Source of the DNA: Centroscyllium fabricii | Lineage: Eukaryota | Assembly (NCBI GenBank): GCA_051313645.2 | Contig: JBNRSN020000001.1 | Span: forward strand, 260,214,001-260,278,000 | Direction: 5' to 3' | DNA length: 64,000 bases | Shown: in pieces, positions 1-64,000 of the stretch | Position numbering within the stretch: the first letter of the stretch is position 1 | Layout: every line of letters starts with the position of its first letter | Translations under genes and position numbers: made by a program | The notes under the pieces: model-generated | Databases searched by the model: none | What the model was told of the DNA's origin: nothing | Seen by the model: the letters and a program-made list of their open reading frames with translations, nothing else

Positions 1-1254
1 AAGGCATTGCAACTAGCAGGACCACCAGCTACAACCCCCGGGGGAACGGGCAGGTAGAGAGAGAGAACGCCACGGTCTGGAAAGCCATCCAGTTAGCCCT
101 AAAGTCAAAAGACCTCCCAGTCACCCGATGGCAGGACGTCCTCCCTGAAGCACTCCACTCTATCCGGTCCCTATTGTGTACTGCCACTAACGCCACCCCT
201 CACGAAAGACTTTTTGCCTTCCCCAGGAAGTCAGCTTCCGGGACCTCGCTACCATCGTGGCTGCTATCTCCGGGACCGGTCCTGCTGCGGAAGCATGTGA
301 GGGGACACAAGGCAGATCCCCTAGTCGAACGGGTCCACCTCCTGCACGCCAATCCCCAGTACGCTTACATAACGTACCCCGACGGGAGGGAGGACACCGT
401 GTCCATAAAGGACCTAGCCCCAGCAGGGATCCCCAAAACCAGCCCGGCCAGGCAGCCCGAGCTCCCAAAACCCCCTGTGACGCCCCCCGAGCCACCGAAG
501 TCGAAGTACACGCTCCGACACGTGGGCCCAGTACCCCAGTATGTCCACAAGGCACCTGCGCGCAGCACGACCCAGCCCCAAGCCTGGATCCACAATGCGC
601 TCCCCCTAGAGCCAGAGGACGAAAGAGAGAGCGCGCCCCCTGCTGTCGAAATAAGGGCATCACCGCCACCCGGAAGTGACATAACCACCACCAGCCAACC
701 AGCAGAAAAGGAACAACCGACGCAACCAGCCACTCCACGACAACGAACACCACAGGCACCGCCAGCACGGCGAGCCACTCCACGACAACGAACACCACAG
801 GCACCACCAGCGCTGCGAAGATCAGCGCGGACAACGAAACCGCCTGAAAGACTAAACATATAGTCAAAAGAACATTAATTGTATATATTTCGTTAATGAG
901 CACCGTGTAATTAGTTGTTTTTTCTTTTTCCTTTTTGTACCCCCCGTGTGTTGTTCACCCCACCGTACTTTGGTTTTTAAAGAAGGGGTGAATGTGATAA
1001 ACTGTATATCACTGTAATACCATGTAACACCTGTATAGCACTGTAATACCATGTAACACCTGTATGAGATCCCAGGGACATACCTGGCGCCGCCCATGAC
1101 TCCTCCCCCACTGGAGGAGGTATATAAAGGACTGTCCCCATCCCCCGCACTATTCTGGGGACAGTCAGCTCGGTTGTGTATCTCTAACGTAGTTAATAAA
1201 AGCCTGATTATTATAACCTACTATTCGACTCCGAAGACGTTATTGACGGTTACA
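1..1254 (+). mobile_element. Gypsy LTR retrotransposon A, 3' part (integrase C-terminus, PPT, 3' LTR 993-1254); 5' part is outside the window
   Basis: Reading frame ends ...RRSARTTKPPERLNI at 863 and closely matches the integrase end of element B. PPT AAGAAGGGG ~980-988. LTR TGTGAT...GTTACA with TATATAA and AATAAAAGCC. Confidence 0.93.
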
Positions 1255-1370
1255 AATATATATTGTGAACTGCTGGGGTCCCAGGACAGATCCCTGCGGC
1301 ACCCCACTAGTCACCGCCTGCCACTCAGAAAATGAGCCGTTTATTCCAACTCTCTGTTTTCTATCTGATG
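1255..1370 (-). mobile_element. CR1 LINE RT fragment (target of Gypsy A)
   Basis: Minus-strand translation QRVGINGSFSEWQAVTSGVPQGSVLGPQQFTIYI, a CR1 RT motif. Confidence 0.8.
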
Positions 1371-1667
1371 AAGAGTACATTTGGGGGTGGATTTTAATTT
1401 GGAGTGGGTTTCTGGCATGCATCACTCCTCATTGATTAATTATTTCTGCCTGTGTTTTATTGCCAGAAAAGCTCCATGCTGATTGCATTCAGTTCTGAGA
1501 CAGAGATTCTAACCGGAGACTGCCGGATCTGCACCAGCCGTTCGCTGGGAGCGCCGACCCTCGTCTGTGTGTTTTCCCGGAGACCCGCTGTCCGGATGGG
1601 CGGGCGACAAAGACCAGGAAGCTTGGCAAGTTTGGACCCCTGCCTGCGGCCATGAGGACTTGTGGTC

Positions 1668-1812
1668 GTGACCCTGCCTTGTGGGCATGAGTGCTTGTGA
1701 CTTTTACCCCTGCCTTGTGGGCATAAGGACTTGAGACTTTGACCCCTGCCTCGTAGGCAAGAGGGCTTGAAACTTTGACCCCTACCTTGTGGGCATTGGG
1801 GCTTGGGAGTTT
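1668..1812. repeat. Minisatellite, ~36 bp x 4
   Basis: CCTGCCTTGTGGGCAT-like unit recurs at ~1673, 1709, 1745 and 1781. Confidence 0.8.
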
Positions 1813-2312
1813 GCCGTGGCTCAAGCGCGGTAATGTGGGGGTTTTATTTTCTTTTGTAAATATTGTAAATAATGGTGTTTTTCTAATTGGTTTTAAATAA
1901 AAGAGTTCTAACTGCTAACATCAGTGAGAGATGGAGGTAGGCAGTTACTTTCCTCATTCTAATTAGATTGCTTTTTTTTTAAAGCCAGTTAATTTTGAAA
2001 GCAAATGAGGGAATACGATGGGAAGAGATGATAGGTGAGAAACTGTTTCCTGAGGGTGAGGTGGTCTCTGGTCTCTTGGCACACACCCCTGGAGGGGAAT
2101 GAGTGAGAGTGGGAGAGACTGGATAGTTTTTTGTTGACTAACTGAAAGAGATACATATTAACTAAATGTTTATGCGCACTCTTATCGAAAACATTGCACA
2201 TCAGTAAATATCCCTGTACAGCATTTAAGATAGATACAACTTCAATCTTATGGTTATCTAATAAAACTCCCACCCCAGGAAAACAGACTTCTTTTTCATG
2301 GAAAACTGTCTC

Positions 2313-3496
2313 AACATAAGAAATAGGAGCAGGAGTAGGCCAATCGGCCCCTCGAGCCCGCTCCGCCATTCAACAAGATCATGGCTGATCTGATCCTAAC
2401 CTCAATTCTACTTTCACTCTCCATCCCGCCCGAACCCATGTGATCTCCCGGGAGAGGCGAAAAACCAGATAAAAAGCCCAGTGGCCAATTTGGGAGAAAA
2501 AATCTGGGAAATTCCTCTCCGACCCATCTAGGTGATCGAACCTTGGCCAGGAGATCACATGGCCGATCTGAACCTAGCCTCACGTCCACTTACCTGCCCG
2601 CTCACCATAACCCCTAATTCCCTTTACTTCTAGGAAACTGTCTATCTCTGTTTTAAATTTATTCAATGTAGTGGCTTCCACAGCTCTCTGGGGCAGCAAA
2701 TTTCACAGCCCCACCACCCTCTGAGTGAAAAAGTTTCTCCTCACCTCAGTTTTGAAATGGCAGCCCCTTATTTTAAGATTATGCCCCCTAGTCCTAGTTT
2801 CACCCACCATTGGGAACATCCTCACCACATCCACCCGATCAAGCCCTTTCACAATCTTATATGTTTCAATAAGATCGCCTCTCATTCTTCTGAGCTCCAA
2901 TGAGTAGAGGCCCAATCTACTCAACCTCTTGTCATATGTCAGCCCCCTCATCCCCGGAATTAACCTAGTGAATCTTCGCTGTACTGCCTCGAGAGCAAAT
3001 ATGTCTTTTCTTAAATATGGACACCAGAACTGCACGCAGTACTCCAGGTGTGGTCTCACCAATACCCTGTACAACTGCAGCAAGACCTCCCTGTTTTTAT
3101 ACTCCATCCCCTTAGCAATAAAAGCCAACGTTCCACTGGCCTTCCTGATCACCTGCTGCACCTGCATACTAACTTTTTGTGTTTCCTGCACCAGGACCCC
3201 CAGATCCCTTTGCACTGAAGTACTTTCCAGTTTCTTTCATTAAGATAATAACTCACTCTATTATTTTTCCTGCCAAAGTGCATAACTTCACACTTTCCAG
3301 TATTATATTCCATCTGCCAAATCTCTGCCCACTCACTTAGCCTATCTATGTCCTTTTGCAGGTTTTAATGTCCTCCTCACTCATCACACTCCCTCCCATC
3401 TTTGTATCGTCCGCAAACTTTGATATGTTGCACTTGAGCCCTTCCTCCAAATCATTACTATAGATTGTAAAGAGTTGGGGTCCCAGCACCGACCCA
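2313..3496 (-). mobile_element. CR1 LINE 3' portion, 5'-truncated
   Basis: ORFs with KFADDTK and RPHLEYCVQFW...RRMRGDLIETYKI...RNFFTQRVV; 3' tail at ~2313-2400. Confidence 0.9.
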
Positions 3497-3533
3497 TATG
3501 AAAGATTAAAAGTGATGCCAGCTTTAACAGTTG

Positions 3534-3812
3534 TGTGGTAAACCTGCGTTATACCACTGTCATGATACCATAATGTACCTGTAAATACCTGGCTATTAAC
3601 TCTGTACATACCTGTAAATACCTGACTGCAGGAGCTTGCCTCGGCTGACCCCGCCTCTGACTCCTCCTCTGGGTCTAGGTATATAGGTTGCTGCTTACCA
3701 TCCCCCGGTCAGTACTGCCCTGAGCTCAGCCAAGCCACGCTCCATTCTTTAGTAAATAAAAGCCTTTAGTTAAGGTAACTCTTCGTCTTTTAGTCTTATT
3801 GACGATACGTCA
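3534..3812 (+). mobile_element. Gypsy solo LTR
   Basis: TG...CA ends; 5-bp TSD AGTTG (3529-3533 / 3813-3817); TATATA and AATAAAAGCC; termini TGTGGTAA / GACGATACGTCA match element C LTR ends. Confidence 0.9.
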
Positions 3813-4069
3813 AGTTGAAAAGTCCCTTCGGTCTCAGAGCAACCATCCTCGTGGTTCTGGATCTGTGGATGGCTGTTTTGACCAGGCCCTGGTGCAAACC
3901 CACAAGGAGGCCCTCCAACCTGCCCAGCCCCACTAAGTATGAGGTTTATTACCCTTTTCGTTTTTTACAACAGATATTGACTCTTCTTATTGCCAATTAG
4001 GATGAGAGTGTCATCAATCAAATTTAACAAAAGTTCCCCCTTTCTAAAGGGGCACAAACAATATAAATA

Positions 4070-5340
4070 AAATTACTCGAGTCTATAGTTAAGGATAGGG
4101 CGACTGAACACCATGAACATTTTCAGCTGATCAGCATGGATTTGTAAAGGTCAGGTCATGCCTGATTGAATTTTTTAACGAGGTGACTAAAGTAGTGGAC
4201 AGGGGAATTTTTAATTTTATTTTTATCCATTGATGAGATGTGGGCGTCGCTGGCTGGCTAGGCCTGCATTTAGTGCCCATCCCTAATTGCCCTTGAGAAG
4301 ATGGTAGTGAGCCGCCTTCTTGAACCGCTGCAGTCCATATGGTGTAGGTACACCCACAATGTTGTTAGGAAGGGAGTTCCAGGATTTTGGCCCAGCGACA
4401 GTGAAGGAGCGGCGATACAGGTCCAAGTCAGGATGGTGTGTGGCTTGGAGGGGAACTTGTAGGTGGTGCTGTTCCCATGCGTCTGCTGCCCTTGTCCTTC
4501 TAAGTGGTAGAGGTCGCAGGTTTGGAAGGTGCTGTTGAAGGAGCTTTGGCGAGTTGCTGCAGTGCATCTTGTAGATGGTACACACTGCAGCCACAGTGCG
4601 CCGGTGGTGGAGGGAGTGAATGTTGAAGGTGGTGGATGGAGTGCCAATCAAGCGGCCTGCTTTATCCTGAATGGTGTCGAGCTTCTTGAGTGTTGTTGGA
4701 GCTGCACTCATCCAGGCAAGTGGAGAGTATTCCATCACACTCCTGACTTGTGCCTTGTAGATGGTGGAAAGGCTTTGGGGAGTCAGGAGGTGAGACACTC
4801 GCCGCAGAATTCCCAGCCTCTGGCCTGCTCTTGTAGCCACAGTATTTATATGGCTGGTCCAGTTCAGTTTCTGATCAATGGTAACCCCCAGGATGTTGAC
4901 AGTGGGCGATTCAGCGATGATAATGCCATTGAATGTCAAGGGGAGTTTCGTTTGTTGGAGATGGTCATTGCCTGGCACTTGTGTGGTGCGAATGTTATGG
5001 ATGATATTTATATGGACTTCTGGAAGGCATTTGATAAAATCCCTCATAAGAGACTGTTAACTAAAGTTGAAGCCCATGGAATTGAAGGCAAATTATTGAC
5101 CTGGTTAGGAAATTGGCTGAGTGGCAGGAGACAGAGAGTAGGGATAATGGGTAGGTCCTCTCGTGGTGTCCCGTAAGGATCTGTGTCGGGGCCTCAACTA
5201 TTCACTGTACTCAAGCATAAAATTACAAAGCGATTTTGATAGATTAAGAGAATGGATTTCAGTCTAGGCAAATGTCAGGTAATCCACCAGAATGATGCCT
5301 GGACTCCAAAGGTTAAATTACAAAGAGAGATTACACAAAT
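4070..5340 (+). mobile_element. Degenerate CR1 fragment interrupted by another LINE
   Basis: QHGFVK-like segment at ~4130 and DFWKAFDKIPHKRLL...RQRVGI at ~5000-5160. Confidence 0.7.
4215..4990 (-). mobile_element. LINE 3' end (CR1/L2 group; ORF ends RFKKAAHYHLLKGN)
   Basis: ORF 4283-5047 contains ILGVTIDQKLNW...IYKAQVRSVMEYS; the same tail occurs in the SINEs at 14730, 23166, 34290 and 53020. Confidence 0.85.
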
Positions 5341-5598
5341 TAAGAATAAAAACAGAAAATGCTGGAGATACTCAGCAGGCCAGGCAGCATCTGTGGGGGA
5401 GAGAAACAGAGTTAACATTTCAGGTCAATGACCTTTCATCAGAACTGGAAAAAAGCAGGAAATGGAACAGATTTTTAAGCAAGTTTAGGGGCAGGGAAAG
5501 GGGGGAGGGGATGAAAGAACAAAAGGGAAGGTCTGTGATAGGATAGAAGGTAGGAGAGGTTAAGAGGCATTAAGAGACATTCAAGGTGAGAGGAGATG
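5340..5598 (-). mobile_element. Penelope-like element 3' end (family 2), split by the giant foldback; continues at ~13842-14050
   Basis: Homologous to 22350-22760; hammerhead motif at 5410-5446; remainder GGGGCCGAGGTTATGATC...GTCCAGAGG at ~13985-14040. Confidence 0.75.
5410..5446 (-). ncRNA. Minimal type I hammerhead ribozyme motif (PLE family 2)
   Basis: Minus strand reads AGTT-CTGATGA-A-AGGTC-ATT-GACCT-GAAA-TG-TT-AACT: core, stem I and stem II intact; stem III palindrome ACGT decayed to ATGT. Confidence 0.75.
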
Positions 5599-7333
5599 TG
5601 TAAGAAGTCACACAACACCAGGTTACAGTCCAACAGATTTATTTGAAAACCGAAAAATGTGGAGAGAGACACACCGGCTGTGAGCTTCTCAGCAGCTCTG
5701 CTCTGCTCTGCTTGGTGCTGTGTGAACAGGTTGCTCCACACCCCAGCTGCTCCTGGGGAATGCCAGTGCGGTGGGCCCAGTGCACAAGGCCCAGGGTGCA
5801 AGACCCAGAGGAGAGTTTCCTAGGTGGGAAGCCCAGCACGGAGGACCGCAGGCGGGGGGCCCAGGGCAGAGTGGCTGGTCGGCAGAAGCGGAGTCGGGGG
5901 ATGCTGTGGGTGAGCATGCTGTACAGTTTCTAAGGTTTAAGAATGGCCTCAGGCCCGGATGAGTTCCAGGGGCCTTGCCTATGCTCCATCTGGTGGCTGT
6001 GAGGCTTGTTTCATTGACGGGATCGGATTTGTGAGCCGCCATTTTGGTGGAGGAAAGACAGACTGTTTCCATCTGTAGCATGGCGCATGAGGGGCCATAA
6101 GATGGGAAAAGAGAACAGAATAAAAGTAGAAAAAAGGAAAATAAAAGGAAGATAAAAGACAAAGCAAAGTAATATCGGCAAGGAATAATGACTGTCTTGA
6201 TGGCTGGGTCCTGTGAGTGATAACAGCAAGAAGAGGGAAATTTGAGTCGTCGTTTTTCTTCTTTGACAGGATTTGAGAAAGTGGTCGGCTTCTTTCTGTG
6301 GAAAGCTTGAAGACTACGGACAAGGATCATGACATTATATGGTTAGATAACATCAAGTGAAATCAAGGAGTTATCAGAGTGCCAATAGGACTGGTGTAGA
6401 ACTGGTATTTACTTGTTTTGTTTAAGAAGTTTCAGGTTTCTGGTTAAAAGTAGTTTATTTGAAATTGATTTCTGATGTGGTTGTGGGACTTTGTATATTT
6501 TGGTGTTATTTACTGTGGATGTCTTCTTTAATGTACGAACGAACGCTCAAGTGAACGTGCGCATGCGGATACAATAATACGCACACATACACAATGGAAC
6601 TTAACTTCGACCGAATGGAGGGCCCACTCCCCAGGATAATTTGGCACCCTGCTGAGTGAGCGTGAGGCCTGTCTGGACGGATGAACGAATGCACGCATGC
6701 ACACAGGTAGACAAATGGCACACTTGCACGCAGACATGCACAATGGAACTTACGCTTGAACGAACGAACGGAGGAATGAATGACTGAATGATTAAGCGAT
6801 GCCAGTAGGACTGGCGTATATGGGATTTTTCTTCTCTTGGTTTATTGGATAGTGGCAGTTTGTACTGTAAACACTATTGATTTACCTGTAAAAATGTATT
6901 ACAGCTGTATTCTATTATTGTTGACCATAAAGCTTTTTGTTGTGGTCAATGAATGTAATGGATTTACTATGTAATTGATGAGTTGTATAAGTACTGTTGT
7001 ACTTGAATGTTAAAATAAGGAATTACCAATAGGACTGGCGTAACATTGGTTTTTGTTTCATTATGTGTACTTTTATTGTTAGTATTGTTGGTTTGTCTGT
7101 AGGATTTACCGCTGCATTTGTACTGTTAACCCTAGAGCTGTTTTTAAGGTTTTGCTTTATTGCGGCTAGTGAATGTAATGGATTTATTATGTAATTGGTG
7201 AGTTGTATAAGTACTGTTGTACTTGAATATAAAAATATAAACACCAGGTTATAGTCCAACAGTTTTATTAGAAATCACAAGCTTTTGGAGCACTGCTCCT
7301 TCCTCAGGTGAAGTCTTGAAAGCTTGTGATTTC

Positions 7334-10300
7334 TATAACCTTCAATTACGTTCTCGGAGTCGAGTAGTAGATTAGAACAATCAGGCTTTTATTCACTTCA
7401 GTTAGATTACACACCAGCAAGCTGACTGTCCCCTGGAATGGCACGGGGGATGGGGGCAGTCACTTATATACCTCCTCCAGCGGGGGAGGAGTCGTGGGCG
7501 GAGCCGGGTATGTTCCAGGTATCATCTCGCAGTGGAATACAGTACAGGTATAGGTTACATGGTGATACATGGTGATTAGCTATATACAGTGATATACACG
7601 TTTATCACATTCACCCCTTCTTTAAAATGAAAGTACAGCGGGGTGAAAAAGACTAATAATTACAAGAATGATCACAGGAAAAAAATATATATATTACAAA
7701 CAGGGTTCTTATGACTACAGGTTTAGTCTATCAGGCGGTTTCGTTGTCCGCGTTGATCTTCGCACCGCTGGTGGTGCCTGTGGTGTTCGTGGTCGTGGAG
7801 CGGCTGGTTGTGTCGGTTGCTCCATTGATGCTGGTCGACTAGTGGTGGTTGTTGTATTATTTCTGGGTGGCAGTGGTGCCCTTATTCTGACAGCAGGGGG
7901 CGCGTTCTCTCCTTCATCCTCTGACTCTAGGGGGCGCGCGTTGTGGATCCAAGCTTGGGGCCCGGTCGTGCTGCTCGCAGGTGCCTTGTGGACATACTGG
8001 GGTACTGGGCCCACGTGTCGGGGCGTGTACTTCGGCTTCAGCGGCATGGGGAGCGTCACAGGACGTTTTGGGTGCGCGGCCTGCTGGGCGGGGCTTCTTT
8101 GGAGCTCGGGCTGCCTGGCGGGGCTGGGTTTCGGGACTCCTGCTGGGGCTAGGTCCTTTATGGACACGGTGTCCTCCCTCCCGTCGGGGAATGCTATGTA
8201 AGCGTACTGGGGATTGGCGTGCAGGAGGTGGACCTGTTCGACTAGGGGGTCTGCCTTGTGTCCCCTCACATGCTTCCGAAGCAGGACCGGTCCCGGAGAT
8301 AGTAGCCACGATGGTAGCGAGGTCCCGGAAGCTGACTTCCTGGGGAAGGCAAAAAGTCTTTCGTGAGGGGTGGCATTAGTGGCAGTACACAGGAGGGACC
8401 GGATAGAGTGGAGTGCTTCAGGGAGAACGTCCTGCCATCGGGTGACTGGGAGGTCTTTAGACCGTAGGGCTAACTGGATGGCTTTCCAGACCGTGGCGTT
8501 CTCCCTCTCTACCTGTCCGTTCCCCCGGGGGTTGTAGCTGGTAGTCCTGCTAGTCGCGATGCCTTTCGCTAGCAGGAACTGGCGCAGCTCGTCGCTCATA
8601 AAAGAGGCCCCCCGGTCACTATGGATATAGTTGGGGTACCCGAACAGGGAGAAGATGCTACTGAGAGCCTTGATGACGGTGGCGGAGGTCATGTCCTGGC
8701 AGGGGATGGCGAAGGGGAAGCGGGAGTACTCGTCGATGACGTTGAGGAAGTACACATTCCTATTGGATGAGGGAAGGGGCCCTTTGAAATCGACACTGAG
8801 TCGTTCAAAGGGGCGAGTGGCCTTAATCAAGTGCGCCCGGTCAGGCCGGTAAAAGTGCGGCTTGCACTCCGCGCAGACCTGGCAGTTGCTGGTCATGGTC
8901 TTGACCTCCTCGATAGAGTAGGGGAGGTTGCGGGACTTCACAAAGTGAACCAACCTGGTGACCCCCGGGTGGCAGAGGTCATTGTGAAGGGTTTGGAAAC
9001 GGTCAGCCTGTGCGCTGGCACAGGTACCGCGGGATAGGGCGTCTGGGGGTTCGTTAAATATCCCGGGCCGGTACAAGATATCATAATTGAACGCGGATAG
9101 TTCAATTCTCCACCTCAATATCTTGTCGTTCTTGATTTTACCCCGTTCCTTGTTATTAAACATGAATGCGACTGATCGTTGGTCAGTCAGTAGGGTAAAA
9201 CGTTTGCCGGCCAGGTAGTGCTTCCAGTGCCGCACTGCTTCAACAATGGCCTGGGCCTCCTTTTCAACTGAGGAATGGCGGGTTTCGGGGCCTTGGAGGG
9301 TACGTGAAAAGAAGGCCACGGGTCTGCCCGCCTGGTTAAGGGTGGCGGCCAGGGCAAAGTCCGATGCATCGCTCTCTACCTGAAATGGGACGGACTCATC
9401 CACAGCGTGCATCGTGGCTTTGGCAATATCGTTTTTAATTCTGCAGAATGCCGAGTTGGCTTCTGCAGAAAGAGGAAAAGAGGTCGATTTAAGTAGTGGG
9501 CGAGCTTTGTCCGCATAATTGGGGACCCACTGAGCATAATACGCGAAAAATCCCAAACACCGTTTAAGGGCTTTGGGGGTGTGGGGGAGGGGAAGCTCCA
9601 TGAGGGGGCGCATGCGGTCCGGGTCTGGACCGATGACTCCATTCTCCACCACGCTGCCGAGGATGGCCAGGCGGGTGGTGCTAAACACACATTTCTCCTT
9701 ATTGTATGTTAAGTTCAGGGTTTTGGCCGTGTGGAGAAATTTTTGGAGGTTGGCGTTATGGTCCTGCTGATCATGGCCGCAGATGGTCACATTATCAAGA
9801 TACGGGAAAGTGGCTCGCAGCCCGTACCGATCAACCATTCGGTCCATCTCCCTCTGGAAGACCGAGACCCCGTTCGTGACGCCAAACGGAACCCTAAGGA
9901 AGTGGTAGAGGCGACCGTCAGCCTCGAAGGCTGTATAAGGACGGTCCTCTGGGCGGATGGGGAGCTGGTGATAAGCCGATTTTAGATCAATCGTGGAGTA
10001 CACTTTAAACTGGGCGATTTGGTTCACCATGTCCGCTATCCGGGGGAGGGGGTAGGCATCTAGTTGGGTGAACCGGTTTATGGTCTGGCTGTAGTCCACC
10101 ACCATCCTATTCTTCTCCCCGGTTTTCACTACTACTACCTGCGCTCTCCAAGGGCTATTACTGGCCTCTATGACCCCCTCTTTTAGGAGGCGCTGCACCT
10201 CAGATTTTATAAATACCATGTCCCCAGCACTGTAGCGCCTACTTTTGGTGGCGACGGGCTTACAGTCTGGGGTGAGGTTGGCAAAGAGAGATGGAGGGGC

Positions 10301-12003
10301 AACCTTAAGGGTTGAGAGGCCACAGGTAGTGTACTGGGGGTACCGCCTTGAGCCGCGGTTTCTGACCGTGAGTGAGGGAAGGGATCCGCCGAATGCCATC
10401 GTAACGCTCTGAAGGTGGCACTGAAAATCCAGTCCCAGGAGTAGGGGGGCGCAGAGCTGCGGCAGCATGTAAAAACTAAAGTCGTTAAACATTGCGCCCT
10501 GTACATTAAGCGTTACAATACAGCGCCCGGTGACGTCAGCGGATTCCGACTTGGACGCCATCGATATTCTCTGGCGCGCAGGGATTACTGTAAGGGAGAG
10601 GCGCTTTACAGTATTTTGGTGAATAAAACTTACTGTGCTCCCATTGTCGAACAGGCACACCACTTCTTCCCCGTTGACTTCCACCGGCATCATCGATTTC
10701 TCCAGTGGTTGAATCTTCCTCTGGTCTAGGCTCATGGATGCTAACACCGGGTCCTCCGAGTTGTCTTGATCCGGAGAGTAGTCCTCCAAGTCTGCTCCCC
10801 AAGATGGCTGCCACCATGTGTTGTGCTGTGGAGGTGGAGGCTGAGTCCAAGATGGCCGCTGTTGCTGCTGCTGCCACGAGGGCTGCTGAGTGGGGGATGG
10901 GTGAGCCCAATATGGCTGCTCCCCTGTTCCACATGCGGCGCTGCCCAGTTTGGATTTTGCGCTGGTGTTTTTACAAACCTTCGCATAATGTCCCTTCTTG
11001 TCGCATTTTGAGCAGGTCGCTTCTCTAGCAGGGCAGCTGCGTCTTGAGTGCTGAGGTTGTCCACAAAAGTAGCATTTAGCTTTAGCGTGGGCAGCTGTGA
11101 GTAATTCTTCTGCCGGTCGTTGCGCCAGTGCTGTCCAAGATTGCGGGGCTGGGCCCGTATAGTTACTTGAATATGAGGATAGGTCCATTGATGCGCTATC
11201 CAGCGCGTGCCCCAAGTCTGTAGTCGCCTGTAAGTCCTGGCCGTTCTGCTCCAGCAGTCTCTGCCTGGCATAGTCCGATTTTAGGCCTGTTACATAAGCG
11301 TCTCAGATGAGGCTCTCTACGTGGACTTGAGCCGTTTGCGCTCTGCAGTCACAGTCCCGTGCCAGAATTCTGAGGGCTCTTAGGAACTGCACACTTGACT
11401 CGTTATTTTGTTGCTTCCTGGTGGCGAGTATATGTCTCGCGTGGACTATGTTTGGTGCCCGATTATATTCCGTCTCGAGGATCCTGATGGCCTCTTGGAA
11501 CGATGGGGCGTCCACTATCATCGAGTACACTTGAGGGCCCACCCGGGCATGGAGGAGTCGCCGTTTTTGCTCCTCGGTCACTATGACCGCCGCGTTGGCT
11601 CTGATGTACCCTTCGAGCACGTTTCACCAGTGTGAGAAGGCGTTCGATGCTCCTGAAGATCGGGGATCAACTTCGAACACTGCTGGTTTAAGCATTGTGG
11701 TATCCATTTTACAGTAGTGAATAAAATTGTAACCTTCATTTACGTTCTCGGAGTCGAGTAGTAGATTAGAACAATCAGGCTTTTATTCACGACAGTTAGA
11801 TTACACACCAGCAAGCTGACTGTCCCCTGGAATGGCACGGGGGATGGGGGCAGTCACTTATATACCTCCTCCAGCCGGGGAGGAGTCGTGGGCGGAGCCG
11901 GGTATGTTCCAGGTATCATCTCGCAGTGGAATACAGTACAGGTATAGGTTACATGGTGATACATGGTGATTAGCTATATACAGTGATATACACGTTTATC
12001 ACA
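7334..12003 (-). mobile_element. Full-length Gypsy LTR retrotransposon B
   Basis: 276-bp LTRs 7334-7609 and 11728-12003 with ~5 substitutions; TSD ATTTC (7329-7333 / 12004-12008); PPT next to the 3' LTR. Confidence 0.97.
7715..11707 (-). pseudogene. Single-frame gag-pol of element B with two in-frame TGA stops in gag
   Basis: ATG at 11707 is in frame with the 1166-aa ORF. Domains: zinc knuckles (CYFCGQPQH..C, CSKCDKKGHYAKVC), protease LFDNGS, RT DLKSAYHQ and YLDN, RNase H SDASD, HHCC and DDE integrase. Stops at 11624-11626 and 11303-11305. Confidence 0.92.
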
Positions 12004-13334
12004 ATTTCTAATAAAACTGTTGGACTATAACCTGGTGTTTATATTTTAATATTCAAGTACAACAGTACTTATACAACTCATCAATTACATAGTAAATCCA
12101 TTACATACATTGACCACAATAAAAGCTTTATGGTCAACAACAATAGAATACATTTTTTCAGGTAAATCAAGTGTTTACAGTACAAACTGCCACTATCCAA
12201 TAAACCAAGAAAGAATCCCTATAAGCTAGTCCTACTGGCATCGCTTAATCATTCAGTCATTCATTCCTTCGTTCGTTCAAGCGTAAGTTCCATTGTGCAT
12301 GTCTGCGTGCATGTGTGCCATTTGTCTTACCTGTGTGCATGCGTGCATTCGTTCATCCGTCCCGGCGGCCACACACTCACCCAGCAGAGTACCACATTCT
12401 CCTGGGGAGCGGGCCCTCCATTCGGTCGAACGTAAGTTCCATTGTGTATATGTGCGTATCATTTGTCTACCTGTGTGCATGCGTGCATTCGTTCATCCGT
12501 CCTGGCGGCCTCACGCTCACCGAGCAGGGCTTTCCAAATTCTCCCGGGGAGCGGGCCCTCCATTCGGTCGAAGTTAAGTTCCATTGTGTATGTGTGTGTA
12601 TTATTGTATCCGCATGCGCGCGTTCACTTGAGCGTTCGTTCGTACATTAAAGAAGGCATCCACAGTAAATAACACCAAAATATACAAAGTCCCACAGCCA
12701 CATCAGAAATCAATTTCAAATAAACTACTTTTAACCAGAAACCTGAAACTTATTCAACAAAACAAGTAAATACCAGTTCTACACCAGTCCTATTGGCACT
12801 CTGATAACTCCTTGATTTCACTTGATGTTATCTAACCATATAATGTCATGATCCTTGTCCGTAGTCTTCAAGCTTTCCACAGAAAGAAGCCGACCACTTT
12901 CTCAAATCCTGTCAAAGAAGAAAAACGACGACTCAAATTTCCCTCTTCTTGCTGTTATCACTCACAGGACCCAGCCATCAAGACAGTCAATATTCCTTAC
13001 CGATATTACTTTGTTTTGTCTTTTATCTTCCTTTTATTTTCCTTTTTTCTACTTTTATTCTGTTCTCTTTTCCCATCTTATGGCCCCTCATGCTCCATGC
13101 TACAGATGGAAACAGTCTGTCTTTCCTCCACCAAAATGGCAGCTCACAAATCCGATCCCATCAATGAAACAAGCCTCACAGCCACCAGATGGAGCACAGG
13201 CAAGGCCACTGGAACTCATTTGGCCCGAGGCCATTTTTCAACCTTATAAACTGTACAGCATGCTTACCCACAGCATCCCCCCCGACTCCGCATCTGCCGA
13301 CCAGCCACTCTGCCCTGGGCCCCCCCCAGCTAGG

Positions 13335-13563
13335 TGTTGTGCTGGTAGCACAATAAATACTCGGACACAGATGATCAACAACAAACAAGAGGTCTTTACT
13401 CGGCCAACGCCCAGGTGGAAACTGAATACAACTTGCAGTACAGCGCTATTTATACTAGGTGACCTAAAGAGGTATTACAGTAATCTTCCACCATACACAA
13501 AATAGTGCAGCTCTGTTATAGGCTCACAGGCTGTCCATCATACGCCTTATCACATACACTACA
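13335..13563 (-). mobile_element. Solo LTR inserted in the right foldback arm only
   Basis: TG...CA ends, imperfect 5-bp TSD CTAGG/TTAGG, absent from the left arm; TATAAAT on the minus strand. Confidence 0.65.
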
Positions 13564-14729
13564 TTAGGGTCCTCCGTGCTGGGCCTCCCGCCCAGGAAAC
13601 TCTCCTCTGGGTCTTCCACCCTGGGCCTTGTATACTGGGCCCACCGCACTAGCATTCCCCACGAGCAGCCGGGGTGTGGAGCAGCCAGTTGACACAGCAC
13701 CAAGCAGAGCTGAGAACCTCACAGCCTGTGTGTCTCTCTGCACATGTTTCGGTTTTCAAATAAAACTGTTGGACTGTAACCTGGTGTTGTGTGACTTCGT
13801 ATATTTGTCCACCCCAGTCCAACACCGGCACCTCCACATCAGGAGGAGATGGTAATTGGGCAGGTTAAGAAACAAACGATTGCTCTAGATAAAGTTTAAA
13901 TTGTGCTGGCAGAATGAAAGACAGCTGGCATGTGGGAGAGAAGAAAAGAAAACACAAAACAAGTGTGGATAAAAAATATATGATAGGGGCCGAGGTTATG
14001 ATCAGAAATTGCTGAACTCTATGTTAAGTCCAGAGGCTCTAAAGTGCTGGAACTGTACTGCACTGTGATTGGTCATTCTGTGATTGGAGAGTTTACGGTC
14101 GGTGTTCTGTATTGTGATTGGTCAATCCGAACGAAAGCTTGTCTCCGATTGGAGAGTTTACGGTTCCGGTGCTCTGCGCTGTGATTCGCAGAGTCTTTTA
14201 TCCGATTGGCCAATCTGTGCCCGATGCTGATCTGTGATTGGTTGAATCACAGTAAGTGCTGCCAAATGCAAAATCAGACCGTTGATTGGGTGCGTGGTTA
14301 TTGTTGGGTCTGAGCCTCCAAGACCAATGAACCTACCATTAGCCAGTTCAGAATTGAGGCGAAACACATGCTTGCGAAGATGATTGGTGAGTCTGAGCTC
14401 TGTGGTGATTGACAGCACAAACCTGCATTGTTATTGGTACAATTACCACCTGGAGATTGTAATTGGCGGGATTGGCGTTCGAGGTTTTGTGATTGGCTGG
14501 TCCGAACTACCGCATGACTGAGTGGGCGTCAAGCCCTCTCGGCATTGTGATTGGCGGAGGTGATTCCTACTGCAATATGATTGGTCAGTGTTAGCTGGCG
14601 TTTGATTGGCATAATTGGGGAATCGCACTGTGATTGGCTAGTCTGTGTGAGTCTGCGATGGGTGAAACGGTAGTTTCGGGTACACTGTGATTGGCGGGGC
14701 GGGGCGGGGCTGCGCTGCCGTGCTGTGAT

Positions 14730-15187
14730 TTATTTACTTTTTATTCGTTGATGGGATGTGGGTGTCGCTGGCTGGCGAGGCCTGCATTTAGTGCCCATCC
14801 CTAATTGCCCTTGAGAAGATGGTGGTGAGCCGCCTTCTTGAACCGCTGCAGTCCATATGGTGTAGGTACACCCACAATGTTGCGTAGCGGTTGTTTACAA
14901 CTGAGTGGCTTGCTCGGCCATTTCAGAGGGCATTAAGAGTCAACCACATTGCTGTGGGTCTGGAGTCACATGTAGGCCAGACCAGGTAAGGATGGCAGAT
15001 TTCCTTCCCTGAAGCACATTAGTGAACCAGATGGGTTTTTGCAACAATCGACAATGGTATCATGGTCGCCATTACTAAGACTAACATTTAATTCAAATTC
15101 CACCAGCTGCCGTAGTGGGATTTGAACCCATGATCCTCTATGGCTTACTCGTCTAGTGACATAACCACTTCGCCACCGCCTCCCCCG
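14730..15187 (-). mobile_element. tRNA-derived SINE (family 2, LINE-derived tail)
   Basis: A/B-box head (GGTGGCGAAGTGG...GGTTCAAATCCC) on minus; homologous to 23166-23640. Confidence 0.85.
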
Positions 15188-15380
15188 GCAGGGGTTATGT
15201 CACTAGATTGACAGGGCTTGAGCTGCCGCCCCGTGATTGGCGGGGCTGTGTGAGTTTGCGATTGGAAAAGCGGAGGTTTCGGGTACGTTGCGATTGGTCG
15301 GACCTGAGCGGACGCCGAGCTGTGATTGGCGCGGCTGGGGTACCGCCGCGCTGTGATTGGCGAGACTGCACTGCCGCTCT

Positions 15381-15890
15381 GTGATTGGCGGGGCTGTGTG
15401 AGTTTGTGATTGGAGAAGTGGAGGTTTCGGTTATGCTGTGATTGGCGGAGCTGCGCTGTCGCTCTGTGATTGGCGGGGCTGTGTGAGTTTGTGATTGGAG
15501 AAGTGGAGGTTTCGGTTATGCTGTGATTGGCGGAGCTGCACTGTCGCTCTGTGATTGGCGGGGCTGTGTGAGTTTGCGATTGGAGAAGCGGAGGTTTCGG
15601 CGATGCTGTGATTGGCGGAGCTGCACTGCCGCTCCGTGATTGGCGGGGCTGTGTGAGTTTGCGATTGGAGAAGCGGAGGTTTCGGCGATGCTGTGATTGG
15701 CGGAGCTGCACTGCCGCTCCGTGATTGGCGGGGCTGTGTGAGTTTGCGATTGGAGAAGCGGGAGGTTTCGTTGATGCTGTGATTGGCGGAGCTGCACTGC
15801 CGCTCCGTGATTGGCGGGGCTATGGTGAGTTTGCGATTGGATAAGCGGGAGGTTTCGGCTATGCTGTGATTGGCGGGACTGCGCCGCCGC
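15381..15890. repeat. 85-bp tandem repeat x ~6, three ATTGG per unit
   Basis: Unit starts at 15381, 15466, 15551, 15636, 15721 and 15807. Confidence 0.92.
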
Positions 15891-15999
15891 GGCGCTGTGA
15901 GTGGTCAGGCCTGAGCGGACGCTGAGCTGTAATTGGTGGGGCTGCGCTGCCGCTCTGTGATTGGCGGGATTGTGTGATTGGAGAAGCTGGAGGTTTTGG

Positions 16000-16338
16000 G
16001 GCAGGCGGTGCCATTGGCTGGGGCAGGCGGTGCCATTGGCTGGGGCTGCGCTGCCATTGGCTGGGGCTGCGCTGCCATTGGCTGGGGCTGCGCTGCCATT
16101 GGCTGGGGCTGCGCTGCCATTGGCTGGGGCTGCGCTGCCATTGGCTGGGGCTGCGCTGCCATTGGCTGGGGCTGCGCTGCCATTGGCTGGGGCTGCGCTG
16201 CCATTGGCTGGGGCTGCGCTGCCATTGGCTGGGGCTGCGCTGCCATTGGCTGGGGCTGCGCTGCCATTGGCTGGGGCTGCGCTGCCATTGGCTGGGGCTG
16301 CGCTGCCATTGGCTGGGGCTGCGCTGCCATTGGCTGGG
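16000..16338. repeat. 21-bp tandem repeat (GCCATTGGCTGGGGCTGCGCT) x 14 plus two 22-bp variants
   Basis: Directly visible; the ORF track shows MAAQPQP 14 times. Confidence 0.95.
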
Positions 16339-16483
16339 TCCGGTCGGCAGGGAGACGGGAAGCGGTTGTCAGGGGCCGATTGCGGGAAGGCCGAGGAGGA
16401 GCGGACTCCGGCTCGGAGTGTCATCCCGCGGGGGAAGGAAGGGCGGAGAGACCGAGGCTGGTGGTTTCACCGTCGAGTGAAAA

Positions 16484-16588
16484 ATGGGCTGCCTGTTCTC
16501 CCGAAAATCCAAGGGGAAAAACCGAGGCGTCAAGGCCGCGGCGGCCGAGGAGGAGCCCAAGCAATACAGCTGGGACAAGCGGGAGAAG
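16484..16588 (+). CDS. RP2: RP2 (XRP2, ARL3 GTPase-activating protein) coding exon 1
   Basis: Translates MGCLFSRKSKGKNRGVKAAAAEEEPKQYSWDKREK, matching the vertebrate RP2 N-terminus (Gly2/Cys3 acylation motif; PKQYSWD.REK). GTAAG donor at 16589, phase 0. Confidence 0.95.
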
Positions 16589-16629
16589 GTAAGGTAAGGG
16601 CCGGGCTGGGCTCGGCCGGAGTGCCAGGC

Positions 16630-16870
16630 CCCCGGGGCAGGGGAGAGGGTGAGGGCCGGACCCCCGGGGCGGGGGAGAGGGTGAGGGCCGGACCCCCGGG
16701 GCGGGGGAGAGGGTGAGGGCCGGACCCCCGGGGCGGGGGAGAGGGTGAGGGCCGGACCCCCCGGGGCGGGGGAGAGGGCCGGACCCCCGGGGCGGGGGAG
16801 AGGGCCGGACCCCCGGGGCGGGGGAGAGGGCAGTCCCCGGGGGGAGAGAGCGCAGTCCCCGGGGGGATGC
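16630..16870. repeat. G-rich ~26-32 bp minisatellite at the start of intron 1
   Basis: Repeated GGGCCGGACCCCCGGGGCGGGGGAGAGGGTGA; GC boxes and G-runs on the sense strand. Confidence 0.85.
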
Positions 16871-17110
16871 CTCCCTGCCCTGCCCTGCCCCAGTGTTGAG
16901 CAATCCGGCTCTTCTCCCTCGGGCTGATTTCTTCATCTTCAAATCTGCAGAGAGAGAAATGTGCAGGTTGCTGTGACTATTTTATGAAGCAGTTACCTCG
17001 TTTGATAACTCTCCTACGAAGCGACTTGGGACGGTTAATTACATCAAAGGCACTAAATAAATGTAGGTAGTTGTTGCCTGAAAGAAATGCTGTAACTGCC
17101 ATATATATAA

Positions 17111-17555
17111 TTGGAGAGGCTGAGTAGATTGGGCCTCTACTCATTGGAGTTCAGAACAATGAGAGACGATCTTATCGAAACATATAAGATTGTGAAGGGG
17201 CTTGATCGGGTGGATGCGGTGAGGATGTTTCCACTGATGGGTGAGACTAGAACTAGGGGGCATAATCTGAGAATAAGGGGCTGCCCTTTCAAAACTGAGA
17301 TGAGGAGAAACTTCTTCACTCAGAGGGTAGTAAATCTATGGAATTTACTACCTCAGAGCTGTGGAAGCTGCAACATTAAATACATTTAAAACGGAGATAG
17401 ACAGTTTCCTAACGGATAGGGGAATAAGGGGTTTCGGGGAGCGGGCAGGGAAGTGGACGTGAGTCTAAGTTCGGATCAGCCATGATCCTATTGAATGGCG
17501 GAGCAGGCCCGAGGGGCCGTATGACCGACTCCTTCTCCTACTTATGTTATGTTCA
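17111..17555 (+). mobile_element. CR1 LINE 3' end
   Basis: ERLSRLGLYSLEF...RNFFTQRVVNLW and CR1 tail. Confidence 0.9.
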
Positions 17556-17619
17556 TTTGTTTACCCTTATGCCATTCAGTAGAGTCAAAAGTGGGATATG
17601 CAGAGATTCAATGATTCGC

Positions 17620-17883
17620 AGTCCAACGGTTTTGTTTGGGGTCGCGGGCTTTCGGGGCGCTGCTCCTTCCTCGGGTGGGGGAGGGGTTCGTCCAAAGACA
17701 GCACATATACAAGCTTGTGTGTGTGCTGTCTTTGGATGGACTTCTCTTTCGCCTGGGGTGGGAGGGGGGGGAGCGGCGCTCTGAGGGCTTGTGATTTCGG
17801 GTGAAACTGTTGGACTATAACCTGGTGTTGTGTGACTTCTTGCATTTGTCCACCCCAGTCCAACACCGGCACCTCCACATCAT
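17620..17883. mobile_element. Penelope-derived palindrome with A>G hypermutation
   Basis: Hairpin 17620-17816 centred on AAGCTT (17711-17716), followed by the PLE terminal extension ...CCGGCACCTCCACATCAT. Confidence 0.85.
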
Positions 17884-17885
17884 GG

Positions 17886-18155
17886 CTTTCAAAACTAAGA
17901 TGAGAAGAAACTTCTTCACTCCGGGGGTAGTAAATCTGGAATTTGCAACCTCAGAGCTGTGGAAGCTGCAACGTTAAATAAGTTTAAAACGGAGATAGAC
18001 AATTTCCTAGCTGATAAGGGAATAAGGGGTTACAGGGAACGGGTAGGGAAGTGGACGTGAGCCTAAGTTCGGATCAGCCATGATCCTATTGAATGGCGGA
18101 GCAGGCCCGAGGGGCTGTATGGCCTACTCTTGCTCCTACTTCTTATGTTCTTATG
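17886..18155 (+). mobile_element. CR1 LINE 3' end
   Basis: Homologous to 17285-17550. Confidence 0.85.
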
Positions 18156-18307
18156 AAACAAACTGCAGAAAAAAAAATCCATTTTAATTTTGGGCAGGAG
18201 AATAATCGAAGTTGTACCTGCATTTAGTTTGTGGCAGTGTTTTAAATATTTGTATGGGCAAAAATGTTGGTGGCCCTTGTCCACCTGGGCAATCTGTTCC
18301 AGTCAAT

Positions 18308-18527
18308 GGCGGGTTAGGTTGATTGGCCAGGATAAATTGACCCTTAGTGTTAGGGGGATTGAGTATGTGGGGTTACGGGGGTAGGGTGGGATATGTGTCG
18401 ATGCAGGCTCAAGAGGGATATGGGGAGAGGGCAGGGACGGGGTACTGGGTTTGGATGATCAGCCATGATCTCATTGAAGGGCCGAATGGCCTACTCCTGC
18501 TCCTATCTTCTATGTTTCTATGTTTCT
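18308..18527 (+). mobile_element. V-SINE 3' half
   Basis: Matches the 3' half of 26453-26859. Confidence 0.8.
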
Positions 18528-19045
18528 AAGTCTTGTCAGCTTTTTTTTTTCCCCCCACTTCACTTCAGCTCAGACTTCTGAACCCAATTTTAAAAAGTGA
18601 GCAGAGTTCGGGTCCCACCAGTCAGTGTGAGTGTCATTGCTTATTTTTAGATGATGTGTGGCCAAAGTGGTGGTTTTCCTTTCTGGAAATGGGCCACGTT
18701 TGCAAACCTTAGCAACACCCAGGGAGGCTTCCAGAAAGAGCTTTGTTTCCATTTCCCCTTTTTGAAACTTCTTCTCTTTCCTCCTCCCACCCCCAACCCA
18801 GTTGCAGTGTTCCCTGGCTGAGCGTGGGGAAGTCACTACAACAGCAAGGAGGGGGAAAAAATACTCAAGTGTCTGTGGTTTCTGGCCATATTGTTAAATC
18901 TCCCCTACAAACTTACATAGTTTGGTAACGTAACAGTTTTAATAAATGTGTTCCTGATCATAGCCAATACTTCTATTGGTCGAGTTGTTGCAGTTGCAGT
19001 TGGAGGGCCTGGTATGCTGTGACGGGGTGGGTTAAGAGCTAGTTA

Positions 19046-19248
19046 TGATGTGGAGATGCCGGTGTTGGACTGGGGTGGACAAATGCAAGAAGTCACACAA
19101 CACCAGATTATAGTCCAACGGTTTTATTTTAAATCACAAGCTTTCGGAGCTTTCTCTGTTCACCTGAGGAAGGAGCAGAACGCTCCGAAAGCTTGTGATT
19201 TAAAATAAAACCGTTGGACTATAATCTGGTGCTGTGTGACTTCTTGCA
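19046..19248 (+). mobile_element. Penelope-derived mini-palindrome with hammerhead (family 1)
   Basis: Inverted arms; TSD AAGAGCTAGTTA on both sides. Confidence 0.85.
19160..19198 (+). ncRNA. Minimal type I hammerhead ribozyme motif
   Basis: TCAC-CTGAGGA-A-GGAGC-AGAAC-GCTCC-GAAA-GC-TT-GTGA. Confidence 0.8.
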
Positions 19249-19348
19249 AGAGCTAGTTAAACCACAGGATGACCTCTTCCTGCAGCTCTGCTGAGATGTG
19301 GTGTGGTAAATTGCACTCTGAATTGGTGGAGCTGTCTGGTTATATACA

Positions 19349-19546
19349 AAAAGTCACACAACACCAGGTTTAAAGTCCAACGTTTTATTTTAAATCACAA
19401 GCTTTCGGAGCTTTTGCCCCTTCGTCAGGTGAACAGAGAAAGCTCCGAAAGCTTGTGATTTAAAATAAAACGTTGGACTTTAAACCTGGTGTTGTGTGAC
19501 TTTTTGCATTTGTCCACCCCAGTCCAACACCGGCACCTCCGCATTA
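19349..19546 (-). mobile_element. Penelope-derived mini-palindrome with hammerhead, opposite orientation
   Basis: Inverted arms; TSD TGGTTATATACA. Confidence 0.85.
19395..19432 (-). ncRNA. Minimal type I hammerhead ribozyme motif
   Basis: Minus strand reads TCAC-CTGACGA-A-GGGGC-AAAA-GCTCC-GAAA-GC-TT-GTGA. Confidence 0.82.
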
Positions 19547-20413
19547 TGGTTATATACAGGGTGCAGTCTACTTGTTGGACCGGAGTGGAATCATTCTTGA
19601 GGTGGGGTGGGGGTCTAGTTTCAGTAAACTAGAGTCTGGCATCATTACTGTAAGACTGCTGTCAGAAGTCAAGAATCTATTCCAATTGTAAGGGAAGCAT
19701 ATTGCTTTGGGCAGTGATGTCTGTTCCAGTTGATTTTTGGTTAGACATTATTATGTTGCTAATGTTCATTGTGAGACTTTTTTCTGCAGTTTCCTTTGCT
19801 GAAGTGCAGCAGCTCAGTTCAAACAGTTTTTTTTATCTCTCCCATTTTCTTCTTTTCGGCCTCTCCTGAAGGGATTGACTCCTCCTGTGTTGCAGTGCTG
19901 GCAGCTCCTCAGCTAATGGCATTTAACTGTGCAGGCTTTGTTGTTGCTCTTCTGAGAGTCTGGATGGCTAAAGTGGCAACGGTTTGCCTGTGAAGGGCTC
20001 CACAACCAATCCTGATCCCATTCTCGCCCGGGCCAGCGGCTGACCACAGGGAGCTGGAAGGCTCGGCCATTTGGGCAATCGCCACTCGGCTGAGAATGAA
20101 TTTTTGCGTTGCAATGAAATGCATGAAGGTGATGGCCTGGCGACGTGTCTCTTAAATCGTTCCCATCTCAATCAGCACAAATCCATGATTCATTGAGTTG
20201 GTGTTCTTAGTATTGTGATGTTTAACTCCAAGTGCTAGTGATGATCAGATCTTTGTCCCACATAATTTAGCTCTTTGCCTTAATAGCTTGCTGAATATTG
20301 ACCCAAATGTCATAGAAACATAGAAGATAGGAGCAGGAGTAGGCCATTCGGCACTTCGAGCCTGCTCTGCCATTCAATGAGATCATGGCTGATCATCCAA
20401 ACCCAGTACCCTG

Positions 20414-21105
20414 TGTGACCGAAATAACGACCTCGTGGACGAGTAGTGAGAAGGGTGAAACAATATGGCTTTTATTCGCTAAATGGTGGACATGCACCAG
20501 CTAGTTGACCGTCCCCAGGAATGGTCGGGGGATGGGAGATGGCCGCTTATATACCTCCTCCTGGGAGGGAGGAGTCGCGGGTGGGGCCAGCGTGGGCATG
20601 TCCAGGTAATCGCACGATAGGTTATGTACAACATGAATAATGGTACGATTACAGAGATACATATATATACATAACGGGGTGGGTATATACAAGGAAACAG
20701 TGGTTTACCACATTCACCCCTTCTTTAAAACAAAAGTCCGGCGGGGTGAACGCGACAGTTCTTTTCATTTACAAATTAAGTCGCTTCGGCGGCCTGGTGA
20801 TCCTGGTTGAGCGTCGCACCGCTGGTGGTGTCAGTGGTCGTGGAGTGGCCGGTCGGGTTGGTTGCATCGATGGTGATGATGCCGGTTGGCGAGCGGTGGT
20901 TGATAGCGTCGGTTGGTTTCTCGTTGGTGCCCTTGCAGTGACAGTAGGAGGCGCGCTCTCTCCTTCGTCGTCTGACTCTAGGGGGCATGTACTGTGGAGC
21001 CATGCTGGAGGCCATGCCGTGCTGCCCGCAGGTGCCGGGTGGACGTACCGGGGTGCTGGGTTCTCGTGCCGGGGAGCGTAACTTGGCGCCGGTGGCCATG
21101 TAGTT
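20414..21105 (-). mobile_element. Gypsy element D fragment: 3' LTR (20414-20712), PPT and pol C-terminal tail
   Basis: TG...CA LTR; TTCACCCCTTCTTT (PPT complement); minus frame ends RRSTRITRPPKRLNL; inserted into a SINE/CR1 tail (20332-20413). Confidence 0.85.
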
Positions 21106-21344
21106 TCTTATCCTGGTTCCTGCAACGAAGGCTAAGTTATTAATCTGCTTAATGTTAAACTAAAAGGCCTTTGGAGTGGGACTCTAATGGTTAAGTAATT
21201 AAATTAGTAGCTTGTTTTCAGTTAAATATATTACTTAAACACTTTGCTTACTTGCTCAAAAAATTTATGTTTTCCACTGCGAATCATTGAATCTCTGCAT
21301 AGCCCACTTTTGACTCTACTGAATGGCATAAGGGTAAACAAATG

Positions 21345-22220
21345 AACATAACATAAGTAGGAGAAGGAGTCGGCCATACGGCCCCTCGGGCCTGCTCCGC
21401 CATTCAATAGGATCATGGCTGATCCGAACTTAGACTCACGTCCACTTCCCTGCTCTCTCCCCATTACCCCTTATTCCCCTATCCGTTAGGAAACTGTCAA
21501 TCTCCGTTTTAAATTTATTTAATGTTGCAGCTTCCACAGCTCTCTGAGGTAGTAAATTCCATAGATTTACTACCCTCTGAGTGAAGAAGTTTCTCCTCAT
21601 CTCAGTTTTGAAAGGGCAGCCCCTTATTCTCAGATTATGCCCCCTAGTTCTAGTCTCACCCATCAGTGGAAACGTCCTCACCGCATCCACCCGATCAAGC
21701 CCCCTCGCAATCTTATATGTTTCGATAAGATCGCCTCTCATTCTTCTGAATTCCAATGAGTAGAGGCTCAACCTTTCCTCAAAAGTCAACCCCCTCATCT
21801 CCGGAATCAACCGAGTGAACTTTCTCTGAACTGCCTCGAGAGCAAGTATATCTTTTCTTAAATATGGAAACCAAAACTGTACGCAGTATTCCAGGTGTGA
21901 CCTCACCAATACCCTGTATAACTGCAGCAAGACTTCCCTGCTTTTACACTCCATCCCCCTTGCAATAAAAGCCACGATTCCATTGGCCTTCCTGATCACC
22001 TGCTGTAGTTGGATGCTAACCTTCTGTGTTTCATGCACCAGGACCCCCAGATCCCTTTGTACCCTAACACTTTGCAGTTTCTCTCCATTTAGATAATAAC
22101 TTGCTGTTTGATTTTTTTTCTGCCAAAGTGCATAACCTCACACTTTCCAACATATTCCATCTGCCAAATTTTTGCCCACTCAATTAGCCTGTCTGTCATT
22201 TTGCAGGTTTTTTATGTCCT
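21345..22220 (-). mobile_element. CR1 LINE 3' portion
   Basis: ORF 21436-22038 with CR1 ORF2 C-terminal motifs. Confidence 0.9.
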
Positions 22221-22349
22221 GTTTTTTGAGTCTTCATTGTGATTCAAATGATAATTGCAAAGAGTCAGTTGTTGAATTAAGTGTAAGTTCAGCAATGGTT
22301 ATTTTATTGCAAGATATAAATTTGATTTCTTCAAAAAGGCAGTCAACAG

Positions 22350-23750
22350 GTATAACAACAGAAACCGCTGGAGAAACTCAGCAGGCCAGGCAGCATCGGT
22401 GGAGAGAGAAACAGGGTTAACGTCTCGGGTCGATGACCTTTCTTCAGAACTGGAGAAACCGGGAGGGGCGATAGATTTTAAAGCTGGTAGGGGCTGGGGG
22501 AGGGGGCTGAAAGAACAAAGGAAAGATCAGCAACAGGCTAGAAGACAGGGGAGATAAGAGATATTGGGAGAAATTCAAAGAACATGGGATGGGTCTGGAG
22601 GTGTGCACGGCTCTGGCAGAGTAAAGGAAAAAAAGAAAAAGCCCAGACGAAAGTGTGGATTGAAAAAAGAGAAAATATATATAAAAAAAGTGTGGTAGGG
22701 GCCGAGGTTATGATCTAAAATTGTTGAACTCTACGTTTAGTCCAGAGGGGTGTAGAGTGCCTAAGCGAAAGATGAGTTGCTGTTCCTCGAGTTTACGCTG
22801 AGCTTCCGTGGAACAATGCAGCAGGCCACAGACAGTGAGGTCTGAATGGGAGTGGAGTGGAGAATTAAAGTGACAGGCCACCGGGAGCTCGGGGTCCCCC
22901 TTACGGACTGAACGGAGGTGTTCTATTCAATTCAATTCAATTCAAATTGCTTTATTGGCATGACAAGATACATCCTATGTTGCCAAAGCACAGAAAAAGG
23001 ACATATACAGTTGGACATACAAAATGCATAACCAGACGTATTGAATGAATAACTATGCATACACATACACATAAAAACCTGCATATACAAAGCGATCACC
23101 CAATCTGCGTTTGGTCTCCCTGATGTAGAGGAGACCGCATCGTGAGCAGCGAATACAATAATACGGGGAGGCGTTGGCGTAGTAGTAATGTCACTAGACT
23201 AGTAAACCAGAGGCTCAGTCAAATGCTCTGAGGATATGGGTTCAAATCCCACCACGGCAGCTGGTGGAATTTAAATTCAATTCAATTTAATTCTGGAATT
23301 AAATGTTAGTCCTAGTAATGGCGACCATGATAGCATTGTCGATTGTTGCAAAAAACCCATCTGGTTCACTAATGTCCTTTAAGGAAGGAAATCTGCTGTC
23401 CTTACCTGGTCTGGCCTACATGTGGCTCCAGACCCACAGCAATGTGGTTGACTCTTAATGCCCTCTGAAATGGCCGAGCAAGACACCCAGTTGTGAACAA
23501 CCGCTACGAAAAACAATAAGACTGCAGCAGTTCAAGAAGGCGGCTCACCACCATCTTCTCAAGGGCAATTCGGGACGGGCACTAAATGCAGGCCTAGCCA
23601 GCCAGCGACGCCCACATCCCATCAACGAATAAAAAAAAAAGTATACTAAATTGTAGGAAGTACACGTAAATCGCTGTTTCACCTGGATGGGGTGTTTGGG
23701 GCCTTGGACAGTGGGAAGGGGGGAGGTGTAAGGGCAGGTGTTGCCAACAG
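22350..23750 (-). mobile_element. Penelope-like element 3' part with GIY-YIG endonuclease remnant (interrupted by a SINE and a ~165-bp insert)
   Basis: Minus frames give FTCTSYNLVY / YCIRCSRCGLLYIRETKRRLGDR / EHLRSV...VACHFNS...LEEQQLIFRLGTLHPSGLNVEF; degenerate hammerhead at ~22415-22451. Confidence 0.85.
23166..23640 (+). mobile_element. tRNA-derived SINE (family 2), full length
   Basis: A/B-box head, central domain, LINE-derived tail and A-tail. Confidence 0.88.
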
Positions 23751-24264
23751 TCAACAAAGAACCTTGTTTGCAGGCAGTGCCTCCTTGTAGAGTTAGTTGG
23801 GAAGGAGATTTGGTAGGTACATACGTTGCATATTTCGCAACCCTAGCTTGTTGTGCCCCACCCGAGGCTGCTTTTTTTAAACAGCAAAAAGGGAATCAAG
23901 TTCTGTTTTGCTGGAAGTTTGCATATGCTTCTGTGCAAGATCAAAGCAACTAAGTGTGCCGGTTATCTGCAGTTTATTTTAAAAGGGTCTTGTGTTGAAG
24001 ACTGGCCTGTTGCAGTCTTCCCCAAGACCCCACAATTATGGTAAACTTCACCTCCCTCAGTTGTCCCTTCTGTCTGCACTTTAACAACCTTGACGTCCAC
24101 GCCTCATTCCTACTTGATTTCTGTAGTCTCTGCTACTCTTCTGTCTAACATTGGTGCCCCGTGCAATGACCTCGGTCCTTCTGTTTCATGAAGTATTGAA
24201 GTGAATCTAGTTTTAAGGCTGCAAAAAATGTACAAATGATTCGCACTTGACGTTGCATGTGAAA

Positions 24265-24955
24265 GGTGTCCTTGTGCACCAGTCGCTGAAGGTAAGCATG
24301 CAGGTGCAGCAGGCGGTTAAGAAGGCAAATGGTATGTTGGCCTTCGTAGCGAAAGGGTTTGAGTACAGGAACAGGGAGGTCTTGCTGCAGTTGTACAGGG
24401 CCTTGGTGAGGCCACACCTTGAGTATTGTGTGCAGTTTTGGTCGCCTTATCTGAGGAAGGATGTTCTTGCCATGGAGGGAGTGCAGCGAAGATTCACCAG
24501 ACTGATAACTGGGATGGCAGGAATGACGTGTGAGGAGAGACTGGGTCGATTGGGCTTGAACTCCCTGGAGTTTAGAAGAATGAGAGGGGATCGCATTGAA
24601 ACTTATAAAATTCAAACAGGACTAGATGCAGGAAGGATGTTCCCGATGGTCGGGGAGTCCAGAACCAGGGGTCACAGTCTAATGATAAGGGGTAAGCCAT
24701 TTAGGACAGAGATGTGGAGGAATTTCTTCACCCAGAGAGTGGTGAACCTGTGGAATTCTCTACCACAGAAGGCCGTAGAGCCAATTGATTAAATATATTC
24801 AAGGAGTTAGATATATTCCTTAAGACTAAAGGGATCAAGGGGTATGGAGAGAAGGCAGGTACGGGGTACTGAATTTGGATGATCAGCCATGATCTCATTG
24901 AATGGCGGAGCAGGCTCGAGGGGCCGAATGGCCTACTCTGCTCCTATCTTCTATG
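24265..24955 (+). mobile_element. CR1 LINE 3' portion
   Basis: ORF 24247-24792 with CR1 motifs and tail. Confidence 0.9.
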
Positions 24956-26452
24956 GCTCTCTGGAGTCTGCCTTAAAGGCATAAATTGGATAAATTGAGC
25001 AATCTCCTGAGCTGGTGATTCTTGAGTAATGCAACTGCTTGGGAAACCTCTTATGACAGATGCAGGTTACAACGATCAGTTCTAGATTTTGCAGGACACT
25101 GGTAACTGGCTACATTTTTAATAACCTCTGTATAAACAAACATTGGAAATAGATTTCATCTATTTGCAAAAACTATTGCCATGACGGTACATTTATTTTG
25201 CCACTAAGTAAACTTGTAGTCCTAATTACAGAACTGTTAGGTGTTTTTCGGAGAAGGGGATTGCACTTTAATGGCTGTTGATGAATTGTGGACAATGGAG
25301 GAGCATTTGTCTTGCTCAGCAAACAAAAGGCCCAGTGCAACTGAGTAAAGACAGTCCCCCAGCATCCAGCCAACTTGGTTTTGCCAGTGGAACTGTCAAC
25401 ATGAAAGATGCAAGTCAAAAATCCATGGTGTACAGGAAACTCTTTCTTATCCGGCACCGACGTTGCCAGTTTATCAAAATTTCTCATTTTCGATTTGAAA
25501 GTTTGGAGAAAAACTTAACTTTTTAATTATGCACATGTCTAAACATTGTGATAAAAGTGAGGAGAGTTGACTGCGGATTGAATATTCTTATGAGAGAAGA
25601 CATGGGACTGTGGTGACTGTTGATCTGTCAGTTTGTGTTTCCTGTTCACTGGTGACCGTGTGACTGGAAGGGGGAACTTATTTTCAGTGTGGGATCTTTC
25701 TCCAGCACGTCGTTGAAGAGTGTGGGGGGGGCCATGCGTTTAGTCATGTTTTGGTTTATTCATCTACGGAATATAAATATTCTGTAAAAAAAAAAAAAAA
25801 AAAAATACAATTTCTACGTTTGAACATCCCAATATAATTAAACTCAGCTACTCCCGTCAAAAGCGCAAGGACATCTGTGCTACAGTTACAGACGCAAGAT
25901 CGGTTTCTGGTGGGGTTTGTTTCCTGTCTTCAGTGGAAAGAATGTTGACATGATTCCTATTTTGGGCATTCATTGCCTGCATCAAGCACACTGGACTCAC
26001 GTTTGGCACAACTAGCTTCCTCCACTTGACCCCAATTAAAGGCTTTAGCCCCAATTACATTAGTGTAACGTTTCCATGCCCCATGACCTGAAATTTCAGA
26101 TTTTTAATTAATTTTTTTAAAACCTTATTTAACATAATAAATGATGGGGGCTTTGTGCAGTGTTGTCAGTTCGCACACCGCCTCTTCACCTAGCTCTGGA
26201 TTTGAATCCAATCCAAATTTAAATCAACAACAGCAACTTGTATTTATATACCGCCTTTAACATCGTAAAACGTCCCAAGGTGCTGCACAGGAGTGTTATA
26301 AGACGCAAAATTGACACCGGACCACACAAGAAATTAGGGCAGGTGACCAAAGGCTTGGTCAAAGAGGTAGGTTTAAAGGAACGTCTTAAAGGAGAAAAGA
26401 GAGGCGGCGAGGTTTAGGGAGGGTGTTCTAGAGCTTGGGGCACAGCCACTGA

Positions 26453-26859
26453 TGGGCGGCACGGTGGCACAGTGGTTAGCACTGTTGTCTCACAGCATTA
26501 GAGACCCGGGTTCAAATCCAGCCTCGGGTACTATCTGTGTGGAGTTTGCACATTCTCCCCGTGTCTGCGTGGGTTTCCTCCGGGTGCTCCGGTTTCCTCC
26601 CACAGTCCAAAGATGTGCGGGTTAGGTTGATTGGCCAGGATAAATTGACCCTTAGTGTCAGGGGGATTGAATATGTGGGGTTACGGGGATAGGGTGGGAT
26701 ATGTGTCGGTGCAGGCTCGATAGGGATTGAGGGATATGGGGAGAAGGCAGGGACGGGGTACAGGGTTTGGATGATCAGCCATGATCTCATTGAATGGCGG
26801 AGCAGGCTCGAAGGGCCGAATGGCCTACTCCTGCTCCTATCTTCTATGTTTCTATGTTT
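26453..26859 (+). mobile_element. V-SINE (HE1-like), full length
   Basis: tRNA head GGCACGGTGGCACAGTGG...GGTTCAAATCC, V-domain GTGTGGAGTTTGCACATTCTCCCCGTGTCTGCGTGGGTTTCC, CR1-derived tail (TTCTATGT)n. Confidence 0.9.
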
Positions 26860-27567
26860 GAGCAATTTATAATCAAGGATGCTTGAGGGCAGAATTGGAG
26901 GAGCGCAGATATCTCCGGGTGGGGTTGGGGGGGTGGTGCAGTTGTGAGGCTGAATGGGGAGAGGCGCGGCCATGGAGGGCTTTGCAAACAACGATGCAAC
27001 TTTAGAAATCTAGGCATTGCTTAACCGGGAGCCAATGTAGGTCAGCGAGCACAGGGGTGATGGGTGAATGGGACTTGGTGAGAGTTAGGACACGGGCAGC
27101 CAAGTTTTGGATGACCACAAGTTTACCTCGGGTAGAATATGGGAGGCCAGCCAGAAGTGCGTTAGAATAGTCAAGCGTAGAGGTAACAAAAACATGGATG
27201 AGGGTTAAAGCAGCGGATGAGCTGAGGCAAGGGCGGAGACGGGTAATGTTACGTAGGTGGAAATAGGCGGTCTTAGTTATGTTGCGGATATGGGGTCAGA
27301 AGCTCATTTCCGGGTCAAATGTGAAGCCAAGGTTGCGAACGGTCTGGTTTAGCTTCAGACAGAAGCTACGGAGAGGGGCGGAGTCGGTGGCTAGGGAACA
27401 GAGTTTGTGCCGGGGACTGAAGACAATGGCTTCGATCTTCCCAAGATTTAATTGGAGAAAGTTTCTGCTCATCCTGCACTGGATGTCGGACAAGCAGTCT
27501 GACAATTTGGAGACCGTGGAGGAGTCGAGAGAAGAGGTAGTGAGGTAGAGCTGGGTGTCGTCGGCGT

Positions 27568-27960
27568 ACATAGAAACATAGAAGATAGGAGCAGGAGTAG
27601 GCCATTCGGCCCTTCGAGCCCGCTCCGCCATTCAATGAGATCATGGCTGATCATCCAAACCCAGTACCCCGCCCCTGCCCTCTCCCCATATCCCTCGATC
27701 CCTATCGAGCCTGCACCGACACATATCCCACCCTATCCCCGTAACCCCACATATTCAATCCCCCTAACAGTAAGGGTCAATTTATCCTGGCCAATCAACC
27801 TAACCCGCACATCTTTGGACTGTGGGAGGAAACCGGAGCACCCGGAGGAAACCCACGCAGACACGGGGAGAATGTGCAAACTCCACACAGATAGTCACCC
27901 GAGGCCGGATTTGAACCCGGGTCGCTAGCGCTGTGAGGCAACAGTGCTAACCACTGTGCC
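27568..27960 (-). mobile_element. V-SINE
   Basis: Reverse complement of the 26453 family. Confidence 0.9.
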
Positions 27961-28211
27961 ACATGTGGAAACTGACGCTGTGTTTTCGGATGATGTCGCC
28001 AAGGGGCAGCATATAGATGAGAAATCGGAGGGGCCCAAGGATTGATCCTTGGGGGACACCAGTGGTAACGATGTGGGAGCGGGAAGAGAAGCCGTTGCAG
28101 GTGACTTTCTGGCTCCGATTAGGAACATTCCTCTTCTGATCGACAATGCCCCAAGTCAAAGGTTTAGCCCATCTCAACCCACCTGATAATGGGTGACTTG
28201 CAAAAGAAGGA

Positions 28212-28642
28212 CAGACTTGCATTTATATAGCACCTTTTCAGGACGTTTGGATGTCCCAAAGCGCTTTCCAGCCGATGAAGTACTTTTTTTGAATTGTTGC
28301 CGCTGTTGCAATCTCGGAAACGCGGCAGCCAATTCGCGCACATTAAGCTCCCACAAACAGCAGTGTAATAATGAGTGGATAATTTGTTTTTAATGATGGT
28401 GATTTGAGGGATAAATATTGGCCAGGACACCGGGAATAGCTCCCCCGGCTCTTCTTCAAAATAGTGTAATGGGATCCTTTACGTCCAACTGAGAGGGCAG
28501 ACGGGGGCCTCGGTGTAATGCCTCATCCGAAAGGCGGCGCCCCTGTCGGGCTAGATTGTTTGTGCTGAAGTCTCTGGAGTGGGACTTGAACCCACCGCCT
28601 TCTGACTCGGAGGCGAGGGTGCCACCCACTGAGCCACAGCCG
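28212..28642 (-). mobile_element. DeuSINE-type tRNA SINE with L2-type tail (partial second copy at ~33862-34000 +)
   Basis: Head GCTGTGGCTCAGTGGG...GGTTCAAGTCCCACTCCAG; Deu-like core CCCGGTGTCCTGGCCAATATTTATCCCTC...GCTGTTTGTGGGAGCTT. Confidence 0.75.
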
Positions 28643-28923
28643 GCACTTTGCAGTACAAACCTGGGTGCCTGATAGTGGAAAATTGCTTTGCTCTGCGATT
28701 TGAGCATGTCCCCCGAGTGCAACAAGCTTAGATTCAAGGACATTGAAGAATGCGGATTATTAGGTGGGCGATCAGTTGTGCGATCCTGGTTTATGCAAGA
28801 GGATTGAGTTCAAGGTGGTTGAATTTTCTTCTGCATTTTCTTCCACCAAAACTAATTCTGCACCAGCAAACCTCTCCATTTCACCTCCTTTTAAGAGCTA
28901 CCTTAAAGCCTGATCTTTTAATA

Positions 28924-29308
28924 TAGAAACATAGAAGACAGGAGCAGGAGTAGGCCACCCGGCCATTCAATGAGATCATGGCTGATCATCCAAACCCAGT
29001 ATCCCGCCCCTGCCCTCTCCCCACATCCCTCGATCCCTATCGAGCCTGCACCGACACATATCCCACTCTATCCCCGTAACCCCACCTATTCAATCCCCCT
29101 AACACTAAGGGTCAATTTATCCTGGCCAATCAACCTAACCCGCACATCTTTGGACTGTGGGAGGAAACCGGAGCACCCGGAGGAAACCCACGCAGACACG
29201 GGGAGAATGTGCAAACTCCACACAGATAGTCACCCGAGGCCGGATTTGAACCCGGGTCTCCAGTGCTGTGAGACAACAGTGCTAACCACTGTGCCACCGT
29301 GCCGCCCT
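28924..29308 (-). mobile_element. V-SINE with long TSD
   Basis: Flanked by duplicated AGAGCTACCTTAAAGCCTGATCTTTTAA. Confidence 0.9.
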
Positions 29309-29524
29309 TAAAGCTTAGAGCTACCTTAAAGCCTGATCTTTTAAGCAAGCTTTTGTTCGTCCCTCCTATTTGGATATCTTTTCCATACGCCTCTGTCGTG
29401 CCTTGGGGTGGTTTTCCTACGTTAGAAGTGCTTTATAAATGCAAGCTGTTTTTGTCATAATTTGCTCCTTCTCATTGCTTCAACCCTGACCTGCTCAGAC
29501 CCCAGTCAGTTCACTCTCTCTACA

Positions 29525-29927
29525 CGATAACAAAATACTGCAGATGCTGGAAATCCGAAATAACAACAGAAAATGCTGGAAAAACTCAGCAGTTCAGGCA
29601 ACATCCGTGAAGAGAGGAATAGGAGTCAACGTTTCGGGTCGGGACCCTTTATCAAGACTGAAATGAAACAGATGAGAAGGATAGAGGAGGGCTGGGAGAG
29701 AACAAAGGGACGAGAAGAGACAATGAGAGTTATTCAAAACGAGACAAGGTGGTAATAGGACAGAAGACAGCTCAAGATGTTCTCTCCCAGCCCTCTTCTG
29801 TCCTTCTCGTCTATTTCATTTCAGTCTTGATAAAGGGTCCCGACCAGAAACGTTGATTCCTATTTCTCTCTTCACGGATGTTGCCTGAACTGCCGAGTTT
29901 TTCCAGCATTTTCTGTTGTTATTTCAA
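29525..29927. mobile_element. Penelope-derived palindrome (family 2)
   Basis: Arms ~29556-29704 and ~29778-29925; degenerate hammerheads TTGATAAAGGGTCCCGACC(C/A)GAAACGTT. Confidence 0.8.
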
Positions 29928-30639
29928 TGCCCGCTCTTCCTGCTCCTGGCACTTTCCTGTAAAACTCTTTGTTCCTTTTTCTTTTCTACCCGACTTTGTC
30001 TTTTACCTCCCCCCCCCCCCCCCCCCGCCCCCCCCCTCACACACACAAGTTATGCCCCGCTCCAACCCTTGACTGGTTCCTTCCCTCCCAGGTTCAGTCA
30101 CGTCCTGGACATCGTCACTTCGTCCATTCCCCCTCCCTCGTTTAAGAAAATAAATAAATAAAATTGACACGCTATTATTAAACTCCAATTTAAGTATAAT
30201 TGATGCTTTTTGGGCGGGCGGGGTGAGGGGAGTACATAATTTAAAATGAACACTGGTTATTAAGCGTAAATGTAATTTTTGCAAAGTTACAGATTAAAAT
30301 AAGGAGAGAGTATAAAACTAAACTAATATTGGAACCATGTCAGAGCAATCCAAAAGTAACCCCCCTGTCCCGCTCCCTCCCCGCAACCCAGTGTTCCTCT
30401 GCTTCAAATATTTATCCAGTTTTCCCTTCACCGATGCCATGGACTCTGACTCAGCCACTCTCCGGAGCAAAGCATTCCACGCTACCTGCTCCAACTCCCT
30501 CCTCACTGAAGACTCTTGATCACTGACTTCCCCAACCAGAGGAAATGGTCTTTGCCTATTCACTTGATCAAAACCTTTCATTGTGGGGGAAATAAAACCC
30601 ACACTTCAATCTCCTCTTGGGCTTCTCTGCCCTGGTGGA

Positions 30640-31935
30640 ACTAGTCACACACCCATAATCATGAAGTGTTTCCAGCGGCTGGTCCTGGCCCACATCAAAG
30701 CCAACGTCCCCGCCGCCCTGGACCAATACCAGTTCGCCTATCGAGGAAACAGATCAACGGAAGATGATATCACTACGACTCTTCACTCTGCACTAAACCA
30801 CCTGGATAGCAAAGATACGTATATCAAAATGCTGTTTATTGACTACAGCTCAGCATTCAACACCATCGTCCCCAGCAAGTTGTCTACCAAACTCCTCACC
30901 CTCGGCCTGAACACGTCCCTCTGCAACTGGACCCTGAACTTCCTAACCAACAGACCACAGTCTGTGAAGTTAGGCAACCTCACCACTCCCCCCCCCCCCC
31001 CCCCCCCCCATTACCCTGAACACGGGGGGCCCCACAAGGCTGTGTGCTGAGCCCCCTCCTCTACTCCCTCTTCACTCATGACTGTGCGGCTGTCCATGGT
31101 TCAATACGATCATCAAGTTTGCGGACGACACCGCGGTGGTTGGCCAGAGCACCAACAACGATGAGTCAGCCTACAGGGATGAGATCCAGCACCTTGTGGG
31201 ATGGTGTGCCGACAACAACCTGGCACTGAACACCAAGAAAACTAAGGAGATCATAGTGGACTTCCGGAGGACTGAAAGCAGAAGACACACTCCCATCTTC
31301 ATCCAAGGGGCTGAGGTGGAAAAGGTGTCCAGCTTCAAGTTCCTCGGGGTCCACATCTCGGAAGACCTCTCCTGGTCACTAAACACCTCCTCTCTGGTTA
31401 AGAAGGCCCAACAGTGCCTGTACTTCCTAAGGAAGCTGAAAAAAGCCAAGCTGTCATCCGGCATCCTCTCCAACTTCTACCGCTGCACAATCGAAAGCAT
31501 ACTGACAAGCTGCATCACAGTCTGGTATGGAAACTGCACCATCTTGGACCGGAAGGCCCTGCAGCGGGTAGTCAAAACTGCCCACCGAATCACCGGCACC
31601 CAGTTACCGTCAATTGAAAGCATCTACCTCAAACGCTGCCTACGGAGGTCTCTGAACATTATTAAAGACCCCACACACCCCAGCCACAGTCTGTTTGCCC
31701 TCCAGGAGACACTACAGATCAATTCGCACCCGCACGACCAGATTCAAGAACAGCTTCTTCCCCAGGGTTGTCAGCCTCCTGAACTCTAACAAAAAACTCC
31801 GGTACCTGCACACCTGAAAATGCACTTTACTGTATGCAATTGTATGTAAATTATTTGCACTACTCTCTGGAGCGGCGAGTCTTCGTCTCGTTGTATTGTG
31901 CTAGTACTCTGCAATGACAAAACTTGAATTGAATT
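30640..31935 (+). mobile_element. Rex1/Babar-type LINE 3' portion
   Basis: [63 protein letters not shown]; (TTGAA)n tail. Confidence 0.88.
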
Positions 31936-32409
31936 AGTCTTAGTATCTCGAGTCGCATCACGACAGTTTTCCATCCCTGGCATAATTCTGGTGAATCTCT
32001 GCTGTACGCTGTGGGTTTTCTTTGAATGTCCTTCCTACAATGCGTTGACCAAAACTCTACACAGTACTCCAACTGTGGCCTGACTGTTTTGTACTAATTT
32101 ATCTTTACTCTTGTATTCTACCCCTACTGTATGCAGTAACAATACTGCTTCAGCTATCGTTTATTTATCTATAATAGCAAAATACTGCGGATGCTGGAAA
32201 TCTGAAATAACAACAGGAAACGCTGGAAATGCTCAGCAGGCCAGGCCGCATCCGTGGAGAGAGAAACTGAGTTAACGTTTCGGGTTCTGGACCCTTCATC
32301 GTTTATTTATCTATCAGGATAAAGATGTGCAGAGTGTGGCTGGTACTGGCTTCCCTTTTTTCCTCGCTCTCTGCTCCCCAACCCTGCGTAAGGGTTGTTG
32401 GGGTGAAGT

Positions 32410-33060
32410 CATAGAGTAATACAGCACAGAAAGAGGCCCTTCGGCCCATCGCGTCCGCGCTGCCCATCAATCCCAGTCTATACTAATCCCATTTTCCTGC
32501 ATTTGGTCCGCAGCCTTGTATGCTGTGGCATTTCAAGTGCTCATCCAAATGCTTCTTGAATGTTGTGAGGGTACCTGCCTCTACCACCCTCTCAGGCAGT
32601 GAGTTCCAGCTTCCAACCACCCTCTGGGTGAAAAAGTTCTTCCTCACATCCCCACGATACCTCCTGCCCCTTACCCTGAAATTATGCCCCCTAGTTATTA
32701 ACCCCTCTACCAAGGGAAAAAGTTCCACTCCATCCACCCTATCTATGCCCCTCATAATTTTGTACACCTCAATCAGGTCTCCCCTCAGCCTCCTCTGCTC
32801 CAAGGAAAACAACCCCAGCCTATCCAGTCTCTCTCTTCATAACTGAAGCTCCCCAGCCCAGGCAGCATCCTGGTGAATCTCCTCTGCGCCCTCTCCAAAG
32901 CTATTACATCCTTCATATTGTGTGGTGACCAGAACTGCACACAGTACTCCAGCTGTGGCCTTACCAGCTTTTTGTACAGCTCCATCATAACCTTCCTGCT
33001 CTTATATTCTATGCCTCGGCTAATGAAGGCAAGTATCCCAATGCCTTTTTAACCACTTTC
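32410..33060 (-). mobile_element. CR1 LINE 3' portion
   Basis: ORFs 32483-32812 and 32785-32988. Confidence 0.88.
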
Positions 33061-34289
33061 CACCAGTGCTGATTAATCTTCTTGTGCTTGGGGCAGTGTC
33101 ATGCCTGGGAACTACAAATCATTTATTAAAAAAAAAAAATCTTCTTAAAAATAAAGCAGCCACGTCCCTCTCCCCTCACATAAAGGGTGTTGCTCTTTGC
33201 TGGGGTGCAGTTGGATGGGCAATTTGTTTTACCTTCAGTACCTCGCCCAACTCTGTTCATAGGCAAGCTGCAACGTCGCAGGTTGGTCGACCGGTTAGAT
33301 TCTGGTAACTTGACAAATACACTGTTGTACTGTTGCTCAGCACCACCATCTCGAGGCCGATTAGGGATGGGCAATAAATGCTGGCCTTGCCAGTGACATC
33401 CATATCCCGAGAATGAATTTAAAAAAACGCCTGCCGAAGCTGGAAGGCTACTGGATATTTGAACTAACAGTGACCTTTTCTAGGACTGCAGGCACCCGCA
33501 TTTTAGAATTGGGTAATTAAGTTAGACATGCTAACTTCCGAGCTCGAATATTCCTTAATGTCGTAGGCCCCAGTTTTTTTTAAATTAGGCTGTTTTTTAT
33601 TTAATTTCCTAGATATGCATTAATTGTGTAGAGAAAGGATGTGAAACCGGTATTCTTTGGGGAGAATTGTAGCTGAGTTTGAGATGACAAAGAAACCCGT
33701 GTAAATGGATGTTTGTTGAAGAAAATGATTGTCTGAAGTCACTGATTACACCAACAAGAACTAAGAACATAAGAAATAGGAGCAGGAATCGGCCACTTGG
33801 GCCCCTCGAGCCATTCAGTAAGATCATGGCTGATCTGGGGCCCAAATCCACTCGTGTCGTCCGCTGTGGCTCAGTTGGGAGCACTCTCGCCTCGGAGTCC
33901 GAAGGTTGTGGGTTGAAGTCCCACTCCAGAGACGGGGGGAGCGCTGCACTGTCGGAGGTGGCGTCTTTTGGATAAGGCGTTAAACTGAAGCCTCGTCTGC
34001 AATTAGCGGTGAACGAACGGGGCTGGCTGTTCATTGCACTTGCCCGCAAACTTTCTGTGGGCTTTTGCACTGGAAGTTGCAGTGATTAGAAATCCATTTT
34101 GGCATGGTGACCTCTCAGGGGATCTGGCAAGCAACTGTGTCCCTCCTTAACCAATCAGATTGAAGAATCCTTACTGAGGCATGCAGGGTCTGAACCAGGA
34201 AGTGGAAATTAGAATAGTTAATTCAGTGCCACAGCATGTACAGAAAGTGAAATAGAGAGGGAAAGAAAGCTGAGCTTGAGAGAGGGGTG

Positions 34290-35186
34290 GGGGAGGCGGT
34301 GGCGTAGTGGTTATGTCACTAGACTAGTAAGCCAGAGGCTCAGTCAAATGTAAACATAGAAACATAGAAACTAGGAGCAGGAGTAGGCCATTCGGCCCTT
34401 CGAGCCTGCTCCGCCATTCAATGAGATCATGGCTGATCATCCAAACCCAGCACCCCGCCCCTGCCCCCTCCCTATATCCCTCGATCCCCATCGAGCCTGC
34501 ACCGACACATATCCCACCCTATCCCCGTAACCCCACATATTCAATCCCCCTAACACTAAGGGTCAATTTATCATGGCCAATCAACCTAACCCGCACATCT
34601 TTGGACTGTGGGGGGAAACCGGAGCACCCGGAGGAAACCCACGCAGACACGGGGAGAATGTGCAAACTCCACACAGATAGTACCCGAGGCTGGATTTGAA
34701 CCCGGGTCTCCAGTGCTGTGAGACAGCAGTGCTAGCCACCGTGCCGCCCCCTCTGTACTGAGGATATGGGTTCAAATCCCACCACGGCAGCTGGTGGAAT
34801 TTAATTTCAATTCAATTTAATTCTGGAATTAAATGTTAGTCTTGGTAATGGCGACCATGATACCATTGTCGATTGTTGCACAAATCCATCTGGTTCACTA
34901 GTGTCCTTTAGGGGAGGAAATCTGTCGTCCTTACCTGGTCTGGCCTACATGTGACTCCAGACCCACAGCAATGTGGTTGACTCTTAATGCCCTCTGAAAT
35001 GGTCTAGCAAGCCACTCGGTTGTAAACAACCGCTACGCAACATTGTGGGTGTACCTACACCATATGGACTGCAGCGGTTCAAGAAGGCGGCTCACCACCA
35101 TCTTCTCGAGGGTAATTAGGGATGGGCACTAAATGCAGGCCTAACCAGCCAGCAACGCCCACATCCCATCAACGAATAAAAAAAAA
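34290..35186 (+). mobile_element. SINE family 2 with nested V-SINE (34353-34750, minus)
   Basis: Head at 34290 continues at ~34758; V-SINE lies in between. Confidence 0.88.
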
Positions 35187-35824
35187 AGGATAAAAAAAAC
35201 ACAGCTTAAAAAAAAAAGTTATTTACATTTTTTATTTTTCTAAATCGCCAACAATAATTAAAATCTGAAGGAATGAGGCTCCACACTTGTAAACATTAAT
35301 TTTCAGGGCATGAGAGGTTGTTTGGCAGTAATTGCGACTTATCAGGCTGTTAAAAATCCACTTACACTTGAATGGACAAGCCTTCACCTTTTCTGGTGTG
35401 TTTGGAGGCTAAGTCCTGCAACTTCCATGGCCTATAACCTGGTGTGTGACTTGTTCCATGTGTTTCGATGCCGAGTCTCTCGGGAGAGATCGCCTCTCTG
35501 TTATTTTTACTGCAAAATCTGAGCCTATGTGTTAAGCCGTCACTCTGAAAGCTCGGCAGAACCTTCCTGCTGGTCAAACAAAGTTGTTCTCCTTCCTATG
35601 TACAGCACCTAAATTTCACACCCAGTGGGGTTATCCAAACACTTCAGAGTAGAATTACCTACATTTGGGCAGAGTGGGAACAATCTTTACTGTGTTTCTT
35701 GTGCCTCTCCTAACTCATTTACCTCATGTAGTTTGTGGTTCCTCAAAATTTAGTTCCATGTTTAATTTGCAGTTGTTGCCAATATCTGGATATTGAAATG
35801 AACTTTGTGCGATTCTGCTAACAC

Positions 35825-36795
35825 AGGAATCGGAATAGGCCATTCAGCCTCTCGAGCCTGTTTCACCATTCAGTTCGATCTTGGCTGATCTCTACCTCAA
35901 CTCCATTTACCTAGGCTCTATATCCCTTTTTTCCCTTGCCTAACAAACATCTATCAATCTCTCGGTACTGAATTTTTGATTGACCACGCCTCATCAGCTC
36001 TTTGAGAGAGTTCCAGTTTTCCGCTGCCCTGATGTGATGAAGTGCTTTCGAACATCACCCCGAACAGCCGAGTTCTAATTTTAAGGTTATGCCCCCTTGT
36101 TCTGGGCTGTTGCACCAGAGGAAATAGTTTCTTTCCATCTACCCCATTAAATCCTTTAACCATCTTAAACACCAATTAGACCACTCCATGATACAAGCCT
36201 AGTCCATGCAACCTAGCCCCGGTATCATTGTGGTGCATCTGCACCCCCTCCCAAGGCCAATCCTTCCGAAGGTGCGGTGCCCAGAACTGAGAGTAGTTAC
36301 ACTCGATGCAGCCTAACTCATAGAAACATAGAAGATAGGAGCAGGAGTAGGCCATTCGGCCCCTCGAGCCTGCTCCGGCATTCAATGAGATCATGGCTTA
36401 TCATCCAAATTCACTACCCTGTCCCTGCCTTCTCCCCATATCCCTTGATCCCTCCAGCCTTAAGAAATACATCCAGCTCCTTTTTGAATATATTCAATGA
36501 ACTAGCCTCCACCGCCCTCTGTGGCAGAGAATTCCACAGGTTCACCATTCTCTGGGTGAAGAAATTCCTCCTCATCTCTGTCCTAAATGACTTTCCCCTT
36601 ATCCTTAGACTATAACCCCTGGTTCTGGACTCTCTGACCATCGGGAACATTCTTCCTGCATCAAGTTTGTCCAGACCAGTTAGAATTTTATACGTTTCGA
36701 TGAGATCCCCTCTCAATCTTCTAAACTCCAGAGAGTACAAACCCATTCTACCCAGTCTCTCCTCCTACGTCAATCCTGCCATCCCAGGTATCAAC
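35825..36795 (-). mobile_element. Two CR1 3' fragments (35825-36300 older; 36320-36795 younger)
   Basis: ORFs 35954-36175 and 36414-36746. Confidence 0.82.
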
Positions 36796-38101
36796 TAACA
36801 AAAATGAATTGACGGTGAAAGTTACTTGGCCAATACCAGCGATGTGGTCCTGGTTTGTACAAAGCAATAGGTATTACTGTATGTGGAAGTGGCTGTTTGT
36901 CGCAATGTCACTGCGCTGTTTGCACATTGTGGTAAGCTGAGCTGTTGTCGGAACTGGTGGGTTTCCTGCCATTGGTGTAACTGCTGCACTTGGCACAGCT
37001 CAGGAGCGTGTGCGCTGAAACCGTTTACATTTGAGAAGTAATAAAGTTGATCTTGAAGGCGTTTGTAGGAGGGAAGTAAGGCTGGCTGCTTCCTGTCACA
37101 CGTCTTCTAATTTTGGATAGGATTTTACCGCTGCCGTTGAATCTCTACTGCGTTTTGGCAGACATGAGGTTTGATTTCAGAGGAGTAACTGGGGTTGCGT
37201 TCATTTTTCTTCCCTTCATGTGGACACGCTGCTAATACTTGATGATCATGCAGACTTCTTTCTTTACTCTTCCTCTCTGCTGGTTTTACATTGCTCGGAA
37301 AGTTGTAACCTTGGATGTTGCAACAAGCCTAAGTGGATCAGTAGTTTGGGCACGGGTCTGTGGACATCTAGCACTTCACCTAAGTCGTCGTCGTTTCTGT
37401 AAGCACAGACAGTGAGTGTCACCGGCTGTTCTATTGTGAGAGTCATCACAACTGATCATGATTCTGTCCCCTGTCTCATCCCCATCTACACCACAAGCAG
37501 GGGCTTCTTTGACGGCAATCAGACTTTGGCCATGTTTATTTACCTCCACCCCGCCCAGTGTTACTGATGTAAATGATACCACCCTGATCATTGTTTCAGT
37601 TCAGATCCGCTAATTTAACGCCGTTCAAGGTCGGAACTTGGGGCTTCTCTGCGCTAGCCACCGTCCTGATCAGCTGAGACTAGTTTTTCCCTTAACTAGA
37701 TGCAGCATGGGCAAAGGGTTTCAAAAATTTAGGTAGTGGTGCATTAATAGGTCAAAACCTTTCCACACCGACTCATCTCTCTGTTCAGTATATTTGCTCA
37801 GAAATCTTTGTAAATTTTTATTTGCTCATGGGATGTGGCGGTCGTTGCGAAGGACAGCATTTATTGCCCTGGAAGGTGGTGGTGAGTCACTTTCTTGAAC
37901 TGTTGCAGTCTGCGGTGAAGGTATTCCCACAGTGCTGTTAGGTAGGTAGTTCCATGATTTTAACCCAGTGTCAATGAAGGAACGGTGATATATTTCCAAG
38001 TCAGGATGATGTTGGAACTTGGAGCTGGTGGTGTTCCCATGCGCCTGCTGCCCTTGTCCTTCTAGGCGATAGAGGTCACGGGTTTGCGAGGTGCTATCGA
38101 A

Positions 38102-41060
38102 CAGACTGTAAAACTTCCATAGCTATGTAAAAAGGAAAAGATTAGCAAACGTAAACTTGGGTCCCTTACAGGCTGAGACAGGAGAAATTATAATGGGGAA
38201 TAAGGAAATGGCACAGAGGTTAAACAAATACTTTGTGTCTGTCTTCACGGAAGAAGACGCAAAAAACCTCCTGGAAATAGTGGAGAACCGAGGGTCCAGT
38301 GACAAAAGGATTAATTAAGAGGGGGAAAATAGATTGAGAGTATTGCGAGCAGGGAACATAAAAACTGACTGCAAAAGCTTCTATAGATATGTGAAGAGAA
38401 AAAGATTGGTGACTTCAAGCATAGGTCCCTTGCAGTCAGAATCAGGGGAATTTATAATGGGGAACAAAGAAATGGCAGACCAATTAAATACGTACGATAG
38501 CAAGATACTGCGGATGCTGGAAATCCGAAATAACAATAGAAAACACTGGAAAAACTCAGCAGGCCAGGCAGCATCGGTGGAGAGAGAGTTCTGACAAAAG
38601 GTCTTCAACCTGAAATGTTAACTCTGTTTCTCTCTCCACCAATGCTGCCTGGCCAATTAAATACATACTTTGGTTCTGTCTTCACAAAGGAGGACACAAA
38701 TAACCTCCCAGAGATGTTGGGGAACATAGGGTCTAATGAGAGGGAGGAACTGAATGAAATCAGTATTTGTAGGGAAATGGTGTTGGGGAAATTGACGGGA
38801 CTGAAGGCCGATAAATCCCATGGGCCTGATTATCTACAGCCTAGGGTACTTAAGGAAGTGGGCCTAGAAATAGTAGATGCATTGCTGGTCATCTTCCAAA
38901 ATTCTATAGACTCTGGAACAGTTCCCATGGATTGGAGGGTAGCTAATATAACCCCACTATTCAAAAAAGGTGGTTGAGAGAAAATGGGGAATTATAGTAA
39001 GCCTGACATCTGTAGTGGGGAAAATGCTAGAATCTATTATTAAGGATGTGGTAGCCAGGCACTTTAATAAGATTGGGCAGAGTCAACACTGATTTATGAA
39101 AGGGAAATCGTGTTTGACAAACCTGTTGAGTTTTTTGAGGTTGTAACTAGCAGAATAGATAAGGGATGGGGTGTACAGGTACAGGTTGTGCACCGAAAAT
39201 CCGTGTCCCGAAAAGCCGGCAGCTTCAGTCTGCCGGCACAAATTGCCCCGACTGCACTGCGCATGCGCAAGATGGCAGCCGCCATCGCGGCTTCGGCGAA
39301 TGATCTGCGCATGCGCCGAGCGCATGCGCAGATCATTCAAAACGGCTGCCGGGTGTTTTGAATGATATGCGCATGTGTCGCCGGACGGCCAGCGCATGCG
39401 CAGATAATTCAATACGGCCGCCGGTTATTTTCTCGACAGCTGAACCCCGTGACTGAGGCGGACAGTCACTAGGCAACAGCTGTCAGCCTGAGTCTGGCTC
39501 GGCGGCAGCAGCAACCCGAAAGGCGATGGAGAGGGAAGGTGGACCTACTGGGCCCGACCCGCGCCCGCACAACCCTCCTTCCCCCCCCCCCTGCAAGACC
39601 GGCTTTTCACTGCTGCCTGACAGCCCTAAAAGGCAAACGGAACGCCACACAAGCCTGAGCCCCTCAAAAAACTTTGCGGCGGCCATTATTGGTTAATCTG
39701 CGCATGCGCGTGCCAGCCAATCCCAATGTTGTGCGCATGCGCGCGGCCATTTTGAATGGTGCGCATGCGCAGTGTCCAACTTCGTTCTCCCGGTTTTTTC
39801 AGTTTCCCGGCACGGGCCTGGTCCCGCCCGTGGCGGATTAATGGTGCACAACCTGTATTTGGATTTTCAGGAGACATTCAATAAGGTGCCACACAAGAGG
39901 TTATTAAACAGAATTAGAGCTCATGGGATTGGGGGTAATACACTAGCAAGGATTGAGGATTGGTTAATGGACAGAAAACAGGGAGTGGGAATAAACGGGT
40001 CATTTTCTGGTTGGCAGGCTGTAACTGGCGGGTATCGCAAGGATCCGTGTTGGGGCCTTAGCTATTCACAATCTATATCAATGACTTAGATGAGGGGACC
40101 GAGTGTAATGTATCCAAGTTTGCTGATGATGCAAAGCTGAGTGGGAATGTAAGTTGTGAGGAGGATGCAAAGAGGCTTCAAGGGGATATAGACAGGCTAA
40201 GTGAGTGGGCAAGAACATGGCAAATGGAATATAATGTGGAGTAATGTGAATTTATCCACTTTGGCAGAAAATCAGGTTTTTTTAAATGGTGAGAGATTGG
40301 GAAATGTTGGTGTTCAGAGGGACCTGGTTGTCTTTGTACATGAATCGCTGAAAGTTAACATTCAGGCTAAGAAAGCAAATGATATGTTGGCCTTTATTAC
40401 AAGAGGAGCTGAGTATAAGAGTAAAGATGTCTTACTGCAAATATATTGGGCCCTGGTGAAACCATACCTGGAGTAATCATAGAATCCCTACAGTGCAGAT
40501 AGAGGCCATTTCGGCCCATCGAGCCTGCACCGACACATATCCCACCCTATCCCCGTGTGTACAGTTTTGGTCTCCTTACCTAAGGAAGGATATATTCGCC
40601 ATAGGGGGAGTGATTCCTGGGATGGGGGATTGTCCTTTGAGGAGCGATTGAGTAGACTAGGCCTAGATTCTCTAGGGTTTAGAAGAATGAGAGGTGATCT
40701 CATTGTCGAGCACTGTATGAATTTTGTATGTTTCAGTGTATATATGCAGGGCGGATGTTTCCCCTGGCTGGGGACTCTAGAACCAGGGGTCACAGTCTCC
40801 GAATAAGGGGTCGGCCATTTAGGACTGATGTGAGGATAAATTTCTTCACTCGGAGGGTGGTGAATCTTTGGAATTCTCTACCCCCAGAGGGCTGTGGAGG
40901 CTGTCGTTGAGTATATTCAAGACGAGAGATCGATAGATTTTTGGATATTAAGGGAATCAAGGGATATGGAGAGGAAGTAGAAATCAACCATGATATTGAA
41001 TGGCAGAGCAGGCTTGAGGGGCTGAATGACCTATTCCTGCTCCTATTTCTTATGTTCTTA
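38102..41060 (+). mobile_element. Fragmented CR1 LINE with nested PLE palindrome (~38492-38652, TSD CCAATTAAATAC), MITE and SINE tail
   Basis: KSFYRYVKRKR, DWRVANITPLFKKG, FNKVPHKRL and CR1 tail motifs in order. Confidence 0.85.
39182..39855. mobile_element. TA-flanked MITE (Tc1/mariner-pogo-like)
   Basis: TIRs CAGGTTGTGCACC / GGTGCACAACCTG, TA on both sides, interrupts the CR1 GVY-LDFQ motif. Confidence 0.85.
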
Positions 41061-41135
41061 AGCTTTGTCGGATTGCTGCAGTGCATCTTATATTTTGTAC
41101 AAGTTTAAAGTAATTTTTTGTTTTTGTTCCAATAG

Positions 41136-41801
41136 ATTGACGTCAAAGACTATATGCTGGTTGGCTTAAAGGATCAGACGGTGGGCCGATTGCCTGGTAA
41201 AGTTGCCGGTGAGCAATTTGTCATCCAAGATTGTCAGAACTGCAGCATTTACATTTTTGACCACTCTGCCACCATCACCATTGACGACTGCACCAATTGC
41301 AGGATATTTCTGGGACCCATCAAGGGCAGTGTGTTTTTCCGTGAATGTAAAGACTGCAAATGTGTGGTGGCTTGTCAGCAATTCCGTACTCGGGATTGCA
41401 GAAAAATGGACATCTTCCTCTGCTGTACAACGCAGCCCATCATCGAATCGTCCACGGGCATGAAGTTTGGTTGTTTCCAGTATTACTATCCCGAGCTGGG
41501 CTACCAGTTCAAAGATGCAGGCTTGAGTATCTTCAACAACAACTGGAGCAACATCCATGACTTCACCCCTGTTGCAGATGAGAACAACTGGATCTTGTTA
41601 CCTGACGATGCGACGCTGCAGGATTACGTTCCTCTGCCTGAATCTGAGGAGCTGAAATCGGTTCGGATCTCCACCGAGTCGAACAGGAGCATTGTTCCAG
41701 TCACGCGGGGCCAGAGGCACAAGAGCAGCGAAGAGTTGTGCTTGGTGGTGTTTTTTGCCGGAGATTACTCCACAGCCAACGCCAGGAAGTTAATCGATGA
41801 G
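41136..41801 (+). CDS. RP2: RP2 coding exon 2 (TBCC/C-CAP beta-helix GAP domain)
   Basis: T-rich tract plus TAG acceptor at 41135; 666 nt, phase 0/0; IDVKDYML...CQQFRTRDC (arginine finger)...QPIIESS...[12 protein letters not shown]...ARKLIDE; GTGAG donor at 41802. Confidence 0.97.
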
Positions 41802-41979
41802 GTGAGAAAGTCGCAGGGCTGCATTCCGTGTCTTTTGTTTACTATCCTGCTCGGTGTAGTCCAGGGCCAGTGATGTTGCAGTGTTCATGAAGGGAATGTC
41901 CTGTTGCTATGTGCTTCCAGGGCACAAGCTGCGGTCTGAATTGGCAGTGGTTTGCGAGTGACCTGCATCTTGCCTCATT

Positions 41980-42386
41980 GGGCGGCACGGTGGCATAGTG
42001 GTTAGCATTGTTGCCTCACAGCACTGGAGAACCGGGTTCAAATCCAGCCTCGGGTACTATCTGTGTGGAGTTTGCACATTCTCCCCGTGTCTGCGTGGGT
42101 TTCCTCCGGGTGCTCCGGTTTCCTCCCACAGTCCAAAGATGTGCAGGTTAGGTTGATTGGCCAGGATAAATTGACCCTTCGTGTTAGGGGGATTGAATAT
42201 GTGGGGGTTACGGGGATAGGGTGGGATATGTGTCGATGCAGGCTCGATAGGGATCGAGGGATATGGGGAGAGGGCAGGGGCGGGGTACTGGGTTTGGATG
42301 ATCAGCCATGATCTTATTGAATGGCGGAGCAGGCTCGAAGGGCCGAAAGGCCTACTCCTGCTCCTATCTTCTATGTTTCTATGTTT
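41980..42386 (+). mobile_element. V-SINE
   Basis: Same family as 26453. Confidence 0.9.
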
Positions 42387-43096
42387 GCAGAAGTGTGAAG
42401 GCTAGGTGAACTTTGAATAGCAAAAAGAAATTTAAAAAGTCATTTGATTTTTTTTTTTAATTCTCAGTGATAATGTTGGATTATGGGGGTGATCGAGAAA
42501 GCGAGGCAGTGGGATTAGTATTGAATTGCTTAAGCAAAGGGCTAAATTGGGCACAATGGGCTAAATGGCTTCCTGTGCTGTGAACTTCTATGTAACTTAC
42601 TGCCCTGGATTCGGATGACACACATATGAACAATCTGATGTGCTTCTAAATGAACCACAAACACCATACTGGTGTGGGTGTTATAATTGATTTTGTGTCC
42701 CTAGGTTTGGGGTGGGGTAAACTGGACTAGGTTCCTTGCTCCTGGTGGCAATTCAACGACCTCTGCAAATGTGTGTGTGTGTGTTTAGGCGCACTGTGAT
42801 GACCGCATGGCTGGCACTCATTGTCGAAGCTTCCATGTAAATAACAAACACTTGTGTCCGGTACTGGAGGGGTGATGTCAGCCACCGGAACTCCCAGCAA
42901 AGAGCCTTCAGGAGCAAAGCAAATTGCCAAGAAATGAGAACCGAAACAAAGTACTTTAAAAAATGTTCAATTGGACGATTGAGAGTTTAGTTCAATTTAT
43001 TGTGTCAAATATACTAACTTAAACTGCAGCACGGTGCGGCAGGATATCAGGATCTTACAAGCTTTGCATTTAAAGTCTCACTGTGAAGGCCAACTA

Positions 43097-43494
43097 CAAG
43101 TCCGGCACCATTAATCCGGAAACTTCAGTCGTCCGGCACGAATCCGGGCCTCTCCTCGACTGCCCTGCGCATGCGCAATATGGCCGCCGCGCTTGGCTGC
43201 ACATGCCCGGGGCCTCTCCCCAACTGGCCTGCGCATGTACTCTGAGGAGATCGATGGCAAAGAGGTATGATGGAATCTAAATCTACAGTGGGGGGGTGGG
43301 GGGGTGGGAATAATAAAGGGACATGCAAGATTCCTATTGAGTTAGTCCGAACGATTGATGCTTCGGCGAACGCATGTGCAGACCATTCAAAATGGCCGCC
43401 GGCATGTGCAGCGGCCATTTTGAATGGTCTGCGCATGCGCTCGCCGAAGCTTCAGTCGTTCGGATTTTTCACTCGTCCGGCGGTGTCGGACCTG
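43097..43494. mobile_element. TA-flanked MITE, same group as 39182
   Basis: Ends CAAGTCCGGCACC / GGTGTCGGACCTG, flanked by TA; internal GCGCATGCGC and AAAATGGCCGCC. Confidence 0.75.
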
Positions 43495-43653
43495 TACTCT
43501 CTCACCGAGGCGGGGGATGGGGAGAGTTGCTAAGTCTGTTCCTGCATGTTTCAGTAAGCAGTTTCAGTGGCATTTGTGAAGACCAGGAGCAGCTTGTTGC
43601 TGGAATCGGCAGCGCCACGATCCCAAAAACTATGCAGTAGCAACATAACTTCC

Positions 43654-43692
<39 letters not shown>

Positions 43693-43711
43693 CCATATTT
43701 CACTAATCTAG

Positions 43712-46700
43712 TGACGTATCGTCAATATCTTCGATTAAAAGAGTCGACGAGTAGTTGCCGAAACTAAAGGCTTTTAATTGCTAAGAACGGAGCTACCCTC
43801 CAGAACGAACTACAGTACAGGAATGAAGGAGCCTCGGTCAGATCTCACCTATAACGGGGCCTCACCTGGGGGAGGAGTTGGAGGTGTGGCTGACCTGGCT
43901 CCCAACAGTGTCACAGTATACAGGGCTGTGCCTAACATCTGCACAGCCCATCATTAGCCATAATGGTACAGTGGTATAGTAGACATACAATGGTTACCAC
44001 ATTCACCCCTTCTTAAAAACTTTGAGTCCGGGGGGGGTGAATGGATCGAACAGTTCACGATAAGTCTGTCCGGCGGTCGTGTCTGCCTGGAGGACCGCCG
44101 GTGCTCCGGTGTTGGTGGTGGTGCCTCCTGGGTCGAATAGCCCACATCTGCCGGCGCTGTGACTTCAGGTGGCGGTGGGCTCGGCTGGTCCCCGCCGTCC
44201 GGGTCGTAGTCGGGGAAACTCAGGGGCCATCGTGCGTCTGGTGGTTGATCGGCCTGCTGGCCGGCCGGGGGCTCTGCGGTGGTGCTTCCTGCGGGAGCCA
44301 GGTCCCTGATGGACACGGTGTCCTCACGCCCGTCCGGGAACTGCACGAAGGCGTAGTGCGGGTTCGCGTGTAGGAGCTGTACCTTGTCCACCAGGGGGTC
44401 CGTCTTGTGGCTCCGGACATGCCTTCTAAGCAAAACCGGCCCCGGAGTCGTCAGCCATGGAGGAAGAGCTGTCCCCGAAGTCGACCTCCTGTTAAAAGAG
44501 AAAATCAGATCGTGCGGGGTGGCGTTAGTGGCAGTACATAAGAGAGAGCGTATAGAGTGCAGCGCGTCTGGGAGGACTGCCTGCCAATGGGACACTGGAA
44601 GGCCTCTGGACTTGAGAGCCAGGGTGACCGCCTTCCAGATAATCCCATTCTCCCTTTCTACCTGGCCGTTCCCCCGGGGGTTATAACTGGTCGTTCTGCT
44701 CGTGGCAACCCCTCTCTGGAGCAGAAACTGGCGCAGTTCATCGCTCATGAACGATGACCCCCGGTCGCTATGGATGTAGCTGGGGAGACCGAAAATGGCG
44801 AACAGCGCGGTGAAGTGTTTGATCACCGTTGCGCTCGTCATGTCTGGGCAGGGGAAGGCGAAGGGGAAGCGGGAGAACTCATCCACTACCGTGAGGAAGT
44901 ATGAGTTGCGGTCGGTGGAAGGGAGGGGGGCTTTGAAGTCCACGCTGAGACGTTCAAAGGGGCGGGTGGTCTTAATGAGGTGCGCCGTGTCTGGCCGGAA
45001 AAAGTGGGGTTTGCACTCGGCGCAGACAGGGCACTCTCGGGTCATAGCCTTGATCTCCGTGATGGAGTAGGGGAGGCTACGAGATTTAACGAAATGGGCG
45101 AGTCTGGTGACACCCGGGTGGCAAAGGCGGTCGTGGCGGTCCTTCAGCCGGTCTAGCTGGGCACTGGCGCACGGTCCCCTGGACAGTGCGTCCGGGGGTT
45201 CGTTGAGTTTGCCTGGTTGGTAAAGAATGTCGTACTCGTAAGTAGAGAGTTCGATCCGCCACCGCAGGATCTTATCATTCTTGATTTTACCCCGTTGTTT
45301 ATTGTTAAACATAAACGCCACCGACCGTTGGTCGGTGAGCAGGGTAAAACGCTTACCGGCCAGGTAATGACGCCAGTAGCGCACGGCCTCCACGATGGCC
45401 TGGGCCTCCTTTTCCACTGCTGAGTGGTGAGTTTCGGGTCCCTGTAAGGTGCGGGAGAAAAACGCTACGGGCCTGCCTGCCTGATTCAGGGTGGCAGCAA
45501 GGGCAAAGTCCGAAGCGTCGCTCTCCACCTGGAAAGGGATGGATTCATCAACAGCGAGCATGGTCGCCTTGATAATATCTTCCTTTATCCTTGCGAATGC
45601 CGTTTGGGCTTCTACAGAAAGGGGGAAGACGGCAGCCTTGAGGAGTGGTCTAGCCTTATCTGCGAACTGTGGGACCCATTGTGCATAATAGGAGAAAAAT
45701 CCTAGGCATCTCCTCAAGGCTTTGGGGTTGTGAGGTAGGGGCAGTTCTTGCAGGGGTCGCATACGCTGTGGGTCGGGGCCGAGGAGCCCGTTCTCCACCA
45801 CATATCCGAGGATGGCGAGCCGGTCTGTATTGAAGACGCATTTGTCCTTGTTATACGCAAGGTCCAGCTTGTCCGCCGTGGTGAGGAATTTGGCCAGATT
45901 GGCATCGTGGTCCTGCTGGTCGTGGCCGCAGATGGTCACGTTGTCCAGGTAAGGGAAAGTGGCCTGCAAGTCGTTTTGGTCAACCATACGGTCCATCTCT
46001 CGTTGGAACACTGACACTCCGTTGGTCATGCCAAAGGGGACCCGGAGGAAGTGGTAGAGCCGACCGTTCGCCTCGAAGGCGGTGTAGGGGCAGTCGGCTT
46101 TCCGAATCGGGAGCTGATGATACGCCGAATTAAGGTCGATCATAGAGAACACCTTGTACTGGGCGATCTGATTGACCATTTCCGAGATGCGGGGGAGGGG
46201 GGAGGCGTCGAGCCCGGTGTAGCGGTTGATAGTCTGGCTGTAATCGATAACCAGCCGCTGTTTTTCGCCAGACTTCACCACTGCAACTTGGGCGCGCCAG
46301 GGGCTGGTGCTGGCTTCAATTATCCCCTCCTTCAGCATCGGCCCGACCTCCGACCTGATAAACGTGCGATCCCCCTCACTGCACCGCCGACTCTTAGTGG
46401 CAATGGGTTTGCACTTCGGATCGAGGTTGGCGAAAAGCGAGGGGGGTTCGATTCTCAGGGTGGAGAGGCCGCAGACCGGGCTCCGCTTTGGGGGGGGATT
46501 GTCTCGGCTACTGACGATGAGGGGGGGTAAGGTCCCGCCGAACTCCATTGTCACGCTCCTGAAGTGGCACTGGAAATCCAAACCTAGTAAGGCTGGGGCA
46601 CACAACTGTTGGAGGGTATACAATTTAAAATTACGGTACACGCGCCCCTTGACGGTGAGCGTGACGGAGCAGTAGCCGGTGACGTCCGCGGTGTGGGACT

Positions 46701-48585
46701 GTGAAGCTAGGGAGACTTTGTAGTTGGTGGGCAGGACCTGCAGTCCGCAGCGCCGCACTGTATCAGGGTGAACGAAACTCTCAGTGCTGCCTGTGTCGAA
46801 AAGGCAGTCGACAGTGTGATTATTAATAGTAATCGGCATTATGGAGTTAGACAGGGTATGGGGCCTGCCCTGGCTAACTCTGATTCTGGCTGCCGCAGCC
46901 CCTGCTGATCAGGGCTGTGCACAAGATGGCGGCGCCCCTGGCTCGCACATGGAGGGGCCCGGGATACAAGATGGCGTCGCCCCTGGCTCGCGCATGGAGG
47001 GGCCCTGGATACAAGATGGCGTCGCCCCTGGCTCGCACATGGAGGGGCCCTGGATACAAGATGGCGTCGCCCCTGGCTCGCACATGGAGGGGCTCTGGTT
47101 ACAAAATGGCGTTTCCGAGGGGACGCACACGGTGGGGCCCTGTGAAGGCGCTGGCGGCGCCCGTGATTCGCACGCAGCGAACCGCGGTGATCGGGTTGGC
47201 GGTGCCCGTGATTCGCACGCAGCGGGCCGCGGTGGTCGGGTTGGCGGTGCCCGTGATTCGCATGCAGCGGGCCGCGGTGGTCGGGTTGGCGGTGCCCGTG
47301 ATTCGCACGCAGCCGGCCGCGTTGGGGGGTCGCGCTTGGCCGGCCTTTGCCGCATCGGGGTGGGGGATGGGGGCGCTTGTTGTCTACCCCCGTACCGTCG
47401 CTGGATCGCGCTGCTGTTGCAGCTTACCTGGTGTCTGTCGGTGCTCTCACAGGCTGCACTGTTGTACCTTGAGTTGGGCGCTGCTGGAGCTGATCTGCAG
47501 GCTTTAGCGTAGTGTCCCTTCTTCGCACATTTCTCGCAGGTCGCCGTCCTGGCTGGGCATTTCGCTCTTGGGTGCAGTCCCTGGCTGCAGAAGTAGCAGC
47601 GCTTGTCTTTAGTGGCCGTCGCGGCCATCGTGGGGGCCTCGGCCTGTTGCGCCCAGGCCTGGGCCTGTTGTGGCGCGGCCCATATGTTGTAGGCTTGCGG
47701 GTTAGTGCCGCTGTACGCCTGTAACTTGCTTCGGGCCCCCTCTACTGATTTGGCTATCTTAGTCGCCTCCTCGAGGGATAATTCGTCTTTCTCTAGTAGC
47801 CGCTGGCGGGCTTCCACACACCTCAGTCCTGTAACATAAGCGTCCCGAACAAGGAGTTTTTCCTCCTCTTCAACTGTTGTGCCTTTGCAGCCACAGACCC
47901 GTACCAGGGCCAGGAGCGCTTGCTCGAACTCCTCATTGGACTCACCCGGTAGCTGAGATCTGGTCGCCAGCACATGTCGGGCGTAGACTGAATGGACCGG
48001 GCGCTCGTAACATTTCTTCAGAATTTGTACAGCCGATACGTAGGATGAGGCGTTCCTGATGAGGGTGAATACCCTGCTGGAGATCCTCGATCGTAGGACA
48101 TGCAGCTTGTTCCTGTCCGTTGTAGCCTTGGCGGCGTCCATGTAGGCCTCCAGGAGGCCGAACCAGTGTTCGTACGTGGCGGCAGCGGCATGGTCCTGGG
48201 GACTGATGTCCAGCTTCTCAGGTTTAACTGCGCTGCTCTCCATTTTAAAAATAATTAGCAATTAAAATTGACGTATCGTCAATATTTTCGATTAAAAGAG
48301 TCGACGAGTAGTTGCCGAAACTAAAGGCTTTTAATTGCTAAGAACGGAGCTACCCTCCAGAACGAACTACAGTACAGGAATGAAGGAGCCTCGGTCAGAT
48401 CTCACCTATAACGGGGCCTCACCTGGGGGAGGAGTTGGTGTGGCTGACCTGGCTCCCAACAGTGTCACAGTATACAGGGCTGTGCCTAACATCTGCACAG
48501 TATACAGGGCTGTGCCTAACATCTGCACAGCCCATCATTAGCCATAATGGTACAGTGGTATAGTAGACATACAATGGTTACCACA
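43712..48585 (-). mobile_element. Full-length Gypsy LTR retrotransposon C (RP2 intron 2, antisense)
   Basis: LTRs 43712-44001 and 48269-48585 differ by a 30-bp duplication, a 3-bp indel and ~1 substitution; TSD TCTAG; PPT present. Confidence 0.97.
43954..48243 (-). pseudogene. gag-pol of element C; one in-frame TGA (46909-46911) just before the protease
   Basis: Gag MESSAVKPEKL with two zinc knuckles; pol LFDTGS, YLDN, SDASD, HHCC and DDE; gag and pol are in the same frame. Confidence 0.9.
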
Positions 48586-49744
48586 TCTAGTGCTATTGAA
48601 ATGCCACGTGTTTGGGCTGGGGCTAGAACAATGTGATTTATGCAAAGGTGTTGTGACATCCACAAGCTGGCAGCATAAATTAGATACTGGAGTGGGGTAA
48701 AGGGTAGTGTTTTGGTACTTCCCCTTCTTGTCAGCTCAAAATCATCTCATTCTGAAGTGGTGGTTTCCACGTGCATGTAGAAGACAAGATCATTGGAGTT
48801 AACACTCATTTTTTTCATGTCATTGGCCCGTCCTTGTGGTCAGCGATGAAGCAAAGGCACTCGCGATCTCTGGCGAAATTCGTTTTTTCCAACGTGCAGT
48901 TGAAATGCTTGTAAGTTGATGGGGAATCTCTAACGCGAGCTGCTGTGACATCAACAAGCTGTCTAAGCAGCCAATCAAAATTCAGAATTTTCACAGACCG
49001 AGAGCCAGGAAGTGAGTAAGCTGCTCTGATTCTAACTTTTAAAAATGTTCTAGAGAGACGAAAATACAGATTTGTGGCTCTCACGTGGGGGGGAAAAGGT
49101 AAACCTGAAATAAAGAACAAACTTTAACATTGAGAAACTAAAATGTTTTAAATTTTTATTAAAATGGATAAATTTGACACTCCACAAAATCTTCGGGGCC
49201 ATAACCTTTGGTTAGCAGTTAATATGTTGTTAACACTCCAGTTACACCTAATCCAACAAGGCTTAACTTTTAGTGGGGCATTTAACTACGATATTCCCGC
49301 AGAAAAGCCGAAGTTTTCGTCCGTTGCACTGATTTCCGACTGGGGGTCGGGGGCCTCGGAGCAGTGACTGACCGCAAATTCAGGAATTCTGCGTTCGGTG
49401 CGCAGGCGCTACATCCTGAAGCTGCGGTCAGTTGCAAAGTGGTAACAACAGCGATCGCTGTTTGTTTGATTGCTGTTCTCACCCACCGCAAATTCTGGCC
49501 ATATTTCTTTTCCCGAAATGCACAACCTAACGATGGGAAGTGAACCTAGATTTGGAGGGGGTGAATGTGAATGATTTAAACTTGGATGAGGAAAGCTTTG
49601 CGTGCTGTTGTACAGGGCAAAGAACAAATTGTATTTGTATAGCGTCTCCAATATAAAATGTTCCCAGGGCGCTTCATGTAGGAGAGAATGGTAGAAGTGG
49701 AGTTGGGAGAGATGATGGATAGCATGGTCAAAAATGGAGGCTTT

Positions 49745-51305
49745 TGAACTACACTGTTCACAACCTTGGTGTCATATTTGACCCTGAAATTAGCTTCTGA
49801 CCACACATTCGCAGCATAACCAAGGCTGCCTATTTCCACCTCCGCAACATCGCCTATCCCCGCCCTTGCCTCGGCTCATCCACTACTGAAATCCTCATCC
49901 ATGTCTTTGGTACCTCGAGACTTGACTATTCCAACGCACACCTGGCTGGCCTCCCACATTTTACCCTATGAGGTGATCCAAAACTCTGCTGCCCGTGTCC
50001 TAACTCGCACCAAGTCCCGTTCACCCATCACCCCTGTGCTCGCTGACCTACATTGGCTCCCGGTTAAGCAACGCCTCGATTTCAAAATTCTCATCTTTTC
50101 AAATCCCTCCGTGGCCTCGCCCCTCCCCATCGCTGTAACCTCCTCCAGCCCCACAACCGCCCCTGGAGATATCTGCACTCCACTAATTCTGCCCTCTTGA
50201 GCATCATAGAACATAGAATATACAGCACTGTACAGGCCCTTGGGCCCTCAATGTAGTGCCGCGCTTAGTCCGTCTCTGATTTTTCCTGTCCCCCCTACTC
50301 TTCCTTCCCCTCCATGTACCTATCTATCATCCTTTTAAAAGCTCCCAGACTGTCCGCATCCACTATTTCAGATGGTAGCCTATTCCACTCCCTGACCACT
50401 CTCTGTGTAAAGAACTTGCCCCTGCCATCCCTTCTGAATCTTCCTCCTTGAATCTTGTGCTCGTGCCCTCTTGCTGTCGTTCTTCCCACCCGGGGAAACA
50501 GTCTCTGCACGTTTACTCTATCGATCCCCTTCATCATTTTAAACATCTCTATTAAGTCCCCCCTCTTCCTTCTCCGTTCCAGGGAGAAGAGTCCCAGCTC
50601 CCTCAACCTCTCCTCGTACGACTTTCCCCCCATTCCCGGCAGCATCCTGGTGAATCTCCTCTGCACCCTCTCCAACGCCTCCACATCCCTCCTGTAGTAC
50701 GGTGCCCAGAACTGCACACAGTACTCCAAGTGTGGTCTCACCAGTGACCTGTACAGCTGTAGCATGACCTCCCGGTTCTTAAACTCTATTCCCCTGTTGA
50801 TGAAGGCCAATACACCATACGCCTTTTTTACTGCCTTATCCACCTGGGTGGCAGCCTTCAATGATCTGTGTACATATACTCCCAGATCCCTTTGCTCCTC
50901 TGCTTCGCTCAGGACCCTGCCATTGACCCTATATTCCCTATTCCTATTTGCCCTACCGAAGTGTATCACCTCGCATTTCCCTGTGTTGAACTCCATTTGC
51001 CATTCTTCAGCCCAGCTCTGCATCCTATCCCATGTTTGTAATCACTCAGCCATTGGTGGCCGTGCCTTCTGTTGCCTAGGCCCTAAGCTCTGGAATTCCC
51101 TGCCTAAACCTCTCCGCCTCGCTACCTCTCTTTTCTCCTTTAAGACGCTCCTTAAAACCTCCCTCTTTGACCAAGCTTTTGGTCACCTGCCCTAATTTCT
51201 CCAAATGTGGCTCGGTGTCAAATTTTTTGTTTTGCAATACTCCTGTTCAGCACCTTGGGACGTTTTACTATGTTAAAGGTGCTATATAAATACAAGTTGT
51301 TGTTG
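49745..51305 (+). mobile_element. L2-type LINE fragment with nested young CR1 (50205-51025, minus)
   Basis: IQNSAARVLTRT..ITPVLADLHWLPV and GRAF..GPKLWNSLP; nested uninterrupted 242-aa CR1 ORF. Confidence 0.85.
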
Positions 51306-51989
51306 TAGTGAGTAGCAGTTCACAATGCAGGGCGCCATTAACGGGTCCAGGCGCTGCACATTTGAGGGGGTTGTTCGGCCCAACTGCTTGCCTCTCTTCC
51401 GCAGCTATGTTCTGGAGATGGAGCACGCGGTATCCGCCAGCAAGCCTGAGGCCTTCTGCAACCGGTGGGCACCGGAGGGACAGAGTGCTTCATCAACGCC
51501 CTCCCCCGCCTCCCACCCCAAATAAAATTTTAATTTGATTTAACTTTACTTTACAAGTTTTAGTTTAAGTTGCAGTTTTATTGGCCCGTATTTTCCAATT
51601 GGAGGCTTCCTGCGTGCAGAGGCCTGCAGTCTGGGGAAAAAAATCTACACTCTTACCGGAGGGCTCCCGAGGTCCGGACATTTCTGCTCCTGGGCCTCTA
51701 CTCTACGAAATGCGCAGGGCCCAGGTATCCCAGGGACGCAGGCGGTTCGCAAGCGTCCCAGCGATCACGTGGGCCAAGGGGAACCAATGAAAGAAGGGAA
51801 TCGCCCTTCACACTTAACAGGTCTCTGAGCTTGGACCCGTCAAAAGTATGAATGGGGATCACTCCAAAAACACATCAAAACATTAAATGCACTTTTTAAT
51901 CACGCTTTTAAAATTGAAAATATTTAATTTAATGTAATTTTTGGGAAAAAGTAAACGCTTTTTACAGGGCTAAAAATAAATTTACCGGT

Positions 51990-54900
51990 TGGGGATGGCA
52001 TTAAACGGGAAATTAGAGATGCGTGCAATAAGGGCACAGCAGTTATCATGGGTGACTTTAATCTACATATAGATTGGGCTAACCAAATTAGTAACAATAC
52101 TGTGGAGGAGGAATTCCTGGAGTGTATATGGGATGGTTTCCTGGAACAATATGTCGAGGAACCAACTTGAGATCAGGCCATCTTAGACTGGGTATTAGAG
52201 TCATCGAGTTATACAGCACAGAAAGAGGCCCATCGCGTCCACGACGGCCATCAAGCCCTGTCTATTCTAATCCCATTTTCCTGCATTTGGTCCGTAGCCT
52301 TGTATGCTATGGCATTTCAAGTGCTCATCTAAATGCTTCTTGAATGTTGTGAGGGTTCCTGCCTCTACCACCCTTTCAGGCAGTGAGTTCCAGATTCCAA
52401 CCACCCTCTGGGTGAAAACGTTCCTCCTCAAATCCCCTCTAAACCTCCTGCCCCTTAACTTGTAACTATGTCCCCTTGTTATTGACCCCTCTACCAAGGG
52501 AAAAAGTTCCTTTCTATTTACCCTATCTGTGCCCCTCATAATTTTGGACACCTCAATCAGGTCCCCCCTCGGTCTTCTCTGCTCCAAGGAAAACAACCCC
52601 AGCCTGTCCAGTCTTTCTTCATAGCTGAAGGTAACATCCTGGTGAATCTCCTCTGCACCCTCTCCAAAGCAATCACATCCTGCCTGTTGTGTGGCGACCA
52701 TAACTGCACACAGTACTCCAGCTGTGGCCTTACCAGCGTTTCGTACAGCTCCATCATAACCTCCCTGCTCTTGCCTTCATTAGTCTAGGTATAGAATATA
52801 AGTATCCCACATGCCTTTTCAACCACCTTATCTACCTGTCCTGCTGCCTTCAGGGATCTATGTACATGCACACCAAGGTCCCTCTGATCCTCTGTCTTTC
52901 CTAGGGTCTTACCATTCATTGTGTATTCCCTTGCCTTGTTAGTCCTTCCAAAATGCATCACCTCACACTTTTCAGGGTTAAATTCCATTTGCCCATCCGA
53001 CCAACCCATCTATATATTTTTTTATTATTCATTGATGGGATGTGGGCGTCGCTGGCTGGCTAGGCCTGCATTTAGTGCCCATCCCTAATTGCCATTGAGA
53101 AGATGGTGGTGAGCCGCCGCCTTGAACTGCTGCAGTCTTATTGTTTTTTGTAGCGGTTGTTTACAACTGAGTGGCTTGCTAGGCCATTTCAGAGGACATT
53201 AAGAGTCAACCACATGTAGGCCAGACCAGGTAAGGACGGCAGATTTCCTTCCCTAAAGGACATTAGTGAACCAGATGGGTTTTTGCAACAATCGACAATG
53301 ATATCATGGTCGCCATTACTAAGACTAACATTTAATTCCAGAATTAAATTGAATTGAATTTAAATTCCACCAGCTGCCGTGGTGGGATTTGAACCCATAT
53401 CCTCCGAGCATTTGACTGAGTCTCTGGTTTACTAGTCTAGTGATATAACCACTACGCCACCGCCTCCCCTATCTGCCTGTAGACTGAGGCTTCCCTCCTC
53501 GCTATCCACCACCCCACCAATTTTCGTGCCATCAGCGAACTTACTGATCATACCCTTAACATTCATATCCAAATCATTAATATAGACTACAAACAGCAAG
53601 GGACCCAGCACCAATCCCTGCGGTACCCCGCTGGACGCAAGCTCCCAGTCACACAAACAACCTTCGACCATCACCCTCTGCCTTCTGCCCCAAAGCCAGT
53701 TTTGGATCCACTGTGCCAAGGTGCCCTGGATCCCATGGGCTCTTACCTTCTTGACCGGGCTCTTACCTTCTTGACCAGTCTCTTATGCGGGACTTTATCC
53801 AAAGCCTTACTGAAATCCAATTATACCACTGCACTACCCTCGTCCACACGCCTAGTCACCCCCTCTCAAAATTCAACCAAGTTGGTCAGACATGATCTTC
53901 CCTTGACAAAGCCATGCTGACTATCCTTGATTAATCCTTGCCCCTCCAAGTAAATACTAATTCTATCTCTCAGAATTTTTTCCAATAATTTCCCTACCAC
54001 TGATGTTAGGCTCACTGGCCTGTAATTCCCTGGTTTATCCCTACTACCCTTCTTGAACAATGGTACCATGTTAGCTGTTCTCCAGTCCTCTGGCACATAC
54101 CCTGTGGCCAGGGAGGATCTGAAAATTAGTGTCAGAGCCCCTGCAATCGCCTCCCTTGCCTCGCACAGCAGCCTGGGATACATCTCATCCGGGCCTGGGG
54201 ATTTATCCACTTTTAAGCCTGCTAAAACCGCAAGTACCTCCTCCTCCTCGATGGTAATATGTTCAAGTATGTCGCAGTCCCCCTGCCTGATTTCTAAGCT
54301 TATGTCATCCTTCTCCGTAGTGAACATAGCTGTAAAAAATTCATTTAAAACCCCACCTACATCTTCTGGCTCTACACACAGATTGCCACTTTGGTCCCTA
54401 ATGGGCCCTACTCTTTCCCTAGTTATCCTCTTGCCCTTAATATACTTATAAAACATCTCAGGGTTATCCTTTATTTTGCTCGCCAGTGTTATTTCATGGC
54501 CCCTCCTCGCTCTCCTAATTTCTTTAAGTAGCCCCCTGCACCTTTTATACTCCTCTAGGGCTTCCTCTGTCTTTAGCTCTTTGTATCTGCCAAAAGCCCC
54601 CCTTTTCTCCTAATCCATTCTCGTATATCCCTTGACATCCAAGGTTCCCTGGGCTTTTTGGTCCCTCCCTTGACCTTTACGGGAACATGTTTTCCTAGTA
54701 CTCTCTCCATTACCTTTCTGAAAGTCTCCCACTGCTCTGATGTGGATTTTCCTTCAAGTAGCTGATCCCAGTCCACTTGGTCCAGATCCTGCCTTATCGT
54801 ATTCAAATCGGCCTTCCCCCAATTTAGAACCTTTATTTCCGGTCCATCTTTTCCCTTTTCCATGACTACCTTAAATCTCACTGAATTATGGTCACTATCA

Positions 54901-57535
54901 CCAGAGTGCTCTCCTACTAACACTTCTACCACTTGCCCGGCCACATTTCCTAGAACCAGGTCCAGTACCGCCCCCTCTTTTGTAGGACCCTCTACATACT
55001 GGCTCAAAAAGCTCTCCTGGATGCACTAAGAATTCTGCACGGTATTATGTAATGAGAAAGGGTTAATTAGCAATCTATGCGCGGCCCCTTGGGTTGGAGC
55101 GATCATAATATGATAGAACTCTTCATTAAGATGGAGAGTGAAGGAGTTGACTCAGAGACTAGGGTCCTGAATTTAAATAAAGGAAGCTACGATGGTATGA
55201 GGCATGAGTTGGGTAGGATTGATTGGGGAATGTTACTCAAAGGGTTGAAGGTGGATAGGCAATGGCAAACATTCAAAGATCACATGGTTGAACTACAGAA
55301 TCTGTTCATCCCTCTTTGGCTTAAAAATAAAACAAAAAAGGTGACTCAATCGTGGCTAACAAAGGAAATGAGCAAAAGCATAAGATCCAAGGAGAGGGCA
55401 TATAAATTGGCCAGAAAAAGCAGTAAACTTGAGGATTGGGAGCAGTTTAGGATTCAACAAAGGAGGACAAATGGATTAATTAAGAGGGGAGAAAATAGAG
55501 TATGAGAGTAAGCTTGCAGGGAACATAAAAACTGACTGTAAAAGCTTTTATAGATATGTGAAGAGAAAAAGATTGGTGAAGTCAAGCGTAGGCCCCTTGC
55601 AGTCAGAATCAGGGGAATTTATAATGGGGAACAAAGGAGAACACAAATAACCTCCCAGAGATGTCGGGGAGCAAAGGGTCTAATGAAACGGAGGAACTGA
55701 AAGAAATCAGTATTTGTAGCGAAATGGTGTTGGGGAAATTGACAGGATTGAAGGCCGTTAAATCCCCAGGGCCTGATAATCTACATCCTAGGGTACTTAA
55801 GGAAGTGGCCCTAGAAATAGTAGATGCATTACTGGTCATCTTCCAAAATTCGATAGACTCTGGAACAGTACCCATGGATTGGAGGGTAGCTAATGTTACC
55901 CCACTGTTCGAACAAGGTGGCAGAGAGAAACGGGGAAACGGGTAAGCCTGACATCGGTAGTGGGGAAAATGCTAGAGTCCATTATAAAAGATGTAATAGC
56001 CGAACACTTGGAAAGCAGTGACAGGATCGGACAAAGTCAACATGGATTTACAATGGGTAAATCGTGCGTGACTAATCTACTGGAATTTTTTGAGGATGTA
56101 ACTGGTAAAATAGATCAGGGAGAACCAGTGGATGTGGTGTATTTGGACTGTCAGAAGGCTTTCGATAAGGTCCTGCATAAGAGATTAGCGTGCAAAGTTG
56201 AAACACATGGGATTGGGTGTAAGGTATTGACTTGGATAGAGAACTGGTTGGCAGACAGAAAACAGAGTTGGAATAAACTGGTCTTTTTCCGAGTGGCAGG
56301 CAGTGACTAATGGGGTACTGCAGGGATCGGTCCTAGGACCCCAGCTATTCACAATATATATTAATGATCTAGACGAGGGAACTAGATGTAATATCTCCAA
56401 GTTTGAAGGCGACACAAAGCTGGGTGGGCGTGTGTGCTGTGAGGAGGATGCCGAGAAACTCCAGTATGATTTAAACAGGTTGGTTGATTGGGCAAAAGTA
56501 TGGCAGATGCAGTATAATGTGGATAAATGCGAGGTTATCCACTTTGGTGGCAAAAACAAGAAGGCAGATTATTATCTGAACGGCAATAGATTGGGAGAAG
56601 GGGTAGTGCAACGAGACCTGGGTGTCCTTGTGCACCAGTCGCTGAAGGTAAGCATGCAGGTGCAGCAGGCGGTTAAGAAGGCAAATGGTATACAGAATCA
56701 CACAAGATCGGAGCAGGAGTAGGCCATTCGGCCCTTCGAGCCTGCTCTGCCATTTTTGATGAGATCATGGCTGATCATCCAAACCCAGCACCCCCCTCCT
56801 ACCCTCTCCCCATATCCCCCGACACCCCCAACTCTAAGAACGATATCTCACACACATACTCATGGGCAATTTGTTTAGTATCTCTAATTCACCTAACCTG
56901 CATGTCTTTGGGTGTTGCCCTTTGTAGCAAGAGGGTTCGAGAACAGGAACAAGGATGTCTTGCTGCAGTTGTACAGGGCCTTGGTGAGACCACACCTTGA
57001 GTATTGTGTGCAGTTTTGGTCGCCTTATCTGAGGAAGGCTGTTCTTGCCATGGAGGAAGTGCAGCGAAGATTCACCAGACTGATACCTGGGATGGCAGGA
57101 ATGATGTATGAGGAGAGATTGGGTTGATTGGGCTTGTACTCGCTGGAGTTTAGAAGAATGAGAGGGGATCTCATTGAAACTTATAAAATTCAAACAGGAC
57201 TAGATGCAGGAAGGATGTTCCCGATTTTGGGGGAGTCCAGAACCAGGGGTCACAGTCTAAGAATACGGGGTAAGCCATTTAGAACAGAGATGAGGAGGAA
57301 TTTCTTCACCCAGAGAGTGGTGAACCTGTGGAATTCTCTAGCACAGAAGGCAGTTGAGGCCAATTCATTAAATATATTCAAGAAGGAGTTGGATATATTC
57401 CTTAAGGTGAAGGGATATGGAGAGAAGGCAGGGACAGGCTATTGAGTTTGGATGATCAGCCATGATCTCATTGAATGGCGGAGCAGGCTCAAGGGGCCGA
57501 ATGGCCGACTCCTGCTCCTATCCTCTATGTTTCTA
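51990..57535 (+). mobile_element. Long CR1 (endonuclease to tail) interrupted by an antisense CR1
   Basis: VIMGDFN at ~52040 resumes at ~55040 (SDHNMI); GGTATTA duplicated at the junctions. Confidence 0.85.
52197..55040 (-). mobile_element. CR1 LINE with nested SINE family 2 (53020-53470)
   Basis: ORFs 54573-55007, 53866-54456, 53432-53719 and 52267-53009. Confidence 0.88.
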
Positions 57536-57750
57536 AAGTATTTTAAAATTATAAATGAGTGGGGGGTGGGGGGGGGAAGTCTTATTCTGATAAAAGCCGG
57601 TCTTGCTTTTGCCAGGCGTAAGATCTTTTTAAAGCTTTTCAGTGGGCGGAGGTTGTGCAGAAAGCGGAACTCTCTGCCCACAGAGGCCCATCTCCAGGGC
57701 AGGCGCAGGATCTGTCGAGAGGATTCTTGACAGATTGGAAGTGCCGGTTT

Positions 57751-58150
57751 TAGAAACATAGAAACTAGGAGCAGGAGTCGGCCATTCGGCCCTTCGAGCC
57801 TGCTCCGCCATTCAATGAGATCATGGCTGATCATCCAAACCCAGTATCCTGCCCCTGCCCTCCCCCATATCCCTCGATTCCTATCGAGCCTGCACCGACA
57901 CACATCCCACTCTATCCCCGTAACCCCACATATTCAATCCCCCTAACACGAAGGGTCAATTTATCCTGGCCAATCAACCTAACCCGCACATCTTTGGACT
58001 GTGGGAGGAAACCGGAGCACCCGGAGGAAACCCACGCAGACACGGGGAGAATGTGCAAACTCCACACAGATAGTACCCGAGGCTGGATTTGAACCCGGGT
58101 CTCCAGTGCTGTGAGACAACAGTGCTAACCGCTGTGCCACCGTGCCGCCC
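57751..58150 (-). mobile_element. V-SINE
   Basis: Same family as 26453. Confidence 0.9.
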
Positions 58151-58721
58151 TTTCGCTTTGCATGCCTGAAACCTGCACTTGCGAGGCCCCTATGGGTGTG
58201 TACACAGCTCGTCCACACCCGTAGCGATGGGAAAATACAGGCCAATGGTTGTGCCCTTTAAAAGGGGGCACTTGCTTTTTTTTTTACTGGTGATGGCACG
58301 AGCCATCAATCACCGAAATTAACCAACAAGAGGTCGCAATGCAGGGCGGAGGAATTTAAGTGGGGGATTTTCAAAGATTAGGTGCGAGGCAGCTGAATTG
58401 AGTTGGTGCCAAGCTATTGAGCTTTTGGCAGGAGCTGAATACGATGCTCATTGAGGCTAAGACTGAAAATCACAGGACAAGCTAGCATAATACTTTTGTT
58501 TTAAGTGAACTGAATTGTCCTCCAACAATTTAATTGCTTCCTCAAAGAATTTCAGTATCTGTCTTTTCTTAATCCATGTTTAATTCCTTGCCGTCTCTAC
58601 ACTCCTTGGTTCAGTTTTCCCAATGCTCAATTGGAGAACTTTGGCTCATTTGCAATGTGTAGTATTCTGACAAAACAGATGATCATGGAATTGAGGATAA
58701 TAGTAGAGATAAAGCTGGGTG

Positions 58722-59117
58722 TCATAGAAGATAGGAGCAGGAATAGGCCATTCGGCCCCTCGAGCCTGCTCCGCCATTCAATGAGATCATGGCTGATCAT
58801 CCAAACCCAGTACCCCGTCCCTGCCTTGTCCCCATATCCCCCGATCCCTATCGAGCCTGCACCTACACATATCCCACTCTATCCCCGTAACCCCACACAT
58901 TCAATCCCCCTAACACTAAGGGTCAATTTATCCTGGCCAATCAACCTAACCCGCACATCTTTGGACTGTGGGAGGAAACCGGAGCACCCGGAGGAAACCC
59001 ACGCAGACACTGGGAGAATGTGCAAACTCCACACAGATAGTCACCCGAGGCTGGATTTGAACCCGGGTCTCTAGTGCTGTGAGGCAACAGTGCTAACCAC
59101 TATGCCACCGTGCCGCC
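58722..59117 (-). mobile_element. V-SINE
   Basis: Same family as 26453. Confidence 0.9.
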
Positions 59118-59455
59118 AGTTGTTATAAGTTCAGGGTTTTGCCTCCGATAATCTCTGGTATTCTGATATTCGTCACTCCCATCAATGGTCCGAGTGTCTT
59201 GTGTTTTCTGTTTATTTGCGTTGAAATACAAAAGTTTAAGTGGATTTTTCATGGAAAATTCAGATCCAGTCACTAACTCAAATTTGTATAAGTTGTGGCC
59301 ATCACGAAGCATAAATCCAGAATTGGAGTATGAATATCCTGATATTTGGGCCTGTTGGCAGAGAATATGCTTCATAATTGTGGAATGTTAGCATTATTGA
59401 ACAATGGAGCATAGAGACTGCCAGGAATTCAACACGGATTAAGAAAAGACGGATA

Positions 59456-59720
59456 CAGGTCTGGCACCGTTAATCCGGCACCGTCGGGACCACCATCGGG
59501 ACCAGGCCGGTGTCGGACTAGTGAAAAACCCGAACGACTGAAGTTTCGGCGAGCGCATGCGCAGACCATTCAAAATGGCTGCCACGCATGCGCAGACCAG
59601 TCTGGGAGAGGCCCGCACATCGCAAGTGTCCCTGGGATCACGTGGGCCGGCCAGACGGGATCGTGCCGGGCCACTGAATTTGCCGGACCATCGGTTCCCG
59701 GATTAACGGTGCACAACCTG
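59456..59720. mobile_element. MITE, same group as 39182 and 43097
   Basis: Ends CAGGTCTGGCACCGTTAATCCGG / CCGGATTAACGGTGCACAACCTG; TA on the left, CA on the right. Confidence 0.75.
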
Positions 59721-59869
59721 CAGTGAAATTCTTTGAGGAAGCAATTAAATTGTTTTAATAATTCAGTTCATTTTTTAAAAGAACACTTATTATGTGAGCT
59801 ATAAACATGCCCTGTGATTTTCAGCCTTAGCCTCAATGATACCAGTTACTGATCTCCGATATGGGCAAC

Positions 59870-60620
59870 AGAATTTTGAATGAGCTAAATTTTAGGGAGG
59901 GTAGGGGATAGCGAATGGGAGGCCAGCCAACAGAGCTTTGCAATAGTTGAGTCTGGAGGTGACAAAGGCCCGATGAGGATTTTGGCAGCAGATGGGCTGA
60001 AGCAAGGCCCGAGACGGGCAAGGTTTTGGAGTGCAAGTCGATGGTCTTTAGGATGGGTAGGATTTGGGGCCAGACGCTCAGCCCGGGGTCAAATAGGATG
60101 CCAAGTTTGTGAACCGTCTGGTTCAATGCGAGACAGTGGCCAGGGAGGGGGTTAGAATTGAAGGGTACAGAGTTTGTGGTGTGGGCTGACGACAATCATA
60201 GATTCAAAGAATCATAGAAATTTATGGCACAGCTGGTGGCCATTCAGCCCATCGTGCCTGTGCCGGCCAAAAAAGAACTATCCAGCCCAATCCCACTTTC
60301 CAGCTCTTGGTTCATAGCCTTGTAGGTTACGGCACTTAGAGGCAGAAATCCTCTATCACCCTTTCAGGCAGCGAGTTCCAGACCCCCACCACCCTCTGAG
60401 TGAAAAAGGTTCTCTTCGACTCCCTCCTAATCCTTCTACTCATTACTTTAAATTCATGTCCCCTGATTATTGACCCGTCTGCTGAGGGAAATAGGCCCTT
60501 CCTATCCACTCTATCTAGGCCCCTCATAATTTTATACACCTCAATTAAGTCTCCCCTCAACCTCTTCGACGCCAAAGAAAACAAACCCAGCCTATCCAAT
60601 CTTTCATCATAGCTAAAATT
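59870..60620 (-). mobile_element. L2 fragment (59870-60195) and CR1 3' end (60197-60620)
   Basis: NQTVHKLGILFDP; RLRGDLIEVYKIMRG. Confidence 0.75.
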
Positions 60621-61277
60621 CTCAATTATGACTTCCCCATATTTAACCGGAGGAAATTGCAGATATTTAATCTTATGCCCTGGTGGGAAGTTCAGCCAGC
60701 AATAAGTGGTTATATATCTAGGTTCCTAAAAGGAAATTTGCTTTTTGCTTTTGCATTCGCCTATAAATTATTTTGAGGGTTATTGCCTCCAGTGATGCTG
60801 AAATTTTGTTGGAATTTTTAACATTAATAGTTAATGTTGATGACTGGGGACATTAATCTGGAGGGAGTTTTGGGGCCTGACTCTCATGCATGCACAATTT
60901 ATTGAAGTATGCCATACTGAATGCACTCATAAATCAGGAGCCTCATGGTCATGGTCAAGTTCAGTAACCCCTCCAAGCAGGTTTCCTCCTGATGTCATTA
61001 AAGGTTGTGCATTTACTTTTTTTTATGTATTCATTCATGGGATGTGGACGGCGCTGGCGAGGCCAGCATTTATTGCCCATCCCTAATTCAGGTGGTGGTG
61101 AGCCGCCTTCTTGAACCGCAGGGTTAAGAGTCAATCACATTGTTGTGGGTCTGAAGTTACATATTGGCCAGACTGGGTAAGGATGGCAGTTTTCCTTCCC
61201 TAAAGCACATTAGTGAACCAGTTTTGTTTTTTTAACAACCATTACTGATATTAGCTTTTTTATTTGCGTGGTAGGAT

Positions 61278-61539
61278 TGTGGTAATCCTGTAATACTGTT
61301 TACCACCACTGTTATACTGTGCTGTATATCGTTACCTCTTGTCCCACTGTATCTACCTGGGATGTCTCTGCCGGCTCCGCCCCCAGGCTCCACCCACAGG
61401 CTGTGGTATAAAGGTGGCAGCCCTGCTGACCCCTGACATTTCAGGACCAGATAGTGGTGAGACCTGTACTTCAGTTCTTTTGTTAATAAAAGCCTTGATT
61501 ACCTAATTCTGTCGATTAGCTTTAATTGATCGTGCATCA
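61278..61539 (+). mobile_element. Gypsy solo LTR, sense to RP2
   Basis: TG...CA ends, TSD AGGAT, TATAAA ~61408, AATAAAAGCC ~61485. Confidence 0.88.
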
Positions 61540-61544
61540 AGGAT

Positions 61545-61870
61545 TTCAATTCAATTCAATTCAATTCAAGTTTTATTGTCATTGCAGAGTACTAGTACAA
61601 CGAGACGAAGACTCGACTCTCCCGAGAGTAGTGCAAATAAATTACATGCAAATTGCAAACAGTAAAGTACATTATCAGGCGTGCAGGTACCGGAGTTTAT
61701 TTTTTAGAGTTCAGGAGGCTGACAGCCCTGGGGAAGAAGCTGTTCTTAAATCTAGTCGTGCGGGTGCGAATTGATCTGTAGCGTCTCCCGGAGGGCAGGG
61801 GGGCGAACAGACTGTGGCTGGGGTGTGTGGGGTCTTTAATAATGTTCATAGACCTCCGTAAGCAGCGTGA
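61545..61870 (-). mobile_element. Rex1-type LINE 3' end
   Basis: Reverse complement of ~31630-31935; (TTCAA)n tail. Confidence 0.85.
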
Positions 61871-62561
61871 TTTGAACTCATGATTGCGGATTATTAGTCC
61901 AGTAACACGATCACTATGCTACTGTGCCCACTATTTATATTAAGTGCCCTTATTCTTTAGTTAATGTAGGCTAGTTTTAAATTTAAACGATCTCTTTCTC
62001 TTCCCCCACCCCCAACACACACACGCACGCACAGACACACACACACACACACACTTGGAATGTGTTGCAGGTTTTTAACTTTATTATCAAAATTGTAGAA
62101 TTATACAGCACCGAAGAAGGCCGTTCGGCCCATCGTGTGTGTGCCGGCTCTTTGAAAAGAGCTATCTAGCTAGTTCCACTCTCCTCTTTACCCATAGCCC
62201 TGCAAATTTCTCCATTTCATGTATATGTCCAGTTCCCTTTTGGAAATTACTATTGAATGTGCTTCCTCCACCTTTTTCAGGCAGTGCTTTCCAGCTCTTA
62301 ACAACTCGCTGTGTACATTGCTAGCAGAATCAATATTTCTACATTGTACAAGTGTTTAGCTCCTTAAAGAAACTTCTCTTTCGAGTTACAAGTACAGGTA
62401 GTGATATGTGCCTTAGTCAGCACATTGCATCAGGCCGATTCTATCCTTCCAGCTTTTCATTTTCTGGTAGGTTCAAATATAACTTGTGTCCCATCTCTAA
62501 TTCGCTGTTGAATGCTTCCTGGCGGTAAAACTAACTTTACCTTGGTTTTTCTTTTTAAAAG

Positions 62562-62676
62562 ATGGCTACAAAGGATTTTGCTCTTGTGCAAACGAAAGAA
62601 ATTGCAATGCGACAGGATGATGCCAACAGAGTATTCAAGGAGAAAGCAGCAGACTTTATTCCACTGCTTCAGCAAG
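62562..62676 (+). CDS. RP2: RP2 coding exon 3 (NDK-like domain)
   Basis: CTAAC branch-like site, pyrimidine tract and AAG acceptor; 115 nt encoding [39 protein letters not shown]; GTAAAG donor; matches the RP2 LVQTKE...RVF.EKA.DF.PLL motif. Confidence 0.93.
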
Positions 62677-62769
62677 GTAAAGTTATATATTTGGGGTGGG
62701 AGGAATAATTTTAATCAAAATTAATCGGCATGCATTTTCTGAATCAATGCAATCATATTACTCCGCAGC

Positions 62770-63172
62770 ACATAGAAACATAGAAGATAGGAGCAGGAGT
62801 AGGCCTTTCGGCCCTTCGAGCCTGCTCCGCCATTCAATGAGATCATGGCTGATCATCCAAACCCAGTACCCCGTCCCTGCCTGGTCCCCATATCCCTCGA
62901 TCCCTATCGAGCCTGCACCGACACATATCCCACCCTATCCCCGTAACCCCACATATTCACTTCCCCGAACACTAAGGGTCAATTTATCCTGGCCAATCAA
63001 CCTGACCCGCACATCTTTGGACTGTGGGAGGAAACCGGAGCACCCGGAGGAAACCCACGCAGACAAGGGGAGAATGTGCAAACTCCACACAGATAGTACC
63101 CGTGGCTGGAGTTGAACCCGGGTCTCCAGAGCTGTGAGGCAACAATGCTAACCACTATGCCACCGTGCCGCC
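62770..63172 (-). mobile_element. V-SINE
   Basis: Same family as 26453. Confidence 0.9.
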
Positions 63173-63480
63173 CCTCCCCCTCCCCAATTCTGTCCCACGG
63201 TCTGCTGGTGTGCCAGGTGTGGCGATCTCTTTTGTAACTATCGATGTGTCACAAGATACCTTCAGGATTAAAGTCTTGTGTTATCATGCTGTCACTTTTA
63301 CTGATAGGTCATTAAATTCAGTACATTGAAGATAGTTTTTATTGACCATAACGTGCTAAGCGTTCATTTTCAAATGGACAATGTTCCAGTGATCGCTATT
63401 AGGACAGTGGTTTTTATAGTTTTAGTGGAGTCATTAGTGAGAAGCGATTAATGGATCAGATTGCCCGAAGCAATGTAGTA

Positions 63481-63885
63481 AACATAGAAACATAGAAGAT
63501 AGGAGCAGGAGTAGGCCATTTGGCCCTTCGAGCCTGCTCTGCCATTCAATGAGATCATGGCTGATCATCCAAACCCAGTACCCTATCCCTGCCTTGTCCC
63601 CATATCTCTCGATCCCTATCGAGCTTGCACCGACACATATCCCACCCTATCCCCGTAACCTCACATATTCAATCCCCCTAACACTAAGGGTCAATTTATC
63701 ATGGCCAATCAACCTAACCCGCACATCTTTGGACTGTGGGAGGAAACGGAGCACCCGGAGGAAACCCACGCAGACACGCGGAGAATGTGAAAACTCCACA
63801 CAGATAGTCACCCGAGGCTGGATTTGAACCCGGGTCCCTAGCGCTGTGAGGCAACAGTGCTAACCACTATGCCACCGTGCCGCCC
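63481..63885 (-). mobile_element. V-SINE
   Basis: Same family as 26453. Confidence 0.9.
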
Positions 63886-64000
63886 AGTAGTCTCGCCAAG
63901 ATTCGGTAATAGAGGCAGATTGCAGAGTTGAGTCTTGTAGATGGAAGAATATCTGAAGTGTTTAAGTCCGATTCAAGTGGTCCAAAAGTTGTTAGTTTAT

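Follow-up and report, generated by a model that had tools for sequence, protein, structure and literature searches.

Positions 5599-13841 of the window (the 64,000-nt stretch of Centroscyllium fabricii contig JBNRSN020000001.1 that was analysed) hold a larger variant of a known Penelope insertion structure and not a new system. A Penelope-type end together with ~1.5 kb of repeated non-coding cargo forms a 3.3 kb mirror-image pair, which was subsequently split by two other transposons, a Gypsy element and a solo LTR (Table 1). In each arm, 1.5-1.6 kb of cargo lies with a copy of a 35-nt pseudo-LTR segment at either end, and the element minus the two nested insertions measured 3,334 bp. The original prediction had described a palindrome of ~3.5 kb with ~1.6 kb of cargo in both arms and a duplicated segment of ~30 bp; the palindrome, the cargo and the duplication all hold, with the total size and the segment length corrected to the values given here.

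Table 1. Features at and around the mirrored insertion (positions in the window)
Feature	Position	Strand	Basis or remark
Left half of target: older, different hammerhead-bearing repeat, motif at 5442 (-)	5345-5598	-	
TSD, left copy, GAGGAGATG	5590-5598	+	
Left outer pseudo-LTR end without tail (outer 35-nt segment 5614-5648)	5599-5648	-	
Left-arm cargo, 1,591 nt	5649-7239	.	
220 nt in left arm only	6979-7198	.	Family depth in sequencing runs
Left inner 35-nt segment	7240-7274	-	
Minimal type-I hammerhead motif of pseudo-LTR	7275-7311	-	Motif and stems
Apex and start of right arm, cut by Gypsy insertion	7312-7333	.	Arm comparison
Later Ty3/Gypsy LTR retrotransposon	7334-12003	-	LTRs, TSD, ORF domains
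Right inner 35-nt segment	12005-12039	+	Identical to left inner copy (36/36)
Right-arm cargo, 1,714 nt (1,480 minus solo LTR)	12040-13753	.	
140-bp unit, two tandem copies in right arm (one in left arm)	12319-12594	.	
Later solo LTR, 229 nt, TG...CA ends	13335-13563	.	Arm gap
Right outer pseudo-LTR end (outer 35-nt segment 13754-13788)	13754-13802	+	
One-sided Penelope tail, 39 nt	13803-13841	+	Right end only
TSD, right copy, GAGGAGATG	13843-13851	+	
Right half of older target repeat	13852-14047	-	

Arms, ends and target site

Alignment of the left arm (5599-7275) with the reverse complement of 12004-13803 revealed 59 substitutions in 1,418 columns. It also contained 15 gaps, made up of the solo LTR and 14 further indels; arm-versus-arm BLAST pieces had identities of 87-94% (E-values from 1e-45 to 0). 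The substitutions, the 14 indels and the nested LTR rule out a read or assembly artefact, as had been argued from the start. The difference in copy number of internal units noted originally was also found, with 141 nt confined to the right arm and 220 nt to the left, the register of the latter being free to slide inside an 82-bp direct repeat (6936-7017 and 7156-7237). The LTRs of the Gypsy element (7334-7609 and 11728-12003) were 98.5% alike over 274 nt and the element was flanked by a 5-bp TSD, ATTTC, at 7329-7333 and 12004-12008; its ORF (7715-11302) encodes a zinc knuckle (weak match), protease, reverse transcriptase (RT), RNase H and integrase. The solo LTR had a 5-bp TSD matching at four of five positions (CTAGG/TTAGG), and no second copy of this LTR was found within the window.

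The locus displays the features of a Penelope-like element (PLE) insertion, including direct and inverted pseudo-LTRs, a 39-nt tail, a type-I hammerhead motif and a TSD. The putative assignment of the repeat ends to Penelope derives from the architecture, the hammerhead and general knowledge of such elements, not from a linked ORF. The four copies of the 35-nt segment form two direct pairs in inverted arrangement. The two copies within one arm differ at two positions, and the variants pair across the arms, with two letters common to the outer copies and the alternatives common to the inner copies. A hammerhead motif is present where predicted and is the only one in the element; its core reads AAAA, as against GAAA in both of the 200-bp mini-palindromes elsewhere in the window, a change that has probably left it inactive. 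No Rfam match reached the gathering level: the right arm had none, and the left arm had two weak hits (E<=5) below it, neither being a hammerhead. The other three copies of the PLE end in the window were all palindromes, the arms of the two mini-palindromes being identical at 66/67 and 68/68 positions, and the 39-nt tail recurs in the copies that end at 17882, 19046 and 19544. The Penelope-type architecture proposed by analogy with the mini-palindromes, including its extension on one side only, is supported by the TSD, the tail and the pseudo-LTR segments.

The candidate TSD proved to be 9 bp long and to bracket the entire unit (rough chance 0.0016, allowing seven offsets a side). It lies within an older repeat, for which an uninterrupted paralogue inside the window served as the empty-site comparison: 5346-5584 matched 22352-22578 at 77% and 13948-14047 matched 22662-22760 at 78%, so that the two target flanks were collinear with it. 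None of the flanking DNA was duplicated by the insertion. The TSD round the whole unit, the one-sided tail and the collinear flanks support a single insertion.

Cargo content and copy number

The left-arm cargo runs from a GC-rich part through a purine-rich part to three related T-rich modules (at 6382, 6802 and 7026), the first of which is broken by a CpG-rich block (~6530-6800). No Pfam family was detected in 12 frame translations of the left cargo and no homologue of a 217-aa antisense frame was found among 1.84 billion representatives, so the cargo does not represent an autonomous PLE with an ORF for RT and GIY-YIG. There were no tRNA genes. The cargo ends lack TG...CA with a 4-6 bp TSD and lack terminal inverted repeats, and the cargo was rejected as an LTR element or a TIR DNA transposon. 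Folding of the region of the 140-bp unit gave z-scores of -2.4 and -0.2 on its two strands.

In all four sequencing runs (from four studies) on which contig coverage was based, with X15, X17-X22 (small or no share) and 11 other rows left out, many divergent contigs together spanned the whole length of the cargo. Each of 22 cargo bins was covered in every run; in X1 and X16 the divergent contigs at a site numbered in the tens (up to 69 and 77, respectively). The cargo is therefore a multi-copy family in related organisms. Confinement to a single locus, which the original prediction named as evidence against a mobile family, is excluded. No RNA dataset figured among the runs listed for the sequence, which speaks neither for nor against circular RNA. 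Its depth was 1/39 to 1/11,000 of that of the PLE end. For an X1 contig at 5675 the remaining length to its end is 55 letters; this may fit, weakly, a branch (in 31-letter words) off the PLE segment near 5620. The other copies of the cargo may likewise be bounded by PLE ends. Within the window no other cargo copy was detected (word size 7; best outside match 26 nt, E 0.085). An exact cargo 20-mer occurred at no locus in metagenome or viral contigs; a second 20-mer gave five and one loci, respectively, all six matching only 21-38 nt around the pattern, and these were taken as chance. The literature search returned nothing on non-autonomous Penelope elements in shark genomes, and the family may already sit in the Repbase or Dfam shark consensus sets.

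Origin of the mirrored arms

The reading we favour, tentatively and with somewhat less than even confidence, is that the locus represents a cargo-bearing, non-autonomous Penelope subfamily and arose by one insertion carried out by PLE machinery in trans. The template would have been a non-autonomous derivative whose pseudo-LTR housed ~1.9 kb of non-coding cargo, bordered on each side by a 35-nt copy. Reverse transcription would have proceeded from the tail through the outer segment, the cargo and the inner segment to the hammerhead region, and the usual inverted second PLE copy would then have mirrored the cargo too, with the 9-bp TSD forming within the older repeat. Later, deletion between direct repeats would have removed one internal unit from each arm, the core of the hammerhead would have mutated, and the solo LTR and the Gypsy element would have inserted; gene conversion may also have homogenised some of the arm sequence, perhaps around 6190-6420.

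Both arms have the same two cargo junctions, and the 35-nt variants are matched across the arms, unlike a fresh TSD within an arm. At 26 of the 38 cargo rows listed, at least 90% of the X1 sequence carries another letter; among these 26, the right arm carries the family letter at 13, four fall in right-arm gaps and both arms share a non-family letter at nine, or six after three alignment-ambiguous sites are dropped (two of the six being CpG-type). The distance between the arms (28/826) was 1.2 times that between the left arm and four X10 contig pieces (23/844), as against the ratio of ~2 expected for independent draws. Shared junctions, position-matched segment variants and the six shared atypical letters favour one mirrored insertion, as does the distance ratio, and the predicted copying of the cargo into both arms in one insertion is supported to that extent.

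The same variants and letters bear on a second scenario, in which the starting point was a mini-palindrome of 200 bp, whose two arms were later invaded at one and the same position, in separate events, by a site-specific retroposon. Target-specific non-LTR elements do exist (PMC4494074, in the part consulted), each arm lacks a different one of the internal units present in the family, and the arms have diverged more (4.2%) than the inner segments (0/36) or the TSD (0/9). Against this, the segment variants pair across the arms and not within them, six non-family letters are common to both arms, and the low cargo depth relative to the PLE end implies that double occupancy should be rare; we regard independent hits as improbable.

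Shared junctions and letters would also be explained if a one-armed cargo-bearing PLE copy had been duplicated locally at the DNA level, by hairpin-primed fold-back or break repair, the apex being a natural hairpin. However, the left arm ends without a tail, where PLE inverted copies end, and the complete unit sits between intact copies of the 9-bp TSD, with the flanks remaining single. Moreover, the PLE copy at 17618-17883 has same-strand A>G changes in both arms (17 + 14 of 31 mismatches), which means that both arms can be copied from RNA in this family; the arms of the present locus showed no such ADAR-type skew (18 versus 13, p=0.47). The local inverted duplication that the original prediction offered as its alternative is the least favoured reading, and we consider it very unlikely.

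Several observations count against a single mirrored insertion of a cargo-bearing subfamily. The coverage joints and loose ends listed showed no junction of another cargo copy, a further 1,813 loose-end rows and 210 joint rows lying outside that listing. Arm divergence is patchy (30/385, 12/600 and 17/431; p=5e-5), the longest identical run between the arms is 234 (p=0.0014), and the 14 indels are many for decay alone. The shared letters could mark a subfamily of the species, or conversion, in place of one template. PLE copies are usually 5'-truncated (PMC8557442, in the part consulted), yet cargo depth did not drop away from the tail side (Spearman p 0.16-0.86 in four runs, with bins varying several-fold).

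Further features of the cargo resemble those of an inserted non-LTR element: if the cargo and one segment are taken out, what remains is exactly the plain PLE end, and the composition shifts along the cargo from GC-rich to T-rich, which read antisense gives an A-rich end. The cargo could be a separate non-autonomous retroposon of Tx1/L1 type that had inserted into the pseudo-LTR of one donor, whether by targeting that site or by a single chance landing, with the 35-nt segment as a long TSD, before being mirrored by the PLE; its copy number would then arise from its own mobility. We judge this somewhat less likely than the favoured reading and see in it the main rival. In formal terms the 35-nt duplication amounts to a TSD around an insertion, coverage joints skipping ~1,628 nt correspond to the plain PLE end, and the cargo has a polar composition with repeated T-rich 3' modules. 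Tx1 families and SINEU-3 are described as targeting other transposons, SINEU-3 with a 16-bp TSD (PMC4494074, as far as its consulted part goes), and the scenario accounts for all of the shared-arm evidence as well. On the other hand, 35 bp exceeds the 16-20 bp TSDs given in the portions of the Tx1/SINEU-3 literature at hand, where no PLE-targeting Tx1 family appeared either; the cargo has no ORF remnant and no clear poly(A), and in the four runs there was no depth gradient towards the A-rich end (bins varying several-fold). The narrower proposal of a retroposon whose specific target is the pseudo-LTR, just a few bases beyond where the hammerhead cleaves, generating a 35-bp TSD before being mirrored by Penelope, seems doubtful to a greater degree. 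A literature search in a limited library without Repbase returned no PLE-targeting family of this kind. If real, it would be a retroelement parasite using two mobilisation systems.

Were the cargo an ordinary element in one donor, the locus would be a curiosity of nested repeats. If instead the favoured reading of a cargo-bearing subfamily is true, Penelope ends would act as vehicles for unrelated sequence, mirroring kilobases of it and scattering long palindromes and sources of double-stranded RNA through shark genomes. Making of the inverted PLE copy is among the steps not yet validated (PMC11167929), and such long, differing arms let one ask whether it arises through hairpin RNA, an RNA jump or cDNA fold-back.

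Comparison with known systems

Non-LTR retrozymes, as far as they are covered in the available part of bioRxiv 10.64898/2026.07.22.740005, are likewise non-coding, PLE-related and equipped with a type-I hammerhead. They form head-to-tail tandems with a hammerhead per unit and a consensus of 51-972 bp, whereas the unit here is inverted and 1.6-1.9 kb long. No head-to-tail array was found within 5599-13841, and geometry rules out a retrozyme: there are no tandem hammerhead-bearing units and the single hammerhead is mutated, so the 'retrozyme-like' vehicle initially suggested was not borne out. A possible resemblance to Tx1/SINEU-3 elements would lie in a non-LTR-like insert at a fixed transposon site with a duplication. 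The targets named for those elements in the consulted part of Kojima 2015 (PMC4494074) comprise Mariner, Harbinger, piggyBac and LTR elements but no PLEs, and the cargo showed neither homology to Tx1 nor an snRNA head.

Also comparable are the EN+ Penelope-like insertions described in the consulted parts of Arkhipova et al. 2013 (PMC3846280) and Craig et al. 2021 (PMC8557442), with which the locus shares an inverted copy at the 5' side, a tail at one end (30-40 bp in published pseudo-LTR insertions), a TSD of the 8-10 bp class and a hammerhead. It differs from them in having no RT or GIY-YIG ORF and in an inverted copy that spans 1.7 kb of non-PLE cargo in addition to the pseudo-LTR. Capture of cargo between pseudo-LTRs with TSDs has a precedent in the rotifer Adineta vaga, for which the same part of PMC3846280 reports an NRPS gene between Pen3a pseudo-LTRs and Pen1 spacers of 0.9-1.5 kb, that is, unrelated sequence of similar size between direct pseudo-LTRs, with an inverted pseudo-LTR and a TSD. 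In the rotifer each spacer is unique and has a single orientation, while the present cargo is multi-copy, lies inside the pseudo-LTR with a 35-nt duplication and occurs in both arms. The favoured reading would extend the capture seen at a few rotifer loci to a multi-copy vertebrate family, and the new feature, relative to the inverted pseudo-LTRs, tails and cargo capture already published for PLEs, is the mirroring of the cargo in both arms.

Structure of the mirrored Penelope-type insertion

The giant mirrored insertion is a real structure, and its foldback architecture of the Penelope-like element (PLE) type was supported. Its ends match three other elements within the window, a 39-nt stretch is present at one side only, a hammerhead is present and a target site duplication (TSD) surrounds the whole. 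The one-sided stretch resembles the 30–40 bp tail of PLEs (PMC8557442), which has been mapped to the interval separating two start sites of reverse transcription (PMC11167929). The hammerhead belongs to the minimal type-I family (PMC4209133). The PLE label is based on architecture, no linked RT gene having been seen. The hammerhead fold is like that of two mini-palindromes of about 200 bp with the same PLE end, with a core of AAAA in the giant versus GAAA in both minis, the change sitting at a CpG. As the replaced nucleotide is presumably the general-base G of hammerhead chemistry, this copy is probably dead.

Both flanks match, in order, one unbroken older repeat (22352–22760), so that a single target was interrupted once. 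The Gypsy element and the solo LTR were inserted later; with both removed a palindromic element remained as predicted, its size being 3,334 bp instead of about 3.5 kb. Alignment of the left arm with the reverse complement of the right gave 59 substitutions in 1,418 columns plus 15 gaps. Each arm holds non-coding cargo between two copies of a 35-nt pseudo-LTR (pLTR) segment, and both junctions coincide between the arms; the predicted length of about 1.6 kb per arm applied to the left (1,591 nt), the right being smaller (1,480 nt). The target itself is one copy of a second, older hammerhead-bearing family, in which two further pairs of copies are inverted as well (Table).

Table. Features of the giant insertion and of other repeats in the window
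Feature	Position	Remarks
Giant, left arm	5599-7275	
Giant, right arm	12004-13803	
TSD of giant	5590-5598; 13843-13851	GAGGAGATG
One-sided stretch	13803-13841	39 nt
Hammerhead of giant	7275-7311	- strand
Gypsy element	7334-12003	5-bp TSD; LTRs 98.5% alike; protease-RT-RNase H-integrase (Pfam)
Solo LTR	13335-13563	229 nt; nested in giant
Mini-palindromes	19046-19248; 19347-19547	TSDs 12 and 11 bp
Palindromic PLE-end copy	17618-17883	
Second hammerhead family	5345-5598; 13852-14047; 22352-22760; 29559-29923; 32206-32300; 38529-38654	motif at 5442 (-) and 38591 (+); pairs 29559/29923 and 38529/38654 inverted
Related Gypsy pieces	1-1261; 7334-12003; 20423-21080; 44287-46691	65-80% alike
Long ORFs at Gypsy pieces	7715-11302; 43954-46908	
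GC-rich minisatellite arrays	15313-16867; 46921-47321	periods 21, 32, 45, 85
Second large inverted repeat	17126-17622 / 21276-21774	97% alike

The cargo repeat family

The cargo is a multi-copy repeat family and recurs beyond this locus. All or part of the stretch was found in 20 of the 22 sequencing runs listed for it (8 studies), with 13 at shares of 0.29–0.50; several of these are assemblies of only 37–274 million letters. The host is probably a shark, in line with a fish-gut sample among the runs listed. Four of the 22, from four studies (X1, X4, X10 and X16), were compared with 5300–7400, and in each all 22 cargo bins were covered, at median summed depths (which do not equal copy number) of 16,105, 494, 25 and 24,508, respectively. 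Single contigs listed for X1 have depths of 10–34, and up to 69 overlap at one site; as a rough estimate, organism A may hold hundreds of copies. The PLE end was 39 to 11,000 times deeper than the cargo in the runs compared. At five sites (5675, 5938, 5958, 6018 and 6265) the left-arm letter occurred in no X1 contig, so X1 gives no sign of the giant locus itself.

A 220-nt stretch absent from the right arm had family-level depth in the runs, and a 140-bp unit, single in the left arm, had a depth near twice the median in X4 and X10. The full family cargo (about 1.9 kb) therefore probably contains both the stretch and a doubled unit, one having been lost from each arm. Separately, two X16 bins (5797–5870 and 6933–7003) had roughly fivefold the median cargo depth, and a joint in X1 leads back from 7012 to 6380; other members of the family thus have still more copies of internal units.

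Pfam, Rfam and tRNA searches of the cargo gave no match, and no protein relative was found. Its composition is GC-rich at first and then purine-rich, followed by three T-rich modules that are related to one another. Every 140-bp unit (6620–6670 and 12260–12650) folds as a similar long stem-loop in the left-arm plus orientation, in which the stability of the region overall is not unusual (z -0.24).

Origin of the cargo and of its two arms

Sequence comparison favours a common template for both arms. Two letters in the 35-nt segment are common to both outer copies, with alternatives common to both inner copies; two independent targeted hits of the cargo, one per arm, would instead pair the copies within arms through a fresh TSD, and such an origin appears improbable. 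Among the 38 cargo rows shown in the letter comparison (127 further rows lie outside it), at least 90% of X1 depth differs from the left arm at 26: 13 have the family letter in the right arm, four coincide with a right-arm gap, and nine carry a non-family letter in both arms. Dropping three of these nine as alignment-ambiguous left six shared non-family letters, two of them CpG-type, which likewise favour a common template, as does an arm-to-arm distance (28/826) only 1.2 times that between the left arm and four X10 pieces (23/844). On the other side, divergence along the arms is uneven (7.8%, 2.0% and 3.9%; p=5e-5) and indels are numerous (14 per 59 substitutions). The longest identical stretch between arms is 234 nt (p=0.0014) and contains three of the six shared letters, so that some of the shared letters could stem from gene conversion after insertion or from a subfamily particular to the species.

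For the cargo itself, we tentatively prefer a non-autonomous, cargo-bearing PLE subfamily, at somewhat below even chance. Taking out the cargo and one 35-nt segment gives back a plain PLE end, and joints skipping about 1,628 nt occur in the runs. The cargo thus looks like an insertion with a 35-bp TSD, as expected of a separate Tx1/L1-like retroposon carried along in a donor PLE, which we regard as the main alternative and as less likely than the PLE subfamily; other transposons are known targets of Tx1 elements and SINEU-3 (PMC4494074). Template jumps in PLE reverse transcription fit the arrangement as well. Such jumps would fit the start of the outer segment, 4 nt after the hammerhead cleavage site as we assign it; cleavage was unnecessary in vitro (PMC11167929). 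Cargo depth had no slope in either direction in the four runs (Spearman p 0.16–0.86), so polarity does not decide between these readings. Among the rows shown, one X1 contig at 5675 ends after a further 55 letters, as would be expected of a branch starting in the PLE segment near 5620, among other explanations.

The arms of each mini are nearly identical (66/67 and 68/68 positions) and the two minis differ from one another, indicating that the two arms of an insertion do not vary independently; the central junction sequence is nevertheless common to the two minis. The palindromic PLE-end copy has 31 arm mismatches over 94 columns, and every one fits A>G on the plus strand in both arms (31 versus 1 in a coarser alignment, p=1.5e-8). 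This is most simply explained by A-to-I editing of a double-stranded RNA that was then reverse-transcribed, the copy apparently deriving from an ADAR-hyperedited hairpin RNA; if so, RNA of a single polarity can template both arms of a PLE palindrome. Such a skew was not found between the giant's arms (18 versus 13), for which there are thus three possible sources: a single hairpin transcript, a switch from one RNA of the family to another, or fold-back. Local DNA duplication as the source of the mirrored pair seems more improbable still than independent hits. The left arm of the second large inverted repeat, presumably a CR1-type 3' end, stops where the edited palindrome starts.

Comparison with known elements

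Animal retrozymes are described as tandem repeats of 51–972 bp with a hammerhead per unit (bioRxiv 10.64898/2026.07.22.740005); the giant has no such organization, and the proposed retrozyme-like nature was not supported. Long palindromes with little space between their arms are unstable, and the risk is smaller where the spacer is longer (PMC7999016). By inserting at the apex, the Gypsy element may thus have favoured the giant's persistence. Non-autonomous PLE derivatives have been described (PMC8557442), and PMC3846280 reports inverted pLTRs accompanied by a tail and a TSD of 8–10 bp, a gene with introns lying between pLTRs, non-coding sequences captured between solo pLTRs, and captured spacers of 0.9–1.5 kb. 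The literature passages and paper listings covered gave no example of multi-copy cargo that lies within a pLTR and is mirrored in the two arms. The giant thus combines inverted pLTRs, a tail and cargo capture, all known from PLEs, with a variant part that appears to be new, namely multi-copy cargo lying inside the pLTR in both arms.

Follow-up and report, generated by a model that had tools for sequence, protein, structure and literature searches.

The 64,000-nucleotide stretch of Centroscyllium fabricii DNA analysed here (the window) raises the question of how the promoter of one gene came to carry about 60 CCAAT boxes. Between 14060 and 16338, ATTGG (CCAAT on the opposite strand) was counted 60 times on the + strand and twice on the − strand, a density of 27/kb compared with 2.2/kb in the remaining 61.7 kb of the window. 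The window-wide total of 195 is close to chance (shuffle mean, 190.5), and the signal therefore lies in local clustering and strand uniformity. Tandem Repeats Finder (TRF) detected an 85-bp unit (6.3 copies, 94% identity) at 15350-15890 and a 21-bp unit (16.2 copies, 99% identity) at 15997-16338, both arranged head-to-tail and within the 7- to 100-bp unit range of promoter minisatellites, and reported no tandem array over 14060-14730. With the tandem arrays masked, no 5-mer of the window was as dense as ATTGG in this distal part (16 in 560 bp, whereas the best unrelated 5-mer reached 13). The CpG observed/expected ratio was 0.9-1.2 across 15001-16000, compared with 0.59 for the whole window.

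The gene downstream of the array was identified as RP2 by the match of 41160-41804 to human XRP2 (PDB 2BX6, E=5e-123). This match and an open reading frame place exon 2, which encodes the tubulin cofactor C-like domain, at 41136-41804 (+). Coding exon 1 (16484-16588, +) consists of 35 codons, begins with MGCLFS and ends at a GT donor. It is preceded by a GC-rich leader and core promoter (16339-16483, +), in which both a TATA-type motif and an upstream ATG were absent, and the final ATTGG box lies 155 bp upstream of the start codon. The RP2 promoter in this DNA is of the CpG-island, TATA-less type. Rfam gave no matches in 12000-18000. At the start of intron 1 (16629-16867, +), a 32-bp minisatellite without ATTGG was observed (6.7 copies, 92% identity, 85% GC) that contains GGGCGG boxes and G-quadruplex-type motifs, six of each; exon 1 has tandem arrays on either side. 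Long open reading frames running across the arrays were considered as genes and rejected as repeat read-throughs.

Other repeats are abundant in the window. An LTR retroelement on the − strand (7336-12003), with a 1,195-codon open frame at 7715-11302, lies within nested repeats upstream of RP2, and its direct repeats (7336-7609 and 11730-12003) are 98.5% alike, which marks it as a young insertion. It is flanked by inverted copies, 87-97% alike, of a 1.4- to 1.8-kb repeat at 5601-7017 and 12042-13801. A second LTR retroelement (43690-48590, − strand) is located in an RP2 intron and has open frames of 450 and 984 codons. Its open reading frames enclose 45-bp coding repeats (46921-47321) containing what we take to be a YY1-like word; because they lie within these frames, they were rejected as a second promoter motif array. 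From 39258, a dense cluster of TGCGC and GCATG (13 in 560 bp) was observed that is absent from the TRF output.

The sequence-only reading of this locus had described boxes of nearly uniform orientation, directly upstream of RP2, in three tiers. Orientation and position are borne out by the counts above, and the tiers are real, including the three boxes in each 85-bp unit. However, that reading had missed five boxes (15236-15356) and the degenerate interlude between the two young arrays (15881-16000), and the 21-bp array, which had been called perfect over 16000-16338, is letter-perfect in 14 units, from 16040. The old distal tier (14049-14620, +), which is common to a relative described below, contains 16 ATTGG boxes and 2 broken ones among mostly unalignable spacers, and its 5′ end is a repeated two-box dimer. 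Next to it lies a diverged copy of the proximal module (14621-14730, +; 73-81% identical to the 85-bp units in BLAST), whose last box is cut by an interspersed repeat. This repeat of about 460 bp (14731-15186, −), presumably a SINE, has copies elsewhere in the window at 78-90% and sits between the ATT and the GG of one box, with no target duplication found at the insertion. Its position inside a box indicates that a continuous array was split. The module family resumes after the SINE-like repeat (15187-15350, +; boxes at 15236, 15261, 15293, and 15325) and is followed by the 85-bp three-box units (15351-15890, +), with box spacings of 25, 32, and 28 bp and a CpG observed/expected ratio of 1.1. 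The interlude (15891-16000, or about 15881-16000, +; 68% in TRF) is homologous to 15293-15384 and retains three intact boxes and one broken box. The one-box 21-bp units (15997-16338, +) include two variant lead-in units.

These parts had been attributed to repeated, independent amplification of one transcription factor site, a claim that is not supported, given their common monomer family. Besides the BLAST identity of the module copies, a few recurring spacer types are common to the pre-SINE, post-SINE, 85-bp, and interlude parts; spacers without clear relatives occur only in the middle of the distal tier (~14237-14620). The 21-bp unit is a shortened form of a 28-bp monomer at 15932-15964 that lost the bases just before the box, and the two are linked by an identical 15-bp core, which within the window occurs outside the 21-bp array only at 15932-15964. 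Judged by this likeness, a single monomer family gave rise to the pre-SINE, 85-bp, and 21-bp parts. With boxes at intervals of 25-36 bp, duplication of a stretch at least that long necessarily copies one, and the presence of ATTGG in the young tiers therefore needs no selection.

We compared the array with related DNA. Among the 10 runs listed as sharing words of 15200-16630, four were from organism A (share, 0.43-0.60) and six from organisms B and C (0.06). None was recorded as RNA, which says nothing about expression. Contigs of 4 of the 10 runs were aligned to 14037-14755 at 80% likeness. In both organism A samples, one contig each covered the distal tier with two to three differences, one of them reaching into the SINE-like repeat, which indicates that the distal tier and the SINE junction are real and apparently single-copy. 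One of the two samples had a 5-bp deletion near 14693. Both organism A runs also contained another 1.2-kb GC-rich contig that matched the 35 bases of 14686-14720 with five differences; this contig probably represents a separate GC-rich locus in which a CCAAT/GC-box word occurs. The only contig from organism C, 153 bp long and identical to 14073-14225, is uninformative.

Relative B, about 5% diverged, was the most informative. One 5,291-bp contig aligned to 14049-14700 with 37 substitutions and 56 gap letters. Beyond 14700 it continued with 128 letters that were not seen, a second copy of the module, which carries an additional 28-bp box monomer (this second piece was reported with zero mismatches, which is unexplained), and a leader-like end of 30 letters that matched the RP2 leader from 16339 at 28/30. 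In B, the RP2 leader thus lies ~230 bp after the distal tier, and the cluster is about 911 bp long compared with 2,290 bp here, with well under half the boxes. The contig leaves no room for the SINE-like repeat or the six-fold 85-bp run, and its last box has the old context and not the 21-bp context, the 21-bp array being absent at B's proximal end. This evidence consists of one contig of one run, whose differences from the window are unpolarised; in contigs built from short reads, perfect repeats can also be shortened by collapse. Homology with B starts at 14049, only 14 bp before the first box core; the DNA further upstream is completely different, and a search of the window that allowed up to three mismatches gave no match to the upstream flank of B.

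The alignment shows that the box cluster predates the split from relative B, and on the same contig the young tiers are lineage-specific. The comparison of RP2 promoters that had been proposed as a check was made with B, which has a ~0.9-kb cluster without the SINE-like repeat, the 85-bp run, and the 21-bp array. The age gradient proposed along the array holds in that the distal tier is common to B and the young tiers are not; it is not monotonic, since the degenerate interlude (68%) lies between two young arrays. The concern that the array might be a dispersed satellite was not borne out, as the distal tier, belonging to an array that ends 155 bp before the RP2 ATG, appeared as one contig per run and no second copy was found in the window.

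The best explanation, to which we assign a probability of about 0.6, is an old multi-CCAAT promoter cluster of the NF-Y type that was inflated by minisatellite expansion and whose distal boxes are redundant. The old cluster comprises some 20 CCAAT boxes on one strand, most of them at distances of 25-36 bp, within about 0.9 kb. After the split from B, the lineage gained the SINE-like repeat inside one box, the 85-bp block of three boxes expanded six-fold in tandem, and a shortened form of the last monomer expanded sixteen-fold; together these changes stretched the cluster to 2.3 kb. Slippage or unequal exchange of the ordinary minisatellite kind may have produced the expansions, the setting being a G-skewed CpG island, and the boxes of the young tiers would be carried along by descent alone. 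In mouse, according to the accessible part of PMC6624317, NF-Y keeps the nucleosome-free region and fixes the start site. By analogy, NF-Y may bind the proximal boxes at RP2, hold the promoter nucleosome-free and set the start site; four supplements of that mouse study contained no Rp2 entry. The boxes would have been held by past selection, and now, among many copies, each distal box would be redundant and drift near the neutral rate.

A bolder reading, possible and offered tentatively, is a conveyor-belt promoter. Tandem duplication at the proximal end would renew NF-Y sites and displace older boxes outward, and selection would hold the boxes near the start while freeing the displaced ones. 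Such a process would leave a layered record: intact boxes among unrelated spacers, followed by modules and finally by perfect repeats. If this layering recurred at many CCAAT promoters of the clade, site number and not site identity would be the conserved trait, and if it were widespread, allele length would tune the output of a housekeeping gene.

A rival of low probability is a selected dosage or barrier element. On this reading, additional NF-Y sites would increase RP2 output or protect the open state of the island from transposons, and the expansions would have been fixed by selection. In its favor, ATTGG is kept in every tier, and the first 14 kb of the window is rich in interspersed repeats and contains a long retroelement open reading frame. 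Site quality also bears on this reading. The high-affinity NF-Y flank is described in the consulted part of PMC3144453 as YRR before CCAAT and CA after it. The youngest, 21-bp unit has YRR in 16/16 boxes, in favor of a selected element, and CA in 0/16. The 85-bp tier has CA in 14/18 boxes and a purine at −2 in only 1/18, a poor fit to the YRR flank that counts against the preferred explanation. As for spacing, promoter CCAAT pairs peak near 31 bp, and adjacent NF-Y trimers need at least 24 bp, by the portion of PMC4982600 available to us. All spacings of the 85-bp tier clear this minimum, in line with a selected element, whereas neighbouring boxes of the 21-bp tier do not, which speaks against it. 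Simultaneous binding in the 21-bp tier would be limited to alternate boxes (42 bp apart), and the predicted simultaneous occupancy of the whole array is at most 48 of the 60 boxes under the 24-bp minimum.

The substitutions that separate the window from B weigh on the same reading. Over 14079-14618, the range to which the test was limited (ends excluded and 5 of the 37 differences unlisted), 4/15 distal boxes were broken in B, and 4/25 substitutions fell in boxes (75 of 526 sites) when 3.6 were expected. The substitution rate was 0.053 in boxes and 0.047 outside. A relative box rate of 0.1 was rejected (P=0.0007), as was 0.3 (P=0.029), whereas 0.5 was not (0.12); thus, within the distal tier and against this one relative, boxes were no more conserved than spacers. 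In these distal boxes, differences from B are as frequent as in the background, which argues against upkeep of every box, although some one-base deviations are tolerated by NF-Y, as stated in the part of PMC3422339 that we consulted. All four box substitutions lie in 14237-14472, and 17 substitutions were found in 14286-14472. By contrast, 14473-14618, with five boxes inside, had no substitution over 132 aligned sites (P=0.0075); it is possibly a constrained sub-block and favors the selected element. Only 1 of 52 CpG positions of the window differed in B by a transition, so that no CpG hypermutability was seen, another point in favor of the selected element; lineage-biased CpG loss was not significant (6/13, with 4.6 expected). 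Against selection of the whole array, RP2 in B sits behind the 0.9-kb cluster with far fewer boxes, an insertion was tolerated within a box, and an array free of the motif also grew in intron 1. The intron-1 array shows that tandem repeats grow in this CpG island whatever the motif.

The converse reading, a wholly neutral minisatellite, is improbable. An ancient short repeat containing ATTGG would have decayed and been re-amplified, and at most one or two boxes nearest the start would matter. The equal rates of box and non-box substitution against B are what it predicts, and variable-number tandem repeats (VNTRs) generally show enrichment 1 kb upstream of genes and within CpG islands (10.1101/2020.11.03.367367, in part). 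In simulations of neutral decay scored by ungapped flank identity, up to 12/150 runs per setting retained at least 16 hits with an identity of 0.40 or less, and the pattern was thus sometimes mimicked. In the real distal tier, however, 5-mer sharing among spacers is at shuffle level while ATTGG is present 16 times. With an indel-robust spacer statistic, which was picked after the ungapped statistic had failed to exclude neutral decay, 0/1411 simulations with 31- to 36-bp units and at least 16 hits had spacers as unrelated as the real ones, and 33/3475 passed with 10- to 15-bp units. Neutral decay is also at odds with the mismatch asymmetry of the boxes. Across twenty near-matches to the 10-bp core in the distal tier, the flank half had 27 mismatches and ATTGG had 3 (p=8e-6), compared with 392 and 405 for background near-matches, and CCAAT was followed by CA in 10/16 distal boxes compared with 16/133 elsewhere; boxes related by duplication are not independent, so such p-values are too small. 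Finally, indels in B turn the window spacings of 15, 34, 31, 36, 21, and 32 bp into 31, 36, 31, 36, 31, and 32 bp, so that B's old 5′ end has a 31/36-bp box spacing, and this restored 31-bp spacing likewise disfavors plain decay. The evidence on the retention of distal boxes is split between past retention and present neutral loss, which the redundant promoter cluster that we prefer would reconcile.

An exapted transposon promoter of the LTR12/ERV9 type, in which the array arrived as the U3 of a mobile element with its boxes kept by selection on the element, is very unlikely. In the LTR12 U3, repeats of about 41 bp that contain NF-Y sites number 5-17 (PMC11853044, in the part available), the locus is rich in transposons, and homology with B breaks off at 14049. 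Nevertheless, at 80% likeness each run gave a single contig for the distal tier (14037-14685), coverage of runs X1, X2, and X6 being 95-98%, although contigs show presence better than absence, and no second copy, R/U5-type partner, or second LTR for it was seen in the window. An exact 23-base piece of the 85-bp unit had 0 matches in viral contigs. Least credible of all is that assembly error inflated or created the perfect 21-bp array. In its favor, 14 units are letter-perfect, the best runs contain just 0.43-0.60 of the words of 15200-16630, and the alignments covered the distal tier only. Against it, the origin of the unit is clearly local and the array is led by two variant units, two organism A samples confirmed both the distal tier and its junction with the SINE, and a wrong copy number would leave the other 44 boxes.

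The kind of element is known, namely, a promoter repeat that multiplies a transcription factor site; about 60 boxes with datable layering are unusual. Promoter repeats of this kind have a few to about 17 copies in the accessible parts of the reports considered here, and mainly in the open literature, subscription journals being largely outside our scope, no description of this RP2 array was found. The human TRIB3 promoter VNTR of 33 bp is similar in being a conserved promoter element, shorter in relatives, that was tandemly amplified in one lineage, and its copy number raises transcription (PMC7425993, in part). It differs in having 1-5 copies of one C/EBP-ATF unit, compared with ~60 boxes in several nested units over 2.3 kb at RP2, which are known here from the sequence. 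The U3 of LTR12/ERV9 also has tandem same-strand CCAAT repeats, and in the globin locus, one copy has 14 repeats that are NF-Y-bound and required for open chromatin; it belongs to a dispersed retroviral LTR family with units of about 41 bp also carrying GATA sites (PMC11853044 and PMC3730095, both in part), whereas the RP2 array is apparently single-copy, lies at the host gene's own promoter and shows no LTR anatomy within the window.

GC-rich minisatellites upstream of genes and in CpG islands resemble the RP2 array in position, unit sizes, and internal variant patterns, and a second array is found in RP2 intron 1. The old tier differs from them in that a single motif is kept while its spacers are unrelated, a pattern not easily produced by plain decay of a minisatellite (compared with the available part of 10.1101/2020.11.03.367367). 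The multi-CCAAT NF-Y promoters, in which an occupied box is expected to have a start site 60-100 bp downstream, resemble the array in direct-repeat orientation, in the 31- to 36-bp spacing found at its old distal end, in a CpG-rich setting without TATA, and in a final box lying about 155 bp upstream of the ATG. As far as the consulted sections of PMC4982600 and PMC6624317 describe them, they have pairs or a few boxes near the start site, compared with tens over kilobases at RP2, and the 21-bp spacing at RP2, unlike that of the promoter pairs, is below the 24-bp trimer minimum given in the former. If copy number proves to have no effect, the array would be a caution that mutation alone can build large promoter motif arrays. 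Together with a relative that has a 0.9-kb version, the layered array at RP2 offers a natural experiment on how the number and spacing of NF-Y sites relate to start-site choice, expression, and CpG-island protection, and it is also suited to studying the turnover of redundant sites.

Follow-up and report, generated by a model that had tools for sequence, protein, structure and literature searches.

A hyperedited Penelope-like hairpin in an RP2 intron of Centroscyllium fabricii as part of a retrocopied transcript that was probably reverse transcribed from a LINE tail

How can a palindrome that appears to have exchanged A for G on one strand, in both of its arms, come to lie in heritable DNA, and which unit was moved when it did? 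The question is raised by a stretch of 64,000 nucleotides on contig JBNRSN020000001.1 of Centroscyllium fabricii (assembly GCA_051313645.2), called here the window, in which a Penelope-like inverted repeat of this kind is found. A preliminary description of this DNA had taken the repeat as the fossil of an RNA hairpin hyperedited from A to I and written back into the germline, from which it concluded that such palindromes move as RNA hairpins and meet ADAR as a host defence. The features on which the following analysis is based are collected in Table 1.

Table 1. Positions in the window of the focal retrocopy, its parts, its surroundings and the donor of its patch.
Feature	Position	Strand	Basis or remarks
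RP2/XRP2 first coding exon	16484..16588	+	translation matches XRP2 residues 1-34, E=1.3e-4; GT donor next
TSD-like duplication bounding the whole insertion, left half	16940..16951	+	junction sequences by eye; 11/12 nt, one indel
Unique flank X, carried over from the source and forming the 5' part of the retrocopy	16955..17112	+	close genomic copies elsewhere are L107 and L108 only, 97%
LINE fragment of source type, 5'-truncated	17113..17197	+	diagnostic sites; open frame
Patch from a neighbouring inverted LINE	17198..17622	+	alignment, 413/423 identical (97.6%)
Left (antisense) arm of the Penelope-like inverted repeat	17620..17713	+	16 A>G
Right (sense) arm	17714..17849	+	14 A>G; G-run longer by 9 nt; hammerhead-like motif altered
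Penelope tail, unpaired, 34 nt	17850..17883	+	unedited, 9/9 As kept
11-bp TSD, right half, from entry of the Penelope-like element into the LINE at the source	17886..17896	+	both halves in L107 and L108
3' end of the LINE, carrying private variants and closing in 8-nt repeats; the retrocopy stops here	17886..18155	+	98.3% to L108; 2/83 A>G
TSD-like duplication, right half	18159..18169	+	junction sequences
Patch donor, neighbouring LINE copy with flank	21276..21780	-	alignment to 17198-17622

Pairing of the two arms with each other (17620-17713 against 17714-17816) gave 94 aligned pairs, 63 of them Watson-Crick, 30 G.T and one T.T, with no A.C pair at all, and the imbalance of 30 G.T to 0 A.C has a binomial p of 2e-9. 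The arms have therefore changed in a strand-specific and not in an arm-compensatory manner, the latter being the outcome that the preliminary description had set against its own reading. In this line, folding yielded -163.5 kcal/mol for the plus strand (z -13.2) and -87.9 for the minus strand (z -4.3), the near-perfect stem being formed by the plus strand only. Since a G.T pair may come from A>G as well as from C>T, the direction of change was taken from relatives, with L108 as the reference for polarisation, a natural unedited sibling that is the closest unedited relative of the focal copy and keeps the same apex. Relative to L108, 17 of 32 As in the left arm and 15 of 29 in the right arm have become G; one change per arm is private to L108, and after its removal the focal hairpin shows A>G at 30 of its 59 As, about half, in agreement with the roughly 30 strand-specific sites in both arms that had been proposed. 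The only other changes in the focal arms with respect to L108 are a C>T at 17782 (in a CpG) and the 9-nt expansion of a G-run near 17755-17771. In the LINE 3' part of the same copy just 2 of 83 As read G, against the 30 of 59 in the hairpin (Fisher p=3e-12). An extension at 17817-17883 had been regarded as unpaired and unedited, which is correct for 17850-17883 (9 of 9 As intact) but not for 17817-17849; this latter part was paired in the source RNA, as follows from the longer left arm that L107 retains, and its pairing partner was lost later.

Both motifs of the CUGANGA/GAAA type are altered in the focal sequence, so that the destruction of two hammerhead cores proposed earlier holds for the motifs, the name hammerhead being used here without confirmation from Rfam (a scan of the window gave 0 matches at the gathering score, hammerhead included). 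Unedited sister copies have a CTGAGGA...GAAA motif similar to minimal hammerheads, which have been described in Penelope-like elements (PMC4209133).

The editor itself is likely to have been an ADAR, judging from the A>G pattern, and a scarcity of edits after a 5' G had been put forward as its signature. No such avoidance is seen in the focal copy alone, where 7 of 14 As preceded by G are edited against 25 of 46 with another 5' base, and it takes the pooling of copies to bring it out. Among 64 arms from 42 loci, with the columns forced by the search removed, the edited fraction by 5' neighbour was 112/163 for T, 206/331 for A, 54/154 for C and 44/171 for G, and taken by column the mean was 0.31 after G (8 columns) against 0.66 after T or A (19 columns; p=6e-4). 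On the 3' side, where ADAR is expected to prefer G, the fractions were 90/161 for G, 106/189 for T, 162/299 for A and 58/170 for C, so that C alone is low and there is no gain for G. Inosine is copied as G on reverse transcription. Altogether, the core of the earlier proposal is maintained: a complete hairpin on one strand, hyperedited and with an ADAR-like 5' bias in the pooled copies, was written into heritable DNA.

The hairpin sits in intron 1 of RP2, and the retrocopy to which it belongs is in sense orientation to the gene. A TSD-like duplication of 11-12 nt (11/12 nt with one indel, read by eye) encloses 16952-18158. Loci with both flank X and the private LINE end are exactly three, namely the focal copy, L107 and L108, on three contigs; the private LINE-end motif occurs three times genome-wide, and over the whole of X the focal copy has two differences from both siblings. 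The RP2 locus as the source, or X as a spliced exon, were candidates that had to be rejected, since a 19-nt 5' extension is exclusive to L107 and L108. The layout of L107 comprises the flank, the LINE fragment, a complete palindrome with its TSD and the LINE end, hyperedited in a pattern unlike that of the focal copy. L108 is laid out in the same way, unedited and with the right arm missing, and shows around its LINE a 5-bp duplication, read by eye, which suggests that this locus is the original site. Moreover, neither the focal copy nor L107 extends beyond the tail repeats, whereas L108 continues into its own flank. The two edited copies have about 24 edited sites in common, and at 6-7 sites in each of them an A survives that is G in the other, so that neither descends from the other. 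Strong site preferences are also found in unrelated copies (from 0/22 up to 25/26 edited per column), and the common sites can consequently be a matter of substrate preference; they could also go back to an intermediate that was already edited, in which case the two rounds would not be fully independent. The LINE fragment of the window had no Pfam match. Ahead of the first RP2 exon, the promoter region contains at 15220-16340 a long minus-strand array in which CCAAT-box-like repeats stand in tandem.

Position 17620 had been read as the left end of the hairpin, which proved to be a mistake, as the alignment to 21276-21780 identifies it as a rearrangement junction; for the same reason, truncation of reverse transcription at this point was rejected. 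Diagnostic sites place the changeover from the source-type LINE to the local donor between 17157 and 17198. The patch that replaced the outer left arm of the focal hairpin derives from a LINE about 4 kb away, contains 64 bp of the unique flank of this donor (17556-17619) and ends exactly inside the hairpin arm with a 3-nt microhomology join at 17620-17622. Further long inverted repeats are present in the window at 29557-29925, 57424-57862 and 43346-43464.

The repeat itself fits Penelope-like elements in its inverted end, optional tail and TSD and, in longer copies, in a frame upstream that resembles GIY-YIG. The search of the genome with the focal sequence returned unedited relatives together with several other G-rich copies, and the copies of the family (L002-L053) have the inverted end, an optional tail of 34 nt and TSDs of about 10-13 bp; an optional tail of 30-40 bp has been described for these elements (PMC11167929, PMC3846280). 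In L081, L091 and L095 the GIY-YIG-like frame lies on the same strand, 584-718 nt upstream of the arm, with a Pfam score of 20.7 bits (E=5e-4) that is below the cut-off of 22.6, the shorter piece from L095 giving no match. At one position of the LINE (17886-17896 in the focal copy; L076-L105) the Penelope-like element has an insertion hot spot, with 253 exact junction matches that are apparently independent and show short microhomology at both ends. The palindrome-LINE junction was for this reason rejected as the mark of one family, 30 loci at the hot spot having varied apices, lengths and LINE variants. In L157/158 the palindrome is perfect, the A>G changes of one arm facing T>C changes in the opposite arm, which suggests that Penelope palindromes may normally be built after reverse transcription, a state that arm-to-arm conversion could produce as well. 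Six arm-compensatory changes at L158 1380-1600, all within the hammerhead-like core, may go back to a Penelope RNA that was edited and then copied at a stage when the second arm did not yet exist.

Dozens of other genomic loci have the same A>G pattern. With the own genome (7.2 Gb) as the scope of the family searches, an unedited 17-mer of the arm has 174,218 exact matches, which makes the element very abundant, and its four-edit version has 22, that is, about 1 in 8,000, where some 0.02 would be expected from the background A>G/T>C rate of 1.7% per site in family copies. A three-edit pattern of the sense arm has 25 matches. The reversed controls of both patterns had 0 genomic matches, as had a control 23-mer with four C>T changes, a rough control in being longer than the 17-mer. 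Pooled substitutions in the edited loci amount to 779 A>G against 54 in the next class, a difference that is not independent evidence since the loci were selected by A>G patterns.

The edited loci were also compared by their position relative to LINE and SINE tails. Seven of 47 rows were dropped (three duplicates, two arm-compensatory palindrome rows, one with 4 A>G and one sibling), and 26 of the remaining 40 edited loci have a same-strand tail no more than 1.5 kb downstream. Among the controls such a tail was present on 10 of 88 sides (p=1e-9), these being sides of unedited copies taken from the best BLAST hits and not a random sample. On the opposite strand the count is 3/40, and at the mirror position upstream 7/40. 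There is no tail within 1.5 kb at the other 14 loci, L147 having one at 3.4 kb. With respect to the Penelope tail, edits are in sense at 13 and antisense at 7 of the 40 loci, the rest being without a scored tail; this orientation is weak evidence, because Penelope-like elements may use antisense templates (PMC3846280). Flank searches recovered an unedited source-like locus for five of the seven edited loci tested (focal/L108, L063/L167, L034/L180, L159/L194 and L165/L196); for L074 they found an edited sibling only and no unedited source, and for L066 no close paralogue (best 79%). The retrocopies end exactly at the tail repeats, as the focal copy and L107 do relative to L108, L166 and L168 relative to L167, and L179 relative to L180, whereas at the source loci the sequence goes on into the local flank and the TSD is present with both halves.

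Besides the focal one, four families share the arrangement in which the hairpin is a passenger in a longer unit that ends at a tail. In the second family, L166 compared with its source L167 is edited at 30/47, 24/39 and 13/25 As in arm segments, 1/29 in the loop and 3/96 in the flank; in the third, L179 compared with L180 gives 12/40 and 19/28 in the arms, 0/12 in the loop, 0/9 in the tail and 16/504 in the flank. In the second family the right arm is interrupted by a SINE, at which the copies (L166 and L168) end, and their outer left arm is edited (30/47 and 27/47, respectively) though its partner lies beyond the SINE tail and is absent from the copy. The RNA was thus longer than the copy when edited, and pairing preceded copying. 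L193 has, compared with L194, two additional clusters of A>G, which lie 1 kb and 1.7 kb downstream and of which at least one is in a non-Penelope repeat. The LINE of L180 has an RVT_1 match (E=6e-17); by resemblance this LINE is putatively of the CR1 clade, and the tail-bearing repeats are presumably SINEs, again by resemblance. ARAGORN found no tRNA in three SINE-bearing loci, and the GC/CpG profile of 30 kb around L108 had no clear promoter.

Several loci deserve mention in their own right. The two clusters of L193 correspond to source positions 2300-2499 and 3100-3187, one of them in an inverted LINE/SINE tail, so that other repeats have also been fossilised in edited form. The most extended edited stretch seen is that of L060, with A>G over several hundred bases of a long Penelope-like arm (23/42 scored sites). 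The siblings L191 and L192 are edited in the left arm only and in different patterns, L192 beginning at an assembly gap, and no unedited parent was found for them. At L059, L067, L069 and L154 the edited arms adjoin sequence like that of LTR retrotransposons on the edited strand, and may be cargo of a different retroelement. Finally, the palindrome of L066 (at L174 1200-1500) is edited in both arms, its TSD is intact, its flanks are contiguous and no tail lies nearby, which makes it the best candidate for a different route.

Which process wrote the edits can be weighed from these data. That the pattern is an artefact of sequencing, assembly or RNA polishing is most improbable. Logan contigs from four public runs (two samples of one study, whose reads may include the assembled animal) were compared with 17540-17900, and they have 0 differences from the assembly over 17540-17649 (X1) and 17660-17726 (X1, X2 and X3); these exact matches run across edited sites in runs of both samples, and the Gs are therefore present in the reads and no product of polishing. 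Further run contigs carry the L107-type pattern. One contig (X1, X3) differs by two letters and four gaps in the G-run, the exact length of which is thus uncertain, and none of the listed contigs spans the whole hairpin, which is what an artefact has in its favour; set against it are also the siblings on other chromosomes with their own edit patterns and junctions, and the rarity of the pattern, which only 22 of some 174,000 motif copies show. Ordinary neutral decay, or selection for an RNA stem in the RP2 intron that tolerates G.U and not A.C, can point to the plus strand being still a near-perfect stem, in sense, within a gene. This is hardly credible as an explanation, since drift to G.T should arise equally by C>T and the count is one C>T to 30 A>G, the background rate leaves the 22 four-hit motifs far above the 0.02 expected, and the longer and rough four-C>T control is without a match.

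A change at the DNA level or in place has been given a small chance, whether by deamination of an RNA:DNA hybrid or a single-stranded DNA hairpin, by RNA-templated repair or by misincorporation of a reverse transcriptase across hairpins. ADARs do edit DNA in DNA:RNA hybrids in vitro (PMC12925331), and L066 is without a source locus; however, sources are unedited and the edits are confined to their copies, the LINE tail is in sense on the strand that bears the edits, the outer left arm of L166 and L168 is edited with its partner absent from the copy, and a hybrid would not limit edits to self-complementary arms. A very small chance was left to the movement of the palindrome as a hairpin RNA by the Penelope reverse transcriptase, with editing en route, which is what had been proposed at the outset. 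Both orientations of the edits are compatible with it, given the possible use of antisense templates (PMC3846280), and so is L066, where both arms are edited, the TSD is intact and the flanks are contiguous and have no close paralogue. On the other hand, this reading fails at the focal locus because more than the palindrome was moved: the insertion is not bounded by the palindrome ends, with a new TSD and unrelated flanks, unique flank X and LINE sequence on both sides being common to L107 and L108 and the unit ending at the LINE tail, and the units of the four other families are likewise larger. Moreover, the 30 copies at one LINE hot spot differ in apex and length, and the A>G changes of L157/158 are mirrored by T>C, as expected if the second arm is copied after reverse transcription. 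Hairpin mobilisation or in-place change may account for a minority of loci, with L066 as the example.

The explanation that we consider very probable is that the palindrome forms part of a 1.2-kb retrocopy, the origin of which is a transcript from elsewhere in the genome, probably from L108. This transcript formed a long hairpin, in all likelihood was hyperedited by ADAR, and was likely reverse transcribed by a LINE enzyme into intron 1 of RP2. The TSD and the structure of the siblings show that a Penelope-like element with its inverted end entered a LINE fragment at the source, and the hairpin in transcripts through this locus would then have measured about 124 bp. Of the As that were paired, about half would have been deaminated, on the transcribed strand only, a step whose pattern is direct and whose enzyme is deduced from it. 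LINE machinery, equally deduced from the structure of the copies, would next have copied at least two differently edited molecules to new sites (the focal locus and L107), starting from the LINE tail and fixing each inosine as G. The outer left arm of the focal copy was replaced by the patch from the LINE 4 kb away, as its alignment shows, during or after insertion, and the source would later have lost its right arm. The recognition of the tail by a stringent LINE enzyme is suggested by established knowledge of such enzymes. The same retrocopying route accounts for most of the edited copies examined.

A more general proposal, which we hold to be fairly probable, is that LINE reverse transcriptase routinely primes at LINE or SINE tails inside long, folded and hyperedited germline transcripts, even where the RNA extends past the tail, so that edits become inherited mutations and the genome constitutes a datable archive of at least 100 edited retrocopies together with their unedited parents. 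The case shows RNA edits made heritable in DNA, with an unedited parent and several differently edited daughters in coexistence. Each daughter is the record of one germline RNA molecule, and consequently the site preference of ADAR, the transcription of repeats in the germline and the choice of templates by LINEs become readable from an assembly. A practical consequence is that genomic A>G clusters can mimic or mask calls of RNA editing. On the other hand, the effect on the repeat family is small, with about 1 in 8,000 motif copies edited, and the notion of ADAR as a host defence is not borne out by this frequency or by the edited RNAs, which were nonetheless copied. A 2016 review stated that a role of editing in the evolution or suppression of Alu repeats was not yet determined (PMC4982230), and the parents and daughters described here allow a direct test of whether editing feeds back into repeat evolution. 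Searches of listings of openly available papers turned up no account of host transcripts hyperedited by ADAR and fixed, together with their parent loci, in the germline of a vertebrate; if true, the present case would be a route from RNA editing to genome sequence that was not found described there for a vertebrate germline.

Several known systems resemble parts of this case. ADAR-type A-to-G hyperediting fixed in avian retroviral proviruses (Hajjar & Linial 1995; Felder 1994) is summarised in PMC12925331, and clusters of the same type have been observed in BLV proviruses (PMC8025556). The likeness lies in the conversion of about 50% of As to G in an inverted repeat and its fixation by reverse transcription, but those are somatic or cell-culture proviruses made by a retroviral reverse transcriptase, whereas the present edits are in assembled germline DNA, derive from host read-through transcripts, were likely fixed by a LINE enzyme and leave unedited parent loci behind. 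The footprints of APOBEC known as DNA editing are similarly clustered, strand-biased and inherited changes of one type in retroelement copies, polarised on relatives (PMC4866542, PMC2873906), and differ in being G>A on cDNA, mainly in LTR elements, and not tied to self-pairing; the accessible text of PMC4866542 selects for G>A and makes no mention of ADAR, and that of PMC2873906 reports A>G as enriched in RNA traces, an enrichment that high-quality DNA traces did not show. In pre-mRNA, inverted pairs of Alu elements are likewise abundant short inverted repeats that form edited dsRNA in host transcripts (PMC4982230), an editing known at the RNA level, whereas here the edits became DNA. Penelope-like elements with an inverted pLTR have the same inverted end, 34-nt optional tail, TSDs of 10-13 bp and, in longer copies, GIY-YIG-like frame upstream (PMC3846280, PMC11167929, PMC4209133), but the present copy is a non-coding remnant that last moved as cargo of a LINE-tailed RNA. 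Finally, the copies end at LINE or SINE tail repeats and are 5'-truncated like those of stringent LINEs with a shared 3' tail (PMC3747384), from whose retroposition they differ in their cargo, which is host sequence from upstream and reaches 3.4 kb, and, in the second family, in an RNA that ran past the tail when it was edited.

Follow-up and report, generated by a model that had tools for sequence, protein, structure and literature searches.

Pairing between the LTR and the leader likely serves self-primed reverse transcription in a compact, chromodomain-less lineage of animal Gypsy elements

Element C, a Gypsy retrotransposon in a 64,000-nucleotide stretch of Centroscyllium fabricii DNA (hereafter the window, to which coordinates refer), carries one base behind its 5' LTR a sequence that pairs perfectly with a segment of the LTR itself, and we consider it very probable that this pairing, which recurs in most families of the lineage, serves self-primed reverse transcription. 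Self-priming is the best reading because the helix lies where minus-strand synthesis starts, the 3' end of its LTR strand points into U5 and the tRNA site has been replaced. The mechanism is already known from Tf1, and the C lineage would use a different form of it: judged by its sequence, element C would work like a Tf1/sushi self-primer, but it falls outside that group.

Element C lies on the minus strand and reads 5' LTR, 25-nt leader, gag, pol, polypurine tract and 3' LTR. When aligned, the 5' LTR (48269..48585; TGT..TCA, 317 nt) and the 3' LTR (43712..44001) differ by one substitution, a 30-nt tandem duplication and a 3-nt indel, and the element is flanked by the target duplication CTAGA. 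The gag gene (46909..48243), which encodes a CCHC knuckle, carries a stop codon in frame (TGA, 46911-46909); in other family copies, frames of more than 1,400 aa are open. Pfam places protease, reverse transcriptase (RT, with a YLDN motif), RNase H and integrase in pol (43954..46908), and the polypurine tract AAGAAGGGGTGAA (44002..44014) is identical in the window's elements B and D. The TG..CA LTRs, short target duplication, polypurine tract and protease-RT-RNase H-integrase order are those of Ty3/Gypsy elements, and the best solved relative is the Ty3 Gag-Pol (E 3.6e-61). At least 150 near-identical copies of family C are present in the element's own genome (7.2 Gb). The C gag also contains 45-nt tandem repeats (46820-47320, repeat family D9), which encode Pro/Cys-rich units.

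The leader arm TTTTAATTGCTAA (48267-48255, minus strand) occupies the position of a primer-binding site. It begins at +2 after the LTR-terminal CA, in an element whose LTR end is fixed independently by the 3' and solo LTRs, and the intervening A (48268) is unpaired. Its perfect complement is TTAGCAATTAAAA in the 5' LTR (48341-48329), the predicted 3' end of the self-primer; a second copy of this arm sits in the 3' LTR (43784-43772). For a 13-nt match from a fixed start to any place in the C LTR, the chance expectation is ~4e-6. Directly after the 5' arm stands the tetranucleotide RCCT (48325..48328; GCCT in C), which marks the predicted cut, before 48328, and the start of a second stem. On re-reading the sequence, we recovered what the initial annotation had described: a leader without TGG that ends at the gag ATG (48243), a perfect 13-nt complement of an LTR segment that includes the signal ATTAAA, and, relative to element B, changes on both strands, which fall at helix positions 6, 8 and 9.

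The window contains five other related LTR types. Element B (11717..11790, minus strand; arm 11790-11781, LTR end 11728, leader arm 11726-11717) pairs over 10 bp with its own 5' LTR and over 11 bp with its own 3' LTR; its gag has two in-frame stops (11628-11626 and one further on), and the copies of B and C are both decayed. LTR A (993..1254, plus strand) is the 3' LTR of an element that runs past the window start, LTR D (20414..20712, minus strand) is that of a truncated element, and two solo LTRs lie on the plus strand at 3534..3812 and 61278..61539. The motif A(A/T)TAAAAGCC, earlier named as common to the six LTR types, is indeed in all of them, but it also occurs twice outside LTRs (3117 and 21964), in repeat family D10. 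Its four-A arm end holds for the LTR types of the window but does not extend to the wider lineage, where many families read TAAA^GCC or TAAA^ACC and one reads GAAGA^GCC. ARAGORN detected no tRNA over the window. Elsewhere in it (15100-16900) is a cluster of GC-rich tandem arrays, whose repeat units measure 85, 21 and 32 nt.

To survey the lineage, gag starts were gathered blind to the leader. The host genome was queried with gag (three queries) and with the LTR alone (two queries) and was sampled in 40 unselected 10-kb stretches; metagenome contigs supplied the rest. The window loci (L001, L195 and L225), a duplicate end of L052 and gag starts with less than 90 nt upstream were excluded from the counts, which left 155 junctions, 123 from the host and 32 from metagenomes. 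Grouped at 80% gag DNA identity, they form 29 families (14 host, 15 metagenomic); as the families share ancestry, family counts are not counts of independent events. The initial annotation had made its proposal depend on complementarity in further families, and at least 10 perfect bp starting at +2 after CA are present in 26/29 families, so that the idea of a selected LTR-leader pairing with compensatory changes is supported well beyond the two families on which it was built. Copy by copy, such a helix is found at offset 1 in 121/155 junctions and at offset 0 in 8/155. Shuffles given equal search freedom never reached 10 bp (0/1,160), and the 21 of 812 cross-family pairs that did so all join families with similar arms. 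Of the three families that fall short, one is represented by a truncated contig and the other two by single copies whose 13-15-bp helix has one internal mismatch. The family's own LTR is strictly the best partner of the leader in 23/29 families. Each 3' or solo LTR compared ended at the CA that precedes the leader arm, while for about nine metagenomic families, represented by a single LTR, the position of the CA was taken by analogy. In the 27 families tabulated below (family 7, truncated, and family 25, which shares its LTR with family 24, are excluded), a TGG primer site near the LTR end is absent throughout (27/27). A search of viral contigs found no relative, and Rfam returned only a chance match (E 0.24, far below the cut-off).

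The pairing could also be predicted. From the two solo LTRs (3534 and 61278), the expected leaders were written down before any locus was read. The queries gave 58 non-self matches, of which 20 were followed by gag, and in 19 of these 20 the leader matches the prediction over at least 12 nt, the twentieth having a single mismatch (10/11 gag-followed copies for the LTR at 3534 and 9/9 for that at 61278). None of the 38 loci without a following gag carries the complement after the LTR. The queries held one to three flanking bases, which favours A at +1 but not the predicted arm; a gag match at L195 proved to be a false match on the window copy and was left uncounted.

Close inspection of the helix reveals a sharply defined geometry. 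Over positions 1-13, 345 of 351 pairs in the 27 families are Watson-Crick and none is G-U, in a table that leans towards Watson-Crick pairs because the family representatives were picked by their modal perfect helix; at position 0 (the base at +1) no family has a Watson-Crick pair (0/27). The arm is mostly 13-14 nt long (range 10-18) and lies 23-60 nt from the LTR end. Pairing with covariation reaches position 13 in 25/27 families, position 14 in 17/27 and positions 15-16 in 13/27, and two families pair over just 10-11 bp. Within families, where the modal-helix bias does not apply (10 families, 125/132 copies kept), every one of the 31 two-sided changes preserves Watson-Crick pairing, with a concentration at positions 7-11; one of them (L097) is a chance call in a disrupted copy. 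The 44 one-sided changes (40 mismatches, 4 G-U) all occur in haplotypes seen once, as would be expected of decay after insertion. Two full-length elements, L039 and L033, carry a variant arm in both LTRs that is matched in the leader. Minimum free energy folding recovers the helix in 8/8 elements, with z-scores from -1.2 to -5.0.

The bases that follow the arm are conserved as R-C-C-T (R 26, C 26, C 24 and T 24 of 27 families). A second stem of at least 4 bp opens at RCC in 19/27 families (shuffle mean 6.8, maximum 13) and measures just 2-3 bp in the other 8, including element C (3 bp). In 9/27 families the partner of this stem lies no more than 8 nt from the LTR end; the comparison with the Tf1 'pretzel' covered this duplex.

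Two other groups of elements in the same genome served as controls. Six TGG-site elements of another Gypsy lineage, CsRN1-like by its RT motifs, read CA-N-TGGTGACC, a tRNA-type site, and their LTR complement is at most 8 bp. The second group was found through the SH3_Tf2-1 domain (10 of 18 regions, without an LTR pair, were dropped), and its members, one of which has a chromodomain (L259, 36.3 bits), are presumed to be of sushi type from their domains and RT motifs. Among the eight with both LTRs, CA plus 1 nt is followed by an 11-bp complement in four, by 9 bp in one and by at most 7 bp in three, and in eight loci (L267-L281) the 11-nt arm starts exactly 30 nt after a TATA-like box. By its sequence this layout is the described Tf1/sushi arrangement, which makes the one-base gap, shared with the C lineage, the geometry of a self-primer site.

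In the mechanism that we propose, the RNA would fold so that the arm pairs with the site directly behind the 5' LTR, and a nuclease, probably the element's own RNase H as in Tf1, would cut between the arm's last A and RCC. This gives a predicted cut point, A^RCC, with single-base precision. The new 3'-OH at the arm end would then be extended into U5. Going by the TATA spacing of the host families, the primer would be a 5' fragment of ~55 nt with just its last 13-14 nt paired. Plus-strand synthesis might, as a weaker step, copy the primer back into the site. If so, compensation would be automatic, and the covariation without G-U pairs may come partly from primer copying, beyond selection on structure alone. 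The absence of G-U pairs suggests such copying, as in HIV and MLV, but the step is a weak one because Ty1 and Ty3 are reported without it (PMC7472051, section 4.3).

Where the primer would begin separates this scheme from one in which self-priming follows Tf1 exactly, with transcription starting at the arm (position 11, AG) and the first 11-13 nt acting as primer; as a sub-case of self-priming we regard this as possible, though doubtful. Position 11 is A in 22/27 families and position 10 is G in 25/27, TTAGT resembles an initiator, and two families have a helix of just 10-11 bp. In Tf1, pairing with the site involves the first 11 bases, and RNase H cleaves after base 11 (PMC7175516). However, a TATA-like box 30 nt before the arm is present in 0/27 families, and covarying pairing runs beyond the expected start, to position 13 in nearly all families and to position 16 in about half. 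In C and six host families, a TATA-like box lies instead 71-74 nt upstream of arm position 11, and two more families have it at 84-94 nt; most metagenomic families have no TATA match. In C the box, recognized by sequence and with a presumed function, is TTATAGG (48405..48411, 72 nt before arm position 11), and an initiator-like TTCATTCC (48377..48384) 30 nt downstream of it contains the predicted transcription start near 48381. Set against the 30 nt of the sushi-type control, this spacing suggests that the primer would be the end of an internal fragment. The RNA 5' end, whose use as primer defines Tf1, would then probably not serve as primer here.

A second version of self-priming would use the arm copy of the 3' LTR, in an RNA closed into a circle, whose end would be brought to the arm's last A by cutting or trimming. 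Both LTRs carry the arm, DNA sequence alone cannot separate the two copies, and pairing past any start site would then be unrestricted. Nevertheless, the 5' arm is near the site (23-60 nt) and wins in local folds, and the literature searched offers no precedent for the circular route, which we therefore rate as improbable.

It is still less likely that the helix does nothing but mask the poly(A) signal of the 5' LTR while something else primes. The signal A(A/T)TAAA is held by 20/27 arms, of which it is the most conserved part, and the partner exists only behind the 5' LTR, as 5'-specific suppression requires. Yet 7/27 arms lack it (one ends TGAAGA), and in two of these seven a signal lies free in the loop, so poly(A) control is not the shared function. 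Masking, moreover, needs neither a start fixed at +2 nor a complete lack of G-U pairs, and on its own it would leave the element without any primer site. In the 20 families whose arm contains the signal the helix would also hide it, and masking is plausible as a second use beside self-priming. Thus, of the two uses hinted at in the initial annotation, tRNA-free priming fits the position of the helix, its inner end and the missing tRNA site, while poly(A) control does not stand as the function common to the lineage.

Priming by a host RNA, such as an internal tRNA fragment or another small RNA, with the LTR match as a by-product, has a parallel in some Copia lineages, for which half-tRNA priming without TGG is known (PMC6317226), but we judge it highly unlikely: a host primer would impose one fixed sequence, and the site instead varies in step with each family's own LTR, its strictly best partner in most families. 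A chance AT-rich match, or a structure acting at the DNA level or in translation, has next to no probability; for all that the arms are AT-rich and the folding z-scores modest for B (-1.2, -1.7) and one other family, the shuffles and the blind prediction refute chance.

Self-priming in the C lineage can be extended into a joint reading in which it arose apart from Tf1/sushi, the primer is cut from within R where the poly(A) signal ends, the helix also blocks premature polyadenylation, and primer copying permits paired drift, all of this across animal phyla. We offer this combination tentatively and would sooner expect one of its parts to fail than all of them to hold.

Element C belongs, by its sequence, to a compact, chromodomain-less lineage of animal Gypsy elements: neither a Chromo nor an SH3_Tf2-1 hit was obtained in B, C or six long homologs. 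Named protein relatives, recognized at the protein level only, come from rays, a catshark, cnidarians and Trichuris, the closest being those of elasmobranchs. An RT-RNase H tree was built from 34 rows, none of them a named Tf1 or sushi sequence (2 of 21 clade rows were dropped as too short a match). Its 19 clade rows group on a single branch (100/100), apart from the eight sushi-type rows, which make up another (100/100). A sister grouping with the sushi-type rows was not rejected (AU p 0.196), and an independent origin is thus not shown. The RT motif of the lineage is YLDN, YMDN, YIDN or YVDN rather than YxDD in B, C (~45947-45936) and 95 of 120 homologs; YLDD is retained in one host family that has the helix. 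We found no report of YLDN together with reverse transcriptase in the open literature. Surveys of mollusc and annelid Gypsy clades do not treat primer sites in their main text (PMC6238403, PMC8556966); PMC6238403 gives names and accessions for clade terms, with no match to the RT motif.

The closest known systems are Tf1/Tf2 of Schizosaccharomyces pombe, Tj1 and the Tf1/sushi group, which, like the C lineage, have no tRNA site and a post-LTR site that complements their own LTR. The Tf1 primer sits within a three-duplex structure, the 'pretzel', with a further duplex directly after the primer (bioRxiv 2022.12.06.519325); in 19/27 families of the C lineage a stem of at least 4 bp opens directly after the arm. 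In contrast, RT-RNase H is just ~27-30% identical between Tf1/sushi and the C lineage, the arm is mostly 13-14 nt instead of the 11 nt of the sushi-type copies and overlaps the poly(A) signal, and it stands ~72 nt rather than 30 nt after the TATA-like box. Self-priming has been predicted from LTR complementarity in plant lineages, namely Tcn1 (Gypsy) and TAR, Houba and Osr-1 (Copia) (PMC6317226), but Tcn1 is a chromovirus and TAR a Copia element, unlike the C lineage. Fungal GalEa elements have a conserved hairpin site (CHS) in place of a tRNA site; they are Copia elements, their site is palindromic and the authors found no LTR complement (PMC5445492).

Base-pairing conceals a poly(A) signal in HIV-1, where a hairpin hides AAUAAA in the 5' LTR transcript. 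That hairpin is local, lies inside R and belongs to a tRNA-primed virus, whereas the partner in C is outside the LTR, at the primer site.

Self-priming has already been described in Tf1/sushi, in Tcn1 and, among Copia elements, in the TAR lineage (PMC6317226, PMC4600332, PMC5341516, PMC3601003, PMC5445492). For non-chromovirus animal Gypsy elements we found no report in the open literature; subscription journals and Repbase, which lay outside the search, may hold one. If the reading is correct, tRNA-free priming extends from chromoviruses to a very abundant non-chromovirus lineage, whose elements would need no host tRNA and would escape silencing by tRNA fragments at the primer site (such silencing is described in PMC7472051). 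Annotation tools based on the primer-binding site would miss elements of the C lineage.

In the copy L187 (1460-1500), the end of the LTR and the leader arm have undergone inversion in place, and in the 5' LTR of L108 the reverse complement of the arm stands directly behind it, perhaps a footprint of snap-back during reverse transcription. At L102, L120 and several other loci, elements of the lineage are nested in one another's LTRs, and in L102 an LTR of the type found at 3534 is inserted inside the arm. Finally, LTR A (1128-1168) and the matching part of the B LTRs contain an inverted repeat of up to 11 bp that straddles the predicted start site and would form only in the 3' LTR transcript, just upstream of the poly(A) signal; family 23 (L194) has a 14-bp inverted repeat at the corresponding place.
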